This document shows, piece by piece, positions 1 through 64,000 of a stretch of 64,000 nucleotides of DNA. The stretch comes from Alphaproteobacteria bacterium (GTDB lineage: Bacteria; Pseudomonadota; Alphaproteobacteria; JBFXJJ01): NCBI GenBank assembly GCA_050175015.1, contig JBFXJJ010000006.1, positions 64,001 to 128,000 of the forward strand, in the 5' to 3' direction. Position 1 is the first letter of the stretch; every line of letters begins with the position of its first letter. The notes under the pieces are model-generated. The model was not told the DNA's origin. It saw nothing but the letters and a program-made list of their open reading frames with translations, and made no database searches. The translations under genes were made by a program, and so were the position numbers.

Positions 1-597
1 TTCATAGGTTTGCGTTGGAATGCCTATCATAACTCCGCTTCCAACTTCATACTTTAAGTCTCTTAACTGCTTTAAAATCGCAAATCTATCACATTTTTTA
101 TTTTTCAATGGTGGGTGAATTTTATAAAACAGCTCTTTATTAGATGTTTCAAATCTTAAGAGATAGCGATCAGCCCCTGCTAATCTCCAAGCATTAAGCT
201 CTTCATATGACCTTTCTCCCAAAGAAAGCGTTACCGCCAAATCTGTTTTTTCTTTTATTCTTTTAATGATGCTTGTTACCATATCTGCGGTAACATTAAA
301 ATCTTCTCCAGACTGCAAAACAACCGAACCATAACCATAAGAATCTGCCTCAACGGCACATTCAACAATCTCATCTTCTGTCATACGATAACGAGGAGTT
401 TCTGTGCGTTCGGCTCTAAGTCCGCAATAAAGACAATTTCGATAACAACAATTCGAGAACTCTATAAGCCCTCTTAAATGAATTTCATCACCGACACATT
501 CTTTGCGAATATTGTCCGCCTCTTCAAAAAGTTCTTTCAGCTTATTTTCATCTGTTTCTTTAAGCCAAGAAGTAATTTGTTCTTTATTTAGTTCCAT
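1..597 (-). CDS. hydE: [FeFe]-hydrogenase H-cluster radical SAM maturase HydE (3' part runs off the window)
   Basis: Not in the ORF track. Manual translation from ATG at 597 gives MELNKEQITSWLKETDENKLKELFEEADNIRKECVGDEIHLRGLIEFSNCCYRNCLYCGLR..VVLQSGED..GADRYLLRFETSN, with a CxxxCxxC radical-SAM motif and HydE-like signature. AGAGGA RBS upstream; neighbours hydF and the TM1266-family gene. Confidence 0.9.
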   Translation of the reverse strand, partial: MELNKEQITSWLKETDENKLKELFEEADNIRKECVGDEIHLRGLIEFSNCCYRNCLYCGLRAERTETPRYRMTEDEIVECAVEADSYGYGSVVLQSGEDFNVTADMVTSIIKRIKEKTDLAVTLSLGERSYEELNAWRLAGADRYLLRFETSNKELFYKIHPPLKNKKCDRFAILKQLRDLKYEVGSGVMIGIPTQTYE

Positions 598-628
598 TGA
601 TAAAAATATCCTCTTTTTTATACCGTTA

Positions 629-664
629 ATACTTGACTTAAATCATTTTTGACTCAAGTATAAT
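629..664. promoter_or_regulatory. Inverted repeat overlapping candidate divergent promoters
   Basis: ATACTTGA(629-636)...TCAAGTAT(654-661). TTGACT at 633 and TATAAT at 659 are separated by a long 20-bp spacer. Confidence 0.4.
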
Positions 665-836
665 AACGTAACCTGAGAGAAGGAATTAGTCTCTGACTTA
701 TAGGGTAAAATTTTAAAAAATTTTATGCTCTTTTTTAGTTTTATCCCTAAATGTTTTTTTATAAATTAATCCTTTCTCTTTGCTAGTTCAAGAGAACGCT
801 CAATTATTTTTTATATTTTATAACTGCGAGTAAATT

Positions 837-1079
837 ATGGATAAAAGAATTTGTGTTATATCAATGATTGTAAGCAATCGCATTGAAACTGCACCCAAAG
901 TTAATGAACTTCTCTCTAAATATGGAGAAAAAATTGTCGGACGTTTTGGGATTCCGTTCAAAGATAAAGGGTATAATGTTGTTTCGGTTGTTCTTGAAGC
1001 CGAAACCGATGACATCGGTTCTTTAACGGGAAAGCTCGGGCAAATATCTGGCGTTACCGTTAAGTCTCTCACCGTTTAG
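837..1079 (+). CDS. TM1266-family iron-only hydrogenase system putative regulator (ACT/NikR-C-like)
   Basis: 80 aa with VNELLSKYGEKIVGRFGIP...IGSLTGKLGQISGVTVKS, typical of this family; lies within the hyd maturase cluster. Confidence 0.85.
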   Translation: MDKRICVISMIVSNRIETAPKVNELLSKYGEKIVGRFGIPFKDKGYNVVSVVLEAETDDIGSLTGKLGQISGVTVKSLTV

Positions 1080-1098
1080 AGCATAAGGTTTTTACTTA

Positions 1099-2487
1099 AT
1101 GAGAAAAGAACAAGATGCCCTAGGAACAAGAGAACTTGAAGATGATGTTCTTTTTGGAATTCACACTTTAAGAGCTAGTGAAAATTTTGCTGTTTCCAGC
1201 TATGTTATGCCTAAAGTTTTTATCGACGCTTTTACTATGGTTAAAGAAGCTGCGGCAACGACCTCGTTATCGCTAAAAATGCTGGAAGAAAACAAGGCTT
1301 ATGCAATCATAAATGCTTGTCATAAGATTAGGAATGGCGAAGCTTTAAATTACTTGGTAACAGATGCCTTGCAAGGAGGTGCTGGAACTTCAACCAATAT
1401 GAACTTCAACGAAGTTATCGCCAATCTTGCGATAATAGAACTTGGCGGAACCGCTGGCGATTATTCTGTTATCAGCCCGCTTGATGACGTTAACCGCTTT
1501 CAGTCAACCAATGATGTCTATCCAACGGCGTTAAAAGTTGCCTCTCTTCTTTTATTGAAACAACTAGAAAACTCCTCAGCTATTTTACAAGAAGAGCTAC
1601 AAAAAAAAGAACAAGAATTTAAAAATGTTATAAAGGTTGGACGCACAGAATTTCAAGATGCGGTTCCAATGACCTTAGGTATGGAGTTTGGAGCTTTTGC
1701 CGACGCTCTATCACGGGATCGCTGGCGGATTTTTAAATGCCGTGAACGAATCAAACAGGTAAACTTAGGAGGAACAGCGATAGGAACAGGACTTGCAGCG
1801 CCTAGAGAATATATTTTCAAAGTAGTAGAAAACTTGCGCAGTATTTCTGGTCTGGCACTATCCCGTTCAGAAAATCTAATTGATGCAACGGCAAATTCGG
1901 ATAGTTTTGTAGAAGTTTCAGGAATGCTAAAAGCTTTTGCCGCTAATCTTTTTAAAATAGCAAGTGATTTAAGAGTTTTATCCAGCAGCCAGTATGCAGA
2001 AATAACTCTGCCTGCCGTACAGGCGGGATCATCAATTATGCCGTCAAAAATAAACCCTGTTATCCCTGAAATGGTTTCGCAAATTGCACTAAAAATTATG
2101 GCTAACGATAGCCTAATCGCTCAAGCGGCATCTTTGGGAAATATGCAGATTAATCAGTTTATGCCTCTTATTGCCCAAGCTCTTTTAGAATCTCTTGAAC
2201 TGCTTAACAATGCATCTTTAATTTTTGCAGAAAAATGCATTAAAGGAATTACGGCAAATGGTGAAAAATGCCTAACTAATTTTGAAAAAAGCTTTACTCT
2301 GGCTACCGTTTTGGTTCCCATTTTAGGATACAACAAGGTTTCTGAAATTGTAAAAGCTGCAAAATTAAATCAATGCACCATTAAAGAACAACTGCTTCAG
2401 GAAAAGCTTCTTTCTGCAACTGAAATTGATGAATTAATGTCTGCTCAAAATATGTATAAATTAGGATTTGAAAAAAAATATGAATAA
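1099..2487 (+). CDS. aspA: Aspartate ammonia-lyase (fumarase/aspartase superfamily)
   Basis: QGGAGTSTNMN, QSTNDVYPTA, GRTEFQDAVP, and the GSSIMPSKINP catalytic loop. Confidence 0.9.
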   Translation: MRKEQDALGTRELEDDVLFGIHTLRASENFAVSSYVMPKVFIDAFTMVKEAAATTSLSLKMLEENKAYAIINACHKIRNGEALNYLVTDALQGGAGTSTNMNFNEVIANLAIIELGGTAGDYSVISPLDDVNRFQSTNDVYPTALKVASLLLLKQLENSSAILQEELQKKEQEFKNVIKVGRTEFQDAVPMTLGMEFGAFADALSRDRWRIFKCRERIKQVNLGGTAIGTGLAAPREYIFKVVENLRSISGLALSRSENLIDATANSDSFVEVSGMLKAFAANLFKIASDLRVLSSSQYAEITLPAVQAGSSIMPSKINPVIPEMVSQIALKIMANDSLIAQAASLGNMQINQFMPLIAQALLESLELLNNASLIFAEKCIKGITANGEKCLTNFEKSFTLATVLVPILGYNKVSEIVKAAKLNQCTIKEQLLQEKLLSATEIDELMSAQNMYKLGFEKKYE

Positions 2488-3709
2488 GCCAAAAGATAAC
2501 GGTGGAGCAGAAGGCGCCGCCAGAGGAATGAGAACGATTATAACCCTTGTTGGACGCAGAAACGCAGGAAAATCATCTTTGATAAATGCTTTGTGTAATC
2601 AAGAGGTCGCCATTGTTTCTGATATAGCAGGAACAACCACAGACCCCGTAGCCAAAGCTTATGAGTTGCTTCCCCTTGGTCCTGTAACTTTTTATGACAC
2701 AGCAGGAATTGACGACGAAGGAGAAATCGGAAAATTAAGAGTATCTGCAACCAAAAAAGTGTTATGTAGAACCGATATTGCCTTAATGGTAATTAATGAA
2801 CGCGGCATTAAAAAGGAAGAAGAAGATTTAGTAAACGAATTAAAAAAACTTGATATTCCATTCATAATTGTTTTCAACAAATGTGATTTAACATCACCAT
2901 CACAATCTGACATTAAATTCTGCCAAAGCAATGCCATAAACTTTGCTGAAGTATCGGCTAAAAATTATGCTAATATTGACGACCTAAAAGCCAAAATTAT
3001 TGCAACCCTTCCTAAGGATATGATGGCAGAACCCAGCCTTGCCGCCGATCTTATTAAAGAAGGCGATTTTGTTTTATGTATCACTCCGATTGATTTGGCT
3101 GCGCCTAAAGGCAGGCTTATTCTGCCGCAAGTCCAACTGATTAGGGAAATATTAGATTCTGATGCCATTGCCGTTGTTTCTAAAGAAAGAGAAATTGAAG
3201 CGGCGTTATCCAATTTCGGACGAAAACCAAATCTTGTGGTAACAGATTCTCAAGTCGTTTTAAAAGTTGCAGGCGATGTCCCTGATGATATACCACTTAC
3301 AACTTTTTCTATTCTATTTGCTAGATTTAAAGGCGATTTAAAGCTTTTAGTCGATGGAGCGAGAGCGATTGATAAGCTGCAAAATGGGGATAAAGTATTA
3401 ATTGGTGAAGCTTGTTCACATCATAATCAAGCTGATGATATTGGGCGGGTAAAAATCCCAAGATGGCTGACGCAATATACAGGGAAAGATCTTCATTTTG
3501 ACATTTTCTCGGGACACGACTTCCCTGAAAACCTAGAGGATTACAAGTTGGTTATTCATTGCGGAGCCTGTATGATAAATCGCAAAGAAATGGTAAGAAG
3601 GATTGTGGAATGCAACCGCAGAGGAGTTCCAATAACTAATTATGGCGTTTGCATTTCAAAGGTTCAAGGTGTTTTAGAACGTGTGATTAAACCTTTTATT
3701 GGAATTTAA
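2480..3709 (+). CDS. hydF: [FeFe]-hydrogenase maturation GTPase HydF
   Basis: GRRNAGKS, GTTTD, DTAG and NKCD GTPase motifs; APKGRLILPQVQ; CSHH...HCGAC Fe-S motif. Likely ATG at 2480 overlapping the end of aspA. Confidence 0.95.
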   Translation: MNKPKDNGGAEGAARGMRTIITLVGRRNAGKSSLINALCNQEVAIVSDIAGTTTDPVAKAYELLPLGPVTFYDTAGIDDEGEIGKLRVSATKKVLCRTDIALMVINERGIKKEEEDLVNELKKLDIPFIIVFNKCDLTSPSQSDIKFCQSNAINFAEVSAKNYANIDDLKAKIIATLPKDMMAEPSLAADLIKEGDFVLCITPIDLAAPKGRLILPQVQLIREILDSDAIAVVSKEREIEAALSNFGRKPNLVVTDSQVVLKVAGDVPDDIPLTTFSILFARFKGDLKLLVDGARAIDKLQNGDKVLIGEACSHHNQADDIGRVKIPRWLTQYTGKDLHFDIFSGHDFPENLEDYKLVIHCGACMINRKEMVRRIVECNRRGVPITNYGVCISKVQGVLERVIKPFIGI

Positions 3710-3765
3710 GCTAAATAACTATTGCTAGTTCAATAAAATTAATCTATTAATTAGATTACCAATGC

Positions 3766-3841
3766 GTCCCCTTCGTCTAGGGGCCTAGGACGCTGGCCTC
3801 TCACGCCGGTAACAGGGGTTCGAATCCCCTAGGGGACGCCA
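3766..3841 (+). tRNA. tRNA-Glu (anticodon CUC)
   Basis: 76-nt cloverleaf GTCCCCT...AGGGGACGCCA; anticodon loop CT-CTC-AC; GGTTCGAATCC T-arm; encoded CCA. Confidence 0.97.
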
Positions 3842-3893
3842 TATAATATATTTTATATGAAAAACATAATTGGTATAAAAACCGCCCACCTGT

Positions 3894-3927
3894 AGCCAAA
3901 TCAAAATGTTTTGATTGTGGCTTTTTT
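3894..3927 (+). terminator. Intrinsic terminator after the tRNA
   Basis: AGCCA-AATCAAAA-tg-TTTTGATT-g-TGGCT followed by a T-run. Confidence 0.7.
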
Positions 3928-3959
3928 AATGTCAAATAAGTCCATAATTAAAATTGTTA

Positions 3960-4289
3960 TTATTTTTTATTTAAAGCTTGAGGATAAAAAGGAACTGAAA
4001 ATTTGATTTTATTTATAGTTTCTTTTTCTGTTTTATTTTTTCCATTAACATGTGCTGATAATACTGAAATAGCACACCCTAATTTTCCACCTTGCTCTTT
4101 ACTTTCTGAAGCACTAACTGATAGTTCAAAATCAATATACTGATTTATATTATTATATGCATCTCTCCCCTCAACTCTACCAGGAGCGATTGGGTAATTA
4201 TTACATTCTTCATGCATTTTTTCTTGTGCGCTTCTTATTCCTATACATATTGACAATATGCTTTCTTCTATAAAACAACTTAGCTCCAT
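3960..4289 (-). CDS. Hypothetical protein, Trypco2-like family often found in mobile regions
   Basis: MEL..FI..S...I..GI..AQ N-terminal helix, IDFELSV, GG, KIKFSVP pattern; GAGG RBS. Family assignment is tentative. Confidence 0.55.
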   Translation of the reverse strand: MELSCFIEESILSICIGIRSAQEKMHEECNNYPIAPGRVEGRDAYNNINQYIDFELSVSASESKEQGGKLGCAISVLSAHVNGKNKTEKETINKIKFSVPFYPQALNKK

Positions 4290-4607
4290 AGCAACCTCAT
4301 ATTTTACTAATATTTTATTTTAAATTGTAACTTATCCTAAATAAAATTTAAACAAAAAAAGCATAAAAACAGAATCTATGAATTTTATCCTAAGGCGTTT
4401 TCTAATTTTATTACAAAGAAAATGCTATTTAACTATTTAAAAACCGCGCTGTCTTAGGGGATTTTGCATTTATTTCTGGTTATTTTGTTTCACAAATTAG
4501 ATTGTTTTTGTGATTAGTTGCACGCTTTTATTTCGCCTTTTGGGCGCACCTTAATAGGTTAAGTTTTTACTTTTGTAAAAGTAAAATCAAAACTTTTTTA
4601 TTAGCAA

Positions 4608-5360
4608 TTACGGCTTAATTTGATTTGATTTTATAAATTTTTTCGGCGATATGCCTATAAATCTTTTAAAAAATTTTGAAAAATGAGCTTGGTCAAAAAA
4701 ACCGAATTTTACAGCGGCATCTAAAATACCAGAACCATTTTGAAGCATTTTTTTAGCTTCCATAATTCTAACGTAATTTTGATAATAATGTGGAGGAATA
4801 CCTATTTTTTGAGAAAATTCTCGGTTTAAGCAGAACTTACTTTTTCTAGCTGTTTTAGAAAGCATATCTAAACTCAAACTTTGGCTGCAATTATCAATAA
4901 TATAAGATTTTATCTCATCTATCTTATCTAATTTTATAATATCTTTAGAGCCATCTTGATTGATAAAAATATTTTCTACCCTTTCTATTATTTTATAATA
5001 ACTGTCTTTAACTCTATCTGGAGAAGCGAACATTTCTTTTAACAAGTTATAAATAGTCAAATCTTGTTTAACATCTAAAACAAAGGATTTTTCTTTTGAA
5101 GAAAACAAGGGAACAACTTTATAATAACACTGGTTAAACATACACTTATGCGGAAAGTTCTTGTTTATTATAAAAACATCTCCAGCCAAGACTTTAATGT
5201 TTTTTGTCTTGGAGGCTATTGTCATTTCGCCATTTTCCACCATACCAATCACGGTATGATTATGAATATGACTTGGAAATTGATGCGATATATTTTCCCC
5301 GCAGACGCCCTCAAAAACAAACTCGCCGAGGTTAAAAGAACAGAACTTTAGAATACTCAT
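4608..5360 (-). CDS. AraC-family transcriptional regulator
   Basis: N-terminal cupin (FPSHIH); C-terminal GFFDQAHFSKFFKRFIGISP HTH signature. Confidence 0.93.
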   Translation of the reverse strand: MSILKFCSFNLGEFVFEGVCGENISHQFPSHIHNHTVIGMVENGEMTIASKTKNIKVLAGDVFIINKNFPHKCMFNQCYYKVVPLFSSKEKSFVLDVKQDLTIYNLLKEMFASPDRVKDSYYKIIERVENIFINQDGSKDIIKLDKIDEIKSYIIDNCSQSLSLDMLSKTARKSKFCLNREFSQKIGIPPHYYQNYVRIMEAKKMLQNGSGILDAAVKFGFFDQAHFSKFFKRFIGISPKKFIKSNQIKP

Positions 5361-5378
5361 TATATATAACCAAATACT

Positions 5379-5762
5379 CTAACGAAGTGCTGGAGCAAAA
5401 TTTGCTAATATATATAAATCAGTTTTCGCATTTATCGAATGAGGAAGACCTTTAGGAACAATCGCAACAACGCCTGGCTTATATGCAATTTCTTTGTCTC
5501 CAAAGATGCACACGCCCTCCCCCTTTACAACCTGATGAATTTCGACTTCTTTTTCGTGAATATGATTACCTATACTATAGCCTGATACAATCCTTACAAT
5601 ATGACAGCTAAGCGTATATTCGGTATCTTTTCCTGCAACATAATCTTTGAGAAAAACATTTTTAAACTTAGGGTGTTCCTTCCAATCAAGCTCATCTGTC
5701 AAAACTTTGCCTTCAACCTTATGAACCTCGCCATTGATAAAAGCTTCAATAATATCCATCAC
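5379..5762 (-). CDS. Cupin-domain protein
   Basis: HIHEKEVE and PKGLPH cupin metal motifs; GGAG RBS. Confidence 0.85.
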   Translation of the reverse strand: MMDIIEAFINGEVHKVEGKVLTDELDWKEHPKFKNVFLKDYVAGKDTEYTLSCHIVRIVSGYSIGNHIHEKEVEIHQVVKGEGVCIFGDKEIAYKPGVVAIVPKGLPHSINAKTDLYILANFAPALR

Positions 5763-5862
5763 TTATTCTCCTAAATCACATTAGTTTTTGATATATGCTT
5801 GGTATCGTAAAACATTTAAAGAGGTTTTTCTTGTATGTTTTTGCTCTTTTTTTAGTTTTTTT

Positions 5863-5891
5863 TTGCTTATTTTGCTTTTGCAGGATATAAT
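5863..5891 (+). promoter_or_regulatory. Sigma70-type promoter of the Thr leader/thrS unit
   Basis: TTGCTT(5863-5868)-17 nt-TATAAT(5886-5891). Confidence 0.6.
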
Positions 5892-5925
5892 ATTTTTTGT
5901 TTTTAATAAAGGACTATAAGATTTT

Positions 5926-6036
5926 ATGAAAAGAGCTGGCGATAACATTCTTATTATTAAGAATGCTGCTTTCAAAGCGGCAGCCTTTTCTTGTGCCTTA
6001 TTTATCAACGTTACAACTTCTACTACAACCGCCTAA
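5926..6036 (+). CDS. Putative Thr-rich attenuator leader peptide (36 aa)
   Basis: MKRAGDNILIIKNAAFKAAAFSCALFINVTTSTTTA*. AAAGGA RBS at 5908-5913; 5 of the last 7 codons are Thr; directly upstream of a thrS homolog. Confidence 0.7.
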   Translation: MKRAGDNILIIKNAAFKAAAFSCALFINVTTSTTTA

Positions 6037-6113
6037 AGGCGGTCATTTTATTTCTGTTTTCACAAACATTGTTATGGCTTATTGGTGCGGTTTTAACGCC
6101 GTAAGCTTTTATT
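6028..6113 (+). terminator. Attenuator: pause hairpin plus terminator hairpin
   Basis: ACCGCC-TAAA-GGCGGT (6028-6043); GCTTATTGGTG(6077-6087)/CGCCGTAAGC(6097-6106) followed by TTTTATT. Confidence 0.65.
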
Positions 6114-6142
6114 AATTTATCAATAAAAAAGTAGAGGTTATT

Positions 6143-6433
6143 ATGAATAACGAAAAACAACAATTATTAAATATGCGTCATAGTGCCGAGCATATTATGG
6201 CTCAAGCTATCCTTAAACTTTACCCTGAAGCAAAAATGGCGATGGGACCTGCTACGGAAGACGGCTTTTATGGCGATTTTGAATTTCCTGAAAATATTTC
6301 AATATCACCTGACGATTTTGCTCTTATTGAAAAAGAGATGCAGCGTTTAATTAATCAAAATCTTATTTTTGAACAAAAAACGGTCACGAAAGATGAGTAT
6401 CAAAGTTTTGGCTGCCTTTTTTTAAACCGTTGA
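6143..6433 (+). pseudogene. thrS: Truncated threonyl-tRNA synthetase (N-terminal editing-domain fragment)
   Basis: RHSAEHIMAQA...GPATEDGFYGDF...IEKEM. Similarity stops at about aa 85 (KTVTKDE), and no continuation is visible before the next gene. Confidence 0.8.
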
Positions 6434-6495
6434 CTTTATCTTATTTTTTCGTTTTTATATTTATTCTAAAAATATTTTTTACATAGGGATAATTT

Positions 6496-7128
6496 ATGGC
6501 AGAAGTAAAAAAATTAATTGAAGGTTATAAGAGTTTTTATCAAAAAAATTTCGTTGAAAATAATGGTGATGCCTTTAAAAAACTGCAAACATCTCAAAAG
6601 CCCAAAACCTTAATTATAAGCTGTAGTGATTCCAGAGTTGACCCTGCTATTTTAACTAATGCTGACGTCGGTGATATTTTTGTTATCAGAAATGTAGCCA
6701 ACTTAGTTCCACCTTATCAACCTATGGGCGACAGCAGCCACGGAACAAGTGCCGCCATTGAATTTGCGGTAGATTATTTAAAAGTAAAGCACATTGTAAT
6801 TATGGGACATTCCAACTGTGGCGGCGTCAAAGCACTTATTGATAATGACATTGAAGCTGATAACAATTTTAGCTTTATTACAAACTGGATAAGCCTTGCA
6901 AAAAATGTAAAGAACGAGATACCAAAGGATTTAGACCACGATGAAAAATGCTGTTTTTGTGAAAAAGAAGTTATAAAAATTTCGCTTAAAAACCTTATGA
7001 CTTTTCCCTTTGTGCAAAAACGTGTTGCAACGCAGGAGTTAAAACTTCACGGCTGGTATTTTTCTATTAAAGACGGTTCTCTTGCTGTATTTGATGAAGC
7101 AACTGAAGCTTTTACTAAAATTAATTAA
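6496..7128 (+). CDS. can: Beta-class carbonic anhydrase
   Basis: CSDSRV, RNVAN and GHSNCGG zinc motifs. Confidence 0.93.
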   Translation: MAEVKKLIEGYKSFYQKNFVENNGDAFKKLQTSQKPKTLIISCSDSRVDPAILTNADVGDIFVIRNVANLVPPYQPMGDSSHGTSAAIEFAVDYLKVKHIVIMGHSNCGGVKALIDNDIEADNNFSFITNWISLAKNVKNEIPKDLDHDEKCCFCEKEVIKISLKNLMTFPFVQKRVATQELKLHGWYFSIKDGSLAVFDEATEAFTKIN

Positions 7129-7397
7129 ATAATATCTTTAAAGTGGCATTTTACCATATTGAAACTGCACGATGTTGCACATCTAAATTTTTTAACCGAT
7201 ATTACTTCTTGGTTTGCGCTGCTACAATCATTGATACAAGCAATTAAATCATTAGTACAAGAAACCTTCTTCTCATCATTCGGCGCAAAGGTAATAAAAA
7301 TCAAGGTTGCAATCGAGAGAATTAGCAAAAGCACGGAAACAACAAAGATGCTGCCTAAACCCAAATTTAAAATGTGATATTTAACTTTACTACTCAA
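7125..7397 (-). CDS. Small membrane-anchored six-cysteine protein
   Basis: One N-terminal TM helix then CX6CX3C-X14-CX3CX6C; start overlaps the glmS stop. Confidence 0.6.
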   Translation of the reverse strand: MSSKVKYHILNLGLGSIFVVSVLLLILSIATLIFITFAPNDEKKVSCTNDLIACINDCSSANQEVISVKKFRCATSCSFNMVKCHFKDII

Positions 7398-9213
7398 CGG
7401 TTACACTCTTTGCTAAATTACGAGGTTGATCGACATCAGTTCCTTTAATTACGGCTGTATGATATGCCAAAAGCTGGACAGGAATTGTATATAACACAGG
7501 AGCAACAAAAGGAAAAACTTCTGGCAGAGTTATTCTGGCAAAAGGTTCACAAGCTAAATTTTTATGCCCCTTTTTATCACTAATAAAAATTATTTTTCCG
7601 CCTCTTGCAACAACTTCTTGAACATTTGAAGCCGTTTTTTCATAAAGCTCATCGCTTGGAGCAAGAACGATAACTGGAACATTTTCATCAATTAAGGCAA
7701 TCGGTCCGTGCTTCATTTCACCCGCAGCGTAGCCCTCGGCGTGAATATAAGAAATCTCTTTAAGTTTTAAGGCGCCCTCGAGTGAAATGGGATAACAGCT
7801 GCCTCGACCTAAATAAAGAACATCTCTAGCTTCGGCCACAGAATATGCTATTTTTTTAATATGTTCATCATTATTAACCACCTCAACAGCCAAAGCAGGA
7901 ACTTCTGACAATGCCATCAAAATTTTGGATTCATCTTCTTTGCTGATTGTTCCTCTTGCCTTGCCAATCGCTATCGCTAAACAAGCTAATATTGTAAGCT
8001 GTGTTGTAAACGCCTTGGTCGATGCCACGCCTATTTCAGGACCAGCTAATGTCATCATAAAAGCATCAGATTCCCGAGAAATAGTACTTTCTGCAACGTT
8101 GACTATTGATAGAGTTTTCTGATTCATTTTCTTGCAATACCTAAGAGCTGCTAAGGTATCTGCTGTTTCGCCTGACTGAGAAATAAAAAGAGCAAGCCCG
8201 CCTTCTTCTAAATAAGGCTCACGATAACGAAATTCTGAGGCAACATCTATTTCCACAGGAATCTTCGCCAACTTTTCTATCCAATATTCTGCAACCATTG
8301 AAGCATAGAATGATGTTCCGCAAGCTACGATTGTCATATGTTTAACTTGTGATAAATCAAAAGGCAAATCTTCAAGATTTATAGATCTCGTTGTCGCATT
8401 ATAAAAGGCGTTTAGAGTATCACCAATCACTTGTGGCTGTTCATAAATTTCTTTGAGCATAAAATGACGATATTCACCTTTGCCGATACTAGCACCAGAT
8501 GTTGCAGAGACAACCACTTCACGTGTTACCTCACGACTTTCAATGTCAAAAATATTAACTGAGTTTCTAGTTAAAATCGCCCAATCACCATCATCAAGAT
8601 AAGATATTTTGTTTGTCATAGGAGCTAAAGCCAAAGCATCAGAACCAATAAACATCTCACCTTCACCATAACCAATAGCTAAAGGAGACCCCTGCCTTGC
8701 TCCAACTAACAAATCGGGATAATCTTTAAACAATATGGCTAAAGCAAATGCCCCTTTAAGTTTTTTCAATGCCTCAGGAACAGCTTTTGAAGGTTCCATA
8801 CCCTGTTTCAGATTATAGGTAATTAAATGAACCACAACCTCAGTATCGGTATTGCTTTCAAAAACACAGCCTTTTGCTTCTAAATCTTCTCTAAGTTCTT
8901 TGAAATTCTCGATAATACCGTTATGGACAACCGCAACTAAATCTGAAGCGTGAGGGTGAGCATTGGTTTCATTAGGAGCGCCGTGGGTTGCCCATCTGGT
9001 ATGACCTATACCTATTCTACCCATTAAAGGATTTTCTTTAATTTTGTTTTCAAGATTAACTATTTTACCTTCTGCTCTGCGCCTATCCATTTTGCCATTA
9101 TCAATGGTTGCAATGCCCGCAGAGTCATAACCACGATATTCTAAACGACTTAAACCACGCAAAAGATACGGAGCAACCTCATTGTTTCCAATAATACCAA
9201 CAATACCACACAT
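7390..9213 (-). CDS. glmS: Glutamine-fructose-6-phosphate transaminase
   Basis: MCGIVG, GHTRWATHG, SQSGETADT, PRNLAKSVTVE. Confidence 0.98.
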   Translation of the reverse strand: MCGIVGIIGNNEVAPYLLRGLSRLEYRGYDSAGIATIDNGKMDRRRAEGKIVNLENKIKENPLMGRIGIGHTRWATHGAPNETNAHPHASDLVAVVHNGIIENFKELREDLEAKGCVFESNTDTEVVVHLITYNLKQGMEPSKAVPEALKKLKGAFALAILFKDYPDLLVGARQGSPLAIGYGEGEMFIGSDALALAPMTNKISYLDDGDWAILTRNSVNIFDIESREVTREVVVSATSGASIGKGEYRHFMLKEIYEQPQVIGDTLNAFYNATTRSINLEDLPFDLSQVKHMTIVACGTSFYASMVAEYWIEKLAKIPVEIDVASEFRYREPYLEEGGLALFISQSGETADTLAALRYCKKMNQKTLSIVNVAESTISRESDAFMMTLAGPEIGVASTKAFTTQLTILACLAIAIGKARGTISKEDESKILMALSEVPALAVEVVNNDEHIKKIAYSVAEARDVLYLGRGSCYPISLEGALKLKEISYIHAEGYAAGEMKHGPIALIDENVPVIVLAPSDELYEKTASNVQEVVARGGKIIFISDKKGHKNLACEPFARITLPEVFPFVAPVLYTIPVQLLAYHTAVIKGTDVDQPRNLAKSVTVE

Positions 9214-9226
9214 AAAATCCTACTCC

Positions 9227-10564
9227 TTACACTTTTTTATCTTTTAGATTTTGCTTAGTTGCACGATAAGATACCGCCCATTTATCATAATTTTTTTGAT
9301 CAGATCTTGATAATGCTAAATCATTTTCTGCAACATTCTTTGTTATAACGGAACCTGCGCCCGTCATTGCACCATCACCAATCACAACGGGAGCTACCAT
9401 ACAAGTATTAGAACCAATAAAGACATTTTTACCAATATCTGTAAATGATTTAAAATAACCATCATAGTTGCAAGTTATCGTCCCTGCCCCAATGTTAGTT
9501 TTTTCTCCAACTCTGGCATCACCAATATAGGAAAGATGATTAACCTTAGCTCCATTTTCAATAGTTGCCTTTTTTATCTCAACGAAATTGCCGATATGAA
9601 CATTCTCACCAATTTTGGCTTGAGGTCTAAGTCTTGCAAAAGGTCCAATAATAGCTCCTTTTTCAACCACAGCCCCTTCAAGATGAGAAAACGCTTTTAT
9701 GGTTACATTATCTTTAACCTCAACTCCATTCGCAAATACGACAAACGGCTCTATGACTACATCTTTGCCAAGCTTAGTATCAAAACTAAACGTAACGGTT
9801 TCAGGATTAATTAGAGTTGCGCCATTTTCCATTGCTTTGCGGCGAAGTTTAGCTTGAATCCGCTGTTCCATACGAGCCAAATCAACTCTAGAATTAACGC
9901 CTTCGGTTTCTTCTTCTGGAGCCTCAACAACTTTGCAGATAAGCCCTTTGCTATTTGCTATTTGCACGATGTCCGTAAGATAATATTCGCCTTGATTATT
10001 ATCATTTTTAACCTGTGCTAAAAGATCAAATAATTTTTCACCATCAATGCACATTACCCCAGAATTACAAAGACGAATTTGCCTTTGCTCCTCACTGGCA
10101 TCTTTAAATTCAACAATAGCTTCAAGTTCATTATTTTGAACAATCAAACGACCATATTGAGCAGGATTAACGGGTCTAAAACCAAGAACGACAACCGAAG
10201 CGCCTTCTTCTCTGATTTTAATCATTTTTGCCATAGTCTCAGAAGTAATAAATGGTGAATCTCCAAAGAGAACCAAAACATTGCCTTTAAAACTCTGCAA
10301 TTCGTCTTTAGCCATCAAAACAGCGTGTCCTGTTCCCAAACGTTCTTTTTGAAATACCGTTGTTGCAGGTTTAAACTGTTCTGTTAAAGCATTCATTTCT
10401 GGTGAAATTACAACAACTTTTTTTGCAACCTCAATTTTATCAAGACTTTCAATAAGCCAGTTAATTATAGGACGTCCTGCTATATGGTGCATTACTTTGG
10501 GAAGAGCTGACTTCATTCTTGTTCCCATACCTGCGCCTAGTATAATTGCTGCGGTTTGATTCAT
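9227..10564 (-). CDS. glmU: Bifunctional UDP-GlcNAc pyrophosphorylase/acetyltransferase
   Basis: GMGTRMKS..PK, LGTGHA, EYYLTD, hexapeptide repeats, NYDG. Confidence 0.97.
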   Translation of the reverse strand: MNQTAAIILGAGMGTRMKSALPKVMHHIAGRPIINWLIESLDKIEVAKKVVVISPEMNALTEQFKPATTVFQKERLGTGHAVLMAKDELQSFKGNVLVLFGDSPFITSETMAKMIKIREEGASVVVLGFRPVNPAQYGRLIVQNNELEAIVEFKDASEEQRQIRLCNSGVMCIDGEKLFDLLAQVKNDNNQGEYYLTDIVQIANSKGLICKVVEAPEEETEGVNSRVDLARMEQRIQAKLRRKAMENGATLINPETVTFSFDTKLGKDVVIEPFVVFANGVEVKDNVTIKAFSHLEGAVVEKGAIIGPFARLRPQAKIGENVHIGNFVEIKKATIENGAKVNHLSYIGDARVGEKTNIGAGTITCNYDGYFKSFTDIGKNVFIGSNTCMVAPVVIGDGAMTGAGSVITKNVAENDLALSRSDQKNYDKWAVSYRATKQNLKDKKV

Positions 10565-10690
10565 TTATTATCCTTAAAACTTTTCTAAATAAAATACTTG
10601 CAAATAATTTTATATAACATACCTTTGTATTTTAAACTTATATAGAAGAAAACATTTTTTTAAATTCAAATTTTGTTGCAACAGGTTTCA

Positions 10691-11359
10691 ATGACAAAAA
10701 ATATCGCTTTAATTTTCGACTTAGACGGAACTTTAATTGACAGCGTTTTTGATATTGCTCTGGAAATTTCTAAACTTTTAAACGAAGAAGGCTTACCATC
10801 AATCACAGCCAATGACGCTAAAAATATGGTTGGAGAAGGCGCTAAAATTTTTGTAAAAAGAGCTTTTGAAAAATCTGGGCATATCATTTCCGAATATAAG
10901 TTAGAAGAATACTTTGAACGCTATATGCACTATTACCGCAACTCAGAAGTAACAAATACCGTTCTTTATGACGGTGTCAGTGAGACGTTATCTAACCTTA
11001 GAAAAAAAGGTTATAAAACAGCAATTTGCACAAACAAGCCACAAATTCCAACAGAAAAAGTTTTAAATAATTTAAAAATTAAAAACTTGTTTGATGTGGT
11101 TTTGACAGCGGAAAGCACGCCTTTAATGAAACCAGATCCTATGCCTCTTCTTGAAGCACAAAAACTTTTGAACTGTGAAAAAGCGGTTATGATAGGCGAC
11201 AGCCCTCCCGATTTAAGAGCTGGCAAAGCCGCTGAAATACCTGTTATTTTAATGACTTATGGCTATTCCCGCATTCCTTACAGCGAACTAGAAGCCGATG
11301 TTTTGCTTGATGATTTTAAAAAATTAGAAGGCGTAATTAATGAAAAATATCCTAATTAG
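10691..11359 (+). CDS. gph: HAD hydrolase, phosphoglycolate phosphatase-like
   Basis: FDLDGTLIDS, TNK, KPDP, MIGDS. ATG at 10691 preferred over TTG at 10673. Confidence 0.8.
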   Translation: MTKNIALIFDLDGTLIDSVFDIALEISKLLNEEGLPSITANDAKNMVGEGAKIFVKRAFEKSGHIISEYKLEEYFERYMHYYRNSEVTNTVLYDGVSETLSNLRKKGYKTAICTNKPQIPTEKVLNNLKIKNLFDVVLTAESTPLMKPDPMPLLEAQKLLNCEKAVMIGDSPPDLRAGKAAEIPVILMTYGYSRIPYSELEADVLLDDFKKLEGVINEKYPN

Positions 11360-12008
11360 TGATGACTTCAGTAAACTTGGCTTAAATGTTAGTTTAGGCT
11401 GCATTGAAGCTGACGTTGCCTGTGGTAAAGATGACATTCAAATCACAAAGCTTATACAAGCAGAAGCCGCTAGAATAAGCTCCAAATACAGCACCGACAG
11501 CATCAAAGATATTCCAACTATAAATGCTACCAGAAAAGCTTATAAAGCAATCGGGAAAGACCCCAGCCGCTACCGTTCATCGGCAGAAGCTCTACACAAA
11601 AGAATAGTTCAAGGCAAAGACTTATATCGCATTAATAATCTGGTCGACGCTGGCAATTTAATCTCAATGCACACAGGCCTTTCGCTTGGAGCTTATGATA
11701 ACAGCCAAATTAACGGCGATGTTATCTTTAGAATTGGTATCAAAGATGAAACTTATAAAGGAATTGGCAGGGATTATTTTAACTTAGAAGGACTATCAGT
11801 TTTTGCAGACAGTATGGGCGCATTTGGCAATCCTACGGGAGATTCTGAAAGAACAATGATAACCGATGCCACCAATCGGCTTTTGATGATACTTATTGCT
11901 TATGATATTGATGACAACAGCTTAAACGAAGCTATGACTTTTGCTAAAAAGGTTTTAACAAGCACCTGCTCTGCCCAAAATATTGAACAATTGATTGTAA
12001 AAAAATAA
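11340..12008 (+). CDS. Stand-alone B3/B4 domain protein (PheRS beta-related)
   Basis: DPSRYRSSAEAL, INNLVD, DSERT motifs. Confidence 0.85.
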   Translation: MKNILISDDFSKLGLNVSLGCIEADVACGKDDIQITKLIQAEAARISSKYSTDSIKDIPTINATRKAYKAIGKDPSRYRSSAEALHKRIVQGKDLYRINNLVDAGNLISMHTGLSLGAYDNSQINGDVIFRIGIKDETYKGIGRDYFNLEGLSVFADSMGAFGNPTGDSERTMITDATNRLLMILIAYDIDDNSLNEAMTFAKKVLTSTCSAQNIEQLIVKK

Positions 12009-12064
12009 AATACCCCAAGAAAATATTAATTAACTTAAATGCTGCCCCAAATAAGAGAAAAGAA

Positions 12065-13279
12065 ATGGAACTCGTATGTAATATTGACAGGTTAAACAAT
12101 CGTCTTACAGAACTCGGAACAAAGGGAGCGCTTCCGATAAAAGGTGTTAGCCGTCTTGCTTTTAGTAATGATGACAAGCTCGGTAGAGACTTAGTTGTTT
12201 CCTATATGAAAGAGTTAAATCTTAACATCACAATCGATCAAATTGGCAATGTCATTGGAACAAGAAAAGGCAAAAAGGATTTGCCGCCAGTTCTGATGGG
12301 TTCACATATTGATACGGTGGCAACAGGTGGACTTTATGATGGCTGTCTTGGGGTCTTGGCTGGGATTGAAGTAATAAACGTTCTTAATGAACATAATATC
12401 ACAACAAAAAGACCAGTTGCGGTTGGATTTTTCAGCAACGAAGAAGGCTGTGCGGTTCAACCTGATATGATGGGAAGTATGGTTCATCAAGGGCATCTAT
12501 CACTTGAAGAAAATCTTTCTAAAAAAGATACCAACGGTGAAACTATTGCCGAACGATTAGAAAAAATATGTTATGCAGGCTCTACTCCAGTAAATACTTT
12601 AAAGCCTTTTGCTTTTTTAGAAATTCATATTGAACAAGGACCTATTCTTGATAAAAATCAGATTCAGATTGGAGCCGTTACAGGAGTTCAAGGAATTTCG
12701 TGGCAGGAATTAACCATCAAAGGCATATCTAATCATGCAGGAACAACGCCTATGAATTACCGTAATGATGCAGGTCTTGCTGCGGCAAAAATTCTTTGTT
12801 ATGCCAATTCTTTAGCTGTAAATGGTCAATTAGCAACCATTGGCGTTATGCGTTTTAAGCCTAACCTTATTAATGTTATTCCTGAAGAAGTTGTTATGAC
12901 CGTTGATTTAAGAAATCCAAACGAAGAAAAACTGCAACAAGCCGAAAACGAGTTAAAGAACTTTGTTAAAAACCTTGCTAAAGAACATAATTTAACCATA
13001 ACGTCTAAACAAGTTGCCAGATTTCTTCCCGTTGCTTTTAATGATGAACTTATAACTAAAATTGAGCAAAAAGCTAAAGATTCCAATCTTTCTGTTCAAA
13101 GAATTGTAGCTGGTGCAGGTCATGATGCTCAATCATTTGCACCTAATTGTCCAACGGCTATGATTTTTATTCCTAATAAAGACGGTATTAGCCATAATAT
13201 CGAAGAATACGCTTCGCCTAAAGATATTGAGAATGGTGTAAATGTTCTATTATCATTAGTGTCTGATTTAGCTATGTGA
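12065..13279 (+). CDS. Zn-dependent N-carbamoyl-amino-acid/allantoate amidohydrolase (M20)
   Basis: GSHIDTV, DG, NEEG, EIHIEQGP, HAGTTPM, GAGHDA. Confidence 0.9.
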   Translation: MELVCNIDRLNNRLTELGTKGALPIKGVSRLAFSNDDKLGRDLVVSYMKELNLNITIDQIGNVIGTRKGKKDLPPVLMGSHIDTVATGGLYDGCLGVLAGIEVINVLNEHNITTKRPVAVGFFSNEEGCAVQPDMMGSMVHQGHLSLEENLSKKDTNGETIAERLEKICYAGSTPVNTLKPFAFLEIHIEQGPILDKNQIQIGAVTGVQGISWQELTIKGISNHAGTTPMNYRNDAGLAAAKILCYANSLAVNGQLATIGVMRFKPNLINVIPEEVVMTVDLRNPNEEKLQQAENELKNFVKNLAKEHNLTITSKQVARFLPVAFNDELITKIEQKAKDSNLSVQRIVAGAGHDAQSFAPNCPTAMIFIPNKDGISHNIEEYASPKDIENGVNVLLSLVSDLAM

Positions 13280-13327
13280 TTTCTTTAGAGCATCGGAAAC
13301 TTTCTTTTACAAATAGCTTTTGACACT

Positions 13328-14725
13328 CTAAAGCATTTCCAAAGTCAAAACTAAGAGTGATAATCCAAGCGTTATGGGCGTTACTAAAAAGCCATATTTT
13401 ACAAATTCTAAAAAAGACAAATGAAGATCTCTGCCCTTTAACAAATTTACCCACATAATACCAGCTAAAGCGCCGATTGGAGTGATATTAGCGCCAAGGT
13501 TAGAGCCTATAGTCGTGGCTAAGACCGCTGGTAATTCCAACGTTGCTGAAACTTTGGCAATAATAGGAACATACGCCACTGTCATTGGAATATTGTTAAT
13601 CACATTCGCTGATAATGCTGAAAAGAAGCCAAAAATAAAAACTGTAGCGGAACTTGATTCTTTAACTAGCCCCGCAAAAATGCTGCCAATGCTATCTGTA
13701 ACACCGTAAATTTTTAGCGCCTCAATCATTACAAACAAGGACAGCAAAAAAGGCACAACCGTCCACGGCATACGTTTTAATGTAGCGGGCAGAACACAAA
13801 TTTTGCTGTCTGTTATGGCTATTTTCCTTCGTGCAACAACCATAAAATCTAAGCAAATCAGTATGAGCAAAAGGATTAAGGCAAACCCTAAGGACACGAG
13901 CCACATATCAATATGATAATATGGGGCTAGCGATAAAAATATAATACATAATACTAATAAACCTAGACCTAGAAACATACCCGTCTTATCGGTAATTGCC
14001 TGACTTGGATTAACATCAGATGTAAGCTCTAGTGGTTTATTAATGCTTTTATAAAAAAGCATATAAAGCAGAAACATATTAGCTAAACCTGCCATAATTG
14101 TCGGCAGCAGCATCAGTTTAGTATATTCCAAAAATTTAAGATTATACGCACTGGCTAAAAGAATATTGGTTGGGTTGCCGATATAAAGCATCATACTCCA
14201 AGTATTAGCGGCAAAAAACTCCGCAATTAAATACGGCTTAGGATCAATCTTAGCCTCTTTAGTAAAATAATAAATAAAAGGAGTAAACGTTAAGATGATA
14301 ATGTCATTTGAAGTAAAAACTGTTAAAACCGATACCGCAAAGTATAAGAAAAAAAACAGTTTTTTACCATTATTGCCAGCCCGTTTTAAAGCTAGCCTAG
14401 CACAAAACTCAAAAAATCCGGTAATATCTAAGAAAATACTCATAAAAACCATTGATAAAAACAGAGCTAGAATGCCAAGTGGTTTTAATGATGAGGTTCC
14501 TTCAAGTCCGATTAGAGCCTGATTAAAATTAATTAAACCAGACAGCAATAAAATAACAGGCGCAAGTAAAATTCCCATAAAATAGGTTTCAAGAGAAAAC
14601 CTTCTCTTGCCTATTCTAATATAGAGATATGGACGCCTTAAAATGAAATAAATAGTCAAAGCGCAGGAAATAAAAAATATTCCCTGCACTAAAAAACAAT
14701 GATTATGCCACAAATTAACGGACAT
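13328..14725 (-). CDS. ArsB/NhaD-family ion transporter
   Basis: Multi-TM protein; SND, GNPTNI, NNIP, GSNLGANITPIGALAG. Confidence 0.8.
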   Translation of the reverse strand: MSVNLWHNHCFLVQGIFFISCALTIYFILRRPYLYIRIGKRRFSLETYFMGILLAPVILLLSGLINFNQALIGLEGTSSLKPLGILALFLSMVFMSIFLDITGFFEFCARLALKRAGNNGKKLFFFLYFAVSVLTVFTSNDIIILTFTPFIYYFTKEAKIDPKPYLIAEFFAANTWSMMLYIGNPTNILLASAYNLKFLEYTKLMLLPTIMAGLANMFLLYMLFYKSINKPLELTSDVNPSQAITDKTGMFLGLGLLVLCIIFLSLAPYYHIDMWLVSLGFALILLLILICLDFMVVARRKIAITDSKICVLPATLKRMPWTVVPFLLSLFVMIEALKIYGVTDSIGSIFAGLVKESSSATVFIFGFFSALSANVINNIPMTVAYVPIIAKVSATLELPAVLATTIGSNLGANITPIGALAGIMWVNLLKGRDLHLSFLEFVKYGFLVTPITLGLSLLVLTLEML

Positions 14726-14756
14726 ATTTTAATAACTTCTTTTTTTACTCTAAATA

Positions 14757-16034
14757 TTAACCAGCTGGTTCAAACTCACCAATATTGGCAAGCATATCTG
14801 GCGTAACCAGCGTAACACCTTTTTCTGTAACATAGAAACGCTTCTTGTCAAGTTCTGGATCTTCACCAATTACAAGTCCTCTTGGCACAATACAGCGTTC
14901 GCTTAAAATTGCTTTTCTAATTCGGCAGTGGCGATTAATCTCACAACCAGGAAGAACAACACTATCCTCAACTAAAGAAAAAGAGTGGGTATGAACATCA
15001 GAAAAAAGCAGTGAACGTCTAATAGTCGAACCTGAAACAATACACCCAGCAGAGACAAGAGACTGAACAGCGTAACCCGTTCTTAGCTTGCTTTCAAACA
15101 CAAACTTAGCAGCGGGTCTTTGCTCTTGGAATGTCCAAACTGGCCAATGCTGATCGTATAAATCTAAATCAGGAACCACATAAGTTAAATCCATATTAGC
15201 TGCCCAATATGCATCAAGAGTTCCAACATCTCGCCAATAAGCCTCATCAGTTTTATTATAAACACAACTATCCGTAAACCTATGAGCTATCATTTTTGCT
15301 TTTCCAATTAACGACGGCAGGATATCCTTACCAAAATCGTGAGATGAATTAGGGTTATTGGCATCTTTTATCAACTCATTAATTAAAAAATCGGTATTAA
15401 AAATATAAATACCCATACTTGCAAAAGATTTGTTTGGCCTGTCTGGTATGGTTGGCGGATTTTTTGGTTTTTCAACAAAGCTAATAATGCGGTCTTCATT
15501 ATCAACTCCGACAACACCAAAACCGCAAGCATCTTCTTTAGGAACCTCAAGACAAGAAATACTAATATCCGCCCCTTTTTCAAGATGGCTGGCAAGCATT
15601 ACGGAATAATCCTGTTTGTAAATATGATCTCCAGCCAGAATCACAATATACTTAGGGTTATGTTCTTTGATAACTTCTAAATTTTGATAGACAGCATCAG
15701 CGGTACCACGATACCACAAAGCTTCATCAATTTGCTGCTGAGCTGGCCACAACTCAACAAACTCATTAAGTTCAGAGTTTAAGAAACTCCAACCCCTTTG
15801 AATATGTTTAATTAAACTATGAGCTTTGTATTGGGTCAAAACAGCAATACGCCTAATTCCCGAATTCATACAGTTAGACAATGGAAAATCGACAATTCGA
15901 AACTTTCCCCCAAAATGAACCGCAGGTTTTGACTGATTATCCGTTAACTGTTTAAGTCTTGAACCTCTGCCGCCTGCTAGAACTAATGCTAACGTTTCTT
16001 TCCTTGCTTTAGCAAGACTCCTAATTTGTGCCAT
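14757..16034 (-). CDS. glgC: Glucose-1-phosphate adenylyltransferase
   Basis: LAGGRGSRL, KPAVHFGG, WYRGTADA, DFGKD, YWRDVGT. Confidence 0.97.
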   Translation of the reverse strand: MAQIRSLAKARKETLALVLAGGRGSRLKQLTDNQSKPAVHFGGKFRIVDFPLSNCMNSGIRRIAVLTQYKAHSLIKHIQRGWSFLNSELNEFVELWPAQQQIDEALWYRGTADAVYQNLEVIKEHNPKYIVILAGDHIYKQDYSVMLASHLEKGADISISCLEVPKEDACGFGVVGVDNEDRIISFVEKPKNPPTIPDRPNKSFASMGIYIFNTDFLINELIKDANNPNSSHDFGKDILPSLIGKAKMIAHRFTDSCVYNKTDEAYWRDVGTLDAYWAANMDLTYVVPDLDLYDQHWPVWTFQEQRPAAKFVFESKLRTGYAVQSLVSAGCIVSGSTIRRSLLFSDVHTHSFSLVEDSVVLPGCEINRHCRIRKAILSERCIVPRGLVIGEDPELDKKRFYVTEKGVTLVTPDMLANIGEFEPAG

Positions 16035-16193
16035 AGTTTCCCCTAGAATAAGAATGAATGATTTTTAAAAAAGACATTAAATGATAACACGCTATTTTAT
16101 ATTTTACAATTATTGTTAAGTTTTGATTTAATCCTTGCTTAATAACTCGTATAAAATTATCATAATATATCTATTTTTAAGGAAATAACTTAA

Positions 16194-16679
16194 ATGGCAC
16201 ACGCTATTGAAAATAAAATTAGAGAATTGGGTCTAGCACTGCCCGAACCTCCTGTTTCTGTTGCCAGTTATGAACCATATAGTATAACTGGAAAGCTCGT
16301 ATTTATTTCTGGTCAGCTTCCTATAATTAATGGGCAAGCAAAATTTAAAGGGAAAGTCGGAAAACCTTTGACTATTGAGGAAGGTGCTTTAGCCGCTAAA
16401 CTCTGCACTTTAAATATGTTGGCACATCTGCAAAACGCTTGCCGTACTATCTACCCTAAACAAGGGCTTAACAGCGTGACTAAAGTTGTAAAGATTGAAG
16501 GTTATGTTAACTCTATGCCTGGTTTTGAAGATCAACCTAAAATCATAAACGGCGCTTCAGACTTAATTGTTTCTATTTTTGGTAAAAAAATTGGCTCTCA
16601 TAGCAGGATAGCTGTTGGAGTTACATCTCTGCCTTTAGATATGCCAGTTGAAATTTCTGGAATTTTTGAGATTGAGTAA
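16194..16679 (+). CDS. RidA/YjgF-family protein
   Basis: VFISGQLP, NGASDL, HSRIAVG, PVEI. Confidence 0.9.
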   Translation: MAHAIENKIRELGLALPEPPVSVASYEPYSITGKLVFISGQLPIINGQAKFKGKVGKPLTIEEGALAAKLCTLNMLAHLQNACRTIYPKQGLNSVTKVVKIEGYVNSMPGFEDQPKIINGASDLIVSIFGKKIGSHSRIAVGVTSLPLDMPVEISGIFEIE

Positions 16680-18847
16680 TGGCATTTAAGCTAAAATCTT
16701 TTATATTTATGGTCTTATTTTTTTTGGTTTTTATTGCCAAAACTTCTAACAGCCAAAATTTTAAGGAATTTGGCGTTCCTGAATTATCAATCCCTACTTA
16801 TGATGATGAGCAAAACAAACAAACAACTGATGATGAAGAAAAAAATCAGGAGCAAGCAAATTCTGACACAGACGAAACATCTATAAAGGCCTCTGATAAC
16901 CAAGAAAAATCAGCTAACTCTTCTGAACAAAAAGACAATCAAGATGCAGAAAATTCTTCAGATGAAGAAACTGAACCTGAAGAACTTACAATATATCTTC
17001 CCCCAAACAACACCGAAACTAGCATTCCCAATTTTGAACACGTCCCATATTTTTTCAGTAATATTCAGCTTCTCCCTGATGGCTCGGCACAAGTAACTGA
17101 AACCATTAAATTTGTGGTCAAGGGCAATATTATAAAAAATGGCATTAGCAGGCTATTTCCTAAAATAACCTATAATAGAATGAATCAACCAATTAAAGGC
17201 GATATTGAAATCGTTGCTGTTTATCTCGATGGCGTTGAGGAACCTTTCAAAATAAAAAAAACCAAACAAGGACTGCTGCTTATTACTGGGAATTCTAAAA
17301 CTCCTTTAAAAAACGGAGTTCATACCTACGAGATATCTTATGCTGCTTATCGCCAAATCAGTATGTACAACAAATTTGATGAATTTTTTTGGAATGTAAC
17401 TGGGGCAAATTGGAATTTGGGAATATCTAGAGTGGGGGCAAGAATTCAGCTTCCTATGGGCGCCCGTATGCTAAACCGTAAAGCTTTCGTCGTTCTAAAA
17501 GACAAAGAAACTAACGATTATATTGCCTTTAATGACAGTGAAAACAATGTAATATTTGGTACAACCAAAGCTCTTGGAATAGGTGAAGGCTTTGTTGTCT
17601 TAGTATCTTGGCCAAAAGGATTTGTCTTCGAACCCGATATTAATCAAAAGATAACCTACTTCTTAAAAGACAATGGAGATGCGGTAATAAGTTTCTGCGG
17701 TTTTATTATAATATTTTTCTCTTATTTTATGTCTTGGCTTTTCTTTAAGCAAAAAAACAAACCTAAAAATTTAAAAGTTACCAAAAAGCTACCTCAAAAC
17801 ATCAATTCTGCTATCTTAAGATTTTTAGCCAACGGTTATTTTGATGCTAAGAGCTTTGTTACTTGCCTTCTTTTTATGGCACATAAAAATTGCTTAATAA
17901 TAGAAGAAAAAGAAGAAAAAACTTTCAGTCTCATTAAACGTGGAGAAAAAAACAGACTGCTGTCAAAAAGTGAGTTAACTTTACTAGAAATCTTATTTCC
18001 AAACAAAAAAACCATTTTAGAAATAAACAACAAAAATGCTCTTTTAGTTAGAAATGCAATGACTGAATTGTTTTCTTCTTTTCAAAATGAAAACAAAAAA
18101 CTAATCTTTGAGCAAAACAAATCCTACCTTTTCTTAAGCCTTTCAATGTTTATGATTGCTTTTTCAGCAATATCAATATTGTCAATTCAACCTCTTTATA
18201 CTTTTATTATATCACTATCTCTAAGCTTCCTAACATTAGTAACATCTTTTTTGCTTTTTTCTCTTTTCCCGATTTTCTTGCACAATAATGATGACTCCCT
18301 TAAAAATAGGAAATCTAGCATTGATGACATTCTAACTACAAACAAAGATCATCTTATTAAAAAAATTATTCTTTTTATCACGATGATAATTTTTGGACTT
18401 GGCAGTTATGTTGGAGCTTTGCTTTATATGGAGTCAACTTCTTTGCTCGCCACCTTATTCTTTGTCTTAACATCTTTTACGATAAGCTTTTTCTACGGCC
18501 TCTTTAAAAATAAAGACGTCCTAGGAACAACGTTAACCAATACCATTCTAGGATACGGCAAATATCTGAAAAATGATGGTAACGTTACCCCTCCTCTAAC
18601 CAAAGATATTGCATCTAAAAATATAAATTTATTCAATATCCATCTACCTTGTGCCGTAGCTCTTGATGATGAAGAGATATGGTGTAAAAAGTTTATGCCT
18701 AAAAATGACGTTGATTTTAAAGACTTGAGCTACAAACCTAGCTGGTATTCTGGTACGAAACAATTCAACTTAGAAGGTCTTGATAAAGATTTATCTAATT
18801 TGATTCTAGACTTAACCAAAAATATTTCCATAATTTCAGGCATTTAG
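16679..18847 (+). CDS. DUF2207-family membrane protein
   Basis: Signal peptide, acidic linker, DGSAQVTETI, DEFFWNVTGANW, several TMs, LPCAVAL. Confidence 0.75.
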   Translation: MAFKLKSFIFMVLFFLVFIAKTSNSQNFKEFGVPELSIPTYDDEQNKQTTDDEEKNQEQANSDTDETSIKASDNQEKSANSSEQKDNQDAENSSDEETEPEELTIYLPPNNTETSIPNFEHVPYFFSNIQLLPDGSAQVTETIKFVVKGNIIKNGISRLFPKITYNRMNQPIKGDIEIVAVYLDGVEEPFKIKKTKQGLLLITGNSKTPLKNGVHTYEISYAAYRQISMYNKFDEFFWNVTGANWNLGISRVGARIQLPMGARMLNRKAFVVLKDKETNDYIAFNDSENNVIFGTTKALGIGEGFVVLVSWPKGFVFEPDINQKITYFLKDNGDAVISFCGFIIIFFSYFMSWLFFKQKNKPKNLKVTKKLPQNINSAILRFLANGYFDAKSFVTCLLFMAHKNCLIIEEKEEKTFSLIKRGEKNRLLSKSELTLLEILFPNKKTILEINNKNALLVRNAMTELFSSFQNENKKLIFEQNKSYLFLSLSMFMIAFSAISILSIQPLYTFIISLSLSFLTLVTSFLLFSLFPIFLHNNDDSLKNRKSSIDDILTTNKDHLIKKIILFITMIIFGLGSYVGALLYMESTSLLATLFFVLTSFTISFFYGLFKNKDVLGTTLTNTILGYGKYLKNDGNVTPPLTKDIASKNINLFNIHLPCAVALDDEEIWCKKFMPKNDVDFKDLSYKPSWYSGTKQFNLEGLDKDLSNLILDLTKNISIISGI

Positions 18848-18907
18848 ATTTCACTTTAAAATCTAAAGCTTTGTTGCTTACTTGCCTATAATTTTTGATT
18901 AATAACG

Positions 18908-19696
18908 TTAGCTCTCGCAGCCTTGCAATTTTTGTTTAACATTAAAAACATATATCGTCAAAATAGCAATTTGAGCTAAAAGAACAGCATTAAACAATGT
19001 TGATACAAGAACTATACCGACCATACCTAAATTAAGCATAATAATCATAAGATAAAATTTAGGGATTAAAAGATAGACTATTGTCAGCCCCAAATTAAAA
19101 AATATGCCTAATGTTATGTTAAAGAAATTATGTGAAGTATATTTTATTGATTCTAAAAAACCTAAATACTTAGGGTTGCCGCTTTCAATAAAAAATGGAG
19201 CCAGCATCATTCTTATAACATAAATAGGACCAAAGAAAGGTATCATTGATAAAATAAAAACACTTAATTCTATCAATGTGTGGTGATTAGCTTCTCGGTT
19301 TAAAAGAACATAAAATGAAAAAATAGGCATCAAAAAAAGGATAACCAAAATTAGGACTGTTCCTATTTCTTTGAAAAAACGCTTGGCTCTAATATCAGGA
19401 ACCTTATTTTCAGTTAAAATTCTAATTAGCAGAACAACAAATGAAATCACAAAGAAAATCTGCACCGTAATAGCAGACAACCTCATCGTTAAATCGTCAG
19501 AACAATTAAAAAACCGATCTCTTACATTAGGAAAAGCACAAGGGTAAGGATAACGGAAAATAAAATCGACCGCAGTAACAGCAAATAACCAAAACCAAGC
19601 CTGAACACATATTTTTTTAAAATTATTTTTAAAATCAAGATGAGTTTTTTTGGTCGTTTCCCATAATGGGACTTTTTTAATGGCTTTTTCACTCAT
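18908..19696 (-). CDS. Hypothetical multi-pass membrane protein
   Basis: 262-aa ORF with about 6 hydrophobic segments; AAGGAG RBS. Confidence 0.7.
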   Translation of the reverse strand: MSEKAIKKVPLWETTKKTHLDFKNNFKKICVQAWFWLFAVTAVDFIFRYPYPCAFPNVRDRFFNCSDDLTMRLSAITVQIFFVISFVVLLIRILTENKVPDIRAKRFFKEIGTVLILVILFLMPIFSFYVLLNREANHHTLIELSVFILSMIPFFGPIYVIRMMLAPFFIESGNPKYLGFLESIKYTSHNFFNITLGIFFNLGLTIVYLLIPKFYLMIIMLNLGMVGIVLVSTLFNAVLLAQIAILTIYVFNVKQKLQGCES

Positions 19697-19770
19697 TAAA
19701 AATGCTCCTTTTTTTAAGGTATTTTTAAATCATCGGAATCTATAATAACAGAAAGTTTTAAAAAGGTATA

Positions 19771-22700
19771 CTAAAGCTCTTCAACTTCAACTATGCCCTG
19801 TGTATTTCTAATTGAGCTAACTGTGCTTGGTTCAATAGCAAACCCGCCAGAAAGCTTAATTTCAACCTCACAATCCTTAAGCTTAACTTTAAGATAAATA
19901 TTATTTCTTCCTTTTTTATCTTGGGCAATAATATCCTTTAACTTGTCGATTACAATATCATCATCAAATGACACGACTAAGCCTTCTGCTAGATTGGCCG
20001 TAGCTTTTGATAACGATTGAACACTAAGAGCTGTCAGACGAATAGATTCATCTTCTTTTTTTTCAGCCGAAACCGTAATAAGAACAGGCTCGCCTTCATT
20101 AAGAAGCTCTCTTGATGCCGCTAGTGTTTCAGCAAAAAAGGTTACTTCAAAAACGCCTGTAGAATCTGAAAGTTCCACAAAAGCATAACGATTGCCGCTT
20201 TTGCTTATTTTTTGTTTAACCGCATTTACGCTGCCAGCTATCTTTATTTTAGATGAACTCGCCGATGCTACTTTGTTTTTTAAATCTACCGATTTTACAA
20301 CTCTTAACTTTTTTAACGACTTTTCAAAATCGTCTAATGGGTGAGCCGATAAATAAAAACCGATTGCCTCAGCTTCATTACGAAGCCTCTCAAGGGTTGT
20401 CCAGTGCGGCATTTTATCAAAAGTAATCTCTGGAGCTATATCTGATGTTTGAAACAACACATTTTGTGTGCTTGCCTTTTCCTCAAAAGCGGCTTGGGCG
20501 TGCTGCATTATTTTTCCAGCATTACCAAAAACAAGATTGCGATTTTTTTCCAAATCATCAAAAGCACCTGCTTTTGCTAAATTCTCAAGTTGTCTCTTAT
20601 TTAAGTGTTCCGGTTTTACTCTTCTAGCAAAATCGGTAAGAGATTTAAATGTTTTCTTGCCTCTTGTTTCCACAATTTCTTCCATAGCCGCACGGCTAAC
20701 ATTTTTTACTGCGGCAAGAGAATATCTTAAACTTCCATTTTCAACCGAAAACATAGCCTGAGACTTATTAATACTAGGCGGGAGTATCTCTACTCCCATT
20801 TTCTTAATTTCTTCTTTAAAGAACCTAAGTTTGTCCGTGTTGTTAAGTTCTAAATTCATAGTTGCTGCCATAAATTCGACAGGGTGATGAGCTTTCATAT
20901 AAGCTGTTTGATATGCGATAACGGCATAAGCCGCAGCGTGTGATTTATTAAAACCATAATCGGCGAATTTTGCCATAAGATCAAAAATATGGCTTGCCTG
21001 TCCCTCATCAACGCCACGTTCCTTAGCACCAGATAAGAAAATTTGCCGCTGGTTATCCATCTCTTCTTTTTTCTTTTTGCCCATAGCTCTTCGTAAGATA
21101 TCTGCTCCACCTAAAGTATAGCCTCCTAAAATCTGGGCAATTTGCATAACCTGTTCTTGATATATCATAATACCATAGGTTTCTTTTAGAACTGGTTCTA
21201 AAGAAGGGTGCAAATAATCTGGCTTTTCTAATCCGTGCTTACGAGCAATATAACTAGGGATATTGTCCATAGGACCTGGACGATACAAGGACACAATAGC
21301 GGTGATTTCTTCTATGCTGTCTGGCTGTAATTTTTTCAAAGTATCGCGCATACCAGAACTTTCAAGCTGGAAAACACCTGCCGTATCGGCTTTATGCAAA
21401 AGTTCATAGGTTTCCTTATCATCTATCGGAATAGATGATAAATCAATTTCCAGTCCCTTTGTCTGCTTCACAATATCAACCGCTTGAGCCAATACCGTTA
21501 AAGTTTTTAACCCCAAAAAGTCAAATTTGATAAGTCCTGCTTTTTCAATCCATTTCATATCAAATTGCGTAACAGGCATATCACTTTCTGAATCAGGTTC
21601 GATATAAAGAGGTATCAACTCATCAAGAGGTCTATCACCAATAACCACACCTGCTGCATGGGTCGAGGCATGGCGGTAAAGCCCCTCAAGCTTAATACCA
21701 ATATCAAGCATTTTGGCAACAGCGGCATCATCTTCACGCATTTTTTGAAGTTCTGGTTCTGCGGCAATGGCATCGGTTAACGTTATTTGCTTTCCAGGAG
21801 CATTTGGTATCATTTTACAAATACGATCAACTTGACCGTAAGGCATTTGCAGAACTCTTCCAACATCACGTAAAACCGCTCTTGCTTGAAGCTTTCCGAA
21901 AGTAATAATCTGTGCAACTCGCTCTTTTCCATATTTTTGCTGCACATATTCTATAACTTTGCCACGTTTATCCTGGCAAAAGTCAACGTCAAAGTCAGGC
22001 ATTGAAATACGTTCAGGATTAAGAAAACGCTCAAAAAGCAAACCAAATTTTGTGGGATCTAAATCCGTAATAAGAATAGACCAAGCAACTAAAGAACCAG
22101 CACCGGAACCACGCCCAGGCCCCACAGGAACGTTATGAGCCTTAGCCCAGCTTATAAAATCAGAAACAATTAGAAAATAACCAGCAAAGCCCATTTTCTC
22201 AATAACTTCTAATTCGTGTTCCATTCTTTTGTAGTAAGTTTGGGCTATTTTATCACGATCATCGCCCTTCATACTGTCGTTAAAGACATATTTTTTTAGA
22301 CGTTCCTCAAGACCTTGCTTAGCCTTTTCTCTAAGCATTTTTTTCTCGCCCTCTGCTCCTCCAGAAGTAAATGGCGGCAATATTGGCGGAATAGCTTCAA
22401 CCATTAACGCGCATCTCTTGGCTATGGAAACTGTATTTTCAATAGCCTCTGGAATGTCAGAAAACAGTTCTTTCATCTCCTCAGGGCTTTTGAGATAATG
22501 CTCAGGAGTTAATCTGCGCCTATCTGCTTGATCAACAAAACTTCTATCTTGAATACAAATCAGAGCATCGTGAGCTTCAAACATATTTTTATCTAAGAAA
22601 TATGCTTGATTGGTTGCGACCAAAGGTATGTCAAATTTATACGCCAAATCAATGAGCTTAGGTTCAACAAAATCTTCTTCTTTTAAACCGTGCCTCATTA

Positions 22701-23211
22701 GTTCTATATAAAAACGGTTTTCAAAAATTGAGGACAGTCTCTTAGCATTTTCTTCTGCTTCCGCATTGTTTTCTTCCAGCAAAAAGCGCCCTACTGCTCC
22801 TTCAATGCCGCCCGAAAGAGCTATTAATCCTTTATTATGATGTTCTAAAAGTTCTAAACTTACTTGAGGTTTCTGATGCTCTGGACTACTTAAGTGAGAT
22901 GCACTAACCAGTTTTAGCAGATTGCGATACCCTTGGTCATTTTGCGACAGTAATACTAAAGCGTCAGGTTCTAATATTTTGCCGTTTTTACTTTCTCTAG
23001 AGATATTAAGATGACAACCGATAATTGGCTGAATTCCACTGCCCGCACAATAAGAAGAAAATTCCATAGCTCCAAACAGATTGCTTTTATCGGTCATAGC
23101 GACTGCTGGAGTTTCAAAACTTTGGCATTTTTTTACTAATGCTCCAACTTTTATGGCACTTTCTAAAAGTGAAAATGCAGTATGAATATGGAGATGAATA
23201 AAATCAGGCAT
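19771..23211 (-). CDS. dnaE: DNA polymerase III alpha subunit
   Basis: PHP HLHIHT, GRGSGAGS, MPDFDVDF, KFDFLGL, FNKSH; no intein. Confidence 0.98.
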   Translation of the reverse strand: MPDFIHLHIHTAFSLLESAIKVGALVKKCQSFETPAVAMTDKSNLFGAMEFSSYCAGSGIQPIIGCHLNISRESKNGKILEPDALVLLSQNDQGYRNLLKLVSASHLSSPEHQKPQVSLELLEHHNKGLIALSGGIEGAVGRFLLEENNAEAEENAKRLSSIFENRFYIELMRHGLKEEDFVEPKLIDLAYKFDIPLVATNQAYFLDKNMFEAHDALICIQDRSFVDQADRRRLTPEHYLKSPEEMKELFSDIPEAIENTVSIAKRCALMVEAIPPILPPFTSGGAEGEKKMLREKAKQGLEERLKKYVFNDSMKGDDRDKIAQTYYKRMEHELEVIEKMGFAGYFLIVSDFISWAKAHNVPVGPGRGSGAGSLVAWSILITDLDPTKFGLLFERFLNPERISMPDFDVDFCQDKRGKVIEYVQQKYGKERVAQIITFGKLQARAVLRDVGRVLQMPYGQVDRICKMIPNAPGKQITLTDAIAAEPELQKMREDDAAVAKMLDIGIKLEGLYRHASTHAAGVVIGDRPLDELIPLYIEPDSESDMPVTQFDMKWIEKAGLIKFDFLGLKTLTVLAQAVDIVKQTKGLEIDLSSIPIDDKETYELLHKADTAGVFQLESSGMRDTLKKLQPDSIEEITAIVSLYRPGPMDNIPSYIARKHGLEKPDYLHPSLEPVLKETYGIMIYQEQVMQIAQILGGYTLGGADILRRAMGKKKKEEMDNQRQIFLSGAKERGVDEGQASHIFDLMAKFADYGFNKSHAAAYAVIAYQTAYMKAHHPVEFMAATMNLELNNTDKLRFFKEEIKKMGVEILPPSINKSQAMFSVENGSLRYSLAAVKNVSRAAMEEIVETRGKKTFKSLTDFARRVKPEHLNKRQLENLAKAGAFDDLEKNRNLVFGNAGKIMQHAQAAFEEKASTQNVLFQTSDIAPEITFDKMPHWTTLERLRNEAEAIGFYLSAHPLDDFEKSLKKLRVVKSVDLKNKVASASSSKIKIAGSVNAVKQKISKSGNRYAFVELSDSTGVFEVTFFAETLAASRELLNEGEPVLITVSAEKKEDESIRLTALSVQSLSKATANLAEGLVVSFDDDIVIDKLKDIIAQDKKGRNNIYLKVKLKDCEVEIKLSGGFAIEPSTVSSIRNTQGIVEVEEL

Positions 23212-23241
23212 AATTAAAGGAGGCCTCTTTATAATTTAACT

Positions 23242-23997
23242 TTAGGTTCTTCTTGAAACAAAATAATTATCGATTTCAATTAACTTACCGTCTCTTAACG
23301 CAACTTTGCGGTCCATACGTCCTGCTAAATCAGGATTATGTGTTGCAATGATAGCCGCTAGCCCTGTTGTTTTTACGATTGCTATCAGCTCTTCAAAAAC
23401 GACATTGGAAGTTGCAGGATCTAAGTTGCCTGTCGGCTCATCGGCTAAAAGAAGCTTAGGGCTATTAGCTAAAGCTCTAGCAATTGCAACCCTTTGCTGC
23501 TCACCTCCAGATAGTTCAGAAGGCCTATGCGATGCTCTTTCCGCGATTTTAAGCTTAGTTAAGAGTTCCAAAGCATAATCTTTTGCATCTTTATACTTTT
23601 TGCCATCAACCATTTGCGGAAGCATAACATTTTCTAATGCCGTAAATTCAGGAAGCAAATTGTGATTTTGATAAACAAAACCCAAATAATTACGCCTTAT
23701 AACTGTACGCTGCCTCTCACTTAAATCCGAGCAGAAATTGCCAGCAATAACAACATTTCCACCATCATTTTTTTCTAAAAGTCCGGCAATATGAAGCAGT
23801 GTTGATTTGCCTGCACCTGAAGGACCTATTAAAGCAACAACTTCACCTTCATTAACGGTTAAATCAATTCCTTGAAGAACTTTAAGTGTTTCTTGTCCTT
23901 GCTTAAAGCTTCTCGTAACCTTTGATAACATTATCGTTGGTTTTTTTTCATTTTTTTCTGGCATAATCTGAGGTTCTTTTTTTTCAAAATCATTCAT
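23242..23997 (-). CDS. lolD: Lipoprotein-releasing ABC transporter ATPase
   Basis: [25 protein letters not shown]; coupled to lolE. Confidence 0.92.
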
Positions 23998-25237
23998 AAC
24001 GAAGAGCCTCCACTGGGTCTAGTTCAGATGCTCTCCAAGAAGGATATAACGTTGCTAGAAAAGACAGCACAAAAGACATAACAGCAACGGAGAAAACCTC
24101 AATAGGATCCACAACAGCAGGAAGCGTTGATAAAAAGTATATTTCGGCTGAAAACAGATCCGAACCAGTTATATGCTGTAAAAACTGTCTGATATTTTCA
24201 ATATTATCGCAGAAAAGCAAGCCTAACGCGATACCACTTAATGTTCCGACGATGCCAATAAACGATCCGCTTATAAAAAATATACGCATAATCATAGACT
24301 TGCTTGCCCCAATAGTTCTAAGAACGGCAATGTCTTTTCCCTTATCCTGTACCAGCATAATTAAACCCGAAATAATATTAAAGGCCGCAACCAAAATAAT
24401 AAGAGTTAAAATAAGAAACATAACATTACGTTCAACCTTAATAGCGTTGAAAAAAGCAGAATTAGCCTGCTGCCAATCATGTATCACTGCCTGCCTTCCT
24501 ACTATTGGAACCACAGAATCTCTAACACTATCAACCAAATTTGGGCTCGTTGTATAAATTTCTAAATTTGATACCCCTTTACCTGTTGCAAAATATAGAC
24601 TTGCCGTATCAAGAGGCATAAAAACAAAGTTAGAATCGTATTCAAACATTCCAACATTGAATGTAGCATCAACAACAAAACTCTTCATACGGGGAATAGT
24701 TCCAAAAGCTGTAATCGTCCCTTGAGGCGAAATCAAGGTAACTTCATCGCCAATGCGAACACCCATCTTTTCAGCCAGACGATAACCCATAATTATATGA
24801 TTGCCTCTAAAGCCATCTAACGTCCCGCTGTGAATATTATCAGCTATAATATCCCGAGCCTTTAGGTCTGCTTCTTTCATACCTCTAACGATTGCACCTT
24901 GAGCATTACCTGTAGAGGTAATCATAACCTGCCCTTCAATAACAGGATATACCGCTTCAACTTCAGGAATAATTCTGATTCTCTCGGCCATAAAGTCATA
25001 GTCTTCTAAAAATTCACTGCCGACAGCGTAAATTCCCAAATGACCATTTAAGCCTAAAATTCTTGAAAGCAGCTCCTGCCTGAAACCATTCATAACCGAC
25101 ATTACAATAATTAATGTCGCAACTCCTAAGCATATTCCCAAAAGAGAAAACCCTGTAATTACGGACACAAAGCCTTCTTTCCTTTTAGAACGCAGATAGC
25201 GCCAAGCAACCATTCTTTCAAAGGCAGAAAAAATCAT
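23990..25237 (-). CDS. lolE: Lipoprotein-releasing ABC transporter permease LolC/E
   Basis: [34 protein letters not shown]. Confidence 0.93.
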
Positions 25238-25248
25238 ATTATAAATTC

Positions 25249-26562
25249 CTATTTAGTTAAGATATTGAAAGCTTCGTCTATCGTTACTTCCTGCTTTTCT
25301 CCAGTTCTGCGATTCTTAATTTCAACCTTGCCACGTTCTATTCCTTTAGGACCAACAACTAACTGATAAGGCAAGCCTATTAAATCCATATCATTAAATT
25401 TAACACCTGCTCTTTCATCTCGGTCATCATAAAGAACTTCAACTCCAGCATTTAGCATTTTTTCATAAAAATCTTCACATACTTTATCTGTTTTAGCATC
25501 ACCTGATTTTAAATTGATAATACCAACCTTAAAAGGAGCAACAGCTTCAGGCCATATAATGCCGGCATCATCGTGAGATGCTTCAATGATAGCACCAATA
25601 AGACGAGAAACACCGATACCATAACACCCCATTTCAGGTATTAAATATTTGCCATCAGAACCAAGAATTTCAACATTCAATGCTTTTGAATATTTCTTGC
25701 CAAGATAGAAGACCTGTCCAACCTCAATACCCCTCGCGGTGATAATATCATCTTTAATATCAGCAATATCTTCATCTTTATACATATCTTCTGTGGCAGC
25801 ATAAAGAGAGGTCCACTTATTGAAAACATCATCAAGGTTGCCTTGATAATCAATCTTTTCATCAGGGACTTCCATTTCTAAATAGTCTTTATGGCAATAA
25901 ACTTGGCTCTCTCCTGTTTCTGCCAGAACAATAAATTCATGAGAAAGATTTCCTCCAATAGGACCAGTATCGGCTCTCATAGGTATCGTTTTAAGCCCCA
26001 TACGGTCAAATGTTCTTAGATATGCGGCAAACATTCTCTTGTAGCTTTTGGTTGCATTTTCATAGTCAACATCGAAAGAATAAGCATCTTTCATTAAGAA
26101 TTCACGACCACGCATAACTCCAAAACGAGGTCTTACTTCATCTCTAAATTTCCACTGAATGTTATAAAGCGTAACAGGCAAACTTTTGTAACTTTTCACA
26201 TAAGTTCTAACAATATCTGTAACAACTTCTTCTGCGGTTGGCCCATAAAGTAAATCACGGCCTCTGCGATCTTTGATTCTAAGAAGTTCGGGACCATAAG
26301 CATCACTGCGTCCGCTTTCAATCCATAAATCTGCCGGCTGAAGTGTCGGCATTAAAATTTCCTGCGCTCCAGCTTTATCTTGTTCTTCTCTTACAATCTG
26401 CTGAATTTTGCGAAGAACTTTCTGTCCCATAGGAAGCCAGTTATAAACACCAGCACTAGATTGTTTAATCATACCAGCACGAAGCATAAGACGATGAGAA
26501 ACGATTTCTGCTTCTGATGGAGTTTCTTTCATTGTTGGTAAAAAATATTGAGATAAACGCAT
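25249..26562 (-). CDS. proS: Proline-tRNA ligase (short alphaproteobacterial type lacking the INS editing domain)
   Basis: [45 protein letters not shown]. Confidence 0.97.
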
Positions 26563-26579
26563 AACTAACACCATAAAAA

Positions 26580-27083
26580 TTATTTATTATTCTTTTTATT
26601 TAGGTCAGAGCAGGCTTTAATCACCATATCTCTAGCCTTTTCATCTAGAACTTCATTATTAAACATAAATTTGCCGTCCTTGAGCGATATTTGCCCAAGC
26701 TTAAAATCTTTTGCTTCAACCCCTTTTGCTTCTATATTCTGCCAAGCAATAGGATCAAATGAAAAGGATATTTCACTTTGCCCCGCAAAAATACTTTCTC
26801 TCTGCCCGCTGTCTGCGGAAACAACGTTCCTGCCATAGACATCAATATTAGGAACATAGTCAGCGCTGGCGGGTTTAACTTTAGAATCAACATCTTTTTC
26901 AAATTCTGACTTTAATTCTGCCATAAACTTTTTGCAATCATCTTCATTCACAACCAGAACAGTTTTTTCTAAAACCGCCTGCTTCCCATCTTCTATCATC
27001 TTTGATATAGAGCTGTCCTGAGCTAAAACTATTTGACTATTAGTAAGGATTATTACGGAAAGTAATAAACACCACAATTTCAT
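26580..27083 (-). CDS. Exported hypothetical protein
   Basis: Signal peptide; [16 protein letters not shown] resembles a motif recalled from Rhodospirillales proteins next to proS. Confidence 0.65.
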
Positions 27084-27087
27084 AACA

Positions 27088-28743
27088 TCAAATCCTTATA
27101 ACGTGAACATTAATTAACGGTTTTTTTCCGCAAATAGCCGTAAAAGAATGCCTTACTGCCAGCCTTAAAGTTTCTGATACTTTGCCATCATCGAGCTTGT
27201 CTTCTTTTAGCATTTTAGCTAAAGATTTTTGGGCATCTCCTATTATTTTCTGTAAAATATCGGGACTTTCAATATCCTCCAGTAAATCTGGAGCTGAAAT
27301 TTGGATATTGCCTTTAACGTTGCCTTTTTTATCAATGGCAACAGATACTACAGCCGAAGAATTCCACATAATTTTGCGCCGCATCTTGATAAGATTAGAA
27401 TCTAAAGAAACCAAACGATTGCCATCTAAAACTAAAATCCCGACATCAAACTCGTCAATCACGCTGGCATCATCGTCTTCAAATTTGATAACCTGACCAT
27501 TGTTAACCCTTAAAGCTTTATCAACACCAAGACTTAAGGCAAGTTTTTCATGTTCAATTAAATGTATGGGCTCACCATGTATTGGAATTGCGATTTTAGG
27601 TTTTAGAAAGCCATACATTTTCCTTATTTCTTCTTTGGGAGGATGTCCTGAAACGTGAACAAGCTCATCTTTGCCTGTGATAATTTCTATTTTCTTTTCT
27701 GCTAAAATATTTTGGAGTTTCAAAATAGATTTTTCATTGCCAGGAATAACCCTTGAAGAGAAAATTACGACATCACCTTCGTCGAGATAAATATGCTTAT
27801 GATTATCTGACGCTATCCTTAACAAAGCCGAACCCGTTTCACCCTGACTGCCTGTACAGATATATAAAATTTCATTCTCAGGCAAAAAACCTGCTTCGCT
27901 TTCCGTTAAAAAATTAACCCCGTCTAAATAACCAACAGCTTTAGCGGCATCTTCAACTTTCCATAAAGACCGCCCAACCAGACAAACTTGGCGTCCGTTG
28001 GCTTTAGCTGCCCAAGCTATGCTCTCTATTCGAGCAACGTTTGAAGAGAAACACGCAACAGCTATTCTCTTTTTAAATTTTGAAAAAAGTGTAACTAGGC
28101 TGTTTCTTACTTCTGATTCTGATTTTGATTTGCCCTCAACTAAAACATTGGTAGAATCGCAAACAAAAGCTAAAACGCCTTCTTTGCCTACAGATTTAAG
28201 CGTTTTATAATCACTCTCTTCCCCAATCAAAGGATCTGTATCAAATTTCCAATCACCGCTATGAACAATATTGCCGTAAGGCGTTTTGATAAACAACGCA
28301 TTTGCCTCTGGAATAGAATGCGTTACAGAAATAAACCTTATTTCAAAAGGTCCTAAATTGATGGTACTGTTTAACGGCAGAACATCAACATCTACTCTTC
28401 CTAAAAGCCCCGTTTCGTCAAGTCTTGGTTCCAGCATTTCGGCGGCAAACGGTGTTGCATAAACCGGAAATTTTATCTTTGACCATAAATGAGCAATAGC
28501 TCCAATATGATCTTCATGAGCATGGGTAACAACTACACCTAAAAAATCTTTTCTGCGTTCTTCAATAAAAGTAGGATCGACCATCATAATATCTATGCCA
28601 GGAAAATCATCTCCCGCAAAGCCTATCCCCATATCAACGGCTATCCATTTATTGTCACAGCCGTATAGATATAAGTTCATACCAATTTCGCCAACTCCAC
28701 CCAAGGGAATAAAATAAAGTCCTTTATCGTATTTTTTATCCAT
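27088..28743 (-). CDS. rnj: Ribonuclease J
   Basis: PLGGVGEIGMN, THAHEDH, HSIP, GSQGE, HVSGH. Confidence 0.96.
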   Translation of the reverse strand: MDKKYDKGLYFIPLGGVGEIGMNLYLYGCDNKWIAVDMGIGFAGDDFPGIDIMMVDPTFIEERRKDFLGVVVTHAHEDHIGAIAHLWSKIKFPVYATPFAAEMLEPRLDETGLLGRVDVDVLPLNSTINLGPFEIRFISVTHSIPEANALFIKTPYGNIVHSGDWKFDTDPLIGEESDYKTLKSVGKEGVLAFVCDSTNVLVEGKSKSESEVRNSLVTLFSKFKKRIAVACFSSNVARIESIAWAAKANGRQVCLVGRSLWKVEDAAKAVGYLDGVNFLTESEAGFLPENEILYICTGSQGETGSALLRIASDNHKHIYLDEGDVVIFSSRVIPGNEKSILKLQNILAEKKIEIITGKDELVHVSGHPPKEEIRKMYGFLKPKIAIPIHGEPIHLIEHEKLALSLGVDKALRVNNGQVIKFEDDDASVIDEFDVGILVLDGNRLVSLDSNLIKMRRKIMWNSSAVVSVAIDKKGNVKGNIQISAPDLLEDIESPDILQKIIGDAQKSLAKMLKEDKLDDGKVSETLRLAVRHSFTAICGKKPLINVHVIRI

Positions 28744-28762
28744 ATTATTTTTCTCTTCTTTT

Positions 28763-29551
28763 TTAGTCTTTATTAAAGAAAACTTCTCCTGAGTTTATTC
28801 TTTGTCTCTGTCCATATTCATTAATAAATAAAATTGCTCCATCTTGATCTATATCTTCAAATTTTCCCTTTAGGGTTTCTTTTGGCAGTCTAATTACAAT
28901 ATCTTGACCTAAACCATAGGCATTTTCTAGCCAATCTTGTCTTATACCACTAAATCCCTCAATTTTCCAAAAATTAAACATCTCCAAAAATTTTTCTAAA
29001 AAAAGTTCTAGCAGCTTCTCATTTTCAATACTTATACCACAATCAGATAAAGATGTTGCTTTAATAGCACCGTCAACATCATCTGGGTGATTTTTGTTAT
29101 TAACACCCATTCCGATAATAACAAAATCATTTAAGCTCGTACCTGTTGTTTCTATTAATATGCCTGACACTTTGCAATAATCAGATGTTATTACGTCATT
29201 TGGCCATTTACATAAGAACTTTGATTTACCTGTTAACTCGTTAAGGACTTTTGTTAAAGCTAAAGATACAACAAAACTTAATTGCCCCATAACAAAAGCT
29301 TCAGAACTGAATTTTAATATCATTGAAAGATATAAATTTCCTTGGGGACTATGCCATAAACGTCCTCTTCGCCCTTTGCCGCTTTTTTGAATTTTTGAGA
29401 CGACAATCGTTCCCTCTGGTGCGCCATTTGCTGCTAAATCCCTAGCATAATCATTAGTGCTACCAACTTCATCTAATCTAATTATATTCCAAAAAACGCT
29501 GTTTTTATCCAAAGGATGCCACCTAAAACAAAACAGTTCCTTAATAAACAA
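28763..29551 (-). CDS. birA: Biotin-protein ligase (no HTH; start uncertain)
   Basis: STND, QKSGKGRRGRLW, KWPND, KVSGIL. Confidence 0.93.
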   Translation of the reverse strand: MFIKELFCFRWHPLDKNSVFWNIIRLDEVGSTNDYARDLAANGAPEGTIVVSKIQKSGKGRRGRLWHSPQGNLYLSMILKFSSEAFVMGQLSFVVSLALTKVLNELTGKSKFLCKWPNDVITSDYCKVSGILIETTGTSLNDFVIIGMGVNNKNHPDDVDGAIKATSLSDCGISIENEKLLELFLEKFLEMFNFWKIEGFSGIRQDWLENAYGLGQDIVIRLPKETLKGKFEDIDQDGAILFINEYGQRQRINSGEVFFNKD

Positions 29552-29554
29552 CCA

Positions 29555-30964
29555 CTAATTGGGCAATAAAAATGGATACGCACAAACAAGCAGCATTACA
29601 AAAAAACTACAAATCATAACAATACTATTATATAACCCTATATTATCAAATTTTTCATCTGTTTTTTTAAAATAAACAACATCTATAATTCTGATAAAGC
29701 TTAGCAGCATTAAAACAAGGGAAATAACTACACATACAATTAGCCAGTATATTTTGGTTTTCAATAATATCATTAGCAGATGAAAAATACCGTAAAAGCC
29801 AGCTAAAGCTGGAACGCCCGATAAAGACATCATAAAACAAACAAGGACAATAGCCCCAAACGGATGAGAAGAAGCAAAACCTTTAACATCTGCAATATTT
29901 TCAATTAGATTTCCATTTTTTCTTAAGGATAAAACAATTGAGAAAATACCAACGATGCTAATACTGTAAGATGTTACAAGAAATACTACAGCAGACAAAT
30001 CATTTTCTTTGATGCCGATGAATGATGCCCATATATAACCACTATAAACCATAGAACAATATGCCATCATTCTTTTTATGTTTGTTTGAGAAATCATAGC
30101 TATGGAACCTAGAAGCATTGACGCCGCAGCAAAAAACATTAATACAGGCATAAGCTGCGGCCATAAAGGCAAAAAGACATCTTTGATTAAACGAAGCAAC
30201 ACGACAAAATAGGCGATCTTCGGTGTTGACAATAAAAATGATGTTACTGGTGTTGGAGCGCCTTCCGCAATATTAATACTGCCAAAGTTGAACATCGCCA
30301 TATCACATTTAAATAATAAACTGGCAATAACCATAAAAAAACCAGCCATAAGCAAGGCATTGTTTCCGTTCTTTGAAACATACTCCGATACGATTTTAAA
30401 CCCCATACCACCTGTTGTTCCATAAATAAAAGAAACACCGTACAAATAAAATATTGCAACCACTAAACCTATGGCTAAAAATCTTGTTCCCATAATTGTT
30501 GAACGAGTTGCCCTTCTTTTAAAGGCAACCATCAAATACATCGGAAGCATAGAAAGCTCTAACCCCAAATAAAGGGTTATAAATCCTTTTGCAGAGATTG
30601 CTATCATCATTCCAGCTATCGAGAAAATTAAGAAAAAAGGATATTCATAACGCTTAAATTTTTTCAAAATAAGCCATTCATTGGCTAAGAAAATATTAGC
30701 CAAACCACAAAATAGAATTAATATCTTAAAATAAAGTGTTAGCTTATCATTAACTAAAAATGCCTCTAAATTATAATTAGACATATTGAAAAGAGAGAAT
30801 GTTAGAAATAAAGCACCCAATATAATGACTATTGATGATTTTAGAGCCGTATGATGAGAAATTCCGTGCCTAAATGCCCCCAAAACCAACATCACTACAG
30901 GAGCCATCAACAACAAAATTTCAGTTGTTACAAAACCAAATATATTATGAATTAAACTTATCAT
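29555..30964 (-). CDS. nuoN: Complex I subunit N homolog (divergent)
   Basis: LYLGLEL, EGAPTPVT, NIKRMMAY, SLSGVP.LAGF; canonical position before birA. Confidence 0.88.
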   Translation of the reverse strand: MISLIHNIFGFVTTEILLLMAPVVMLVLGAFRHGISHHTALKSSIVIILGALFLTFSLFNMSNYNLEAFLVNDKLTLYFKILILFCGLANIFLANEWLILKKFKRYEYPFFLIFSIAGMMIAISAKGFITLYLGLELSMLPMYLMVAFKRRATRSTIMGTRFLAIGLVVAIFYLYGVSFIYGTTGGMGFKIVSEYVSKNGNNALLMAGFFMVIASLLFKCDMAMFNFGSINIAEGAPTPVTSFLLSTPKIAYFVVLLRLIKDVFLPLWPQLMPVLMFFAAASMLLGSIAMISQTNIKRMMAYCSMVYSGYIWASFIGIKENDLSAVVFLVTSYSISIVGIFSIVLSLRKNGNLIENIADVKGFASSHPFGAIVLVCFMMSLSGVPALAGFYGIFHLLMILLKTKIYWLIVCVVISLVLMLLSFIRIIDVVYFKKTDEKFDNIGLYNSIVMICSFFVMLLVCAYPFLLPN

Positions 30965-30969
30965 AAGCT

Positions 30970-32343
30970 TTACCCTAACTCCGCAATAACTTGATTGGCA
31001 AAACTAAAAATTACAGCAAAAATTTTAGTTTGAAAAACAGCAAGAATAATGGTTGCTGCAATTAATGATAAAAAAGTTAGATAGTCTTTTTTATATCCTA
31101 TTTTGCTATTAGCAATATTGCGATTTTTTGCAAGCACGCTGATTGACGAGAAGAAAATAGCAACAACCGCAATTATCATAAAAACAATATCTTTCTTCAT
31201 TAGCTCTGAAATCATTATAATAAAACCAGAGAATACCGCAAAAGGAGGAAAAACAATAATTACAGGCAAAATTAAAAATTTTAAAACATCTAATATGCTT
31301 TTTTCATTATCCAAGATTTCCTCAAATTCAAATTGCAGCATCATCAAGGGAAAACAAAAAGCAATAAAGATAAAAATTACCGATGCCATCAAAAGTGCAT
31401 CAAATGAAAACAATCCGATTGTAACTATTCCCAAATAAATTCCAAAAAGATAGCTTAAAAATCTAAACGTATTCCGCTCTAAAACAACACATATAGAGCA
31501 ATATACCGTAGTAATAGAAGCCATAATTACTATAATATTGCCATATTCAACACAAACTTTAGGCAACAGCGGCATCACAAAGTGCAAAACCACATAAACA
31601 AAGCTCATAATTTGACAAGTAAGGAAAAATGATGCCACAGGAGCCTCTAGTTTCCTTAAAAAACCAGCCAGCCAAAAATGATTAGGAACAAAGCCTAGTC
31701 TCAAAAATAGCGAAGCTGCTATTAAAATAAACGTCAGCCTATTTATGTTACAATCTCCTGTTTCCTTATTAAAAAGGTAGCAGACAACCGCCGTTAAAAA
31801 TAAAAAAGAAGATAACAATAAATTAAGAACAGGCCACTTTTCTTTGGTGTTGTCCTCTTCTTCCATATTTATTCGACTTATAAAAATGAAAGGAATTGGA
31901 AGTATGAAGAAAAACACATTAAAAAGCATAATATTCAAAGATGAAAACATACCGTTACCAATGGCTGTGGCCAAAAGTATACTAACAATATATTCTTTGT
32001 GTTTTTCTTTATTCTTATCTCTTAAGGAAAAAACACAAAGCATACTCAAAAATGAGTTAATCATAATAAATATTAAAGATACAGCTTCAACGCCAACAGC
32101 GTGTTCTATTTTAAATTCATTATTAAAAATATCTCTTTTTTCTAATAATTGAAACCCAAGCTTGCTAAAGTCATAACGAAGCACCAAAGATGCGGCAAGA
32201 ATAAAAGTTGATATTACAGTTAATAATGCAACATTGCTGGTATTTTTAGAAATCGTCAAATTTTCGTTTCTAATAAAAAAGATAAAAAATATGCCCATTA
32301 GCGGCAAAAATGTAATTAAAGATAAAATCGGCCAATTTGTCAT
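30970..32343 (-). CDS. nuoM: Complex I subunit M homolog (highly divergent)
   Basis: WPILSLITFLPL N-terminus typical of alpha NuoM, P.H.WL, antiporter-like hydrophobicity, synteny. Confidence 0.8.
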   Translation of the reverse strand: MTNWPILSLITFLPLMGIFFIFFIRNENLTISKNTSNVALLTVISTFILAASLVLRYDFSKLGFQLLEKRDIFNNEFKIEHAVGVEAVSLIFIMINSFLSMLCVFSLRDKNKEKHKEYIVSILLATAIGNGMFSSLNIMLFNVFFFILPIPFIFISRINMEEEDNTKEKWPVLNLLLSSFLFLTAVVCYLFNKETGDCNINRLTFILIAASLFLRLGFVPNHFWLAGFLRKLEAPVASFFLTCQIMSFVYVVLHFVMPLLPKVCVEYGNIIVIMASITTVYCSICVVLERNTFRFLSYLFGIYLGIVTIGLFSFDALLMASVIFIFIAFCFPLMMLQFEFEEILDNEKSILDVLKFLILPVIIVFPPFAVFSGFIIMISELMKKDIVFMIIAVVAIFFSSISVLAKNRNIANSKIGYKKDYLTFLSLIAATIILAVFQTKIFAVIFSFANQVIAELG

Positions 32344-34070
32344 TTATAAAACACTACAAAACTTAAAGTTAAAATCAACGTTACGGCAAAAAACAGAGCA
32401 TTAAATGTAAAATTATTCTTTTGATAAAGTTTGGCAAATTTCTTTAAAAGCTCAAACATTTTATCAATAATTTTTTCGATTGTCCTATTCAAAATTCTGT
32501 TATTAACTTTGTTTTTTAAGGCTATACCAAAACGAAACATAGGGAAAGCAACCACTTTAAAAAAGAACATATCCGCTTTTTCAGCAAAAGAAAACCTAAC
32601 TTCTTTAGAGCAGATATTCCGTCTGTAAATTTTTTCAGCCCAAAAAATGCCGACAGCAACTGCGATTAAACGATAACCAGAAAACATATTAAACTTGATA
32701 TAGTAAGAAACGATACTCAAAAATATAGCAGTAACAGACATTGATGATAAAATAAACAATGAACGTTCTTGAACTCTTGCAAACACAGCGTCTTCAGCTT
32801 TGGTTGTCCCCAAGCAGGAACAAATGATAATTCTTGCAACCGCAAAAGCAAAAACACCACTTGCCAAAAGCTCCCAGACATTAATCATATAATCAATTTT
32901 TACTATTTTTATGCTTAGATAAGGAACAAGCATAAAAGCTGCCCCAACCAACATCATAAAATATGTTGCTGGCAAAAGCTTTTTTGCTCCCCCCATTTTA
33001 TCCAGCCTGTACTCGCTAGAAAATGCCTCTATCAAAGAACCACAAGCTAGGAAATAAAGCAGGCTTGCCGTGATTTGAAATACTGCAAAGAAAACAAAAC
33101 CGTCCAAACCATTTAAAACAAAATAAGTAATCATTAAACCCATCTGTGATGAAATCAAAAAAGCGAGCGATGATGCGATATCTTTTTCAAAAACAGCAAA
33201 TATTGGCGATAAAAATACAGTTGCTACCCCAAGAATCATAGCTATTTCAACAATTTTAGGATTAAACAACAAAACATCAGAAAGCCTTGTCATAACAATC
33301 ATAAAACATAATGGAACGGTAATTGTTGCCGTGACAATAAAACTTGGGAAATGAGCTCTTGATGTTTTTATAAAGACCAAATTTCCAATAATAAAACCGC
33401 CTTTTACCCATACAAACAGCCAAAGCAAGCTCGAAACAATGTTAATGAGTTCCTTTTTATTCTCAAAATTATTATCTTGAACAAAACCATCATTGCCAAA
33501 AGTTGAAAGCCAAATGGCAAAAGCTACAAATATCAAGAAACTGCCAATGGTCTCAAACACCATAAAGCTCAAAAGGCTATCTTTGGATTCATCTTGCCTG
33601 CGACCGTTGACAATTAATATCCCTGCAAACAAAAGAGCCAAATCCATACCTAAAATTAATTGAAAAAAACCTGTGGCTAAAATAGCTATTTTTAAGAAAA
33701 ATATCTGTGAACTGAGAATAGAAAAAATTGCATTTTTGCTTGTTCCAACGATAGAGAAAGAATAACAAAAAACAAAAACACAAAAATAGATTATTGCAAG
33801 AATTAAAAGATACGTTACTGAGGCTTTATCAACAATGAAGCCGTAAGTTAAATAAAAATTTTCCTTAAAAAGCAGCTGAAAAACCGCGGTCTGTAAATTT
33901 CCATCTGCTCCAATAAAAACTAAAAAGCTAAAAAAAACATCAACAAAAGCTAAAAGAGGAAAAACTAACTCTGATGCCTTTTTTTTGTTAAACTTTTCCA
34001 AAACTATACTAGCGAAAACGGCTAAAAAATTAACCGATAAAACACTGTAAAAAGAAAAAAGTGTCACCAT
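32340..34070 (-). CDS. nuoL: Complex I subunit L homolog (highly divergent)
   Basis: DIA..LAF..SSQMG, GSLI, KMGG remnants; synteny between nuoK and nuoM. Confidence 0.8.
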   Translation of the reverse strand: MVTLFSFYSVLSVNFLAVFASIVLEKFNKKKASELVFPLLAFVDVFFSFLVFIGADGNLQTAVFQLLFKENFYLTYGFIVDKASVTYLLILAIIYFCVFVFCYSFSIVGTSKNAIFSILSSQIFFLKIAILATGFFQLILGMDLALLFAGILIVNGRRQDESKDSLLSFMVFETIGSFLIFVAFAIWLSTFGNDGFVQDNNFENKKELINIVSSLLWLFVWVKGGFIIGNLVFIKTSRAHFPSFIVTATITVPLCFMIVMTRLSDVLLFNPKIVEIAMILGVATVFLSPIFAVFEKDIASSLAFLISSQMGLMITYFVLNGLDGFVFFAVFQITASLLYFLACGSLIEAFSSEYRLDKMGGAKKLLPATYFMMLVGAAFMLVPYLSIKIVKIDYMINVWELLASGVFAFAVARIIICSCLGTTKAEDAVFARVQERSLFILSSMSVTAIFLSIVSYYIKFNMFSGYRLIAVAVGIFWAEKIYRRNICSKEVRFSFAEKADMFFFKVVAFPMFRFGIALKNKVNNRILNRTIEKIIDKMFELLKKFAKLYQKNNFTFNALFFAVTLILTLSFVVFYK

Positions 34071-34361
34071 TTAAACAGCCTCCTCTCCGTCGGTTCTGTG
34101 CTTACGGAAACAAACAAGCATAATAGCAAGAGAAACCGCTATTTTAGCCGCACCAACAGCAAGAATAAGCATATAAAAAACTTCTCCCATAATATCGCCG
34201 TGATACTTTGCAAAAGCCATAAAATTAATCGCTATACCTGCCTGCATAACAAAGAAAGCGATTATAATCCGAGCAATTGAACCTTTACTAGTAACGGCTC
34301 CATAAAAACCGATTACAAAGACCACGAAAGCAAGCAGAAGAAAATGATAAATTGTAATCAT
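34071..34361 (-). CDS. nuoK: Complex I subunit K homolog
   Basis: 3 TMs, INFMAF, GD..G..F, AVGAA.IAVSLAI. Confidence 0.85.
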   Translation of the reverse strand: MITIYHFLLLAFVVFVIGFYGAVTSKGSIARIIIAFFVMQAGIAINFMAFAKYHGDIMGEVFYMLILAVGAAKIAVSLAIMLVCFRKHRTDGEEAV

Positions 34362-34951
34362 ATTTTGGCTCCCTCTTTTTCTGGTGCAAGTTTAACTAGC
34401 TCTAAATCTTCATCTTTATGGATTTTTGATTTTTTAATTTTTTCCTGTTCTTTGCCTTCTATACCATAAACAAGCATTATAGCCCCCGAAGCTCCACAGA
34501 AAAGAATGACACCTGAAATTTGAAATAGGAAATATCTGCTGTAAAAGAGGTGACGTCCAAGTTCTTTAAATGAAAAAATATCATTATTTACTGCTATTTC
34601 TTTTACATTACTTACCCCAAAAAATGCCGCAACAACGTTAATTAGAAATACTAGAAATAAAGAGAACATAAAAAAAGCAAATAAATTTTTAATGTTTTTG
34701 GAATCATACGAATTATTTTCTTCAATCATAATGGCAAAAACAGTAACCACGCATATTGAAGATAAATCTATCAGCCCTAAAGACAACGCAACAAACTCGA
34801 AACCAAGAGCAATCAAAATTCCTGATAAAGTACAAATAAAAGGCACCAAAAACAATAAACCGCTTATTTTATTTTTGGAACTAACCGCAAGTATTGCAAA
34901 AAATATTAGCAATACTGCGAAAAAATAAAATATGGTATCACTTAAAATCAT
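34358..34951 (-). CDS. nuoJ: Complex I subunit J homolog
   Basis: FYFFA, EFVA, LG..L...Y..LFQ.SG.IL...GAI.L; synteny. Confidence 0.8.
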   Translation of the reverse strand: MILSDTIFYFFAVLLIFFAILAVSSKNKISGLLFLVPFICTLSGILIALGFEFVALSLGLIDLSSICVVTVFAIMIEENNSYDSKNIKNLFAFFMFSLFLVFLINVVAAFFGVSNVKEIAVNNDIFSFKELGRHLFYSRYFLFQISGVILFCGASGAIMLVYGIEGKEQEKIKKSKIHKDEDLELVKLAPEKEGAKI

Positions 34952-34959
34952 AATATAAA

Positions 34960-35841
34960 TTATCCATTAAAAACCACATAACCTGCGGTAAAAAAGCTCC
35001 AAAAAACGTTTATTGGAAAAATAAATTTCCACAAAAAACCCAAAAGTTGATCTTCTCTAAATCTTGGGGTCGTATATTTAATAAACATCATAAGAACTAA
35101 ACATAAGGCTATTTTAAGAACAAACCAGACAAACTGAGGAATTTTTAACAGCCAAAGAGCGCCACCTATCGGCAGCCAGCCACCTAAAAACATAACCGTA
35201 ACAAAAGCTGCAACCGCAAGCATTGAGAGAATGTCGCCCAAATCAAACAACATTAAAGATAGTCCAGAATATTCACTGCGGTACCCTCCTGTAATCTCGG
35301 TTGTACCATCAGAAAAATTGAGAGGTTTCAACATCATAAAAGCAATCATAGAGAAAACAAAACCTATGAAAGTAAGAATATGCGGAAAAACAAACCACAT
35401 ATCTCTCTGGGCATCAACAATGTCAGCAAATTTCAAAGAATGAGACGAAATAACAACAGGAATAACACTAGAAAATGCTACAAGCCTAGAGTTTATAATC
35501 TGCCTAGCTGCTCGGAGGCTTCCAATAACAGCATTTCTTGTATTACTACCTATGCCTGCCATAATGCAGCCAAAAACATCAAGGCATAAAACCACAAATA
35601 CCAAAAACAAACCGGCCTCAACATTCGCAAAAGCCGCCTTTTCACTAAAAGGAATAAGCAGAAAAACAAGCATTGCAACACAAATGTTGATTACAGGAGC
35701 AACCGCGAAAAAGACACTATCGGCATCTTTAGGTAAACTGTATTTTTTAGTATGTACTTTAAAAATTGATAAAAAATCTGAAGTCAAACCTTTTGCTAAA
35801 TTTATGAAAAACTGAGATAAAAAACACTTCATAATAACCAC
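34960..35841 (-). CDS. nuoH: Complex I subunit H homolog (N-terminally shortened)
   Basis: IGSLRAA, EITGGY.SEYSG, FLGGW, PRFREDQL..F.WK. Confidence 0.88.
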   Translation of the reverse strand: MVIMKCFLSQFFINLAKGLTSDFLSIFKVHTKKYSLPKDADSVFFAVAPVINICVAMLVFLLIPFSEKAAFANVEAGLFLVFVVLCLDVFGCIMAGIGSNTRNAVIGSLRAARQIINSRLVAFSSVIPVVISSHSLKFADIVDAQRDMWFVFPHILTFIGFVFSMIAFMMLKPLNFSDGTTEITGGYRSEYSGLSLMLFDLGDILSMLAVAAFVTVMFLGGWLPIGGALWLLKIPQFVWFVLKIALCLVLMMFIKYTTPRFREDQLLGFLWKFIFPINVFWSFFTAGYVVFNG

Positions 35842-35846
35842 AATTC

Positions 35847-36989
35847 CTATTTATCAATATTAGCAGAAGAAACGTCTAAACTCGCAACAATCAAAGGAAC
35901 ATCTGAAATAAAGCTTCCCTTAAGCAGCATATTTAAGGATCCTGCATGAGCAAGGCTTGGCGTCCTGATGCTACAACGATAAGGCTTATCTGTTCCATCA
36001 GATACAATAAAAACACCTAACTCGCCTTTAGGGCTTTCAACACAACTTAAAACCTCATCTTTATCATTAGGTTTTATATCATAACTACTTAAAATACTGC
36101 TATATTTATTATTCCTGCCTGAACTTAAAACATCAATTTCACCTTGCGGAATCTTAATAAGAGCCTGATTAATTATTGCCATTGATTGTTTTATCTCTTC
36201 AAATCTTACAAGACATCTAGCATAGCAATCTCCAGCCTCACACACTGGAATTTCAAAGTCAAAATCAGCATATACACCATAAGATGTTTTTCTTCTCAAG
36301 TCCCACACACAGCCTGAAGCTCTAAGACAAGGACCAGAAAAACCTAAAGACATCGCTTGATCAAAATCAACAAACCCGACATCTTTTGTCCTGACCTTAA
36401 AACCATAATTATTGGTTACAACCTTATCAACTTCTTCAAGAAAACAAGATAATTCATTGTTTAAAAATGATTTTATTCCAAAAACAAAATCATCAGACAA
36501 ATCAAATCTAACTCCGCCCAAACAAAAGAGACCTTCTTGAATTCTAACATCTAGCGTTTTTGTATAAATTTCAACAAGTTGCCGTTTTAACTTAACCGAT
36601 ACACTTAAGATATTGTCCATACCAACTGTGTTGCAAATATTTCCAATATTAATAATATGATTGATAATTCGAGCAATTTCAGCGTGAACAGTTCTTATAT
36701 AAGATGCCCTTTTGCTAACCTCGATATTAGCCAGATATTCACAAGCTAAAACAAATGGATATTCAGAAGAAAAAGGAACGCTATTATCAATACGGCTCAT
36801 ATAGGGAATAATATTGGCATATTTTTTACTTTCAAAGCTCTTCTCTAAGCCTTTATGATAATATCCAACATAAGTCTCGGCATCACTTATAGCCTCACCC
36901 TCAACGTGAAGACGGAACTTTATCCCGCAAGCAAGATAATTCTCAACCCCTATCTCAAATGTATCAGAAACAGCTTTATTATGAACCAT
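35847..36989 (-). CDS. nuoD: Complex I subunit D homolog (divergent)
   Basis: GY.HKGLEK, GFSGP.LRASG, GDCYAR, ESPKGELG, PYRC.IR; no NiFe CxxC pairs. Confidence 0.9.
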   Translation of the reverse strand: MVHNKAVSDTFEIGVENYLACGIKFRLHVEGEAISDAETYVGYYHKGLEKSFESKKYANIIPYMSRIDNSVPFSSEYPFVLACEYLANIEVSKRASYIRTVHAEIARIINHIINIGNICNTVGMDNILSVSVKLKRQLVEIYTKTLDVRIQEGLFCLGGVRFDLSDDFVFGIKSFLNNELSCFLEEVDKVVTNNYGFKVRTKDVGFVDFDQAMSLGFSGPCLRASGCVWDLRRKTSYGVYADFDFEIPVCEAGDCYARCLVRFEEIKQSMAIINQALIKIPQGEIDVLSSGRNNKYSSILSSYDIKPNDKDEVLSCVESPKGELGVFIVSDGTDKPYRCSIRTPSLAHAGSLNMLLKGSFISDVPLIVASLDVSSANIDK

Positions 36990-37010
36990 AGCTAAACCCT
37001 AAAATATCTA

Positions 37011-37604
37011 TCAGCCCTTTATCTGGCAGCAAGCCCCAAAAGCACTACAAGTTGTTTGCTCGTTTTCTTTGGGAAAAAGCCTAATAATTTTGCGATTATC
37101 ATCAAATTTTTTCTCGAACTCACCATTAAGAGGAAAATCTTTTCTTAAAGGATACCCCTTAAACCCAAAATCATTATAAAGACGCCTTAAATCTGGGTGT
37201 TCGGCAAAACATATCCCAAACATATCCCAAACCTCTTGCTCATACCAAACAGCAGAGTCATAGACTTGAGATACTGATTTTACCAGTTTCAAGCCATCGT
37301 TTGTTATTCGAACAATAATTCTCTGATTAAGCTCGTGGCTTAAAATATGATATAAAACCTCAAAACGCTCTTCTTTTTCAGGGTAATCTATCCCCGAAAT
37401 ATTAGTTAAACTAGAAAATCTACAGTTAGCATCATCTCTTAGAAAAGAAAGAACTCTAGGAAGCAGCCTAGGCTGCGCATATATATTAAGAATGCCGTTT
37501 TTTATCACAACATTTTTAATGCTGTCTTGAAGACTCGCTTCAATATAAGCCGCAAGATTTTCAAGATTATTCTCTATTTGTAACCGACGATGTTTCTTTT
37601 TCAT
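37011..37604 (-). CDS. nuoC: Complex I subunit C
   Basis: WYEQEVWDMFG, HPDLRR, GYPLRKDFPL. Confidence 0.93.
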   Translation of the reverse strand: MKKKHRRLQIENNLENLAAYIEASLQDSIKNVVIKNGILNIYAQPRLLPRVLSFLRDDANCRFSSLTNISGIDYPEKEERFEVLYHILSHELNQRIIVRITNDGLKLVKSVSQVYDSAVWYEQEVWDMFGICFAEHPDLRRLYNDFGFKGYPLRKDFPLNGEFEKKFDDNRKIIRLFPKENEQTTCSAFGACCQIKG

Positions 37605-37613
37605 AGCTTTTTG

Positions 37614-38075
37614 CTAGTCCTTGTTAGTAATAAATTTAAAAACATCAAAAATGAGACTTGGATCTGGAGGACAACCAACCACCTGAATATCAACAGGCAC
37701 AATCTTATCAACGCCTCTAACTAAGGAATAAGAAGAATAAAGCCCACCAGAACAGGCGCAAGATCCAACCGCCACAACCCATTTAGGAAACGCCATTTCG
37801 TCATAAACATGCCTTATAATTGGAGCAACCTTATTAGTTATTTCTCCAGAAAAGACCATAACATCACAATGTTTAGGACTATTTTTAATCGAGACTTTTA
37901 AGCTTTTATCAACACTGCTGTACGGCATAAACATATCCAGCCCACAACAGCCTTGATCCAATAGATATACCGCAAGAGAATTAGTTATAATTTTCTTATT
38001 TTCTCTTAAAACCACAAATTTTGAATTAGATGGAACTTTACCAGCATCATTAAGACTACAGCTTATCTTTTCCAT
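37614..38075 (-). CDS. nuoB: Complex I subunit B homolog (cluster N2)
   Basis: CC, PKWVVAVGSCA, GVDKIVPVD, GCPP. Confidence 0.92.
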   Translation of the reverse strand: MEKISCSLNDAGKVPSNSKFVVLRENKKIITNSLAVYLLDQGCCGLDMFMPYSSVDKSLKVSIKNSPKHCDVMVFSGEITNKVAPIIRHVYDEMAFPKWVVAVGSCACSGGLYSSYSLVRGVDKIVPVDIQVVGCPPDPSLIFDVFKFITNKD

Positions 38076-38419
38076 TCGAAGCCTCCCTTACACAAAACGT
38101 ATACCAACGTAAAGAGTTGAATAAGAAAGTAGGCTAAAATCACAAAGAATAGTTTCCAGCCAATATTAAACAATGAAACCGCCCAAAGCATAAAAAACAC
38201 CATAACCGGAGAAAATACTACAAAGACTATCGCAACAGGAAAATTTTGAAACGAGAAATAGCCATTAAAAAACGCTTTTTCTTTTCTTATTTCTGAGATT
38301 TTTTGATTATTATCGGTTATTTTTTTAGCGATAAAAAAGGAAACAAGCGGCATAATGATAATAAAAATCAATACAAAAAAAAGAAAAAATCCTAGATAGC
38401 CGTCAGGAATAGTAACCAT
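38063..38419 (-). CDS. nuoA: Complex I subunit A homolog (divergent)
   Basis: 118 aa, 3 TMs, VAIVFVVF..., C-terminal KGGFEW; overlaps nuoB. Confidence 0.8.
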   Translation of the reverse strand: MVTIPDGYLGFFLFFVLIFIIIMPLVSFFIAKKITDNNQKISEIRKEKAFFNGYFSFQNFPVAIVFVVFSPVMVFFMLWAVSLFNIGWKLFFVILAYFLIQLFTLVYVLCKGGFEWKR

Positions 38420-38467
38420 TTTAAAGTCGCTCTATAATAATCTTTATAATATTTTTTTGAATAACCG

Positions 38468-38809
38468 TTATTTTCTCAAACCAGAAAAACTTTCTTGAGA
38501 AATTGGCAATTTTTTGACAATTCTAATTGGCACTTCATATTCAACTGCAATATCATCATTATCAAATTCAACCACCAAGACAGTATCAGCATAAAACAAT
38601 GACTGTCTAGCTTCTGGGTGAATGTAATCAAGCATAATAGTAAGTCCGTTATTGCGGTACAGCAAAGCGTGTTCGCCGCCGTCATAAACGATTTTAGGCT
38701 CTTCTGGCAGCCCTTTTCTTGCTTTAATTGAGATTAACAAATCACCAGAAGAATTTTGCAATATATCATAGAGTTCTTCTTGTTCTGGTTTTACTTGTTT
38801 CTCTAACAT
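38468..38809 (-). CDS. Hypothetical soluble protein immediately upstream of nuoA
   Basis: 113 aa, AGGAG RBS, same strand, 48-nt gap to nuoA. Confidence 0.75.
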   Translation of the reverse strand: MLEKQVKPEQEELYDILQNSSGDLLISIKARKGLPEEPKIVYDGGEHALLYRNNGLTIMLDYIHPEARQSLFYADTVLVVEFDNDDIAVEYEVPIRIVKKLPISQESFSGLRK

Positions 38810-38933
38810 AAGAAACTCCTATTTTCGTTGATTAAACTTAATTTAGCACTTTAATTCTAAATTAAAACAATATAAAGATAAAAAATAACTTTTCATATCA
38901 TTTTTATAAAACTTAGACTACAAGACTGCAATA

Positions 38934-39905
38934 ATGAAAATTTTTAATAAGATAAAAGAATATAAAAAAACCAATAATCTTGTTTTGGCAATTGGCAATT
39001 TTGATGGCGTTCACCTTGGGCATCAAGCCATTCTTGAACAAGCTAAAAACATTGCCAAAGAAAAAAACTACCGTTTTGGGGTTATGACTTTTGAACCGCA
39101 CCCCAAAACATACTTTAACCCTGATTTGAAAAATTTTCGTTTAACACCAATAAACATAAAAAAAAGACTGCTAACAGAATTTGAAATTGAAGAACTTTAT
39201 GTTATTGATTTCAATCATAGTTTTTCCCAAACAGAGCCTGAAGATTTCATCAAAACTTGGGTTAAAGACAAGTTAAACGTTAAGCATATTGTTGTCGGGT
39301 ATGATTTTGTTTTTGGAAAAAATGGCAAGGGAAACGCAGAAACTCTTCGCCAAATGTCCTCAAAATATGATTTTGATGTAACTATTGTTTCTCAAATTTC
39401 CAATCAAGACGGGCTAAATTATTCATCAACAGCAGTTAGGAATGCTTTATTTGAAGGCTTTCCTCTAAAAGCCGCTTCAATCTTGGGACGTTTTTTTGAG
39501 CTAAACGGAAGAATCCAGCTTGGAAGACAAACAGGAGCCAAGTTAGGGTTCCCAACTGCCAACACTGCTATCGGTAATTTCTTCAAGCCGAAAGAAGGAA
39601 TTTATGCTGTTTTTGCCGATATAATATTAGATGGTAAACATAAAATCTTAAAAGGTGTAACAAACATCGGTGGCAGTCCAACTTTTGACATTAATAATTA
39701 TTTAGTGGAAACGCACCTTCTTAATTTTTCTGGTGATATTTATAAAAAAAATCTCACAATTTATTTAGTTGACTATATAAGAGATTCTATAAAATTTAAT
39801 AGTGTTGACGATTTAATAAAAGAAATAACGCTTGATACAATCAAAGCTCAGGATATTCTTTTAAAATATGAAAAGAGTGATCTTCTAAAAAAATATAACA
39901 ATTAA
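38934..39905 (+). CDS. ribF: Riboflavin kinase/FAD synthetase
   Basis: IGNFDGVHLGH, SSTAVR, LGFPTAN, ETH. Confidence 0.96.
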   Translation: MKIFNKIKEYKKTNNLVLAIGNFDGVHLGHQAILEQAKNIAKEKNYRFGVMTFEPHPKTYFNPDLKNFRLTPINIKKRLLTEFEIEELYVIDFNHSFSQTEPEDFIKTWVKDKLNVKHIVVGYDFVFGKNGKGNAETLRQMSSKYDFDVTIVSQISNQDGLNYSSTAVRNALFEGFPLKAASILGRFFELNGRIQLGRQTGAKLGFPTANTAIGNFFKPKEGIYAVFADIILDGKHKILKGVTNIGGSPTFDINNYLVETHLLNFSGDIYKKNLTIYLVDYIRDSIKFNSVDDLIKEITLDTIKAQDILLKYEKSDLLKKYNN

Positions 39906-39921
39906 AATATTAGGATATGTT

Positions 39922-40389
39922 TTGCAGAAAAAATTTTTAGTCTTATCGATAGCTGTATTTTTAGATCAAATCTCAAAATGGTGGTTTATGAACCTTCTAT
40001 CAGAACCGCCACACTTTATTAGAGTAATGCCGTTATTCAATTTAACCGCAGCTTGGAATAAAGGCGTAAGTTTTTCGATGTTTACTAGCGATAATGTTTA
40101 TGCTCCCTATATCCTTACTTTGGTTGCGATAGCCATTGTAGCTTTTATTTTAAGATGGCATTTAACCGAAGCTAACAAATACAACAAGATAGCTTTAGAG
40201 CTTATTGCTGGCGGGGCTATCGGAAATATTATTGATAGAATCAGATTTGGTGCTGTTTTTGATTTCTTAGACTTTTATATTGGAAAACATCATTGGCCAG
40301 CATTTAATGTTGCCGATAGTGCAATAACTATTGGCGCCGCAATTCTTATTATGGTAACATTTTTTGAAAAAAAAGTTATAAAGGGTTAA
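39922..40389 (+). CDS. lspA: Lipoprotein signal peptidase
   Basis: DQISK, NKGVSF, GNIIDR, FDF, FNVAD. Confidence 0.96.
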   Translation: MQKKFLVLSIAVFLDQISKWWFMNLLSEPPHFIRVMPLFNLTAAWNKGVSFSMFTSDNVYAPYILTLVAIAIVAFILRWHLTEANKYNKIALELIAGGAIGNIIDRIRFGAVFDFLDFYIGKHHWPAFNVADSAITIGAAILIMVTFFEKKVIKG

Positions 40390-40395
40390 ATCACT

Positions 40396-41013
40396 ATGTC
40401 AAAACGTTTAACTGTTGTTATGATTGTTGTTTGTTTTGCTGTCAGTTCTTGCAGCAACAAAGCAAAACAAGCTTTGGGTTTAAGCAGAAAAGCTCCTGAT
40501 GAATTTACGGTTATATCAAGGGCTCCTCTTACTATTCCTCCTGTTTTTAATATGCGTCCGCCTAAACCAGGTGAAACCAGACCTCAAGAAGGAACAGCTT
40601 TAGATGCTGCTAAAACAGCATTAATAACAAATGGAGAAACAGCGCAAGGCAACACTAACTCTGGCAACGCAGTTTCTATGAATGACTCAAATCTTTTGTT
40701 CCCAATCAAACAAAATTCTGCAATGGAGTTTTCATCTGGAGAAAAAGCGCTATTAACCAAAGCCAATGCAGAAGATTCTCAACAAGATATTCGCAAAGTA
40801 ATTGACCAAGAAAACAGCTCTTTAATCAAAGAAAGCAAACAATTTGTTGATAAAATTGTTTTTTGGAAAGAAACCGAAGACCCAACGGCTATAGAAGTCG
40901 ACCCTACGCTTGAAGAAAAAAGAATCCAAGAAAATGCAGCCTTAGGTAAAACGGTTACAGAAGGAGAAACGCCTGTTATCGAAAAACGGCGCAAGGGTAT
41001 TTTTGAAAAATAA
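40396..41013 (+). CDS. DUF3035-family lipoprotein
   Basis: Lipobox VSSC, PDEFTVISRAPLTIPP, LxPPxPG-like motif. Confidence 0.85.
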   Translation: MSKRLTVVMIVVCFAVSSCSNKAKQALGLSRKAPDEFTVISRAPLTIPPVFNMRPPKPGETRPQEGTALDAAKTALITNGETAQGNTNSGNAVSMNDSNLLFPIKQNSAMEFSSGEKALLTKANAEDSQQDIRKVIDQENSSLIKESKQFVDKIVFWKETEDPTAIEVDPTLEEKRIQENAALGKTVTEGETPVIEKRRKGIFEK

Positions 41014-41039
41014 CTTATTTCTGGTAATACACTGTAAAA

Positions 41040-42402
41040 ATGGCAACGAATTATAAAAAAAGTATTTTTATTAAAATATTATTTTTAACTTTATGGGGGC
41101 TTGTTTCTTTCAGCTCTGGGGCTTTAGCTGAAATTTATGTAAAGGGAGAAACTTTCGTTTTAGACAACGGCTTAACTGTTGCCGTAATACCACAAAAAAG
41201 AGCTCCAATCATTAATCATATGATATGGTATAACGTCGGTTCTAACGATGAAATATCAGGAAAATCAGGACTCGCCCATTTTAACGAGCATTTAATGTTC
41301 AGGGGTTCGCAAAAAATTCCTGATGGCGATTTTTCCAAAATTATAGCTTTAAACGGCGGCGAAGATAATGCCTTTACTTACCGCAACTATACCGCCTATC
41401 ACCAAACTATTGCCTCTAACCGTTTGGATTTAGTTATGGCAATGGAAGCTGACCGTATGGAAGCTTTAAACCTTTCTCAAGATGTTTTTGATGCTGAACA
41501 TAAGGTTATTATTGAAGAGCGTTTGACTAGGTATGAAAACAATCCTTCGGCTCTCCTTAATGAACGTATGATGGCGGCCTTATGGTATAACAATAACCTT
41601 GGGATATCGGTTATTGGCACTATGGAAGATATAAAAAATCTAGAGTTAAACGATGTTAATAACTTTCATCAAACGTGGTATGCCCCAAACAATGCTTATG
41701 TTGTAATCGCGGGAGATGTTGATTTAGAAGAGGCTAAAAAACTTGCCATAAAAAACTATGGTTCATTAAAACCCAAAGTACTTCCAAAGAAAAAAAACTA
41801 TCCTATGCCTCCAAGTAACCTAGATATAAAAATAACTCTGCCTCATAGTTTAGTTTTACAAAAATCGCTATTAAAGTATTACGCTGTACCGCCAGAGACA
41901 AAAGATAATGAAACGTTTATCTTATCTTTAGATTTATTATCAGAAATTTTAGGAAACCCTTCGGTTGGAAAACTTTATCGCAATCTTGTCGAAAATAATA
42001 AAAAAGCAACCGCTGTTGGCTGCTCATACAGTTTTATGACAAACTATCCTTCAGTTTTCAGTTTCTACGGCTATCCAAGAGATAACAAAGACAGCCTTTC
42101 GCAGCTAGGAAAAGATATTGAAAATGAAATAAAAAATATTGCAAGCGGCAATTTAACTGAACAAGATGTTAACCTAGCTCAAGAACGAATTATCGCTAAT
42201 ATGGTCTATTTAGAAGATTCACCCAATACATTAGCAAATCTTGTGGGTGAAATGCTCGTTTCTGGAAGAAAGCTTGATGACATTAATAAATATCCTGATA
42301 AAATAAAAAAAATAACCGCTCAAGATATAATAGACGCAGCTTCCTTCTTAACAAATAAAACAGCAAAAATTACAGGTTACTTAATTCCTCTCGAGAAAAC
42401 AG

Positions 42403-42419
<17 letters not shown>
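41040..42419 (+). CDS. M16 zinc protease, catalytic subunit
   Basis: GLAHFNEHLMF (HxxEH), NAFT, EER. Confidence 0.92.
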
Positions 42420-45430
<3,011 letters not shown>

Positions 45431-45431
<1 letters not shown>

Positions 45432-47302
45432 TGCCTATAAGAATTTTATCTCAAAATCTTATCAATCAGATAGCCGCAGGAGAAGTTGTTGAACGCCCGC
45501 ATTCTGTAGTCAAAGAGCTTGTTGAAAATGCCCTTGATGCTGGCGCTAAAAGAATAGATATTTCTTTAGCTGATGGCGGTAAATCTCTGATTACGATTGA
45601 TGATGACGGGATAGGTATGGCAGCCGAAGAGCTGTTTTTAGCCGTTGAAAGGCACGCAACCTCTAAACTTGATGATGAAAATCTTTTTGCGATAAAAACC
45701 TTAGGCTTCAGAGGTGAAGCCCTGCCCTCAATCGGCTCTGTGGCACGGCTGGAAATAACCACCCGCAGTCAATCATCAGACAATGGTTATAAGATAAGTG
45801 TTGAAGGCGGACTTAAAAGCGATGTCAGTCCTGCTTCACGCAATAAAGGGACAAGAGTTGAAGTTCGAGACTTATTTTATGCAACTCCTGCAAGATTAAA
45901 ATTTTTAAAAACAAGCCAGACCGAAACCAGATATACCGTTGAGATTGTCAACAGCCTTGCTTTAGCCCAACCTACGGTTTCTTTTTCTTTAAGTGATGAG
46001 AAACGTAAAAAAATTAATTTGCCCGCTCAAAAAGATTATTCTCTTCAATCCATTGCCACAAGAGCTGCCGAAATTATAGGATCTGACTTTGCAACCAATT
46101 CTGTCCCTGTGAACTCAGAAGGTGAAACAATAAGCATCAGAGGCTATTGCTCGCTTCCAACCTTTACAGCCAGCAGTCCACAAAATCAATTCATCTTCGT
46201 TAATAACCGAGCCGTAAAAGACAAAATATTAACGTCTGCTCTCAGAGCCGCCTATCAGGATCTTGCTCCCCACGGACGCTATCCTCAAGTAGTGATTTTT
46301 ATTGATGTGGCACCTTCTGAAGTTGATGTTAATGTTCACCCTGCCAAAACTGAAGTAAGATTCAGAGATGCGGGAAGCATTAGAGGCGCCTTAATTGCAT
46401 CAATACGTGCCTCTTTAAGCGAAGCGGGGCATAAAACATCTTCGGCTTTCACTATTCCACAAAGAAATTCTAGCTTCTCTTATCAATCTCAGCCGCAAAA
46501 TAGGAATCTTACTCAAAACTATTTGGGCAATTCTTATAATAGCTATGAGAAAAAACCGAATAACCAATCAAGTTTTAACTACTTCGAAAAAGCAAGAGAA
46601 GCACAAGCCCCGCTTGAAAATAATAATCAATCATTCCAACTTGATGAAAACTCTTATCTTAATTCTGAATATGGAAATAAGGAACAAACAAGGGAATATG
46701 AAGGCTTAAATCCAGAATATGACCTGCCTTTAGGCTGTGCGATATGTCAAATTGCCAATACGTATATTGTTGCTAAAAACGCCAATGGAATTGTAGTAAT
46801 TGACCAGCACGCTGCCCACGAAAGACTTGTATTTGAAAAAATCAAAGCCAATCTTTTAACAAACACTCCTTCAAGCCAGCAATTACTGCTTCCTGAAGTT
46901 GTCGAAATGGAAAGTTCTTTATGTGAGATTCTTTGCAGCAAAAGCGAAAACCTTGCAAAAATAGGACTAGTTTTGGAAAGCTTTGGCGATGATGCAGTAA
47001 TAGTTAGAGCAACCCCTTCTATTTTAAAAAAATGTGATTTAAAAAGCCTTATCATTGATTTAGCAAACGAATTTTCTGAATGGGATAAAAGTTTTACAAT
47101 CGAAGATAAACTTTCTAATATTTGTGCGACATTTGCCTGCCACTCATCAATAAGAGCAGGACGCAAGCTTAATATTGAAGAAATGAATGCCCTTCTAAGA
47201 CAAATGGAAAGCACGCCTTTTTCTGCTCAATGCGGACACGGTCGTCCTACAAGTATTGAACTTGGAATCAAGGAATTAGAAAAATTATTTGGAAGAACGT
47301 AG
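45431..47302 (+). CDS. mutL: DNA mismatch repair protein MutL
   Basis: IAAGEVVERP, GFRGEAL, DVNVHP, DQHAAHER, CGHGRP. Confidence 0.97.
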
Positions 47303-47370
47303 CAATAAAAATTATCTTTTAAAAACTAAAACACCACACTTGATACCAAACAATTAAATTAGAACAAAAA

Positions 47371-47790
47371 ATGCATCAAAAACAAGACACTTTCAGTATT
47401 CAAACAAAAGGCTTAGGCTTTTTAGACATCACCAAAGATATTAGAAATTGGGTAAGACAAAGCGGAATAAAAAGCGGGATTTTAACCTTATTTGTAAAAC
47501 ATACTTCGGCAGGAATTACCATTCAAGAAAACTACGATCCTGACGTTATGATGGATTTGAATAGCTTTTTTGAAAAAATATCGCCTCAAGATGCATCTCT
47601 TTACCGCCACTATATGGAAGGGGCTGATGATATGCCTGCCCATATCCGCTCATCTTTGGTGGGCGTTTCTCTAAATATTCCAGTGTGTAATGGCGATTTA
47701 TGTACAGGAACTTGGCAAGGAATATATCTTTGCGAATTTAGAAAAGACCCTCATATCCGAAACGTCGTTCTTCATCTTATCGGCGAATGA
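47371..47790 (+). CDS. yjbQ: YjbQ/UPF0047-family protein
   Basis: HTSA, QEN.DPDV, DDMPAH, GTWQG. Confidence 0.9.
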   Translation: MHQKQDTFSIQTKGLGFLDITKDIRNWVRQSGIKSGILTLFVKHTSAGITIQENYDPDVMMDLNSFFEKISPQDASLYRHYMEGADDMPAHIRSSLVGVSLNIPVCNGDLCTGTWQGIYLCEFRKDPHIRNVVLHLIGE

Positions 47791-47882
47791 TTTATCAATT
47801 TAAGAAGGCATATCTTAAGCTGCAATAAACATTCTTTATATATAACCAAAATATAATCTTAATTTTTAAAACCATATAAAAC

Positions 47883-47908
47883 AAGGGCAGAGATTACTCC
47901 CCGCCCTT
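47883..47908. terminator. Hairpin between convergent genes
   Basis: AAGGGCAGAG-atta-CTCCCCGCCCTT. Confidence 0.55.
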
Positions 47909-47940
47909 ACTTTAAGATTTTAAGCACTATAGTTAAAACA

Positions 47941-48567
47941 TTATGGCATAAACTCTGAGGGTTCAAAACCTTCAGTGTCATTGCTTTCTTCCGAAAATTC
48001 TTCCGTATTATCTCTATTAATTTCTACCTGCATAGGAACTTCTGTTTCAGGCTCAGCTTCATTAACCATAGGTTCTGCATTTTCATCAGGCAAAACAAGC
48101 AAACTGTTTTCACCGCCAGACTTTCCTTGTTCAATCATACTAGCGGCTTTAGCCTTAACCGCTGCCCGCTTACTGCTGACAGAAGCATAAGCTCCAAAAT
48201 AAATTAAAACGACAACAAAAGCCATTGCTACCAAAAACACTTTCCACAAAAGGTCATCTTGTTTTGTTTTCTTAGCCGTAATTTCTGCAATTTCATCTTC
48301 GGTAGATGCTGGATTATTTTTATCCAAAACAACCATTACTTTGTCTGCTTTAGAATTACACCAATATGCCCAAAAGATATTAAATAAACCAAAGGTAATA
48401 ATGAGAATTAAACAATGTTCAAAGAAACTTCCAAAAGCTCTCTTCTTTAGAAGAACAGATGCATCATTTTTTTTCTTAATCCGGTATTTTTTAGAAGTGA
48501 GACTTTCTATAACTTTTTTATAGTCAGCTTCCGTGTTTAAAGAAATTGTTTTAATATTTTCAGCCAT
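47941..48567 (-). CDS. Hypothetical membrane protein with acidic tail
   Basis: Probable start MAENIK at 48567; 2-3 hydrophobic segments. Confidence 0.65.
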   Translation of the reverse strand: MAENIKTISLNTEADYKKVIESLTSKKYRIKKKNDASVLLKKRAFGSFFEHCLILIITFGLFNIFWAYWCNSKADKVMVVLDKNNPASTEDEIAEITAKKTKQDDLLWKVFLVAMAFVVVLIYFGAYASVSSKRAAVKAKAASMIEQGKSGGENSLLVLPDENAEPMVNEAEPETEVPMQVEINRDNTEEFSEESNDTEGFEPSEFMP

Positions 48568-48699
48568 GGAGATAAAACCCTTTATAGGAAAAATAAAATA
48601 AGATATTTTTAGATTATAAAAACAAACATTAAGCGTCAAATAAAATACAAAATATTTACAATATTAATTCATAAATTATAAAAACTTATAAAAAATCAA

Positions 48700-49677
48700 A
48701 TGTTCAAAAAATTACTTATTTTTACAGCCTTAATTTTTTTAACCTTTTCGAGCTATGCTTTTGCTCAAAACCGTCCTTTATTAAATTTTATAAAAAATAA
48801 ACTTGCTGCCAAAAATTCTTCGAACATTGAAAAAATCGCTCAAAACAAACACCGCATTGTTATAAATGGAATTAAAAGAAGCTATTATCTGTTTACACCA
48901 TCTAATTATAGCTCTCAAAAAATATATCCTGTAATCTTTGCTTTTCACGGTGGCGGCGGAAACGCTTATAACATCTTAAATATGACGAATTTTAAAAGTT
49001 ATATTGATGATTATGATTTTATCCTAATTGCACCTAATGGTTCAGGAAATAATTCTAATGAAATGCTTTTAACTTGGAATGCTGGGAACTGCTGTGGTTA
49101 TGCATTAGAACAATCTGTAAATGAAGCCGATTTCATTAATGCTATTATCGAGCAAAGCGCCAAAGATTACAGCATAAATCGCAATCAAATCTTTTTAACT
49201 GGAATGTCTAATGGCGCAATGCTAAGCCACCGCCTTGCCTGCGAGCTATCTGATAAGATAGCGGGAATAGCAACTGTATCTGGCGCTATGAATTTCGAGC
49301 AATGCTCTCCATCAAAACCAATAAAAGCCATTATTTTTAATGGCAAAAAAGATGAACATGTCCGTTATGACGGGGGCGTTCCATCAAAAAATATGGATAA
49401 AAGAAATCCCAGAATAGACAATCCTGTATTTTATGCCGTTAATTTTTGGGTCAATAATAATCATTGTTCTCCCAAGCCACACCAAGAAACGTTTGGAAAT
49501 ATCATAATTGATAAATACTTAGATTGTAATGACAACCAAGATGTTACTCTTTATACTATTGTTGATGGAAAACACGCCTGGCCTGGCGGCGAGAAAGGTT
49601 CTTTCTTAGGTGATGAACCAACCAATGAAATAAACGCAACCCAGATTATTCTAAACAGTTTTATACCTAAACAATAA
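48700..49677 (+). CDS. Exported alpha/beta esterase (PHB depolymerase/LpqC-like)
   Basis: Signal peptide, FHGGGG, WNAGNCC, GMSNG nucleophile, HAWPG. Confidence 0.85.
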   Translation: MFKKLLIFTALIFLTFSSYAFAQNRPLLNFIKNKLAAKNSSNIEKIAQNKHRIVINGIKRSYYLFTPSNYSSQKIYPVIFAFHGGGGNAYNILNMTNFKSYIDDYDFILIAPNGSGNNSNEMLLTWNAGNCCGYALEQSVNEADFINAIIEQSAKDYSINRNQIFLTGMSNGAMLSHRLACELSDKIAGIATVSGAMNFEQCSPSKPIKAIIFNGKKDEHVRYDGGVPSKNMDKRNPRIDNPVFYAVNFWVNNNHCSPKPHQETFGNIIIDKYLDCNDNQDVTLYTIVDGKHAWPGGEKGSFLGDEPTNEINATQIILNSFIPKQ

Positions 49678-49699
49678 AAATATTTTAAGGATAACAAAA

Positions 49700-50191
49700 A
49701 TGGATTATCAAATTGTTCCTCTTGAAGAAAAGCATATCAAAGAATTTAACGCTGCAGTTGGAGTTGTCGCTAGAGAAAAAAAATATTTGATTTTTATTGA
49801 TACTCCAACAATTGAAAGCACTAAAGCCTTTGTTAAAGAAAGCATAAAACAAGACTTTCCTCATTTTGTAGTTATCGTTGATAACAAACTTGTTGGCTGG
49901 TGTGACATTTGCTTATCTAATAAAGGCGGCGATAATCACGTCGGAGTTTTAGGGATTGGCTTGCTTCCTGATTTCAGAAGTCAAGGAATTGGTGAAAAAC
50001 TTATGAGAAAAACCATTGAAAAAGGCAAAGAAAAAGGACTTACTCGAATCGAACTTGGAGTCAGAGAAGGAAATGAAAGAGCTTTCAAACTCTATAAAAA
50101 GTTAGGATTTGAAATTGAAGGGGTTGCAAGGAACTCAATATTAATTGACGGCAAATATGAAAACACAATCAAAATGGCTCTTCTTTTTTAA
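49700..50191 (+). CDS. GNAT N-acetyltransferase
   Basis: FRSQGIG, NERAFKLYKKLGF. Confidence 0.9.
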   Translation: MDYQIVPLEEKHIKEFNAAVGVVAREKKYLIFIDTPTIESTKAFVKESIKQDFPHFVVIVDNKLVGWCDICLSNKGGDNHVGVLGIGLLPDFRSQGIGEKLMRKTIEKGKEKGLTRIELGVREGNERAFKLYKKLGFEIEGVARNSILIDGKYENTIKMALLF

Positions 50192-50270
50192 TTTTTCAAG
50201 TACTTAAAGATTATAGAATTAAAGAAATACTGGTTTCAATATTGTTAAAATAGTATTACAATGCACACGT

Positions 50271-50294
50271 ATTTGTTGCAAAACCGCAACAAAT
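50271..50294. promoter_or_regulatory. Candidate transcription-factor operator upstream of hemerythrin
   Basis: Perfect inverted repeat ATTTGTTGC-AAAACC-GCAACAAAT. Confidence 0.5.
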
Positions 50295-50357
50295 GTGATA
50301 AATTATTCTAATAACTTTAATGATAAATAATAATAACAATAATTAGAGGACAAAAAA

Positions 50358-50786
50358 ATGCCTGTACTTTGGAGAAATGACTTAAGTGTTGGCTGCAAAG
50401 ATATTGATAACGACCATAAAAATTGGCTTAATGTAGTCAATGTTGTATCAATGGGAGTTGATTCTGGAGATGTTAAGTTAGTAAAAAAAGCTATGGATGA
50501 TGCTGTTGAATATTCTAGGCAGCATTTTTATCGTGAAGAAAAACTAATGAAAAACATCAGTTACCCGTATTATGAAGAACACTTTGAAATTCATTCAACT
50601 TTTATTGAAAAAATAAATGATTTTCAAACAGATATGAATATGAATATGGATTATCACCCTGAAGAAGCTATGAAAATAGGTAAAAAGTTCGCAACTTTTA
50701 CTAGGAACTGGCTTTTGAGTCACATAAAAAATGAAGACAGCAAAATCAGTCCTTTCATTAATAACAAATGTGATAATCTCGATTAA
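50358..50786 (+). CDS. Bacteriohemerythrin
   Basis: IDNDH, HFYREE, HFEIH, WLLSHIKNED di-iron ligands. Confidence 0.92.
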   Translation: MPVLWRNDLSVGCKDIDNDHKNWLNVVNVVSMGVDSGDVKLVKKAMDDAVEYSRQHFYREEKLMKNISYPYYEEHFEIHSTFIEKINDFQTDMNMNMDYHPEEAMKIGKKFATFTRNWLLSHIKNEDSKISPFINNKCDNLD

Positions 50787-50965
50787 GAATTAATTTACCT
50801 GAACCTTAATTTAAGATTTTAAAACTATCTCATTATTCAAGATGCATAATGATATCAAATATGCTTTAGTTATTTGTTTTAATAAAACAACAAGAAAGCA
50901 TCAAGTATATAAATTTAAACATAAAACATAATTTAATAAAAGCTGCACGCTTGTATTTGAGATAA

Positions 50966-51754
50966 TTATTCTTGCTTGGTTATATTTCGACTATCGCAAT
51001 ATATTTTATAAAGACCTTTTAAAGTTATATCTGCGTCATATACATCAAAAACCGTTGTTTCCTCGATAAAAATTGGAGCAAGACCGCCCGTTGCAACAAC
51101 ACGTAAATCATGCCCATATTCTTTAATAATCTTGGCAACCAGCCCCTCAACCAAACTTAAATATCCCCAAAAGATACCCGAAGTCATGGCTTCCACAGTG
51201 TCTCTGCCAATCACCTTTTTGGGTTTTTTCACTTCAATATGAGGAAGGAGTGCGGTTCTTTCATAAAGCGCCTCAAGTGAAATATTAATTCCTGCCATAA
51301 AGCTGCTTCCAATAAAATTACCCTCACCGTCAAGTACATCAAATGTTGTTGCGGTTCCAAAGTCAATAACAATCAAATTCCCGCCATATTTAGCATAAGC
51401 CCCAGTTAAGTTGCATATTAAATCTGCTCCGACTTCTGACGGATTTCCAACTTTTTCTAAACATTTGACAACCGTTTCTTCCTGCCCAACGACAAGAGGC
51501 TTAACTCCCAAACAATGCGAACAAAAATTTATTATTTCAAAATTTTTGTTAGGCACAACCGAAGATATTATAACGCCATTAATATCTTTAACTCCAAGTT
51601 CTCCCTTTTTCAGGTTTTCATCTAACCACAAGGAATATTCATCAAGATTTTTGCTTACAGCTGTATCTAAACGCCACTTATGTTTAATGATGCCACTGTC
51701 ATCTATTACCGCAAAAACCATACTGGTATTGCCAATATCTATTGCAAAAAGCAT
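50966..51754 (-). CDS. coaX: Type III pantothenate kinase
   Basis: IDIGNT, SSVVP, GAD, IDFGTATT, TGG; likely ATG at 51754. Confidence 0.93.
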   Translation of the reverse strand: MLFAIDIGNTSMVFAVIDDSGIIKHKWRLDTAVSKNLDEYSLWLDENLKKGELGVKDINGVIISSVVPNKNFEIINFCSHCLGVKPLVVGQEETVVKCLEKVGNPSEVGADLICNLTGAYAKYGGNLIVIDFGTATTFDVLDGEGNFIGSSFMAGINISLEALYERTALLPHIEVKKPKKVIGRDTVEAMTSGIFWGYLSLVEGLVAKIIKEYGHDLRVVATGGLAPIFIEETTVFDVYDADITLKGLYKIYCDSRNITKQE

Positions 51755-51771
51755 ATCATTATGTCCTAAAA

Positions 51772-53193
51772 TCAACTAAGGCGTTTTTTTAGTTCTTTCG
51801 TTGAAACGCCCGTTTCCATTTCAAAAAATTCAATCTTTTCCAAGTGCTTATTTAACTTCTCATCAGGAAGCTTAGTTTGAATACGAGCAACCGTTCCTTC
51901 TGGAACTTTTGAAGCATCTATCGTTTTAAAAAGATTTTTATCAATTTTTATCAAAGAGTTTTTATTGGGAGAAACCATCTCACATTCTTTGTCATTAACG
52001 GCATCGATAAGTTTATCCAAAACTACTTGATGATTGCCCATACCATTGGGCATAACAAACTCAATAACATCGTTTGGTCTTAGTGTATTTTTAACCTCAA
52101 ACACAATTTGACTATCGCTGTTTTCTTTAATCATTCCCGCAAACAGCCACTCACCTAAAGGTGATGTTACGTTATAATCGTGAGCCAGATGCGTTGGTAT
52201 TCCTCGATGGAACCCTAAACTGTAACCTCTGGTTTGAACGGTATAAAGCTCTTTCATAAAAGGAATAGGCGAAAAGTCTTCGGGATTATTAAAATAGCTG
52301 TCTATTGCTAAGCGATAAGCTTTTGCGGTAACCGCTACATAATAAGCACTCTTATTTCTTCCTTCTATTTTCAAGGAATCAAGATTAGCCGATAAAACCT
52401 CATCTAAGACAGGAAGCAGACATAAATCTTTAGCGTTAAAAAGAAAACTGCCATTTTCGTTTTCTTCAACTTCCAAAAACTCTCCTGGTCTGAATTCCTC
52501 TTCTACTAAGAAATTAAATAAATCCCTATTCTTATCATTTATTGGTATTTCTTCAATACTGCCATCTTTAAGTTTTAAATGCAGCTTATAATTCCAGCGG
52601 CAGGAATGAGAACATATTCCTTTATTAGCGGAACGATTGGTTAAATAAGATGATATTAAACATCTTCCCGAATGGCTCATACACATTGCGCCGTGAACAA
52701 ACGCCTCCAACCTAACATCAGGGCATTTTTCTCTTATGGTTTTAATTTCATTAATCGAAAGCTCTCGGGCAAGAATACAAAGACTTGCGCCTCTTTTCTG
52801 CCACGATTTAACGGTTAAATATGATGCTATATTAGCCTGTGTCGAAATATGCTTAGGAACATTAGGAGCAAGATCCATTGCCAAATCAAAAACCCCGTTA
52901 TCCGAAATGATAAAGCCGTCAGGATTAAGAGTAGCTAACTTAGGAATAGCAACTGCCAGCTTTTCAATATCATCATTGCGGGAAACAACGTTTAAGTTAA
53001 GATAAACTTTTTTCCCTAAACTATGAGCAAATTTTATTCCTTCACTAAGTTCATCAGCTTCAAATTTAGCCTGAGAACGCAAAGAAAAAGCGGAAGAACC
53101 TGCATAGATAGCATCTGCGCCATATAAAAATGCGGTCTTCATTTTTAAATAATCGCCAGCTGGCAACAATAATTCTGGTTTTTTTATCTTCAT
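51772..53193 (-). CDS. U32-family Fe-S protein (TrhP/YegQ-like tRNA hydroxylation)
   Basis: ELLLPAG, GADAIY, HGAMC.S.SGRC...C.HSCR, LKIEGR. Confidence 0.85.
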   Translation of the reverse strand: MKIKKPELLLPAGDYLKMKTAFLYGADAIYAGSSAFSLRSQAKFEADELSEGIKFAHSLGKKVYLNLNVVSRNDDIEKLAVAIPKLATLNPDGFIISDNGVFDLAMDLAPNVPKHISTQANIASYLTVKSWQKRGASLCILARELSINEIKTIREKCPDVRLEAFVHGAMCMSHSGRCLISSYLTNRSANKGICSHSCRWNYKLHLKLKDGSIEEIPINDKNRDLFNFLVEEEFRPGEFLEVEENENGSFLFNAKDLCLLPVLDEVLSANLDSLKIEGRNKSAYYVAVTAKAYRLAIDSYFNNPEDFSPIPFMKELYTVQTRGYSLGFHRGIPTHLAHDYNVTSPLGEWLFAGMIKENSDSQIVFEVKNTLRPNDVIEFVMPNGMGNHQVVLDKLIDAVNDKECEMVSPNKNSLIKIDKNLFKTIDASKVPEGTVARIQTKLPDEKLNKHLEKIEFFEMETGVSTKELKKRLS

Positions 53194-53269
53194 TTTTCTT
53201 ACTTTAAAGATTGTAAATGTTGTTTTAGTTATAATACTATATCAATAAAAATAGAAAGGTTTTTATATA

Positions 53270-54565
53270 ATGAATTTAGTTTTTATCGCCATTGTTTTTT
53301 CCGCATTTACCGTAACCGCTGTTAAGCAATTTTTATGGATACCATCTGGCTCAGAGCAATCTCCGATGGATATTCTAGGACTGGAAATGATAAATACCGC
53401 AGGTTCCGCCGTTACCTTGGCTATAGGACTAATCGGTGTTATGTCATTATTCTTAGGAATGATGAAAATTGCCGAAGAAGGAGGTTTATTAAAGATTATT
53501 GCAAAACTTCTAAGACCTTTGATGATAAAACTTTTTCCTGAAGTCCCATCTAATCACCCCGCAATGGGAGCAATGATTATGAACATTTCGGCAAACGTTT
53601 TAGGGCTAGGAAATGCGGCCACCCCCTTTGGCATAAAAGCTATGCAGGAACTTGATAAGCTCAATCCCGAAAAAGGAACAGCAACGAATGCTATGGCGCT
53701 GTTTCTTGCTATAAACACCTCAAGTGTAACTCTGCTGCCAACGGGTATTATTGCCCTTAGAGCTGCCGCAGGATCTCACAACCCTGCCGCAATCGTTCCA
53801 ACCACTCTTTTTGCCACCATCTGCTCAACGGCTATCGCTATTATTACGGCGAAACTTTTAGAAAAGAAAAGTAAAAAAAGCTTTGCGACAAACGATGCTA
53901 AAAATGTTGCGGCTTTAGATGACGCCAATTTAAAAAATAACGATGAAAATGATGCTTATCCCTTTTGGGTATCAAGCCTGACGATAATAATTATGATGGC
54001 ATTGGTGCCTTTAACGGTTATTTATGGCAATCACATTGCGCCTTGGATTGTCCCCAGCATTATGGTTTTACTTATGACTTTTGGACTGTGCAAGGGGGTT
54101 AAAATTTATGAAACTTTTGTTGAAGGGGCTAAAGACGGCTTTAATGTTGCCTTAAAAATTATCCCATACCTTGTTGTTATATTAGTTGCGATTGCAATGT
54201 TTAGAGTCAGCGGCGCTTTAGATGCTTTAATTATTCCTCTTGGAAAAATAACCGAACCTTTAGGACTGCCTGCCGAAGCTTTGCCTATGGCTCTAATGCG
54301 CCCGTTATCTGGTTCTGGAGCCTATGGAATTGTCGCAGATATTTTAAACAATCCGCAAATAGGTCCTGACAGCTATGTTGGATATTTAGTCAGTACTTTT
54401 CAGGGATCAACAGAAACAACCTTTTATGTGCTTGCTCTTTATTTTGGCTCAGTTCAAATCAAAAGAGTCCGCCACGCACTAGCCGCCGCCTTATGTGCTG
54501 ATTTAGCTGGTGTTATTGCCGCAACGGCTGCTTGCTATTTTCTTTTTGGATATTTAATAAAATAA
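53270..54565 (+). CDS. SpmA/SpmB fusion (nucleoside-recognition membrane protein)
   Basis: ANVLGLGNAATPFGIKAM, RPLSGSG, GSTETTFYV. Confidence 0.88.
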   Translation: MNLVFIAIVFSAFTVTAVKQFLWIPSGSEQSPMDILGLEMINTAGSAVTLAIGLIGVMSLFLGMMKIAEEGGLLKIIAKLLRPLMIKLFPEVPSNHPAMGAMIMNISANVLGLGNAATPFGIKAMQELDKLNPEKGTATNAMALFLAINTSSVTLLPTGIIALRAAAGSHNPAAIVPTTLFATICSTAIAIITAKLLEKKSKKSFATNDAKNVAALDDANLKNNDENDAYPFWVSSLTIIIMMALVPLTVIYGNHIAPWIVPSIMVLLMTFGLCKGVKIYETFVEGAKDGFNVALKIIPYLVVILVAIAMFRVSGALDALIIPLGKITEPLGLPAEALPMALMRPLSGSGAYGIVADILNNPQIGPDSYVGYLVSTFQGSTETTFYVLALYFGSVQIKRVRHALAAALCADLAGVIAATAACYFLFGYLIK

Positions 54566-54587
54566 ATCAATTTTGAAGAAAGGTATA

Positions 54588-56291
54588 ATGACAGATATTA
54601 AACAGCGTTTTGAAACTCTTTATGGAGAAGATATTTCTCCAAAAATTGTTTCCCAATATGAAAATTTGATTGCAAAATATCAAAACCTAATTGGTCAGAG
54701 CAAAGAAATAAAACCCAAGTGGAATGAAAAAGATATTATTCTTATAACCTATGCCGATATGGTTAACAATACTGGAGAAAAAACTTTAAAAACTCTCCAT
54801 AATTGGTTGAAAAACCGCCTTAATGACACAACAAATATCGTCCATTTCCTTCCCTTCTTTCCATCTACTTCAGATGGTGGTTTTGCGGTAAGTGATTATA
54901 AAACAATTAATCCTGAGTTTGGAAACTGGGAAGATGTTGCCAATATCAAAAGTGATTTTGACTTAATGTTCGATTTTGTAATCAACCACTGTTCGGCATC
55001 ACATTTCTGGTTTAAAGAATATCTAAAATCTAATTCTCCCTACACTGAATATTTCATTGAAGCATCACCTGACGATGAACGGCTAAAAAAAGTAACAAGA
55101 GCAAGAAGCCACCCTCTGTTAACCCCTTTTATGACGGCTAACGGTGAAAAATTTTTATGGACAACTTTTAGCACTGACCAAATAGATGTTAACTTTAAAA
55201 ATCCAGATGTCCTGTTAGCTTATCTTGATATTCTATTATTTTATGTCTCAAAAGGTATGCGCATTGTTAGATTAGATGCCCTGCACTGCTGTTATAAGGA
55301 GCTGGGAACAAGTTGTATGAGCTTGCCTCAGACGCACGAAGTCTGCAAAATACTTCGTGATACGGTTCATAAAGTCGCACCTAGTGTCATTGTTCTAACG
55401 GAAACTAATCTGCCTCACGAAGAAAACATCAGTTACTTTGGAAATGGCGATGAAGCTGAAATGGTTTATCAATTTGCTCTGCCGCCGCTTATTCTTTATG
55501 CTCTGACTTTTGAGGACGCTAGTCTGCTTAGTCTATGGGCAAAAGGTCTTGATAAAATTCCCCAAGACTGCACCTTCTTAAACTTTACCGCTTCTCACGA
55601 TGGAATAGGCGTTCGGGCATTAGAAAAGCTAGCACCGCCTGATAAGTTTAAAGAACTTATATCTGTTATGGAAGCCAAAGGCGCTAAAATTAATACAAGA
55701 CAACAACAAGATGGTTCCCATACCCCTTATGAAATATGTACGACCTATTTTGATGCTTTTAGTGAAGATAAAAACAACGTAACTTCCAAACAAATTAAAA
55801 AATTCTTATGCTCGCAGTGTATTCCATTAAGTCTTGCTGGAATTCCCGCTTTTTATTTTCATAGTTTTACAAGCTGCAGCAACAATTATGAAGGCTTATC
55901 AAAAACCAATCATAATCGAGACTTAAACCGTTATAAATGGCAGCTCAACGAACTAGACAATCACCTAAACAGCGGCTATGGAAAACAAATTTTTGAAACT
56001 TTAAAAAATCTTATCATTCTAAGAAAACAAACCCCAGAGTTTCACCCTGATGCAAAAATGGAAATTGTCGATTTAGATAAAAGCCTTTTTATAGTGAAAC
56101 GAGAAAATTCGGCAGGGCAAAAAATTATAGCCATTCACAATGTTTCTGAAAAAACCATCAACTTTAATCTTGCCAAAATAGATGCGAAAGTAGTAAGCAT
56201 TATTAATCCTTTGAACAATCAAAAAATTGACCCTTCAAACAGCATTCTTACGCTTAACGATTTTGATGTTTACTGGATAAAGATTTCTTAA
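54588..56291 (+). CDS. GH13_18 sugar phosphorylase (glucosylglycerate phosphorylase-like)
   Basis: LITYAD, SDGGFAV, RLDA nucleophile, TETN acid/base, ASHDGIG, PYE; likely ATG at 54588. Confidence 0.85.
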   Translation: MTDIKQRFETLYGEDISPKIVSQYENLIAKYQNLIGQSKEIKPKWNEKDIILITYADMVNNTGEKTLKTLHNWLKNRLNDTTNIVHFLPFFPSTSDGGFAVSDYKTINPEFGNWEDVANIKSDFDLMFDFVINHCSASHFWFKEYLKSNSPYTEYFIEASPDDERLKKVTRARSHPLLTPFMTANGEKFLWTTFSTDQIDVNFKNPDVLLAYLDILLFYVSKGMRIVRLDALHCCYKELGTSCMSLPQTHEVCKILRDTVHKVAPSVIVLTETNLPHEENISYFGNGDEAEMVYQFALPPLILYALTFEDASLLSLWAKGLDKIPQDCTFLNFTASHDGIGVRALEKLAPPDKFKELISVMEAKGAKINTRQQQDGSHTPYEICTTYFDAFSEDKNNVTSKQIKKFLCSQCIPLSLAGIPAFYFHSFTSCSNNYEGLSKTNHNRDLNRYKWQLNELDNHLNSGYGKQIFETLKNLIILRKQTPEFHPDAKMEIVDLDKSLFIVKRENSAGQKIIAIHNVSEKTINFNLAKIDAKVVSIINPLNNQKIDPSNSILTLNDFDVYWIKIS

Positions 56292-56319
56292 TTTTTCTTT
56301 TTTTTAACGGTGATCTCTA

Positions 56320-57210
56320 GTGCAGCTAACTAAAAAGCAGAAAGCCGAGTTGTGGCTGGTTCTTACTACCTTAATTTGGGGTGGAACATTTGCTATCATT
56401 CAAGTCGGATTGAATGATGCTAGCCCTTTTTTATTTTTATCAATAAGGTTTTTTATTTGCTTTTTAGTCTTAACGATATTCTTTCCTAAGATTTACAAAG
56501 ATATCGACAAAGCCCTGCTGAAAAAAGGCATCATCTTAGGAATTTTGATGTTTGGCGGCTACGGATTACAATTTCTTGGTCTGAAATATACAACTGTTGC
56601 CAAGTCTAGTTTGATAACCTACAGCTTTGTTTTACTGATTCCCTTCCTGCAATATTTCGTAAGAAAAAGAATGCCTCATATTGGCAATATAATTGGACTT
56701 ATTATTGTAAGTGTTGGAATGATAATTCTTAATAATCCTGGACATACCACTTTTAATATTGGAGATTTAGTTACCTTTGGCAGCGCTTTTGTTTATGCCT
56801 TTTATGTCATAGGTTTAGATGCGATTAACTCCAACAAAACCCTTTTGCTGACTTCTATTCAATTTCTTGTAACAGCCGTACTTGGAATAATTTCGTCATT
56901 TTATTTTGAAGATGCTTATCTCAACCCAACAACCGATTTAGCTTTATGCCTATTCTTCTTAAGCATTCCTGCTGGCGTTATTGCGTTGTTCCTTCAAACC
57001 AATTTTCAAAAAGAAACCAGCCCAGTTAAAGCTTGCATAATTTATGCCCTAGAACCAGTTTTCGCCATTATTTTAGGCTTTGTAATGCTCCATCAAACAC
57101 TAAGCTCTTCAGAAACCATAGGTGTTGCAATTATCTTATCTGGGGTACTTATTTCTGAAGCTTGGGGCTTTGTCCAAACAAAGTTTTTTACTAAAACAAT
57201 CAAGTCTTAA
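56320..57210 (+). CDS. EamA/DMT transporter
   Basis: IWGGTF, 10 TMs, LEPVFA. Confidence 0.9.
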   Translation: MQLTKKQKAELWLVLTTLIWGGTFAIIQVGLNDASPFLFLSIRFFICFLVLTIFFPKIYKDIDKALLKKGIILGILMFGGYGLQFLGLKYTTVAKSSLITYSFVLLIPFLQYFVRKRMPHIGNIIGLIIVSVGMIILNNPGHTTFNIGDLVTFGSAFVYAFYVIGLDAINSNKTLLLTSIQFLVTAVLGIISSFYFEDAYLNPTTDLALCLFFLSIPAGVIALFLQTNFQKETSPVKACIIYALEPVFAIILGFVMLHQTLSSSETIGVAIILSGVLISEAWGFVQTKFFTKTIKS

Positions 57211-57249
57211 AAATTCGCTCTAATACTCTTAACAACTTATAAAATGAGA

Positions 57250-57278
57250 TTGACCTTGGGTATGTCTTGACATAGAAT
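57250..57278 (+). promoter_or_regulatory. Sigma70-type promoter of serC-serA
   Basis: TTGACC-17 nt-TAGAAT, followed by the inverted repeat TTTTCCATA...TATGGAAAA (57293-57321). Confidence 0.6.
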
Positions 57279-57359
57279 TTCAGACTGTTTCTTTTTCCAT
57301 AAAATTCATATCTATGGAAAATAATCATGCAATTTTTTTATATGAAGGAATTTTCATAA

Positions 57360-58523
57360 ATGAACAATGTTGTAAAACCTACATTACGCCCTAAATGTCC
57401 TAATTTCTCTTCAGGACCTTGCGCTAAACGCCCTGGCTGGACGGTTAAAGCTTTAGAAAGTGCTTTAGTCGGACGCTCACACCGTTCCAAACCAGGAGCA
57501 GCAAGATTAAAAGAATCTATCGACCTTATGGCTAAGGTTCTTAATCTTCCTGAAGGCTATCGTGTAGGTATTGTTGCAGGTTCTGATACTGGTGCTGTTG
57601 AAATGTGTATGTGGTCAATGCTTGGCGGTAGAGGCGTTGATGTTTTTGAATGGGAATCTTTCAGCGGCGGTTGGGTTACCGACATTACAAAACAATTAAA
57701 ACTCGCCAATGTTAGAACTTTCAAAGCTCCTTACGGTGAGCTTCCAGACTTGACCCAAGCTGATTTTAAAAATGATGTCGTTTTTGTTTGGAATGGCACA
57801 ACTTCAGGCGTAAAAGTACCTAATGGTGACTGGATTCCTGCTGATCGCGAAGGCATTACCATTTGCGACGCAACCTCGGCTGTTTATGCTATGAAACTTC
57901 CTTGGGAAAAATTAGATGTTACAACTTTCTCTTGGCAGAAAGTTTTAGGCGGTGAAGCGGCTCACGGTGTTATCATTTTAAGCCCAAGAGCTATTGCTAG
58001 ACTTGAAAGCTATACCCCATCTTGGCCAATGCCAAAAATTTTCCGTATGGTAAGCAAGGGCAAAGTTAATGAAGCTTTGTTTGAAGGCTCAACAATCAAC
58101 ACGCCTTCAATGCTCTGCGTTGAAGACGTTATTGATGCCTTAAAATGGGCAGAAAGCATTGGTGGATCAGATGCGTTAGTTCGTCGTTCTAATGCTAATC
58201 TTGAAGCTCTTAGCAAATGGGTCAAAAAAACTGATTGGGTTGAATTTTTAGCCAAAGAAGAAGCATCACGTTCAAATACGTCCATCTGTTTATCAATCGT
58301 TGCCCCTTGGTTTACCAAATTATCAGTCGAAGACCAATGGAAAGCCTCTAAGAAGATTACTTCCTTATTAGATAAAGAAGGTGTTGCCCACGATATTAAT
58401 GCTTACAAAGATGCCCCTCCGGGAATCAGAGTATGGGGCGGTGCAACCGTTGAAACTTCTGATATTGAAGCTTTATGTGCTTGGCTTGACTGGGCATATG
58501 CTGAAGTTGCCAAAGAATATTAA
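57360..58523 (+). CDS. serC: Phosphoserine aminotransferase (alphaproteobacterial/Methanosarcina type)
   Basis: [35 protein letters not shown]. Confidence 0.93.
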
Positions 58524-58552
58524 TTTTAACCTTATTTTTTTAGGAGTATCTA

Positions 58553-59509
58553 ATGCCAAAAGTTTTAGTCGCTGACAAACTAAGTAATGAAGCTGTTGCC
58601 ATCTTTCAAAAGAATGGCATTGAAACTGTTGTTAAAACAGGTATGACAACCGATGAATTTGTTAAAGAAATCGCTGATGTTGATGGCTTAGTTGTTCGTT
58701 CAGCAGCAAAACCAAATGCCGAAATTATTAAAGCTGGAAAAAATCTTAAAGTAATCGGCAGAGCTGGAATTGGCGTTGACAACATAGATATTGCTGCTGC
58801 TAGCGCACAAAAAGTTATTGTAATGAACACCCCTTTCGGTAATACCATTACAACCGCTGAACACGCTGTTGCAATGATGATGTCTCTTGCCCGCAATATC
58901 CCACAAGCAAATGCTGAAATGACAGATGGTGCTTGGCCTAAAGCAAAATATCAAGGCGTTGAGCTATGCGGCAAGACTCTTGGTGTTGTTGGCTGCGGCA
59001 ATATTGGTTCGATTGTCGCTGACAGAGGTCTTGGTTTAAAAATGAAAGTTATCGCTTTTGATCCATTCCTAACTGAAGAAAAAGCAACCACTTGGGGTAT
59101 TACTAAAGTAGAACTCGACGAACTTTTAAAGAGCGCTGACTTTATTACGCTCCACACACCATCAACCCCTGAAACTAAAGGTATGATTAATAAAGACAGT
59201 ATCGCAAAAATGAAAAAAGGCGTTTACATTATTAACTGTGCTAGAGGTAATTTAGTTGTTGCTGAAGATTTGGTTGCAGCGATTGACAATGGTCAGGTTT
59301 CTGGTGCCGCTATCGACGTTTTTGATGGGGAACCTCCTGCCGAAGATCACGTTTTCCGCAAGCACCCCAAAGTAATCTGCACACCGCATCTTGGAGCCTC
59401 AACGAAAGAAGCCGAAGAAAAAGTATCTTTGCAGGTTGCGGAACAAATTTCGGAATATCTCTTAACAGGTAAAGCTGTTAACGTAATTAACAAAGATGTT
59501 CTAAAATAA
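58553..59509 (+). CDS. serA: D-3-phosphoglycerate dehydrogenase lacking regulatory domains
   Basis: GRAGIGVDN, NTPFGN, GCGNIG, NCARG, EP, PHLGAST; 318 aa; downstream of serC. Confidence 0.88.
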   Translation: MPKVLVADKLSNEAVAIFQKNGIETVVKTGMTTDEFVKEIADVDGLVVRSAAKPNAEIIKAGKNLKVIGRAGIGVDNIDIAAASAQKVIVMNTPFGNTITTAEHAVAMMMSLARNIPQANAEMTDGAWPKAKYQGVELCGKTLGVVGCGNIGSIVADRGLGLKMKVIAFDPFLTEEKATTWGITKVELDELLKSADFITLHTPSTPETKGMINKDSIAKMKKGVYIINCARGNLVVAEDLVAAIDNGQVSGAAIDVFDGEPPAEDHVFRKHPKVICTPHLGASTKEAEEKVSLQVAEQISEYLLTGKAVNVINKDVLK

Positions 59510-59527
59510 AAAATATGTAACTAAACG

Positions 59528-59562
59528 AAAAGCGGCTCTTAATTTTTAGGAACCGCTTTTTT
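59528..59562 (+). terminator. Intrinsic terminator
   Basis: AAAAGCGG...CCGCTTTTTT. Confidence 0.75.
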
Positions 59563-59596
59563 CTTATATTTAATCTCTAATTTTGATGGATACTAT

Positions 59597-60157
59597 ATGA
59601 CAAAGAATTTCAAAAAATTTAATTTATTATTAGCTTTATTATTATCTGGCTGTTTTGTAACTGCCACTTTACAAAAAGAACCTCCTATGGTTGTGAGAGA
59701 TGGCAAAGCCCCTAAAGCTGCATTCATCACTTATTCTGATGACAAAGATGTCGCTTCTTTTGCTCAAGAAAAATTAAAAACCTGCCTTGAAACACGCAAT
59801 GTTTTCAAATTTGTTGACAGCAAAAAAGTTGCCGCTGCTATAAAAAAAGCTGGGATTGATACCAATAAAATTTATGGTCTAAGCAACGATGATTATAAAA
59901 AATTAGCCGAAAGCTTAAAAGTTGATTATGTTTTTTTTGGTAATTTAGGCGTTGTTAAAGCTCTTAAACTTACAGGCTGGCGCAAAGATATTTATTCTTT
60001 GTTCTATCTTTATGATAATCAGAAAGGCGATAAAGTTAACTCTTGGCGCTCTGACACAACAATGACAACGACTGATGCCGCAAGTGAACTTGATGCCTTA
60101 AAAATGTCAGAATCTGTCATAAATCATACTTGTGCTAAAATTATTGAAGATTTCTAA
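59597..60157 (+). CDS. Hypothetical lipoprotein
   Basis: LLSGC lipobox; weak resemblance to CsgG/TolB-N-like alpha/beta proteins. Confidence 0.7.
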   Translation: MTKNFKKFNLLLALLLSGCFVTATLQKEPPMVVRDGKAPKAAFITYSDDKDVASFAQEKLKTCLETRNVFKFVDSKKVAAAIKKAGIDTNKIYGLSNDDYKKLAESLKVDYVFFGNLGVVKALKLTGWRKDIYSLFYLYDNQKGDKVNSWRSDTTMTTTDAASELDALKMSESVINHTCAKIIEDF

Positions 60158-60165
60158 AATAACTT

Positions 60166-60201
60166 AAAAAAAAGAGGGGAATGCAAATTCCCTTCTTTTT
60201 T
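60166..60201. terminator. Bidirectional intrinsic terminator
   Basis: AAAAAAAAGAGGGGAAT-gcaa-ATTCCCTTCTTTTTT between convergent genes. Confidence 0.8.
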
Positions 60202-60376
60202 ATTTAAACAGCCTGTAATAAAATTGTGTTTGCTATTCTTACTATGATACAAAACTGAATCTTCAAATAACGATATATTCTAAAAATTATTATTTTTCTT
60301 CTTAGAATCTGTCACAATAAATGGTTGATATTTGTCATTTTTAAAGATTTGATTACATCAAGCTTTTACTATTACT

Positions 60377-61273
60377 TTATTTTTGAAGTTGCAATTGTTT
60401 AGGTTCTTGATATGTACAAAATAGAGTATTTGCTCCCCTAAGAATATCTTGCACTTTCAAATCGTCTGGTTCATTAACATAATACTCTGCTGTATTATTA
60501 TATAGGCTTAAAAGTAAACAAGGTGGCTTAGCAATATCTTGAATATAGCACTTCTTCTTTTCATTAATAAATTGTCTTTCAATAATCATTTTGCTAAGTG
60601 CAGAAACAGACGTTTGCGATGGAATCCATATATCTATTGTATCCCCCATACCTTTACTTAATGACACATTTATATATTCTTTTTTTATGATAGAATCCAT
60701 TGTTTTGATACTACAATGATAATGATTATGAATATAAATAGCTTTGCAATCTTTAGGAATATACTTTTTTATTTTAGGTTCAATATAAATCATATCAAAC
60801 TCACTCAAAGGAGCGGTCATCGAACAAAAATTATGTTCATCTGTTGAATATAGTACATAATAGCCGTTATAATAAAAAACGCCGTTACTATTTGGCTTTG
60901 GTATGAAGTTATCCTTAACGAACAGCATTTCTGCCAAATCCATATTTATATCATCTAAGGAAAACTGATGCTTTGCATTTTTATTCGACGATGGAAATTC
61001 TCTTAATAAGATGGTAGAGTTCTTAACATATTTGTCATATAACTCATTAAAATCTTCTTTAGTGGGGTTATTGAACTCTGCAAGCATAAGTGTTTTATAA
61101 CACGATAAGCTTATTTGAGCATATTCAAAATAATCATCATTTTTGTTAGGATGCCCATATGCAATTGCATATATTTTATAACCATTAACATAAAAATAAC
61201 CAATATCTATTCTTATTGTACTTGTCAGCACTTTTGTAAGAATATAGTTAATGCTTTTATATAATGGGCCCAT
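60377..61273 (-). CDS. Hypothetical protein (unrecognised)
   Basis: 298-aa AT-rich ORF; AAGGAG RBS. Confidence 0.65.
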   Translation of the reverse strand: MGPLYKSINYILTKVLTSTIRIDIGYFYVNGYKIYAIAYGHPNKNDDYFEYAQISLSCYKTLMLAEFNNPTKEDFNELYDKYVKNSTILLREFPSSNKNAKHQFSLDDINMDLAEMLFVKDNFIPKPNSNGVFYYNGYYVLYSTDEHNFCSMTAPLSEFDMIYIEPKIKKYIPKDCKAIYIHNHYHCSIKTMDSIIKKEYINVSLSKGMGDTIDIWIPSQTSVSALSKMIIERQFINEKKKCYIQDIAKPPCLLLSLYNNTAEYYVNEPDDLKVQDILRGANTLFCTYQEPKQLQLQK

Positions 61274-61362
61274 ATATTCTTATCTCCTTATTGAACCAAG
61301 TCTTTATTCCACAATATACAATCAACATTATGTTTCATCTATAATTAAATTCTTTATAGTCA

Positions 61363-61397
61363 TAAAAAAATCCTTAAAATACAAAGTTTAAGGATTT
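61363..61397 (-). terminator. Intrinsic terminator
   Basis: AAATCCTTAAA...TTTAAGGATTT followed by a T-run on the minus strand. Confidence 0.55.
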
Positions 61398-61461
61398 ATA
61401 AAAGTTTATAATAATATAAAAAATAGATTCTATATAAATATATTAATTAAGAGTTTTTATC

Positions 61462-61875
61462 TTATCTGCCTTTACTTGCAGCCATTGCTGCTGCTAGTTT
61501 TTTTGATGCTTCATCAAGCTTTGCTCCGTCAGATAAGCTTAATGCATATTTGCTGTGTTTGGCACTTTTTAAATCAAAGCCTTTACTTTGCATAATAGTA
61601 TTATATTTTTCAGCAACAAAAGCTTCAATTTCAGAATTTTTGGACATTGTCTTAGGAATAGATATTGGCATTTGCCTTGCCTTTTGAACTTTATTAACTT
61701 CGCCTGTTCCTCGTTCCATAGCATTAAGGTTGGTTAAAACCATACCCAAGCTCATTCGAGCTGATTTTGCTTTGGGAATTTCAGTACTATACAAAAGCTT
61801 AAGGTTCTGCTCAAGCGAACGCTTACACCATAAGAAAGAATTATCTGCCCTTTGAGTTATGTTATTTACAACCAT
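61462..61875 (-). CDS. Hypothetical basic protein
   Basis: 137 aa; AAGGAG RBS; own terminator. Confidence 0.65.
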   Translation of the reverse strand: MVVNNITQRADNSFLWCKRSLEQNLKLLYSTEIPKAKSARMSLGMVLTNLNAMERGTGEVNKVQKARQMPISIPKTMSKNSEIEAFVAEKYNTIMQSKGFDLKSAKHSKYALSLSDGAKLDEASKKLAAAMAASKGR

Positions 61876-62130
61876 AGAAGGCTCTCCTTAATAAAAATAC
61901 AAAGATATAACATACTAGTTAAGTATATAACATATTTTTGGACTTTTTGGAAATATTTTTTTGCAATTTTGGAAAATAAAAAAGAAAATTTAGCTCCATT
62001 ATAAATTAAGTTATTGATAAAAAGGAAAAACAATCAAGAAAAAAGTTGCAATTGATGCAATATTTTTATTTAATATTAGTATGAAATAATACATAATATA
62101 TTAAAAATTTTTTATGGAAGGGTTAAAAAT

Positions 62131-62622
62131 ATGTCCGAAGATCACGACCGCGTTATATTTTGTGGCTGCATAATGAAAACTTCCCCAGATTGTGTTCACA
62201 AAGATGAAAAACTCGGAACAGCTATAAAAAAGATGATAGATGGGCATATTAGGTTTATTCCAGTTCTTGATGGTGACGGGGTATTGCTTGGTGAAGTTAA
62301 TGCCGAAAACCTAGTTCATAACCTGCTTCCGAAGTCTATGAGACTTCTTAATCCATCAAACAGATCCAACTTTTTAAGAGAAACTATCCAAGATTTCAAA
62401 GAACGTCTTGACGCAATGCTTGAAGATAAAGTAAAACAGCATTTGCAAACAATGCCGATGGTGGTTGAAACTGCTCCTGCTGCGCAAGCTCTAGCTATGA
62501 TTTGTAACACACATCGACTTATTGCCGTTGTAGACAATGAAAAAGATAAAAAATTAAAAGGTATAATTGATTTTACCTCTATTTTATCTGCAATAGAAAA
62601 GTGTAAAAAAGTTGAATCTTAA
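62131..62622 (+). CDS. CBS-domain pair protein
   Basis: IPVLD...LLG and IAVVD....LKGII CBS repeats; precedes a transporter. Confidence 0.8.
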   Translation: MSEDHDRVIFCGCIMKTSPDCVHKDEKLGTAIKKMIDGHIRFIPVLDGDGVLLGEVNAENLVHNLLPKSMRLLNPSNRSNFLRETIQDFKERLDAMLEDKVKQHLQTMPMVVETAPAAQALAMICNTHRLIAVVDNEKDKKLKGIIDFTSILSAIEKCKKVES

Positions 62623-62655
62623 AATTTAAAAATCAATAAAAAATCAGGCAGAAAA

Positions 62656-64000
62656 ATGCATTCTACTATTACTGAAACAGTAGCAACGACTCACGTTGTT
62701 ATGAATATGAATCCTGTTTTTATGGCTTCTCTTATTCTTGTGTTATCTTACCTCGTTTTATTTACTGAAAAAGTTAACAGTGCAGTTGTTGCTTTAATCG
62801 GCGGCGCCTTTATGGTTTTTTCAGGTATTATAAACGAGGAACAAGCGTTTGAAGGCGTTGACTTTAACACGTTATCGCTTTTGATTGGAATGATGTCCAT
62901 TGTTGGAATCGCAGAAAAAAGCGGCATCTTCCAATATGTGGCAATTTGGTCGGCAAAAAAAGTTAGGGCAAATCCTAGAGCTATCTTAGCTATGATGATT
63001 GTGATTACCGCTTTATTTTCAGCATTCCTTGATAATGTTACAACCGTTCTTCTGATTGTTCCTGTAACCTTTCTTGTTTGTGAAAAGCTTGAAGTTGAGC
63101 CTTATCCGTTTATTGTAGCGGAAATTTTTGCATCGAATATTGGCGGTACAGCGACTTTAATTGGCGACCCTCCCAACATTATTATTGGTTCCGCAGCACA
63201 ACTTTCTTTTACAGATTTTATGTTTGAATTAGGGCCTTTGATTCTATTTTGTTTGGCTGCTCTTATCGTATTCATGGACTTTTTATATGGTAGAAAGATG
63301 ATATCTTCTTTACGCTCTAGAGCTAAAGTTATGATGTTTGACGAGAGAGACAGCATTACCGATAAAATATTACTAATAAAATCTTTAGTTATTATCTTTT
63401 TGGTTATATGCGGTTTTGTTGCAGCTGAACATATTCACATTCAAAACGGAACAATAGCTATGTTTGGAGCGGCTGTTCTTTTAATGCTTTACGTTAAAGG
63501 CAATGAAAAAGATGAGCAAGACAAAAAAGTTGAAGCTGTTTTTGCCCATGTTGATTGGACAACCATTTTCTTCTTTGCAGGCTTATTCGTTATCGTTACA
63601 GGTTTTGAGCAAGTTGGTCTTCTAGAAGTTATGGGGCAATGGATTTTAGAAATATCTAAAGGCAGCCTTATTATTACAACAATGGCTCTTACTTGGATTT
63701 CGGCTATAGTTTCTTCTGTTATTAATAATATTCCTTTCGTTGCTACGATGATCCCTATGATTAACAGCATTGAACCAGACTTAGGCGGGAGAGAAGCTGC
63801 TATGCCATTATGGTGGGCTCTGTCTCTTGGTGCTTGCTTGGGTGGCAACGGTACCCTAGTTGGAGCATCGGCTAACGTTATGGTTGCTGGTATGGCTCAA
63901 AGAATGGGATATCAAGTAAGTTTTGGTAAGTTTTTAATATTAAGCTTGCCCGTTATGTTAGGAACAATGGTTCTATCAACTTTATACTTATACATAAGAC
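62656..64000 (+). CDS. ArsB/NhaD (P-protein/YbiR-like) transporter, runs to the window end
   Basis: Not in the ORF track. Manual translation shows SAFLDNVTT, SNIGGTATLIGDPPN, NNIPF, GACLGGNGTLVGASAN. Confidence 0.9.
   Translation, partial: MHSTITETVATTHVVMNMNPVFMASLILVLSYLVLFTEKVNSAVVALIGGAFMVFSGIINEEQAFEGVDFNTLSLLIGMMSIVGIAEKSGIFQYVAIWSAKKVRANPRAILAMMIVITALFSAFLDNVTTVLLIVPVTFLVCEKLEVEPYPFIVAEIFASNIGGTATLIGDPPNIIIGSAAQLSFTDFMFELGPLILFCLAALIVFMDFLYGRKMISSLRSRAKVMMFDERDSITDKILLIKSLVIIFLVICGFVAAEHIHIQNGTIAMFGAAVLLMLYVKGNEKDEQDKKVEAVFAHVDWTTIFFFAGLFVIVTGFEQVGLLEVMGQWILEISKGSLIITTMALTWISAIVSSVINNIPFVATMIPMINSIEPDLGGREAAMPLWWALSLGACLGGNGTLVGASANVMVAGMAQRMGYQVSFGKFLILSLPVMLGTMVLSTLYLYIR

Follow-up and report, generated by a model that had tools for sequence, protein, structure and literature searches.

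A ten-gene nuo operon with a largely erased charged axis in an apparently anaerobic alphaproteobacterium

The 64-kb window, by which we mean the whole stretch of DNA analysed, carries ten nuo genes on its minus strand in the order nuoABCD-H-JKLMN, each with an intact reading frame. Nine of the ten ORFs matched the expected Pfam families, namely nuoA (38063..38419, 118 aa; Oxidored_q4, 28.2 bits), nuoB (37614..38075, 153 aa; Oxidored_q6, 80 bits), nuoC (37011..37604, 197 aa; Complex1_30kDa, 132.9 bits), nuoD (35847..36989, 380 aa; Complex1_49kDa, 231.7 bits), nuoH (34960..35841, 293 aa; NADHdh, 210.1 bits, profile positions 40-298), nuoJ (34358..34951, 197 aa; Oxidored_q3, 63.7 bits), nuoK (34071..34361, 96 aa; Oxidored_q2, 60.6 bits), nuoL (32340..34070, 576 aa; Proton_antipo_M, only 44.1 bits) and nuoN (29555..30964, 469 aa; Proton_antipo_M, 144.4 bits). 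The remaining gene, nuoM (30970..32343, 457 aa), matched no Pfam family at E<=0.01 and was assigned from a fold search and from a phmmer search of the PDB, in which Paracoccus NuoM was its best match (E 6.6e-21); the best PDB match of NuoN was Paracoccus NuoN (E 9.3e-53). The genes are tightly packed, several of them overlapping, at 30-38% G+C. The short strings quoted by an earlier sequence-only reading of this DNA (AVGAAKIA in NuoK, LIDLSSI in NuoJ, FNVFFF in NuoM, GFYGIF in NuoN, FSPV in NuoA and NSR in NuoH) were all present in the translated ORFs.

The subunits of the electron-input side are cleanly missing. The gap between nuoD and nuoH is 5 nt, leaving no room for nuoE, nuoF and nuoG in the operon, and that between nuoH and nuoJ, where nuoI is missing, is 8 nt. 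The locus is the single nuo locus of the genome, a MAG of 99.4% completeness, and none of nuoE, nuoF, nuoG and nuoI was found anywhere in it. When the E. coli NuoE, NuoF and NuoG proteins were used as queries, the only matches lay in a cluster on contig C4, fused to or adjoining an [FeFe] hydrogenase; the other Complex1_51K match in the genome adjoins RnfD. For NuoI, the best TIGR01971 score was 29.4 bits against a cut-off of 113.05, and the seven weak matches were located inside larger proteins. The ferredoxin motif CxxCxxCxxxCP does not occur in the window, and two such motifs were found in just two small ORFs genome-wide, one of which is a membrane protein.

The same genome encodes Na+-NQR, Rnf, four [FeFe] hydrogenases (with HydF in the window itself) and three CPA-type Na+/H+ exchangers. 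No terminal oxidase of the COX1 or cytochrome bd type was found in it, and neither was SdhA/FrdA. The organism thus looks like an anaerobic alphaproteobacterium with sodium-based energetics (Na+-NQR, Rnf). The quinone-biosynthesis markers UbiA family, UbiE/MenG, MenB, MqnA and UbiD were not found in the genome either, although the presence of Na+-NQR implies a quinone pool.

Directly downstream of nuoN lies birA (28763-29551, minus strand), followed by the RNase J gene rnj (27088-28743, minus strand), both assigned by Pfam. In canonical relatives birA follows nuoN in 8 of 8 loci and rnj is present in 7 of 8, and because this nuoN-birA-rnj synteny is matched in the window, the operon was taken to be the vertically inherited one. 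The best PDB matches of its products come from Paracoccus and plant mitochondria. The window subunits share only 19.5-42% identity with canonical sequences (NuoL 19.5%, NuoM 24%, NuoJ 25.5%), compared with 53-76% among the canonical sequences themselves. NuoL is extremely divergent, its best non-self match in a search of 1.84 billion representatives reaching E 1.8e-12 at 25% identity, and in the tree a long stem leads to the NuoD clade. For ProS, also encoded in the window, identity to the proteins of many alphaproteobacteria is 60-67%, and on these comparisons the acceleration appears specific to the nuo genes.

Extreme divergence of NuoL and NuoM would suit the neutral decay of a relic whose genes do nothing and have merely not yet been broken or deleted. 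So would the failure of NuoM to score with any Pfam model, the availability of Na+-NQR and Rnf as replacement enzymes, and a drift in composition: the share of residues with AT-rich codons (FYMINK) is 0.40-0.47 in NuoL, NuoM, NuoJ, NuoK and NuoA, as against 0.33-0.34 in two membrane subunits of the Nqr that this genome encodes. This enrichment fits relaxed constraint, and slow decay could be under way. However, none of the ten frames is broken, their packing is tight, their G+C content is 30-38%, and the AF2 models of NuoM and NuoL are confident. Furthermore, full-length relatives with intact frames were recovered from metagenomes, P0002 for NuoM (48% identity) and P0043 and P0044 for NuoD (56-58%), and they carry the same losses, E144F, K234R and E407F in NuoM and H220N and Y273N/D in NuoD. 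Since these substitutions are shared at 48-58% identity, the stripped state must predate the split from the relatives and the frames have survived since, so that the form is long-standing and maintained rather than a recent pseudogene. Between the window NuoM and P0002, 72 of 107 canonical-invariant columns are identical (67%), above the 48% for the whole protein. On balance, we regard neutral decay as improbable, and as the least probable of the alternatives weighed here.

For the assignment of individual residues, MAFFT alignments were made with E. coli K-12 and 7-9 canonical operons from genomes of the same class, and E. coli numbering is used below. In NuoB, all four putative cluster N2 ligands are kept (C63, C64, C129 and C158, aligned with C43, C44, C106 and C135 of the window protein), and the helix at its C-terminus is shorter. 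NuoC, a subunit without a cofactor, is preserved best of all, with 30 of 38 canonical-invariant columns retained (79%). NuoD has lost His224 (C21 in the window protein) and Tyr273 (N69), which are described as the ligands of the quinone head group (PMC8357420), together with H220 (N17) and D325 (T121). Its beta1-beta2 loop, in the former quinone pocket, is remodelled to GxENY, and a deletion has removed the segment around E. coli 498-515. In the two NuoD relatives the Tyr273 position is occupied by N or D and the His224 position by L or S.

These features bear on a new redox enzyme, in which a soluble ferredoxin or hydrogenase would feed N2 directly and the GxENY pocket would reduce another acceptor, whether or not NuoL and NuoN coupled this to ion movement. 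The four N2 cysteines persist although just 53% of the invariant NuoB columns survive, and GxENY is invariant in all three clade NuoD sequences, whereas the old His position varies between C, L and S. The metabolism is rich in ferredoxin (hydrogenases, Rnf, and HydF in the window), and MBS is described as a precedent for a module whose cluster can itself be catalytic (PMC7684303). On the other hand, residues around N2 and the pocket are lost (H355>Q, D325>T and Y273>N), there is no obvious acceptor and the residues for coupling have disappeared. No family member is known to work without a NuoI-type subunit, the smallest form described in the account we draw on being the 11-subunit one (PMC3144371). 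Such an enzyme therefore seems to us doubtful, only slightly less so than neutral decay.

The E-channel was also found to be largely erased, as judged from its aligned residues. NuoA has lost the motif of its TM1-2 loop and the acids of TM2 (E51>R45, D79>S70, E81>V72), which bears out the earlier reading of FSPV at this site. NuoH is short by about 40 residues at its N-terminus, so that TM1 and the loop after it are missing; E157 is replaced by R119, as the reported change of SYE to NSR had indicated, along with E216>D, E218>T, R209>L and D213>N, and E220 and E228 are kept. In NuoJ the Tyr of the VYxGA motif is indeed lost (Y59>D62) and the equivalent of Glu55 is kept (E52). The two glutamates of NuoK are both gone, the proposed E36->F and E72->K corresponding to F37 and K73 in the alignment.

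That the charged axis of the membrane arm is largely erased, as had been proposed, was upheld when 19 central-axis positions of NuoJ, NuoK, NuoL, NuoM and NuoN were inspected. All 19 are invariant in the 8-9 comparators; in the window 11 are lost, two are conservatively changed and six are kept, the latter being E133, K217 and K247 of NuoN and K229, K399 and D400 of NuoL. NuoM retains none of its four key charges identically, one being a K>R change (E144>F146, K234>R215, K265>gap, E407>F374), which agrees with the four changes called by eye; it has further lost H322 (Y303) and H348 (gap). In NuoL, the E144->D change (D143), the loss of the IHAAT and HAFFKA motifs and the retention of K229 (K223) had all been recognised, but the retained K399 (K391) and D400 (D393) had been missed. 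The alignment shows the losses H254>V246, H334>F328, H338>Q332 and K342>S336; D178 is lost as well, and the TM5/TM7/TM8/TM12 set of this subunit is identical at two of four positions, plus the E>D change. For NuoN the alignment gave the same result as the earlier reading, with E133 (E136), K217 (K219) and K247 (K249) kept and K395 replaced by I393, i.e. three of four key residues; H224>N and K158>R were also seen.

HMMER alignments to solved structures supported the residue mapping of NuoM and NuoL. When the paralogues were aligned jointly, all 12 canonical NuoL, NuoM and NuoN sequences keep the TM5 Glu, the TM7 Lys and the TM12 Lys/Glu, and the axis loss thus exceeds what chance or plain divergence would give. 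Single-column calls, such as those of K265 in NuoM and K399/D400 in NuoL, carry some alignment risk because of the low identity to canonical sequences (NuoL 19.5%, NuoJ 25.5%), and possible near-shifted residues exist in NuoN (H395, two positions from I393; K402/K404) and in NuoM (E380, six positions from F374 and conserved in P0002). The predicted fold is preserved: the AF2 model of NuoM (pLDDT 84.3, pTM 0.89) shows TM7 and TM12 as broken helices within the antiporter fold, its top Foldseek matches being NuoM, Nad4 and NdhD (TM 0.84-0.91), and the model of NuoL (pLDDT 80.4; helices 495-526, 531-550 and 554-575) predicts that the C-terminal long helices and the last TM helix are kept.

Taken together, the missing axis residues, the absence of NuoE, NuoF, NuoG and NuoI, the loss of Tyr273 and His224 of NuoD and the loss of most of the E-channel strongly support the earlier conclusion that this is not a four-proton pump. 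The accompanying proposal that any remaining transport would centre on NuoN was not specifically supported. NuoN is best preserved among the membrane subunits, keeping 62% of canonical-invariant columns against 27-49% for NuoA, H, J, K, L and M, but it is surpassed by NuoC, and its better preservation can equally reflect structural constraint, as the cofactor-free NuoC is the best kept of all. Moreover, NuoN is without K395, E36 and E72 of its partner NuoK are gone, and NuoL retains as many key residues (K229, K399 and D400, plus E144D).

A residual secondary transporter would dispense with redox-driven pumping and leave NuoN and/or NuoL to work as an Mrp-like module, an antiporter or uniporter for H+ or Na+. 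It could draw on the axis residues kept in these two subunits and on the predicted fold with its broken helices, in a cell whose energetics look sodium-based. No Mrp operon was found in the genome with E. coli NuoL, NuoM and NuoN as queries, and isolated NuoL and NuoN can reportedly replace MrpA and MrpD (PMC4938563). Against this, K395 of NuoN is replaced by Ile, and the E. coli NuoN K395A enzyme is described as nearly dead, with only about 6-20% of pumping left (PMC13073174). The TM8 His and the TM11 His/His/Lys of NuoL are lost, both NuoK glutamates are gone, and NuoM, which separates the two subunits, is stripped entirely. The cell does not need the relic for antiport either, since three ordinary CPA-type Na+/H+ exchangers are encoded in the genome. 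We therefore hold such a transporter to be unlikely, if a little less so than a new redox enzyme.

The explanation we prefer, and to which we give somewhat better than even credence, is that an alphaproteobacterial nuo operon degenerated in place to a redox-dead scaffold with plugged channels that is kept for a non-pumping role. The vertically inherited operon would have been reduced to the ten-subunit remnant NuoA, B, C, D, H, J, K, L, M and N, which may still assemble as an L-shaped scaffold with no NADH or quinone turnover and no proton pumping. The former proton paths would be plugged by hydrophobic residues, many of them Phe, such that the uncoupled arm does not leak, while Na+-NQR and Rnf would have taken over NADH and ferredoxin turnover and ion pumping. 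Selection would then keep the scaffold for a non-respiratory role, most likely a structural one, and at most a minor ion path would be left in NuoL or NuoN. Speaking against a dead scaffold, the complete set of N2 ligands and the invariant GxENY in the old quinone pocket could indicate residual or new redox chemistry. Nor are the window proteins poor in charges within hydrophobic stretches (18 in NuoL against 6-12 in canonical proteins, 15 in NuoN against 9-16, by a crude hydropathy count), so that non-canonical ion paths are conceivable. The evidence base consists of one MAG and three short metagenome contigs, and the DNA turned up in a single DNA run.

Among known systems, the canonical 14-subunit complex I (Paracoccus denitrificans, PDB 8qby) is the one that the operon resembles in gene order, in the nuoN-birA-rnj neighbourhood and in its closest sequence and fold matches, as well as in the kept N2 ligands of NuoB, the antiporter fold and the predicted C-terminal helices of NuoL. 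It differs by the absence of NuoE, F, G and I, the lost quinone Tyr/His of NuoD, the lost E-channel acids and 11 of 19 axis residues, and a NuoH without its N-terminal helix. The 11-subunit enzymes, described for cyanobacterial and chloroplast NDH-1, archaeal Fpo and the nuo operons of Desulfitobacterium and Bacteroidota, likewise have no NuoEFG and in anaerobes occur alongside Na+-NQR and Rnf, but they retain NuoI and are presented as working ion-translocating enzymes with other donors (PMC3144371, PMC11238625, PMC4453560). In the window form NuoI is missing too, together with the quinone site and the pump residues, and, unlike the ancestral 11-subunit form, the window form is derived from a 14-subunit alphaproteobacterial operon; assignment to the NDH-1/Fpo type was rejected because the NuoI-type ferredoxin subunit is missing.

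The Mrp Na+/H+ antiporter, whose MrpA, MrpD and MrpC are homologous to NuoL, NuoM/N and NuoK, shares with the window operon antiporter-like subunits without redox drive, and the NuoM model also matches MrpD chains (TM 0.81-0.83). No Mrp-specific gene order or subunits were seen in the operon, however; the operon is of nuo type with NuoB, C, D and H, and the Lys/Glu set described as common to Mrp and NuoL/M/N (PMC13073174) is largely missing. Mrp, for which one would expect the MrpA-G genes with conserved Glu/Lys in MrpA/D and an acidic residue in MrpC, was rejected on this gene content of the operon and on the loss of the NuoK Glu and of most Lys/Glu. A group 4 membrane-bound [NiFe] hydrogenase (Mbh/Ech/Hyc) was rejected because NuoD has no CxxC pair and its best family is Complex1_49kDa. 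The large subunit of these hydrogenases carries paired CxxC nickel-iron ligands. Anaerobic mitochondrion-related organelles offer a parallel in that respiratory function was lost in an anaerobic alphaproteobacterial or mitochondrial descendant with [FeFe] hydrogenase metabolism. In hydrogenosomes the surviving part of complex I is typically NuoE/F, whereas in the window operon the opposite half, the membrane arm and NuoBCD, survives.

The known machines of the complex I type, whether of 14 or 11 subunits, hydrogenases or Mrp, all retain a NuoI-type subunit and/or the Lys/Glu axis. The present lineage amounts to a natural knock-out series in which the input module, the relay, the quinone site and the pump residues were discarded and ten intact genes were kept through deep divergence. 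It separates what the scaffold needs for folding and assembly, to which NuoC, the N2 ligands, the broken helices and the long C-terminal helices of NuoL appear to belong, from what it needs for working. The replacements, such as Glu by Phe, suggest an active plugging of uncoupled proton channels. Respiration is probably not what the complex is retained for, and the lineage opens the prospect that complex I may serve outside respiration. Re-use of the scaffold, either to pass electrons from ferredoxin to N2 with a non-quinone GxENY pocket or as a purely architectural ten-subunit "pseudoenzyme", is a prospect we consider unlikely, though less so than the alternatives set out above; if true, either option would be a function not yet described for complex I. 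Within the Alphaproteobacteria, the operon provides a bacterial counterpart to the reduction of the respiratory chain in anaerobic mitochondria.

Ten genes form one tight operon on the reverse strand of the window, in the order nuoA-B-C-D-H-J-K-L-M-N. The first gene is nuoA (38063-38419), after which come nuoB and nuoC, then nuoD (35847-36989), nuoH (34960-35841) and a distal half made up of nuoJ (34358-34951), nuoK (34071-34361), nuoL (32340-34070), nuoM (30970-32343) and nuoN (29555-30964); the sequence-only reading was centred on these last five. Nine of the ten products matched their own Pfam families, with scores running from 231.7 bits for NuoD down to 44.1 bits for NuoL, and NuoM matched no Pfam family at E ≤ 0.01. 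A search of solved chains gave Paracoccus NuoM as its closest solved relative (E = 6.6e-21), and its AlphaFold model (pLDDT 84.3, pTM 0.89) superposed on NuoM, Nad4 and NdhD chains with TM scores of 0.84-0.91; judged by alignment and model, the product that Pfam left unmatched is nevertheless NuoM. The public record of this protein (P0001, 429 aa) begins 28 residues after the start of the open reading frame analysed here (30970-32343, reverse strand). The recorded start is probably too short, as the longer frame has a 4-nt overlap with the end of nuoL and lines up N-terminally with canonical NuoM proteins.

A 113-aa open reading frame (38468-38809, reverse strand) was observed behind a good Shine-Dalgarno-like site; it has the orientation of nuoA and lies 49 nt upstream of it. 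It belongs to no Pfam family and has zero cysteines, and the protein atlas pointed no more than weakly to PilZN-like domains (score 0.91; pLDDT of its own model 0.37). The NuoC C-terminus (37011-37040) carries a short tail with three cysteines in nine residues. Promoter and terminator scans returned about as many matches as shuffled controls (59 against 50 and 11 against 9.6, respectively).

The gene 3′ of nuoN is birA in 8/8 canonical loci, followed by RNase J in 7/8, and the window has the identical arrangement. This shared nuoN-birA-RNase J synteny argues that the operon was vertically inherited, and it rules out a horizontally acquired paralogue. The prolyl-tRNA synthetase ProS is 60-67% identical to homologues from many alphaproteobacterial orders which, together with the best structural relatives, places the host among the alphaproteobacteria; the genome is not fast-evolving in general. 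Identity to canonical subunits is 19.5-42% for the window Nuo proteins, against 53-76% among the canonical subunits themselves, and the best non-self match of NuoL among 1.84 billion representatives had an E value of 1.8e-12 at 25% identity.

The operon contains no nuoE, nuoF, nuoG or nuoI, and the gaps between nuoD and nuoH and between nuoH and nuoJ are 5 nt and 8 nt. A single nuo locus is present in the 2.53-Mb genome (49 contigs, 99.4% complete), and NuoE/F/G-like genes were found genome-wide only on contig C4, beside an [FeFe] hydrogenase. The NuoI model scored at best 29.4 bits against the genome (cut-off 113), and no ferredoxin-type motif occurs in the whole 64-kb window. A 216-aa two-cluster open reading frame on contig C12 was considered as a hidden NuoI and rejected, being a membrane ferredoxin-like protein that adjoins a hydrogenase.

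In NuoD, Tyr273 and His224, which are described as quinone ligands in PMC8357420, are replaced by N69 and C21; D325 and H220 are also gone, and the protein carries a deletion. NuoH lacks some 40 residues at its N-terminus, along with several acidic loop residues. All four cysteines that ligate cluster N2 are retained in NuoB, and a new redox enzyme built on N2 and the remodelled pocket was weighed on this basis; we regard it as improbable. A [NiFe] hydrogenase was ruled out because NuoD has no CxxC pairs. Retention of canonical-invariant columns was 79% in NuoC, 62% in NuoN, 59% in NuoD, 53% in NuoB and 49% in NuoH, followed by NuoA (44%), NuoK (42%), NuoJ (32%), NuoM (30%) and NuoL (27%); the long C-terminal helices of NuoL are kept in its predicted structure.

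MAFFT alignments were numbered on the E. coli K-12 operon and also contained nuo loci from eight genomes of the same class; in the stretches fetched, seven of these had all 14 genes and the eighth had L, M and N only. All of the substitutions that had been read by eye were recovered: E36 to F37 and E72 to K73 in NuoK; Y59 to D62 in NuoJ; E144 to F146, K234 to R215 and E407 to F374 in NuoM, with K265 lost; E144 to D143, H254 to V246, H334 to F328, H338 to Q332 and K342 to S336 in NuoL, with K229 retained; K395 to I393 in NuoN, with E133, K217 and K247 retained; D79 to S70 and E81 to V72 in NuoA; and E157 to R119 in NuoH. Alignment to solved chains by HMMER led to the same mapping of NuoM and NuoL; the NuoL and NuoJ column assignments rest on about 20-25% identity. 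Among 19 central-axis positions invariant across all comparators, 11 were lost, 2 changed conservatively and 6 were kept. Divergence alone does not explain this loss, since, when the three paralogues are aligned jointly, 12/12 canonical sequences have the TM5 Glu, TM7 Lys and TM12 Lys/Glu.

The claim that the charged axis is largely erased thus stands at the canonical positions and fails for charge content as such, since a crude hydropathy count found that the proteins are not charge-poor (18 charges set in hydrophobic stretches of the window NuoL, against 6-12 in canonical sequences). No shifted but equivalent charge was found at NuoK E36/E72 or NuoM E144; candidate near-shifted charges are NuoN H395 (+2), NuoN K402/K404 and NuoM E380 (+6), the last conserved in the metagenome NuoM P0002. 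NuoL also retains K399/D400 (as K391 and D393), which the sequence-only reading did not mention. Residual ion transport through NuoL or NuoN could draw on such residues, and the same two subunits carry V246, F328 and I393 at lost-charge sites; we consider such transport unlikely.

At NuoK K73 and NuoJ D62 the axis charge is changed and not lost. Both residues adjoin retained acids, namely the equivalents of NuoN E133 (E136) and NuoJ Glu55, with which they may form fixed ion pairs locking the former proton relay, a chain described in PMC8357420.

The evidence comes from one MAG and three short metagenome contigs, the relatives being known as proteins: P0002, a full-length NuoM of 452 aa that is 48% identical to that of the window, and P0043 and P0044, full-length NuoD of 379 and 366 aa that are 56-58% identical to the window NuoD. 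Each is a nameless singleton in protein clusters. When conservation within the clade was mapped, E144F, K234R and E407F of NuoM proved common to the window and P0002, which also have 42 further replacements in common at canonical-invariant columns. The three NuoD sequences have in common H220N, Y273N/D, one and the same deletion and a GxENY loop that is new and invariant, and in the NuoD tree they group as a clade with a long stem. These common changes and the NuoD clade indicate that the stripped state is older than the split of these lineages and that open reading frames have persisted from then on.

Wider searches returned no relative with a complete operon of this kind and no stripped-clade member from the genomes or metagenome contigs covered. 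Metagenome contigs scanned with the NuoM pair yielded 4 loci, each of them canonical and 27-30% identical, and genome contigs scanned with the NuoD trio gave 443 pattern matches leading to 246 relatives, with a top identity of 37% among the best 80. Of 40 relatives searched, 34 had a match (best 31% identity), and of 400 sampled class genomes 88 matched at E ≤ 1e-30 (best 33%); each set includes one unpublished genome (G040 and G239, respectively) with canonical-like matches only, and none of the conclusions depends on these two. No clade NuoN was found by a near-length search (best non-self match 35-36% identity), nor any clade NuoL among 1.84 billion representatives. DNA of the stretch is present in a single sequencing run, a landfill metagenome, and no RNA sequencing run is listed as containing it.

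A neutral relic would find some support in residue composition. The FYMINK fraction is 0.40-0.47 in NuoL, M, J, K and A, against 0.33-0.34 in NqrB/NqrD of the same genome, and it is 0.27-0.29 in canonical NuoH/L/M/N; Phe makes up 12-19% of residues in NuoA, H, J, L and M. This enrichment in AT-codon residues suggests that NuoL, M, J, K and A are under relaxed constraint. The operon DNA has a G+C content of 30-38% and its reading frames are intact, and the window and P0002 NuoM are 67% identical at canonical-invariant columns, against 48% overall. Going by the three full-length metagenome proteins, the operon is not merely decaying, and we hold a neutral relic to be improbable.

Partial operons that lack nuoEFG occur commonly, and their products are considered functional enzymes served by other donors (PMC4453560, PMC3144371, PMC11238625). 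The smallest form on record has 11 subunits, NuoI included (PMC3144371); the window operon lacks NuoI as well. By their defining tests the window complex falls outside complex I, the 11-subunit form, Mrp and the membrane-bound hydrogenases, yet its descent from complex I is clear. Literature searches, judged by titles and abstracts, turned up no nuo operon that is both NuoI-less and charge-stripped.

The genome also encodes a full-scoring Na+-NQR outside the window, with nqrABCD at 5076-8946 of contig C27 (contig end) and nqrF at 650-1852 of contig C5 (contig start). Contamination of the MAG was ruled out as its source, since C27 matches the genome in composition and nqrF is continued on C5, a contig of 173 kb. 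Rnf, ATP synthase, three CPA-type Na+/H+ exchangers and four [FeFe]-hydrogenase genes (C4, 657-4366; C8; C12) are present; one of these hydrogenases lies in a HydABC-like cluster with NuoE/F-like subunits, to which homologues of the lost N-module are confined, and the maturase HydF is encoded in the window (2468-3709, forward strand). Haem-copper oxidase (COX1), cytochrome bd and SdhA/FrdA were not found in this 99.4%-complete MAG, nor were the quinone-biosynthesis markers UbiA-family prenyltransferase, UbiE/MenG, MenB, MqnA and UbiD; positive controls matched in each search. None of the quinone-biosynthesis markers or quinol-oxidising enzymes searched for was found to accompany the full-scoring Na+-NQR. 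A peptidase-U32 family protein (51772-53193, reverse strand) may bear on the quinone question, as this family includes O2-independent quinone hydroxylases. A hemerythrin-domain protein (50358-50786, forward strand) was also observed in this organism without oxidases.

The reading that we favour, and hold to be moderately probable, is a redox-dead scaffold. The input module, relay, quinone ligands and E-channel are absent and NuoM is stripped; what is retained comprises the integrity of the operon, the N2 ligands, the fold and the long C-terminal helices predicted for NuoL, and the stripped state is common to a small clade. Assembly of the ten subunits would still yield a scaffold with the shape of complex I, one in which redox reactions drive no pumping. 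Bulky hydrophobic residues occupy many of the lost-charge sites (Phe at NuoK 36, NuoM 144 and 407, and NuoL 334; Val at NuoL 254 and NuoA 81; Ile at NuoN 395), and these may plug hydrated paths so that the undriven arm does not leak. The gene inventory and the landfill source indicate that the host is an anaerobic fermenter in which other enzymes cover NADH/ferredoxin turnover and ion pumping, and the scaffold would be retained there for a non-pumping role.

What the first reader, a model, noticed from the sequence alone, without database searches (positions are those of the whole stretch)
29555..38419. Ten-subunit remnant complex I operon: nuoEFG and nuoI cleanly absent, the rest intact but rewired
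Seen: order nuoA-B-C-D-H-J-K-L-M-N-birA-rnj, with only 5 nt between D and H and 8 nt between H and J. There are no remnants, frameshifts or internal stops over about 8.9 kb, and overlapping or abutting junctions are kept. Known: this is the canonical alphaproteobacterial 14-gene locus. Described complexes lacking the N-module (11-subunit complex I, Fpo, cyanobacterial NDH-1) keep NuoI as the electron entry wire. Inference: a vertically inherited complex I that lost its whole electron input yet is maintained as protein. It may have a new non-respiratory role (scaffold, ion or solute channel, redox sensor, dock for hydrogenase or ferredoxin) or be caught mid-decay.
Basis: partly seen in the sequence, partly recalled or inferred. 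Interest (0 to 1): 0.9.

Follow-up and report, generated by a model that had tools for sequence, protein, structure and literature searches.

The report
Catalytically dead ten-subunit complex I
An anaerobic bacterium from a landfill keeps ten of the fourteen respiratory complex I genes intact and under selection, although the parts and residues needed to take in electrons, reduce quinone and pump protons are gone, so the complex probably serves another, still unknown purpose.

Summary
Ten intact, tightly packed genes nuoA-B-C-D-H-J-K-L-M-N lie on the minus strand (29555-38419), followed by birA and rnj. There are 5 nt between D and H and 8 nt between H and J.

No nuoI was found in the 99.4%-complete genome. 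The only nuoE/F/G-like genes belong to a HydABC-type [FeFe] hydrogenase.

- The NuoD quinone-site His and Tyr are lost.
- The acidic residues of NuoA, NuoK and NuoH, and nearly all conserved charged residues of NuoL and NuoM, are lost.
- The four N2-cluster cysteines of NuoB are kept.

No quinone prenyltransferase, UbiE/MenG, terminal oxidase or fumarate reductase was found.

The genes are nevertheless under purifying selection. Against a co-occurring relative, 25 of 30 changed codons are synonymous. Replacements against distant relatives are conservative. Neutral drift would have introduced stop codons.

The same NuoI-less order occurs in three other families of the class. The best reading is a vertically inherited, redox- and pump-dead complex I kept for a non-respiratory role. 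I did not establish that role.

The parts
38063..38419 (-). nuoA (118 aa), first nuo gene. Both conserved acidic residues are replaced (E. coli D79 to S, E81 to V).
   Evidence: Pfam PF00507 28 bits. NCBIfam 20.9 bits against a cut-off of 145. Residues.
37614..38075 (-). nuoB (153 aa). All four cysteines of iron-sulphur cluster N2 are kept; the N-terminus is short.
   Evidence: Alignments to solved complex I chains show CC, GSCA and GCPP. C63, C64, C129 and C158 are kept. 33 of 63 panel-invariant columns are kept.
37011..37604 (-). nuoC (197 aa).
   Evidence: PF00329 133 bits. NF004733 198 bits against a cut-off of 225; the subfamily model TIGR01961 passes at 132.2 against 122.45.
35847..36989 (-). 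nuoD (380 aa). The quinone-site histidine is replaced by Cys and the tyrosine by Asn. The stretch corresponding to the canonical 'HHFK' segment is shortened. There is no CxxC motif.
   Evidence: NF004739 334 bits against a cut-off of 360. Two relatives at 56% identity, all others at or below 38%.
35842..35846 (-). D/H junction: 5 nt where canonical loci carry nuoE, nuoF and nuoG.
   Evidence: Sequence read. Canonical order A-B-C-D-E-F-G-H-I-J-K-L-M-N seen in the loci of the panel.
34960..35841 (-). nuoH (293 aa). It lacks about 40 N-terminal residues of the canonical protein. E. coli E157 is replaced by R and D213 by N; E228 and K274 are kept.
   Evidence: The Pfam match starts at profile position 40. 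Residues. The relative P0122 (60% identity, 284 aa) shows the same states at all 8 positions checked.
34952..34959 (-). H/J junction: 8 nt where canonical loci carry nuoI.
   Evidence: Sequence read. Gap table.
34358..34951 (-). nuoJ (197 aa). E. coli Y59 is replaced by D and G61 by S.
34071..34361 (-). nuoK (96 aa). Both membrane glutamates are lost (E36 to F, E72 to K).
32340..34070 (-). nuoL (576 aa), the most diverged subunit. It keeps 30-31 of 123-124 panel-invariant columns. It keeps K229 and an acid (D) at E144. D178, H254, H334, H338 and K342 are lost, and E. coli K399/D400 are unmatched or doubtfully aligned.
   Evidence: TIGR01974 63.8 bits against a cut-off of 407.5. Residues. Among 1.84 billion representatives, no protein other than itself scores above 63 bits.
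30970..32343 (-). nuoM (457 aa). Only 1 of 19 invariant charged residues is kept (E144 to F, K234 to R, K265 to F, H322 to Y, E407 to F).
   Evidence: No Pfam hit. NF004499 124.6 bits against a cut-off of 585. Residues. The relative P0127 is full length, 48% identical and 70% similar.
29555..30964 (-). nuoN (469 aa), the best kept membrane subunit. E133, K217, K247 and K295 are kept; K158 is replaced by R and K395 by I.
   Evidence: NF004440 296 bits against a cut-off of 519. Residues. Against a related strain, 16 of 21 changed codons are synonymous.
27088..29551 (-). birA and rnj directly downstream. They serve as synteny anchors for the ancestral position of the operon.
   Evidence: TIGR00121 175 bits against a cut-off of 83; RNase J TIGR00649 397 bits against a cut-off of 400. 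The same neighbours follow nuoN in canonical loci and in G198, G023 and G202.
38468..38809 (-). orf113, an unassigned ORF 48 nt upstream of nuoA on the same strand. Whether it belongs to the operon is unknown.
   Evidence: No NCBIfam hit. The Atlas gives only a weak PilZN/PilZNR lead (0.91), and the Atlas model has mean pLDDT 0.37.

Best explanation
This is a derivative of the canonical alphaproteobacterial complex I, still at its ancestral chromosomal position.

What it has lost:
- the NADH module (NuoE, NuoF, NuoG)
- the connecting ferredoxin subunit NuoI
- the quinone-reducing residues of NuoD
- most residues of the proton-pumping path (NuoA, H, J, K, L, M)

It therefore cannot work as an NADH- or ferredoxin:quinone oxidoreductase, or as a redox-driven pump of the known kind.

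The ten proteins are nevertheless made and kept by purifying selection. Most probably they still assemble into a membrane complex. That complex would have a hydrophobic membrane arm whose polar axis has been replaced by apolar residues. It would also have a small NuoB-C-D cap that still binds the [4Fe-4S] cluster N2.

Shown:
- the gene set
- the losses
- the selection
- the synteny
- the absence of recognisable quinone synthesis and terminal oxidases

Inferred: assembly, and the present role.

My ranking of roles:
- about 0.3: a structural or scaffolding membrane complex, with N2 kept only for folding
- about 0.2: a cluster-based role of the cap, with N2 laid open by the loss of NuoI and reduced directly by ferredoxin, as a sensor or for an unknown acceptor
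- about 0.1: residual ion conduction through NuoN
For: Gene set and losses:
- Ten intact, tightly packed ORFs.
- No NuoI: best 29.4 bits against a cut-off of 113 in a genome 99.42% complete. tblastn with six NuoI proteins gives at most 43 bits, all in generic ferredoxin domains. No ferredoxin motif in any of the ten proteins.
- The NuoE/F/G-like genes occur only on contig C4, as a group A6 [FeFe] hydrogenase cluster (HydA 806 bits against a cut-off of 765).

Catalytic residues, compared with E. coli plus 8-10 canonical operons of the class:
- NuoD His to Cys and Tyr to Asn.
- NuoA D79 and E81, NuoK E36 and E72, and NuoH E157 and D213 are lost.
- NuoM keeps 1 of 19 invariant charged residues and NuoL keeps 4-6 of 19.
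- All four NuoB cysteines are kept.

The divergence is specific to nuo:
- None of the 10 proteins reaches an equivalog cut-off.
- ProS, DnaE, Pgi, MutL, GlmS, RibF and BirA in the same window do.
- Canonical subunits are 44-72% identical to each other on average. The subunits of this genome are 19-38% identical to them.

No respiratory context. There is no CydA, no COX1 and no UbiA-family protein. UbiE/MenG reaches 43 bits against a cut-off of 158, and there is no SdhA/FrdA.

Selection:
- Against low-depth contigs of a related strain in the same run, 30 codons differ: 25 synonymously and 5 conservatively. The changes fall on 25 third, 9 first and 0 second codon positions.
- Against the distant relatives P0002, P0003, P0122 and P0127 (48-60% identity, full length), 44-50% of mismatches are conservative. 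Simulations that select only for an open frame give 25-27%, with a maximum of 35% in 100 runs each.
- Neutral drift gives stop codons in 300 of 300 runs.
- The derived states at dead positions are shared with relatives: all 8 positions checked in NuoH. In NuoM the residues at E144, K234, H322 and E407 are the same, as I read them from the pairwise alignment.

Ancestral position: nuoN-birA-rnj as in canonical loci.

Recurrence:
- The order A-B-C-D-H-J-K-L-M without E, F, G and I occurs in G002.
- It also occurs in G023 and G202, where N-birA-rnj follows on other contigs.
- All of these have lost the NuoD His and Tyr and kept the N2 cysteines.
- The UbiA family was not found in 8 of 10 genomes with variant or remnant nuo genes. 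The canonical control genome has two.
Against: - No expression data: no RNA run holds the stretch.
- The strain-level test rests on short contigs of depth 2-3.4 that cover only parts of nuoN, nuoB and nuoM.
- The three-way NuoD test shows almost no rate differences among sites (163 of 366 columns identical in all three, 0.445, against 0.428 expected under equal rates). This is a weak test, but it does not support strong site-specific constraint.
- NuoL has no sampled relative, so nothing can be said about its constraint.
- The genome carries an apparently normal Na+-NQR (NqrA, B and D above their equivalog cut-offs). That enzyme normally needs a quinone, so 'no quinone in the cell' is not established. 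A scavenged quinone is possible.
- Other genomes of the class show further loss: G205 keeps only nuoC-nuoD, G124 keeps only nuoD, and G026 has a TAG inside nuoD. This fits slow stepwise decay over long times.
- The residue numbers are E. coli positions that I recalled as functional. Their invariance in the panel is computed, but single positions in the very diverged L and M alignments may be misaligned.
- No present function was demonstrated.
Confidence: 0.6

Rival explanations
1. Expressed relic in slow, stepwise decay. The complex has no function. The genes are transcribed because essential birA and rnj (and perhaps more) lie downstream in the same tight gene string. Selection acts only against harm: premature stops that cause polarity, and misfolding membrane proteins. 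The genes persist until a clean deletion happens to remove them, as already happened to nuoEFG and nuoI.
For: - There are 3 nt between nuoN and birA and 19 nt between birA and rnj.
- Clean deletions have occurred at D/H and H/J.
- Further reduced states exist in the class: G205 has nuoC-nuoD only and G124 has nuoD only. G026 has an in-frame TAG in nuoD.
- There is little rate heterogeneity among NuoD sites.
- The charged axis of NuoM and NuoL is replaced by apolar residues, as expected if only harmless folding matters.
Against: - Selection for an open frame alone does not reproduce the conservative replacement pattern (0.44-0.50 observed against a maximum of 0.35 in the simulations). It also does not reproduce the 25:5 ratio of synonymous to non-synonymous codon changes.
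- The same ten-gene set is kept in at least two other families at large divergence. RNase J is only about 50% identical between them.
- The four N2 cysteines are kept in 5 of the 6 variant operons compared.
- The genome is 2.5 Mb and 8.9 kb of useless genes have not been deleted. This last point is an argument from general knowledge, not a test.
Confidence: 0.22
2. Still a working redox enzyme of a new kind. With NuoI gone, reduced ferredoxin (or another carrier) docks directly on the NuoB-NuoD cap and reduces N2. N2 then passes electrons to an acceptor other than the classical quinone site, possibly coupled to ion movement through NuoN.
For: - The N2 cysteines are strictly kept although the neighbouring quinone residues are gone.
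- B, C, D, H and N are better kept than L and M. Invariant columns kept: B 33/63, D 60/98, H 39/73, N 18/30, against L 30/123 and M 27/105.
- NuoN keeps E133, K217, K247 and K295.
- The organism has ferredoxin-based metabolism. It has Rnf, a bifurcating-type [FeFe] hydrogenase, a 79-aa 2x[4Fe-4S] ferredoxin and ORFs of 1,178 and 1,196 aa with ferredoxin domains. I take those two long ORFs to be pyruvate:ferredoxin oxidoreductases; that was not tested.
- An Nqr suggests that some quinone may be present.
Against: - No acceptor site is recognisable. The residues replacing His and Tyr differ among relatives (C/L/S and N/N/D).
- There is no NiFe-type cysteine pair.
- The links between the cap and the antiporter-like subunits are all lost (NuoH E157 and D213, NuoA D79 and E81, NuoK E36 and E72). 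So are the conserved TM12 residues of L, M and N.
[quoted passage not shown] Phrase searches for a complex without NuoI gave 2 papers, whose passages I did not read.
Confidence: 0.13
3. Artefact. The missing genes lie elsewhere in the real genome (unbinned or unassembled), or the junctions are misassemblies, and the organism has a normal complex I.
For: The genome is a 49-contig metagenome bin. Absence from a bin is never proof.
Against: - Completeness is 99.42% and contamination 0.56%.
- A second assembler joins the whole stretch identically.
- The ten subunits themselves lack the catalytic residues, so a normal enzyme could not be completed by adding E, F, G and I.
- The relative's NuoH and NuoD lie on one 6,954-base contig and share the derived states.
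- The same order occurs in three other genomes.
Confidence: 0.03

Closest known systems
11-subunit complex I-like enzymes lacking NuoEFG (partial nuo operons, Fpo, cyanobacterial NDH-1, flavodoxin-fed Campylobacter enzyme)
   Same: No NADH module. Found in anaerobes. Regarded in print as functional enzymes with other donors (Spero et al. 2015, PMC4453560, passages read; Degli Esposti 2015, PMC4758237, passages read).
   Different: As far as I know (recalled), those enzymes keep a NuoI homologue as the electron wire, a working acceptor site and the pump residues. Here NuoI, the NuoD His and Tyr, and most pump residues are absent. The synteny also marks this one as a secondary derivative of the 14-gene operon rather than an ancestral 11-gene form.
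[quoted passage not shown]
   Same: Members of the complex I superfamily whose catalytic subunit has lost its known active-site ligands. They occur in anaerobes in which no full quinone pathway was found, and their function is unknown (Matheus Carnevali et al. 2019, PMC6349859, passages read).
   Different: Ehr belong to the group 4 hydrogenase branch and are thought to pump ions through Mrp-like subunits. The genes here score best as Nuo (NuoD 334 bits against 250 for FpoD). They sit at the nuo locus of the class and have lost most antiporter residues. I could not check whether Ehr keep a NuoI homologue.
Deactive mitochondrial complex I acting as a Na+/H+ antiporter
   Same: It is a precedent for the membrane arm working without redox turnover. 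[quoted passage not shown]
   Different: That enzyme has all its charged residues. Here NuoM has 1 of 19, NuoL 4-6 of 19, and both NuoK glutamates are lost. The genome also has three CPA-type exchangers of its own. So this is a possible analogy for the less degenerate G002-type operons rather than for this one.
Hydrogenosomal NuoE/NuoF remnants of anaerobic eukaryotes
   Same: A partial complex I kept after the loss of respiration in an anaerobe (Degli Esposti et al. 2016, PMC4967309, passages read).
   Different: The pattern is the opposite. There the soluble NADH module survives and the membrane and Q modules are lost. Here the membrane and Q modules survive and the input modules are lost.

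Membership tests
Canonical 14-subunit complex I (NuoA-N, NADH:quinone oxidoreductase) | NADH module NuoE, NuoF, NuoG | tested here: not met
   Absent between nuoD and nuoH. The only genomic matches are in a HydABC-type hydrogenase cluster on C4, below the Nuo cut-offs.
Canonical 14-subunit complex I (NuoA-N, NADH:quinone oxidoreductase) | NuoI with two [4Fe-4S] clusters | tested here: not met
   TIGR01971 best 29.4 bits against a cut-off of 113.05. tblastn gives at most 43 bits. No ferredoxin motif is fused into any of the ten proteins.
Canonical 14-subunit complex I (NuoA-N, NADH:quinone oxidoreductase) | Four cysteines of cluster N2 in NuoB | tested here: met
Canonical 14-subunit complex I (NuoA-N, NADH:quinone oxidoreductase) | Quinone-site His and Tyr of NuoD | tested here: not met
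   The His is replaced by Cys and the Tyr by Asn. Both residues are invariant in 11 of 11 canonical sequences.
Canonical 14-subunit complex I (NuoA-N, NADH:quinone oxidoreductase) | Conserved charged residues of the E-channel and of the antiporter-like subunits | tested here: not met
   Invariant charged residues kept: NuoA 0-1 of 5, NuoK 2 of 5, NuoH 9 of 19, NuoL 4-6 of 19, NuoM 1 of 19, NuoN 5 of 8.
Canonical 14-subunit complex I (NuoA-N, NADH:quinone oxidoreductase) | Curated equivalog scores of the subunits | tested here: not met
   None of the 10 proteins reaches an equivalog cut-off. Only two subfamily-level models pass: NuoB NF005012 and NuoC TIGR01961.
Canonical 14-subunit complex I (NuoA-N, NADH:quinone oxidoreductase) | Position in the alphaproteobacterial genome (nuoN-birA-rnj) | tested here: met
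   Among the 10 canonical loci searched, rnj lies downstream of nuoN in 8 and birA in 7. G005 and G321 gave no hit.
11-subunit complex I-like enzymes (Nuo11, Fpo, NDH-1) | NuoI homologue as electron entry wire | tested here: not met
11-subunit complex I-like enzymes (Nuo11, Fpo, NDH-1) | Working acceptor (quinone or phenazine) site in the NuoD homologue | tested here: not met
   No UbiA-family or UbiE/MenG gene was found.
Ehr / group 4 hydrogenase-related complexes | Large subunit without NiFe cysteine ligands | tested here: met
   No CxxC motif in NuoD. The C-terminus reads DVSSANIDK.
Ehr / group 4 hydrogenase-related complexes | Descent from the group 4 hydrogenase branch rather than from Nuo | tested here: not met
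   The best models are Nuo. The nuo synteny of the class is present. The NuoD tree is unresolved at depth.
Mrp-type cation/proton antiporter | mrpA-G gene set with conserved TM5 Glu, TM7 Lys and TM12 Lys | tested here: not met
   The only PF00361 matches in the genome are nuoN and nuoL of this operon. The TM12 residues are lost in L, M and N. The TM5/TM7 pair is kept only in N, and as D/K in L.

The most novel reading that the evidence does not exclude
This is a pseudo-enzyme form of respiratory complex I. It is a ten-subunit assembly that has lost electron input, quinone chemistry and the proton path. Selection nevertheless conserves it in several quinone-less anaerobic lineages of the class for a new, non-respiratory function. 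That function might be an iron-sulphur cap that reads the ferredoxin pool, or a membrane scaffold. If so, the complex I architecture has a use of its own beyond energy conversion.
Probability: 0.45. Interest if true: 0.85.

Novelty: new variant of a known kind. Interest (0 to 1): 0.72.

Why it matters
Complex I is studied almost entirely as an energy converter, and partial forms described so far are read as enzymes with another donor. A form that has lost donor module, wire, acceptor site and pump residues, yet is kept by selection in more than one family, would show that the assembly can be retained for another reason.

It also gives a natural series of reduction within one class:
- 14 genes
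- 12 genes, with a shortened NuoG and NuoI
- 10 genes
- nuoC-nuoD only
- nuoD alone

This series bears on how respiratory complexes are dismantled when a lineage becomes anaerobic, including in mitochondrion-related organelles. It also offers natural mutants for asking which parts of complex I are needed for folding and assembly rather than for catalysis.

Tried and rejected
- RNA evidence. No RNA holder was listed for the stretch. The only holder is one landfill metagenome run, which is probably the source.
- Docking test. I sent a complex-prediction job (NuoB + NuoD + NuoC + the 79-aa ferredoxin) eight times. It was never accepted because the queue was full, so there is no result.
- NuoM structure.
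- Close relatives in genomes. The scan of genome contigs with NuoD gave 40 loci, the best 37% identical, and no clade mate. The search of 401 genomes of the class with the clade profile gave none either: own score 754 bits, next best 350.
- Adjacency in the two metagenomic relatives. It could not be read, because the cluster look-up gave no accessions and contig retrieval is closed.
- NuoL. The search of 1.84 billion representatives gave no relative above 63 bits.
- Trees. The NuoD tree and the RNase J tree were quick LG+G4 runs with unresolved deep nodes and long branches. They cannot say whether the loss of E, F, G and I happened once or several times. A first, slower tree run gave no answer.
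- Promoter and terminator scan. The counts are near those of shuffled sequence (57 against 47.4; 11 against 8.1), so it is uninformative.
- orf113 as a replacement subunit. No family was found and the model confidence is low, so I dropped it.
- TLC transporter search. The control genomes were silent, so the blank means nothing.
- G004. Its lack of a NuoI match looked interesting. Its locus has D-E-F-G and then the contig ends, so it is ordinary.
- Earlier findings of this scan were not open to the session.
- Literature. Searches for a NuoI-less or quinone-site-dead complex I listed no title on such a complex. The phrase search found 2 papers, whose passages I did not read. Supplementary figures of Degli Esposti 2015, which list operon variants ('NUO14minus'), could not be seen and may bear on the novelty claim.

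Full report
**Observation**

The window is contig C6, 64001-128000, of a 2,526,245-base genome bin with 49 contigs. The bin is 99.42% complete with 0.56% contamination.

On the minus strand between 38419 and 29555 lie ten open reading frames without internal stops. Nine of them hit the expected Pfam family; NuoM hits none. All ten hit the expected NCBIfam Nuo family, in the order A, B, C, D, H, J, K, L, M, N.

The genes are tightly packed:
- A/B overlap by 13 nt.
- B/C are 9 nt apart.
- C/D are 21 nt apart.
- D/H are 5 nt apart.
- H/J are 8 nt apart.
- J/K overlap by 4 nt.
- K/L abut.
- L/M overlap by 4 nt.
- M/N are 5 nt apart.
- N/birA are 3 nt apart.
- birA/rnj are 19 nt apart.

The D/H gap is 5 nt with the GTG start at 35841, or 14 nt with the ATG at 35832. 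Canonical loci of the same class carry E, F and G between D and H, and I between H and J.

A contig of 31,150 bases made by another assembler from the one run that holds this DNA covers 28500-39500 without a single difference. That run is a landfill metagenome and is probably the source, so this speaks against a local misassembly but is not independent data.

**Are the missing genes elsewhere?**

- The NuoI model finds nothing better than 29.4 bits (cut-off 113.05), inside a 665-residue ORF.
- tblastn with NuoI of E. coli and of five genomes of the class gives at most 43 bits, all in generic 2x[4Fe-4S] domains. The best of these is a free-standing 79-residue ferredoxin between a CarD-like gene and htpG.
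- None of the ten Nuo proteins carries a fused ferredoxin motif.
- NuoE-, NuoF- and NuoG-like sequences exist only as three adjacent genes on contig C4.
- NCBIfam names the largest of these an NADH-dependent group A6 [FeFe] hydrogenase (806 bits, cut-off 765). Its neighbours are a NuoF-like protein with an extra N-terminal domain and a NuoE/HoxE-like protein, both below the Nuo cut-offs.
- Among 41 genomes (the genome itself and 40 relatives of the class), 31 have a NuoI above the cut-off. This tally includes the unpublished genome G040, on which nothing here depends.

The ten proteins are far from ordinary.
- None reaches an equivalog cut-off: NuoL 63.8 against 407.5, NuoM 124.6 against 585, NuoA 20.9 against 145, NuoD 334 against 360.
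- Seven housekeeping proteins of the same window do reach theirs: ProS, DnaE, Pgi, MutL, GlmS, RibF and BirA.
- Canonical subunits from ten families of the class are on average 44-72% identical to each other. The subunits here are 19-38% identical to them.

I aligned each subunit with E. coli and 8-10 canonical operons of the class. I then looked at the columns that are invariant in that panel, and at positions that I recall as functional in E. coli numbering.

| Subunit | State |
|---|---|
| NuoB | All four cysteines of cluster N2 kept |
| NuoD | Histidine of the HPxxHG loop is Cys; tyrosine of the DRxDY motif is Asn |
| NuoA | D79 and E81 are Ser and Val |
| NuoK | E36 and E72 are Phe and Lys |
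| NuoJ | Y59 and G61 are Asp and Ser |
| NuoH | Lacks about 40 N-terminal residues; E157 is Arg; D213 is Asn |
| NuoL | Keeps K229 and an Asp at E144; has lost D178, H254, H334, H338 and K342 |
| NuoM | Keeps 1 of 19 invariant charged residues |
| NuoN | Keeps E133, K217, K247 and K295; has lost K395 |

Invariant columns kept:

| Subunit | Kept / invariant |
|---|---|
| D | 60/98 |
| N | 18/30 |
| H | 39/73 |
| K | 10/19 |
| B | 33/63 |
| J | 9/23 |
| A | 8/25 |
| M | 27/105 |
| L | 30/123 |

So the donor module, the wire, the acceptor site and the polar path through the membrane arm are all gone or broken.

**Metabolic setting**

- The genome has no match to cytochrome bd subunit I, to haem-copper oxidase subunit I or to the UbiA prenyltransferase family. 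In each of these searches 9 to 14 control genomes rang.
- It has no UbiE/MenG (best 43 bits against 158) and no SdhA/FrdA-type flavoprotein beyond N-terminal nucleotide-binding motifs.
- It has an F-type ATPase, an Rnf cluster and the hydrogenase mentioned above.
- It has no Mrp: the only two PF00361 matches are nuoN and nuoL. It has three CPA-type exchangers.

One finding does not fit a quinone-free cell. Contig C27 carries nqrA-D of a Na+-NQR with NqrA, B and D above their equivalog cut-offs. I therefore write 'no recognisable quinone synthesis', not 'no quinone'.

**Is it decaying?**

Three tests say the genes are under purifying selection.

1. Neutral simulation. Random substitutions on the real 2,936 codons produce on average 19.8 stops by the time 10% of residues have changed. 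By the time 25% have changed the mean is 50.2 stops. None of 300 runs stayed open in either case.

2. A related strain.
- The source run contains short low-depth contigs (depth 2-3.4) of a related strain, 82-88% identical in DNA, on parts of nuoN, nuoB and nuoM.
- The 34 listed differences fall on 25 third, 9 first and 0 second codon positions.
- They change 30 codons: 25 synonymously, and 5 conservatively (M to L twice, I to V, S to T, T to A).

3. Distant relatives.
- Three searches, of 5.8 billion non-redundant protein sequences each, gave only four close relatives.
- Two are NuoD (P0002 and P0003, 56% identical).
- One is a NuoH (P0122, 60%, on a contig of the same length as that of P0003).
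- One is a NuoM (P0127, 48% identical, 70% similar, full length, only 9 gap positions).
- Of the mismatches, 44-50% are conservative by BLOSUM62. Simulations that forbid only stop codons give 25-27%, with a maximum of 35% in 100 runs each. This argues against selection for a merely open frame.
- The derived residues at dead positions are shared. NuoH of P0122 has the same state as the window at all 8 positions checked. NuoM of P0127 has the same residues at four of the five dead positions, as I read them from the alignment.
- The dead state is therefore old and stable.

Against this, the share of NuoD columns identical in all three clade members (163 of 366, 0.445) barely exceeds the 0.428 expected if all sites evolved at one rate. 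NuoL cannot be tested, because no relative above 63 bits exists among 1.84 billion representatives.

**Origin**

rnj lies directly downstream of nuoN in 8 of the 10 canonical loci searched, and birA in 7. G005 and G321 gave no hit. The window has the same arrangement, so the operon sits where the 14-gene operon sits.

The best named non-clade relatives of NuoM are alphaproteobacterial, for example Arboricoccus pini. All 40 nearest genomes are related only at class level, so this is an isolated lineage.

The NuoD tree joins the window with P0002 and P0003 (support 100). It leaves the deep nodes open, with long branches.

**Not unique**

Among 30 genomes of the class picked for low-scoring NuoD, nuoD is followed directly by nuoH in four: G002, G023, G202 and G080.

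Longer stretches show the following:
- G002 has A-B-C-D-H-J-K-L-M.
- G023 and G202 have the same order. In these two, M/L-M, N, birA and rnj continue on other contigs.
- A further family (G018, G198) has A-B-C-D, a shortened NuoG of about 550 residues, H, a shortened NuoI of 106-153 residues, then J to N. In G198 this is again followed by birA-rnj.
- The closed genome G205 keeps only nuoC-nuoD, and G124 keeps only nuoD.

All of these variant operons have lost the NuoD His and Tyr and the NuoA acids. All keep the N2 cysteines, except G198, which keeps three of four. All have lost the conserved TM12 residue of L, M and N.

The others keep more of NuoL and NuoN than the window does; for example, G002 keeps 85 of 124 invariant NuoL columns.

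The UbiA family was not found in 8 of 10 genomes with variant or remnant nuo genes. G002 has a sub-threshold hit and G018 a hit of 74 bits. The canonical control G016 has two. NqrA was found only in the window's genome.

Whether E, F, G and I were lost once or several times is open, because both the NuoD and the RNase J trees are unresolved.

**Reading**

- High confidence: this is not a respiratory enzyme or a pump of the known kind.
- Good confidence: the proteins are kept by selection.
- The present role is inferred, not shown.
- I favour a non-redox, structural membrane complex in which N2 survives because NuoB needs it to fold.
- Second comes a role of the exposed N2 cap with ferredoxin. 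Third comes residual ion conduction in NuoN.
- The main rival is an expressed but useless relic, protected only against harmful mutations until clean deletions remove it. The further reduced states in G205 and G124 fit that reading on long time scales.

**Literature**

I saw passages of Spero et al. 2015 and Degli Esposti 2015. They treat operons without NuoEFG as functional variants. Degli Esposti 2015 names a class of derived operons that have lost subunits.

I also saw:
- passages of Degli Esposti et al. 2016 on anaerobic gut alphaproteobacteria with HymABC hydrogenase and pyruvate:ferredoxin oxidoreductase
- passages of Matheus Carnevali et al. 2019 on Ehr complexes in quinone-less anaerobes
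- the abstract of Roberts and Hirst 2012 in a listing

Searches for a complex I without NuoI or with a dead quinone site listed no paper on one. The two papers found by the phrase search were not read. Supplements were closed and may list such operon variants.

Noticed in passing
G000:C27:5076-8946 (locus L094): An apparently normal Na+-NQR (nqrA-D; the contig ends after nqrD). It sits in a genome in which no UbiA-family prenyltransferase, no UbiE/MenG and no quinol-oxidising enzyme was found. NqrA was not found in the ten other genomes compared. This suggests a scavenged quinone, another acceptor, or genes I did not search for.
   Followed up: partly
window 38468-38809 (-): A 113-residue acidic ORF 48 nt upstream of nuoA on the same strand. 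It has no family hit. The Atlas gives a weak PilZN/PilZNR lead (0.91) and its own model has pLDDT 0.37.
   Followed up: partly
L132 (G205:C1:784000-803900) and L134 (G124:C4): In a closed 1.3-Mb genome of the class only nuoC (143 aa) and nuoD (379 aa) remain. In G124 only nuoD (395 aa, 301 bits to a canonical NuoD) remains, with no nuo neighbour recognised within the 17,088-base stretch read (L134). Why a lone NuoD should persist is unexplained.
   Followed up: no
L032 (G018:C37) and L131 (G198:C12): A 12-gene intermediate: nuoABCD, a NuoG shortened to about 550 residues, nuoH, a NuoI shortened to 106-153 residues, then nuoJ-N. nuoE and nuoF were not seen in the locus. The NuoD His and Tyr are lost.
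   Followed up: partly
window 32271-32319 (start of nuoM): A low-depth contig (2.6x) of the related strain shows one inserted base behind 32287 and two deleted bases at 32295. That is a net shift of one base in nuoM. It may be a sequencing or alignment error, or a real frameshift in that strain.
   Followed up: no
L031 / L117 (G026:C129:417-1523): The nuoD of G026 has one in-frame TAG. It could be a pseudogene, a sequencing error or a recoded stop.
   Followed up: no
window 37011-37604 (-), last 14 codons: NuoC ends in a cysteine-rich tail (three Cys in the last 12 residues) that I did not see in the canonical NuoC proteins used for blastp. It was not compared systematically.
   Followed up: no
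window 16679-18847 (+): A 722-residue ORF with no NCBIfam match at E 1e-10.
   Followed up: no

Follow-up and report, generated by a model that had tools for sequence, protein, structure and literature searches.

The window, the 64,000-nucleotide stretch of alphaproteobacterial DNA analysed here, carries a ten-gene nuo operon (29555–38419, all on the minus strand) in the order nuoA-B-C-D-H-J-K-L-M-N. The explanation that we consider best, and to which we assign a probability of roughly 0.5, is that a vertically inherited alphaproteobacterial nuo operon has been cut to ten genes in a quinone-free anaerobe and specifies a maintained, catalytically silent complex. The product is very likely neither a quinone reductase nor NADH-linked. 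In particular, it would have lost the ability to accept electrons from NADH, to relay them along an Fe-S chain, to hand them to quinone and to couple redox chemistry to proton pumping, and would nevertheless still be made and kept by selection as a pseudoenzyme-like membrane complex, catalytically silent, in a non-respiratory role.

Organization of the operon

The ten genes are co-directional, their junctions range from -13 to +21 bp, and they specify 10 of the 14 core subunits of the Nuo14 complex I (A, B, C, D, H, J, K, L, M and N). The features of the locus are as follows.

38063–38419, minus strand: nuoA-like gene, 118 aa (Pfam PF00507, 28 bits)
37614–38075, minus strand: nuoB-like gene, 153 aa (Pfam match)
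37011–37604, minus strand: nuoC-like gene, 197 aa (Pfam PF00329, E value 1e-38)
35847–36989, minus strand: nuoD-like gene, 380 aa, with quinone-site residues replaced
35842–35846, minus strand: nuoD/nuoH junction, 5 bp, the site of nuoE, nuoF, nuoG and the nuoH 5′ end in relatives
34960–35841, minus strand: nuoH-like gene, 293 aa from a GTG, or 290 aa from an ATG at 35832
34952–34959, minus strand: nuoH/nuoJ junction, 8 bp, the site of nuoI in relatives
34358–34951, minus strand: nuoJ-like gene, 197 aa (Pfam PF00499)
34071–34361, minus strand: nuoK-like gene, 96 aa (Pfam match)
32340–34070, minus strand: nuoL-like gene, 576 aa (Pfam match)
30970–32343, minus strand: nuoM-like gene, 457 aa (without a Pfam match)
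29555–30964, minus strand: nuoN-like gene, 469 aa (Pfam match)
28763–29551, minus strand: birA, the synteny anchor, 3 bp downstream of nuoN

One relative, G005, has the gene order D-x-x-E-F-G-H-I-J-K-L-M; here nuoI has been cleanly deleted, as has the stretch made up of nuoE, nuoF, nuoG and the beginning of nuoH. An AGGA overlaps the nuoD stop codon (TAG, 35847–35849) and lies 11 nt ahead of the nuoH ATG at 35832. Pfam thresholds were passed by nine of the ten products, NuoM being the exception; the AlphaFold2 model of NuoM was of low confidence (mean pLDDT 59) and had Paracoccus chain M as its best PDB match, the alignment having contained canonical NuoM rows. In NCBIfam, cut-offs were passed for just two subfamily models, PRK06411 (NuoB) and that of NuoC, and no equivalog cut-off was reached. 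A promoter and terminator scan was at background (54 sites versus 46.8 expected, and 11 versus 8.0).

Quinone-site residues of NuoD

NuoD aligns end to end with the mitochondrial and Paracoccus 49-kDa subunits (phmmer versus PDB, E values from 1e-67 to 2e-66). An earlier note on this DNA had reported that the quinone-site motifs of NuoD are replaced and that its structural motifs persist, and residue-by-residue alignment with these subunits bears this out: GVENYLACG (36924–36950) lies under the canonical GPQHPAAHG, RIDN (36783–36794) under RLDY, NTVGM (36618–36632) under (M/L)DVGA and the C-terminal SANID(K) under FGEID(R) (ANIDK at 35850–35864), and GFSGP, GDCYAR and ESPKGE are kept. In the PDB alignment HKGLEK lies under HRGTEK, and 12 residues are deleted around residue 289. 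At the positions of His34, His38, Tyr87 and Asp139 (Thermus Nqo4 numbering), of which His38 and Tyr87, together with Asp139, are ligands of the quinone headgroup, the protein has N, C, N and T. The CxxC pairs of a [NiFe] centre are also absent from NuoD (N-terminal motif GVENYLACG, C-terminus SSANIDK), and there was no match to PF00374.

The loss of these residues is not chance variation: in a listing of the 120 closest homologues of NuoD, 119 had residues at all three columns compared, 113 of these had His, Tyr and Asp, and only the window protein and two close relatives lacked all three. The earlier note had further raised the possibility of a new ligand site. A hint of one is the E-N-Y in the former quinone loop, which is fixed in all three clade members; the exact ligand positions, on the other hand, vary within the clade (C/L/S, N/N/D and T/A/A), and the pocket residues differ in each reduced lineage (ENY..C, QQTAGGG, LQPLSIE and PEPATGM), which speaks against a single new ligand common to them. 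The AlphaFold2 model of NuoD (mean pLDDT 61, with residues 1–55 and 290–380 below 50) was too weak for cavity modelling.

NuoH, the membrane arm and cluster N2

Alignments with Pfam, PDB and same-class sequences all agree with the proposal that NuoH is without TM1 and the ERK segment. Specifically, the Pfam match begins at profile position 40 of 298, the PDB alignments begin at query residues 17–27 versus chain residues 42–57, and, against 12 same-class NuoH proteins, residues 1–17 align with the end of TM1, and the ERK...GPN loop of those proteins is matched by a gap of 19 residues. The reading frame is open only from 35850, with an in-frame stop directly upstream, which rules out an upstream start that restores TM1. 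Because no start further upstream is possible, NuoH is without TM1 and the ERK/GPN loop. Elsewhere in NuoH, AETNRAPFDLPEAEAE reads AFMMLKPLNFSDGTTE, SYE reads NSR, and acidic residues are replaced (E119R, E168F and D175N).

The E-channel of complex I is made up of the NuoH TM5–6 loop, the Asp/Glu of NuoA and two Glu of NuoK, and a Glu/Lys relay lies in NuoL, NuoM and NuoN. In the window most Glu/Lys residues of the E-channel and the antiporter subunits have given way to others, and the relay of the Nuo14 complex I was not found intact. The invariant Asp/Glu pair of the NuoA FDxE motif has become S and V (D to S at 70 and E to V at 72, compared with 10 relatives), both membrane glutamates of NuoK are replaced (E to F at 37 and E to K at 73), and NuoJ keeps one of five invariant charged residues. 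NuoL, the most divergent subunit (20% identity), keeps 4 of 29; its TM5 Glu is Asp, its TM7 Lys is kept, and its TM11 His/His/Lys and TM12 Lys/Asp are replaced. NuoM has Phe in place of the TM5 and TM12 Glu (E146F and E374F) and Arg in place of the TM7 Lys (K215R), and has lost the TM8 Lys with a 2-residue deletion. NuoN keeps 13 of 20 invariant charged residues, with the TM5 Glu, TM7 Lys and TM8 Lys retained and the TM12 Lys changed to Ile.

The best preserved subunits are NuoC (39% identity to relatives) and NuoB. Although the N-terminal 40 residues of NuoB gave no alignment, the protein keeps the four cysteines of cluster N2 (C43, C44, C106 and C135), which align with the CC...GxCA...GCPP motifs. 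The same four cysteines are present in the reduced operons of three related genomes, G023, G202 and G018. Like these cysteines, the general folds of the subunits are retained.

Electron input and quinone in the host genome

The host assembly comprises 49 contigs and is 99.4% complete, and the absences of quinone synthesis and of NuoI rest on this assembly and on family models. NuoE, NuoF, NuoG and NuoI were found neither in the operon nor elsewhere in the genome: the PF01512 matches are RnfC and a HydB-like protein only, with no NuoE/F/G module; the NuoG model matches only the N terminus of HydA (131 bits versus a cut-off of 470); and the best genome-wide score with the NuoI model TIGR01971 is 29 bits versus a cut-off of 113. 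In complex I, clusters N6a and N6b of NuoI bridge to N2. No UbiA-family prenyltransferase was found in the genome (all 14 control genomes were positive), and family models found no haem-copper oxidase (COX1), cytochrome bd or cytochrome b. Present are rnfBCDGEA, a HydABC-like operon ([FeFe] hydrogenase) and ATP synthase c, with HydF encoded on the same contig as the nuo operon; matches to PF00361 are confined to the window NuoL and NuoN. The anaerobic host seems to make no quinone. Together with the replaced ligand positions and the missing NuoE/F/G/I, the failure to find a UbiA-family prenyltransferase, cytochrome b or terminal oxidase supports the earlier contention that the complex cannot reduce quinone, and the complex probably no longer serves respiration.

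Origin of the reduced operon

The position of birA indicates that the nuo locus is vertically inherited and class-typical (of the alphaproteobacterial/mitochondrial type), since 19 of 40 class relatives have birA at 9–13 kb downstream of nuoD, the corresponding distance in the window being 7.1 kb. The order A-B-C-D...H...J-K-L-M-N-birA occurs at the class-typical locus in both the window genome (G000) and G018, the reduced operon of the latter keeping nuoI and part of nuoG (truncated) in place, as expected of an intermediate. Furthermore, NuoC, NuoM and NuoN score best against Paracoccus or alphaproteobacterial sequences, and the best solved matches of NuoN and NuoM are Paracoccus chains. These observations run counter to the idea, which we consider highly improbable, that a separate, old complex-I-like family (Ehr/Mbx-like) replaced the Nuo operon by transfer. 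Such a family would fit the finding that 37 of 138 NuoD-like representatives in a 50%-identity library are also without all three site residues, and it would fit the NuoD tree, in which the reduced forms group (91/79) outside the canonical class clade and the outgroups. However, the stems of the reduced forms are 1.3–2.7 changes per site long and their composition is deviant, so that this placement is typical long-branch behaviour; with long branches dominating the tree, we dropped it as evidence of origin.

Divergence across the subunits

To gauge constraint, we counted the columns that are invariant in 12 same-class relatives and the number of these kept by the window genome. NuoD keeps 35/60 charged, 19/36 Gly/Pro and 11/48 hydrophobic columns, and the seven membrane subunits together keep 39/122 charged, 64/145 Gly/Pro and 117/358 hydrophobic columns. 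The Nuo subunits of the window genome are 20–42% identical to those of relatives, which are 58–77% identical to each other. On the basis of these counts and identities, the divergence is general and not aimed at catalytic sites. Thus, the view of the earlier note that loss is concentrated on catalytic positions holds insofar as nearly all known functional residues are among the losses (with degradation greatest in NuoL and NuoM), but acceleration is strong in each of the ten subunits. It is nuo-specific: the window NuoD has 35% identity to relatives that reach 71% among themselves, whereas the corresponding values for the neighbouring BirA are 36% and 39%.

Evidence for maintenance

Relatives encode intact proteins with the same replacements for NuoD (56 and 58% identity), NuoH (60%) and NuoM (48%), and the replacements are common to two to three metagenomic relatives. 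Conservation still follows ancestral constraint, in that columns in which the ancestral invariant residue is kept are mostly identical across the clade (61/73 in NuoD, 41/47 in NuoH and 35/45 in NuoM), compared with 23/75, 31/56 and 60/117, respectively, of the changed columns. Searches with the clade alignment returned, from metagenome contigs, one locus only, unrelated and at 27% identity, and, from genome contigs, 40 canonical NuoD loci, none of them a close relative and none exceeding 37% identity; among 400 genomes sampled from the class, NuoD identity never exceeded 40%. Operons that are reduced in a similar way, and that are also without the His/His/Tyr residues, are present in at least four related genomes (G002, G023, G202 and G018). 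Among listed sequencing runs containing the window sequence, the single DNA run was a landfill metagenome, perhaps the source of the assembly, and none was an RNA run. For one congeneric pair, G023 and G202, which represents a sister lineage and not the window's own clade, dN/dS was 0.04–0.11 (NG86 dS was saturated for C, D and K, where dN was 0.20–0.24). Every reduced lineage has all four N2 cysteines, and purifying selection on them is strong. The changes common to relatives, the similarly reduced operons and the low dN/dS of the congeneric pair indicate that the nuo genes are maintained and are not pseudogenes; judging from these sequence comparisons, we think it likely that they are under selection rather than decaying.

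The state of the reading frames bears directly on slow decay, in which function would have gone with the quinone pool and the frames would merely be not yet broken. The 2,946 codons of the ten genes contain no in-frame stop, though 4.2% of single-base changes make one and the off-frames contain 523 (0.089 stops per codon). Decay would account for the extreme acceleration of all ten subunits, the loss of nearly every known functional residue, NCBIfam scores below equivalog cut-offs for nine of the ten products, and the internal TAG in the NuoD-like frame of another class relative, G026. It is nevertheless improbable, given that the deletions left junctions of only 5 and 8 bp, that nuo genes have 4-bp overlaps typical of coupled translation, that the proteins of all four known relatives are full length, that conservation keeps to the ancestral pattern, and that dN/dS does not exceed 0.11 in the G023/G202 operon, which has the same architecture.

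A silent scaffold or a new activity

Given maintenance, we lean towards a silent scaffold over a new catalytic or transport activity. In such a scaffold, the replacement of buried charge by hydrophobic residues (E to F in NuoH, NuoK and NuoM) should stabilise the idle fold, and cluster N2 would have a structural part only. The persistence of N2, however, is no less compatible with a redox-active cluster than with a purely structural one, and raises the possibility, which we regard as less likely, of a neofunctionalised enzyme or transporter. Here N2 would be the sole redox-active cofactor, reduced directly by ferredoxin or by a HydABC-type module (with NuoE/F/G-like domains), and from it electrons would reach an acceptor other than quinone in the remodelled pocket; another option is that ions move without redox chemistry. 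Conservation of the four N2 cysteines in G000, G023, G202 and G018, dN/dS values in G023/G202 like those of working enzymes and the newly fixed E-N-Y motif are consistent with this possibility, as are systems that make or use ferredoxin (Rnf and HydABC in G000, PFOR in G023) and an MBS structure paper whose title refers to substrate reduction at an Fe-S cluster. In addition, the window NuoN keeps three of four channel residues and the G023/G202 NuoL keeps the TM5 Glu, TM7 Lys and TM11 His/Lys, so that some ion transport may, by sequence, be possible. On the other side, there is no NuoI-type wire or donor-docking subunit in or beside the operon, the pocket is differently composed in every reduced lineage, the acidic chain linking pocket to pumps is gone in all of them, and the window NuoL and NuoM are without nearly all channel residues. 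A silent scaffold remains our preferred reading. More speculatively, the operons could specify an undescribed class of complex-I-derived membrane machine, present in several quinone-free anaerobic lineages of Alphaproteobacteria, in which cluster N2 and the NuoABCD-HJKL core only are held under strong purifying selection for new work (direct coupling of ferredoxin or a hydrogenase to an acceptor other than quinone, or ion movement gated by redox state).

Relation to known complexes

Complex I is among the most conserved enzymes. With that of Paracoccus denitrificans (PDB 8qby; 14 subunits, alphaproteobacterial/mitochondrial) the window operon shares its locus, gene order, downstream birA, ten homologous subunits and N2 cysteines. 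It differs from canonical complex I in having no NuoE/F/G/I, in the replacement of the NuoD His/His/Tyr/Asp, in the absence of NuoH TM1 and loop, in the replacement of the E-channel and most antiporter Glu/Lys residues, and in identities of 20–42% where relatives share 58–77%.

Enzymes of the NDH-1/Fpo type are pumping enzymes that retain NuoI and a functional quinone or phenazine pocket; the window operon, by comparison, is without NuoI and the pocket residues. The 11-subunit complex I-like enzymes are described as working enzymes (PMC11238625, PMC3144371). Among them, cyanobacterial/plastid NDH-1, archaeal Fpo and the Desulfitobacterium enzyme are, like the window operon, without NuoE/F/G, and are found in anaerobes or use donors other than NADH. 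Mrp antiporters keep their Lys/Glu relay, which is largely lost from the window NuoL and NuoM, and the window operon, unlike Mrp, retains a NuoBCD arm with an Fe-S site. As quinone-independent assemblies of antiporter-like subunits, Mrp complexes (PDB 7qru, 6z16) gave weak structural matches to the low-confidence NuoM model.

Hydrogenosomes keep only the NuoE/F homologues and have lost the membrane arm; the window operon retains the opposite part. The two cases are alike in that quinone-linked respiration was lost in an alphaproteobacterium-derived system with an [FeFe] hydrogenase, and a review deals with the reductive evolution of the complex in anaerobic organelles related to mitochondria (PMC6856725). 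The operon would thus represent a free-living bacterial counterpart of the reduction from mitochondria to hydrogenosomes, with the opposite half kept. In the literature searched, we found no description of a complex I without both NuoI and the quinone ligands. To our knowledge, every described complex I derivative keeps a quinone-type pocket or a [NiFe] site, plus an Fe-S wire. That the input module, the wire, the pocket and much of the proton path are lost here, and that the rest still appears to be selected in several anaerobic lineages, would make these operons a natural experiment on the use of the architecture that is left. Such operons would receive the annotation NADH-quinone oxidoreductase, and metagenome-based metabolic reconstructions would take them as a sign of respiration, which for these genomes is probably wrong.

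Group 4 [NiFe] hydrogenases (Ech, Mbh, Hyc and MBS; PDB 6cfw, 7z0s, 6u8y) are distant matches of NuoD (E values from 5e-44 to 2e-29) and also combine a NuoD-like subunit without quinone ligands with ferredoxin-based anaerobic metabolism. The window NuoD, by contrast, is without the Cys pairs for [NiFe], the operon has no NuoI/HycF-type ferredoxin subunit, and synteny and best matches indicate a derived Nuo rather than a member of this old branch. The Ehr complexes, reportedly described by Marreiros et al. in 2013, also count among the kin of group 4 hydrogenases. As a separate observation, G023 carries an Ech-type operon of its own beside its reduced Nuo operon.

A compact nuo operon without nuoE, nuoF, nuoG and nuoI

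Ten co-directional genes, nuoA, B, C, D, H, J, K, L, M and N, run from 38419 down to 29555, with birA 3 bp after nuoN and genes for RNase J, proS, lolCE, lolD and dnaE downstream of birA. Adjacent nuo genes are separated by -13 to +21 bp, J/K and L/M overlapping by 4 bp, and their 2,946 codons contain no stop, 4.2% of single-base changes being such as would create one. In G005, a genome of the same class, the order is D-x-x-E-F-G-H-I-J-K-L-M, and the gaps of 5 bp (nuoD–nuoH) and 8 bp (nuoH–nuoJ) seen here therefore indicate a clean loss of nuoE, F and G, along with the nuoH 5' end, and of nuoI.

Genes of the quinone site
35847-36989, minus strand: nuoD, 380 aa
34960-35841, minus strand: nuoH, open reading frame

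Genome-wide absences reported here rest on draft assemblies, that of the window's genome (G000) comprising 49 contigs and being 99.4% complete. In this draft, family-model searches found no NuoE, F, G or I elsewhere; the best NuoI score, 29 bits, fell short of the cut-off of 113, and the NuoG model matched over its first 200 positions only, within HydA. There was a single PF00346 match, and the two PF01512 matches were RnfC of an rnfBCDGEA operon (L004:7986-13028) and the HydB-like protein of a HydABC-like [FeFe] hydrogenase operon (L005:420-4414; NuoE-like, NuoF-like, and a hydrogenase with a NuoG-like N-terminus).

Among 40 class relatives searched, 19 have birA on the strand and contig that carry nuoD, 9.0-13.0 kb downstream of it; the distance in G000 is 7.1 kb, a shortening in keeping with the missing genes. 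The best-scoring chains for NuoN and NuoM are from Paracoccus denitrificans, and among named homologues of NuoM the nearest come from Alphaproteobacteria. Together with the birA synteny, these sequence comparisons are pointers to a probable alphaproteobacterial origin. In a NuoD tree all reduced forms fall on very long branches outside everything else, a placement that we take as a long-branch artefact; we consider a separate origin very unlikely. The site His, Tyr and Asp are absent from 37 of the 138 full-length NuoD-like representatives in the clade-profile ranking (P0168-P0316); such proteins, not rare in the wider superfamily, are taken to be old separate branches, among whose kin we would presumably count "Ehr". 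The motif of P0168 is that of NuoD in G002.

Two further features of the locus are the Cys-rich C-terminal tail of NuoC (CSAFGACCQIKG; 37011-37050, minus strand), which does not align with relatives' NuoC, and a 113-aa ORF (38468-38809, minus strand) 48 bp upstream of nuoA. The ORF matches no Pfam or NCBIfam model and has a weak PilZN-like lead. A 60%-identical homologue of the ORF lies directly upstream of nuoA in G018 (L087:12465-12797, minus strand), where the Nuo proteins are ~31% identical to those of G000. The family has 12 copies in G000 and occurs in 6 of 41 genomes searched (G000, G002, G018, G023, G031 and G038). These six are the genomes in which nuo is reduced or absent, and the family may be the mark of a clade or of a partner.

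The quinone site is replaced in NuoD and truncated in NuoH

In a phmmer search of all PDB chains, NuoD aligned over its full length with its mitochondrial and Paracoccus counterparts (49-kDa/NuoD subunits; E 1e-67 to 2e-66), with GVENYLACG at the position of GPQHPAAHG, HKGLEK at HRGTEK, RIDN at RLDY, NTVGM at xDVGA and SANID at FGEID; MAFFT alignment with nine further homologues placed the motifs identically. We take these positions to include, in Thermus Nqo4 numbering, His38 and Tyr87, which bind quinone, and Asp139, which pairs with the His, and an Arg among them to be a neighbour of cluster N2. Of the 120 nearest homologues listed in a word-indexed search, 119 had residues at all three columns; 113 of these have His, Tyr and Asp, and all three are missing only in the window protein and two close relatives. 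The replacement of the NuoD quinone motifs that the earlier note had read from the sequence is thus confirmed, and neither alignment returned His or Tyr to the site, whose three positions read C, N and T.

The absence of TM1 from NuoH, also proposed there, is borne out by three comparisons: the Pfam match begins at profile position 40 of 298, alignments to PDB begin at chain residues 42-57, and a 19-residue gap falls where 12 same-class NuoH proteins have the ERK...GPN loop. An upstream start restoring TM1 is ruled out, since a stop just upstream of 35850 interrupts the frame of nuoH; nuoD ends with its own stop at 35847-35849.

Loss extends through the membrane arm

Compared with the operons of 12 relatives, G000 has lost many residues that we take to be proton-path residues. 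Replacements include D70S and E72V in NuoA, E37F and E73K (both glutamates) in NuoK, and E119R, E168F, R171L, D175N and E180T in the acidic cluster of NuoH. In NuoM, the TM5 Glu and TM12 Glu are Phe, the TM7 Lys is Arg and the TM8 Lys is lost; in NuoL, TM11 His/His/Lys and TM12 Lys/Asp are replaced. NuoN retains its TM5 Glu, TM7 Lys and TM8 Lys and has lost its TM12 Lys.

Columns invariant in the 12 relatives that are kept in G000
Membrane subunits (A, H, J, K, L, M, N): charged 39/122; hydrophobic 117/358; Gly/Pro 64/145; polar 41/141
Peripheral subunits (B, C, D): charged 57/103; hydrophobic 38/100; Gly/Pro 39/65; polar 21/54

The relatives' Nuo proteins are 58-77% identical to one another and 20-42% identical to those of G000, falling from B/C/D (42-35%) to M/L (23-20%). 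As a control, the neighbouring BirA is 36% identical between G000 and relatives and 39% among relatives, so the acceleration is nuo-specific, yet spread through whole proteins. The suggestion that loss is concentrated on catalytic positions therefore holds only in part: charged channel residues are lost, but so are invariant hydrophobic, Gly/Pro and polar columns. Structure models of NuoD and NuoM were of low confidence.

The remnant is conserved, and reduced operons recur

Searches of 5.8 billion proteins gave two NuoD relatives at 56% identity by BLASTP (56 and 58% in MAFFT; all others ≤38%), one NuoH relative (60%, 284 aa, also without TM1) and one NuoM relative (48%, 452 aa), all full length and with the same replacements as the window. 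A clade-profile search of 1.84 billion representatives found just one such cluster (749 bits; next match 325 bits). Among GTDB genomes of the class we found reduced operons in other families (G040 and G239 enter tallies only).

Reduced operons in other families
G023: A-B-C-D-H-J-K-L; missing E, F, G, I (and M, N)
G202 (congener of G023; contig ends within L): A-B-C-D-H-J-K-L; missing E, F, G, I
G002: B-C-D-H-J...M; E, F, G, I not found on that contig
G018: A-B-C-D-G'(truncated)-H-I-J-K-L-M-N-birA; missing E, F

Both loop histidines and the Tyr of NuoD are lost in all four, with different replacements each time.

Between G023 and G202 (62-80% amino-acid identity), NG86 dN/dS was 0.11 for NuoA, 0.08 for NuoB, 0.04 for NuoH, 0.06 for NuoJ and 0.09 for NuoL; for NuoC, NuoD and NuoK dS was saturated (dN 0.20-0.24). 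Within the clade of the window itself the comparison was of proteins, by column identity across members. Columns still bearing the ancestral invariant residue were clade-identical in 61/73 (D), 41/47 (H) and 35/45 (M) cases, above the roughly 0.56, 0.77 and 0.69, respectively, that we estimate for uniform neutral drift at the overall identity observed; among changed columns the counts were 23/75, 31/56 and 60/117. With acceleration throughout the proteins on one side and these values and full-length relatives on the other, plain decay of the gene cluster is unlikely. In G026, a relative within the class, a NuoD-like frame with an internal TAG (G026:C129:417-1523) may be a true pseudogene stage; family searches of that genome found neither UbiA nor [FeFe] hydrogenase.

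A genome apparently without quinone synthesis or terminal oxidases

Family searches of the G000 draft found no UbiA prenyltransferase, present in 14 of 14 control genomes, and no haem-copper oxidase, cytochrome bd or cytochrome b; Rnf, HydABC-like [FeFe] hydrogenase and ATP synthase c are present. Across compared genomes (63-100% complete), no UbiA match likewise passed the cut-off in G002, G023, G202, G031 and G038; G018 gave one match of 74 bits, and the canonical G005 and G016 two strong matches apiece. The latter two lack [FeFe] hydrogenase, which G018 and G023 both have.

The complex lacks the NADH module, the Fe-S wire, the quinone ligands, the acidic pocket-to-pump chain and, on the evidence of the draft genome, a quinone to reduce, and is conserved nonetheless; we infer that it does not function as a respiratory enzyme. 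We favour a silent, structurally maintained complex (probability roughly 0.5). Buried acids have given way to Phe or Met, which are fixed, and the pocket shows no replacement common to the lineages; both points favour this reading. A complex with a new redox or transport function is less probable but stays a serious rival, since N2 is retained universally under strong constraint: all four cysteines persist in the window NuoB and in G023, G202 and G018. NuoI and a working pocket are retained in the 11-subunit complex I-like enzymes, and a [NiFe] site or ferredoxin subunit in MBS and the group 4 hydrogenases. In the part of the full-text literature covered by our search, no mitochondrial-type complex I was described as conserved after losing both NuoI and its quinone ligands.

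HydF, the [FeFe]-hydrogenase maturation GTPase, is encoded within the window (2468-3709, plus strand; 573 bits, cut-off 326) and shares its contig with the nuo remnant, so the anaerobic trait is independent of binning. The only sequencing run found with the window DNA was a landfill metagenome. In G023, which has both the reduced nuo operon and an Ech-type [NiFe] hydrogenase, HydABC genes are directly followed by the six-gene Ech-type group 4 operon and pyruvate:ferredoxin oxidoreductase (L088:2003-14366). The window also encodes a bacteriohemerythrin (50358-50786, plus strand), in a genome without terminal oxidases, and a 96-aa ORF (6143-6433, plus strand) whose match to the threonine-tRNA ligase model is confined to the first 74 model positions; this ORF may be either a fragment or an N-terminal domain that stands alone.
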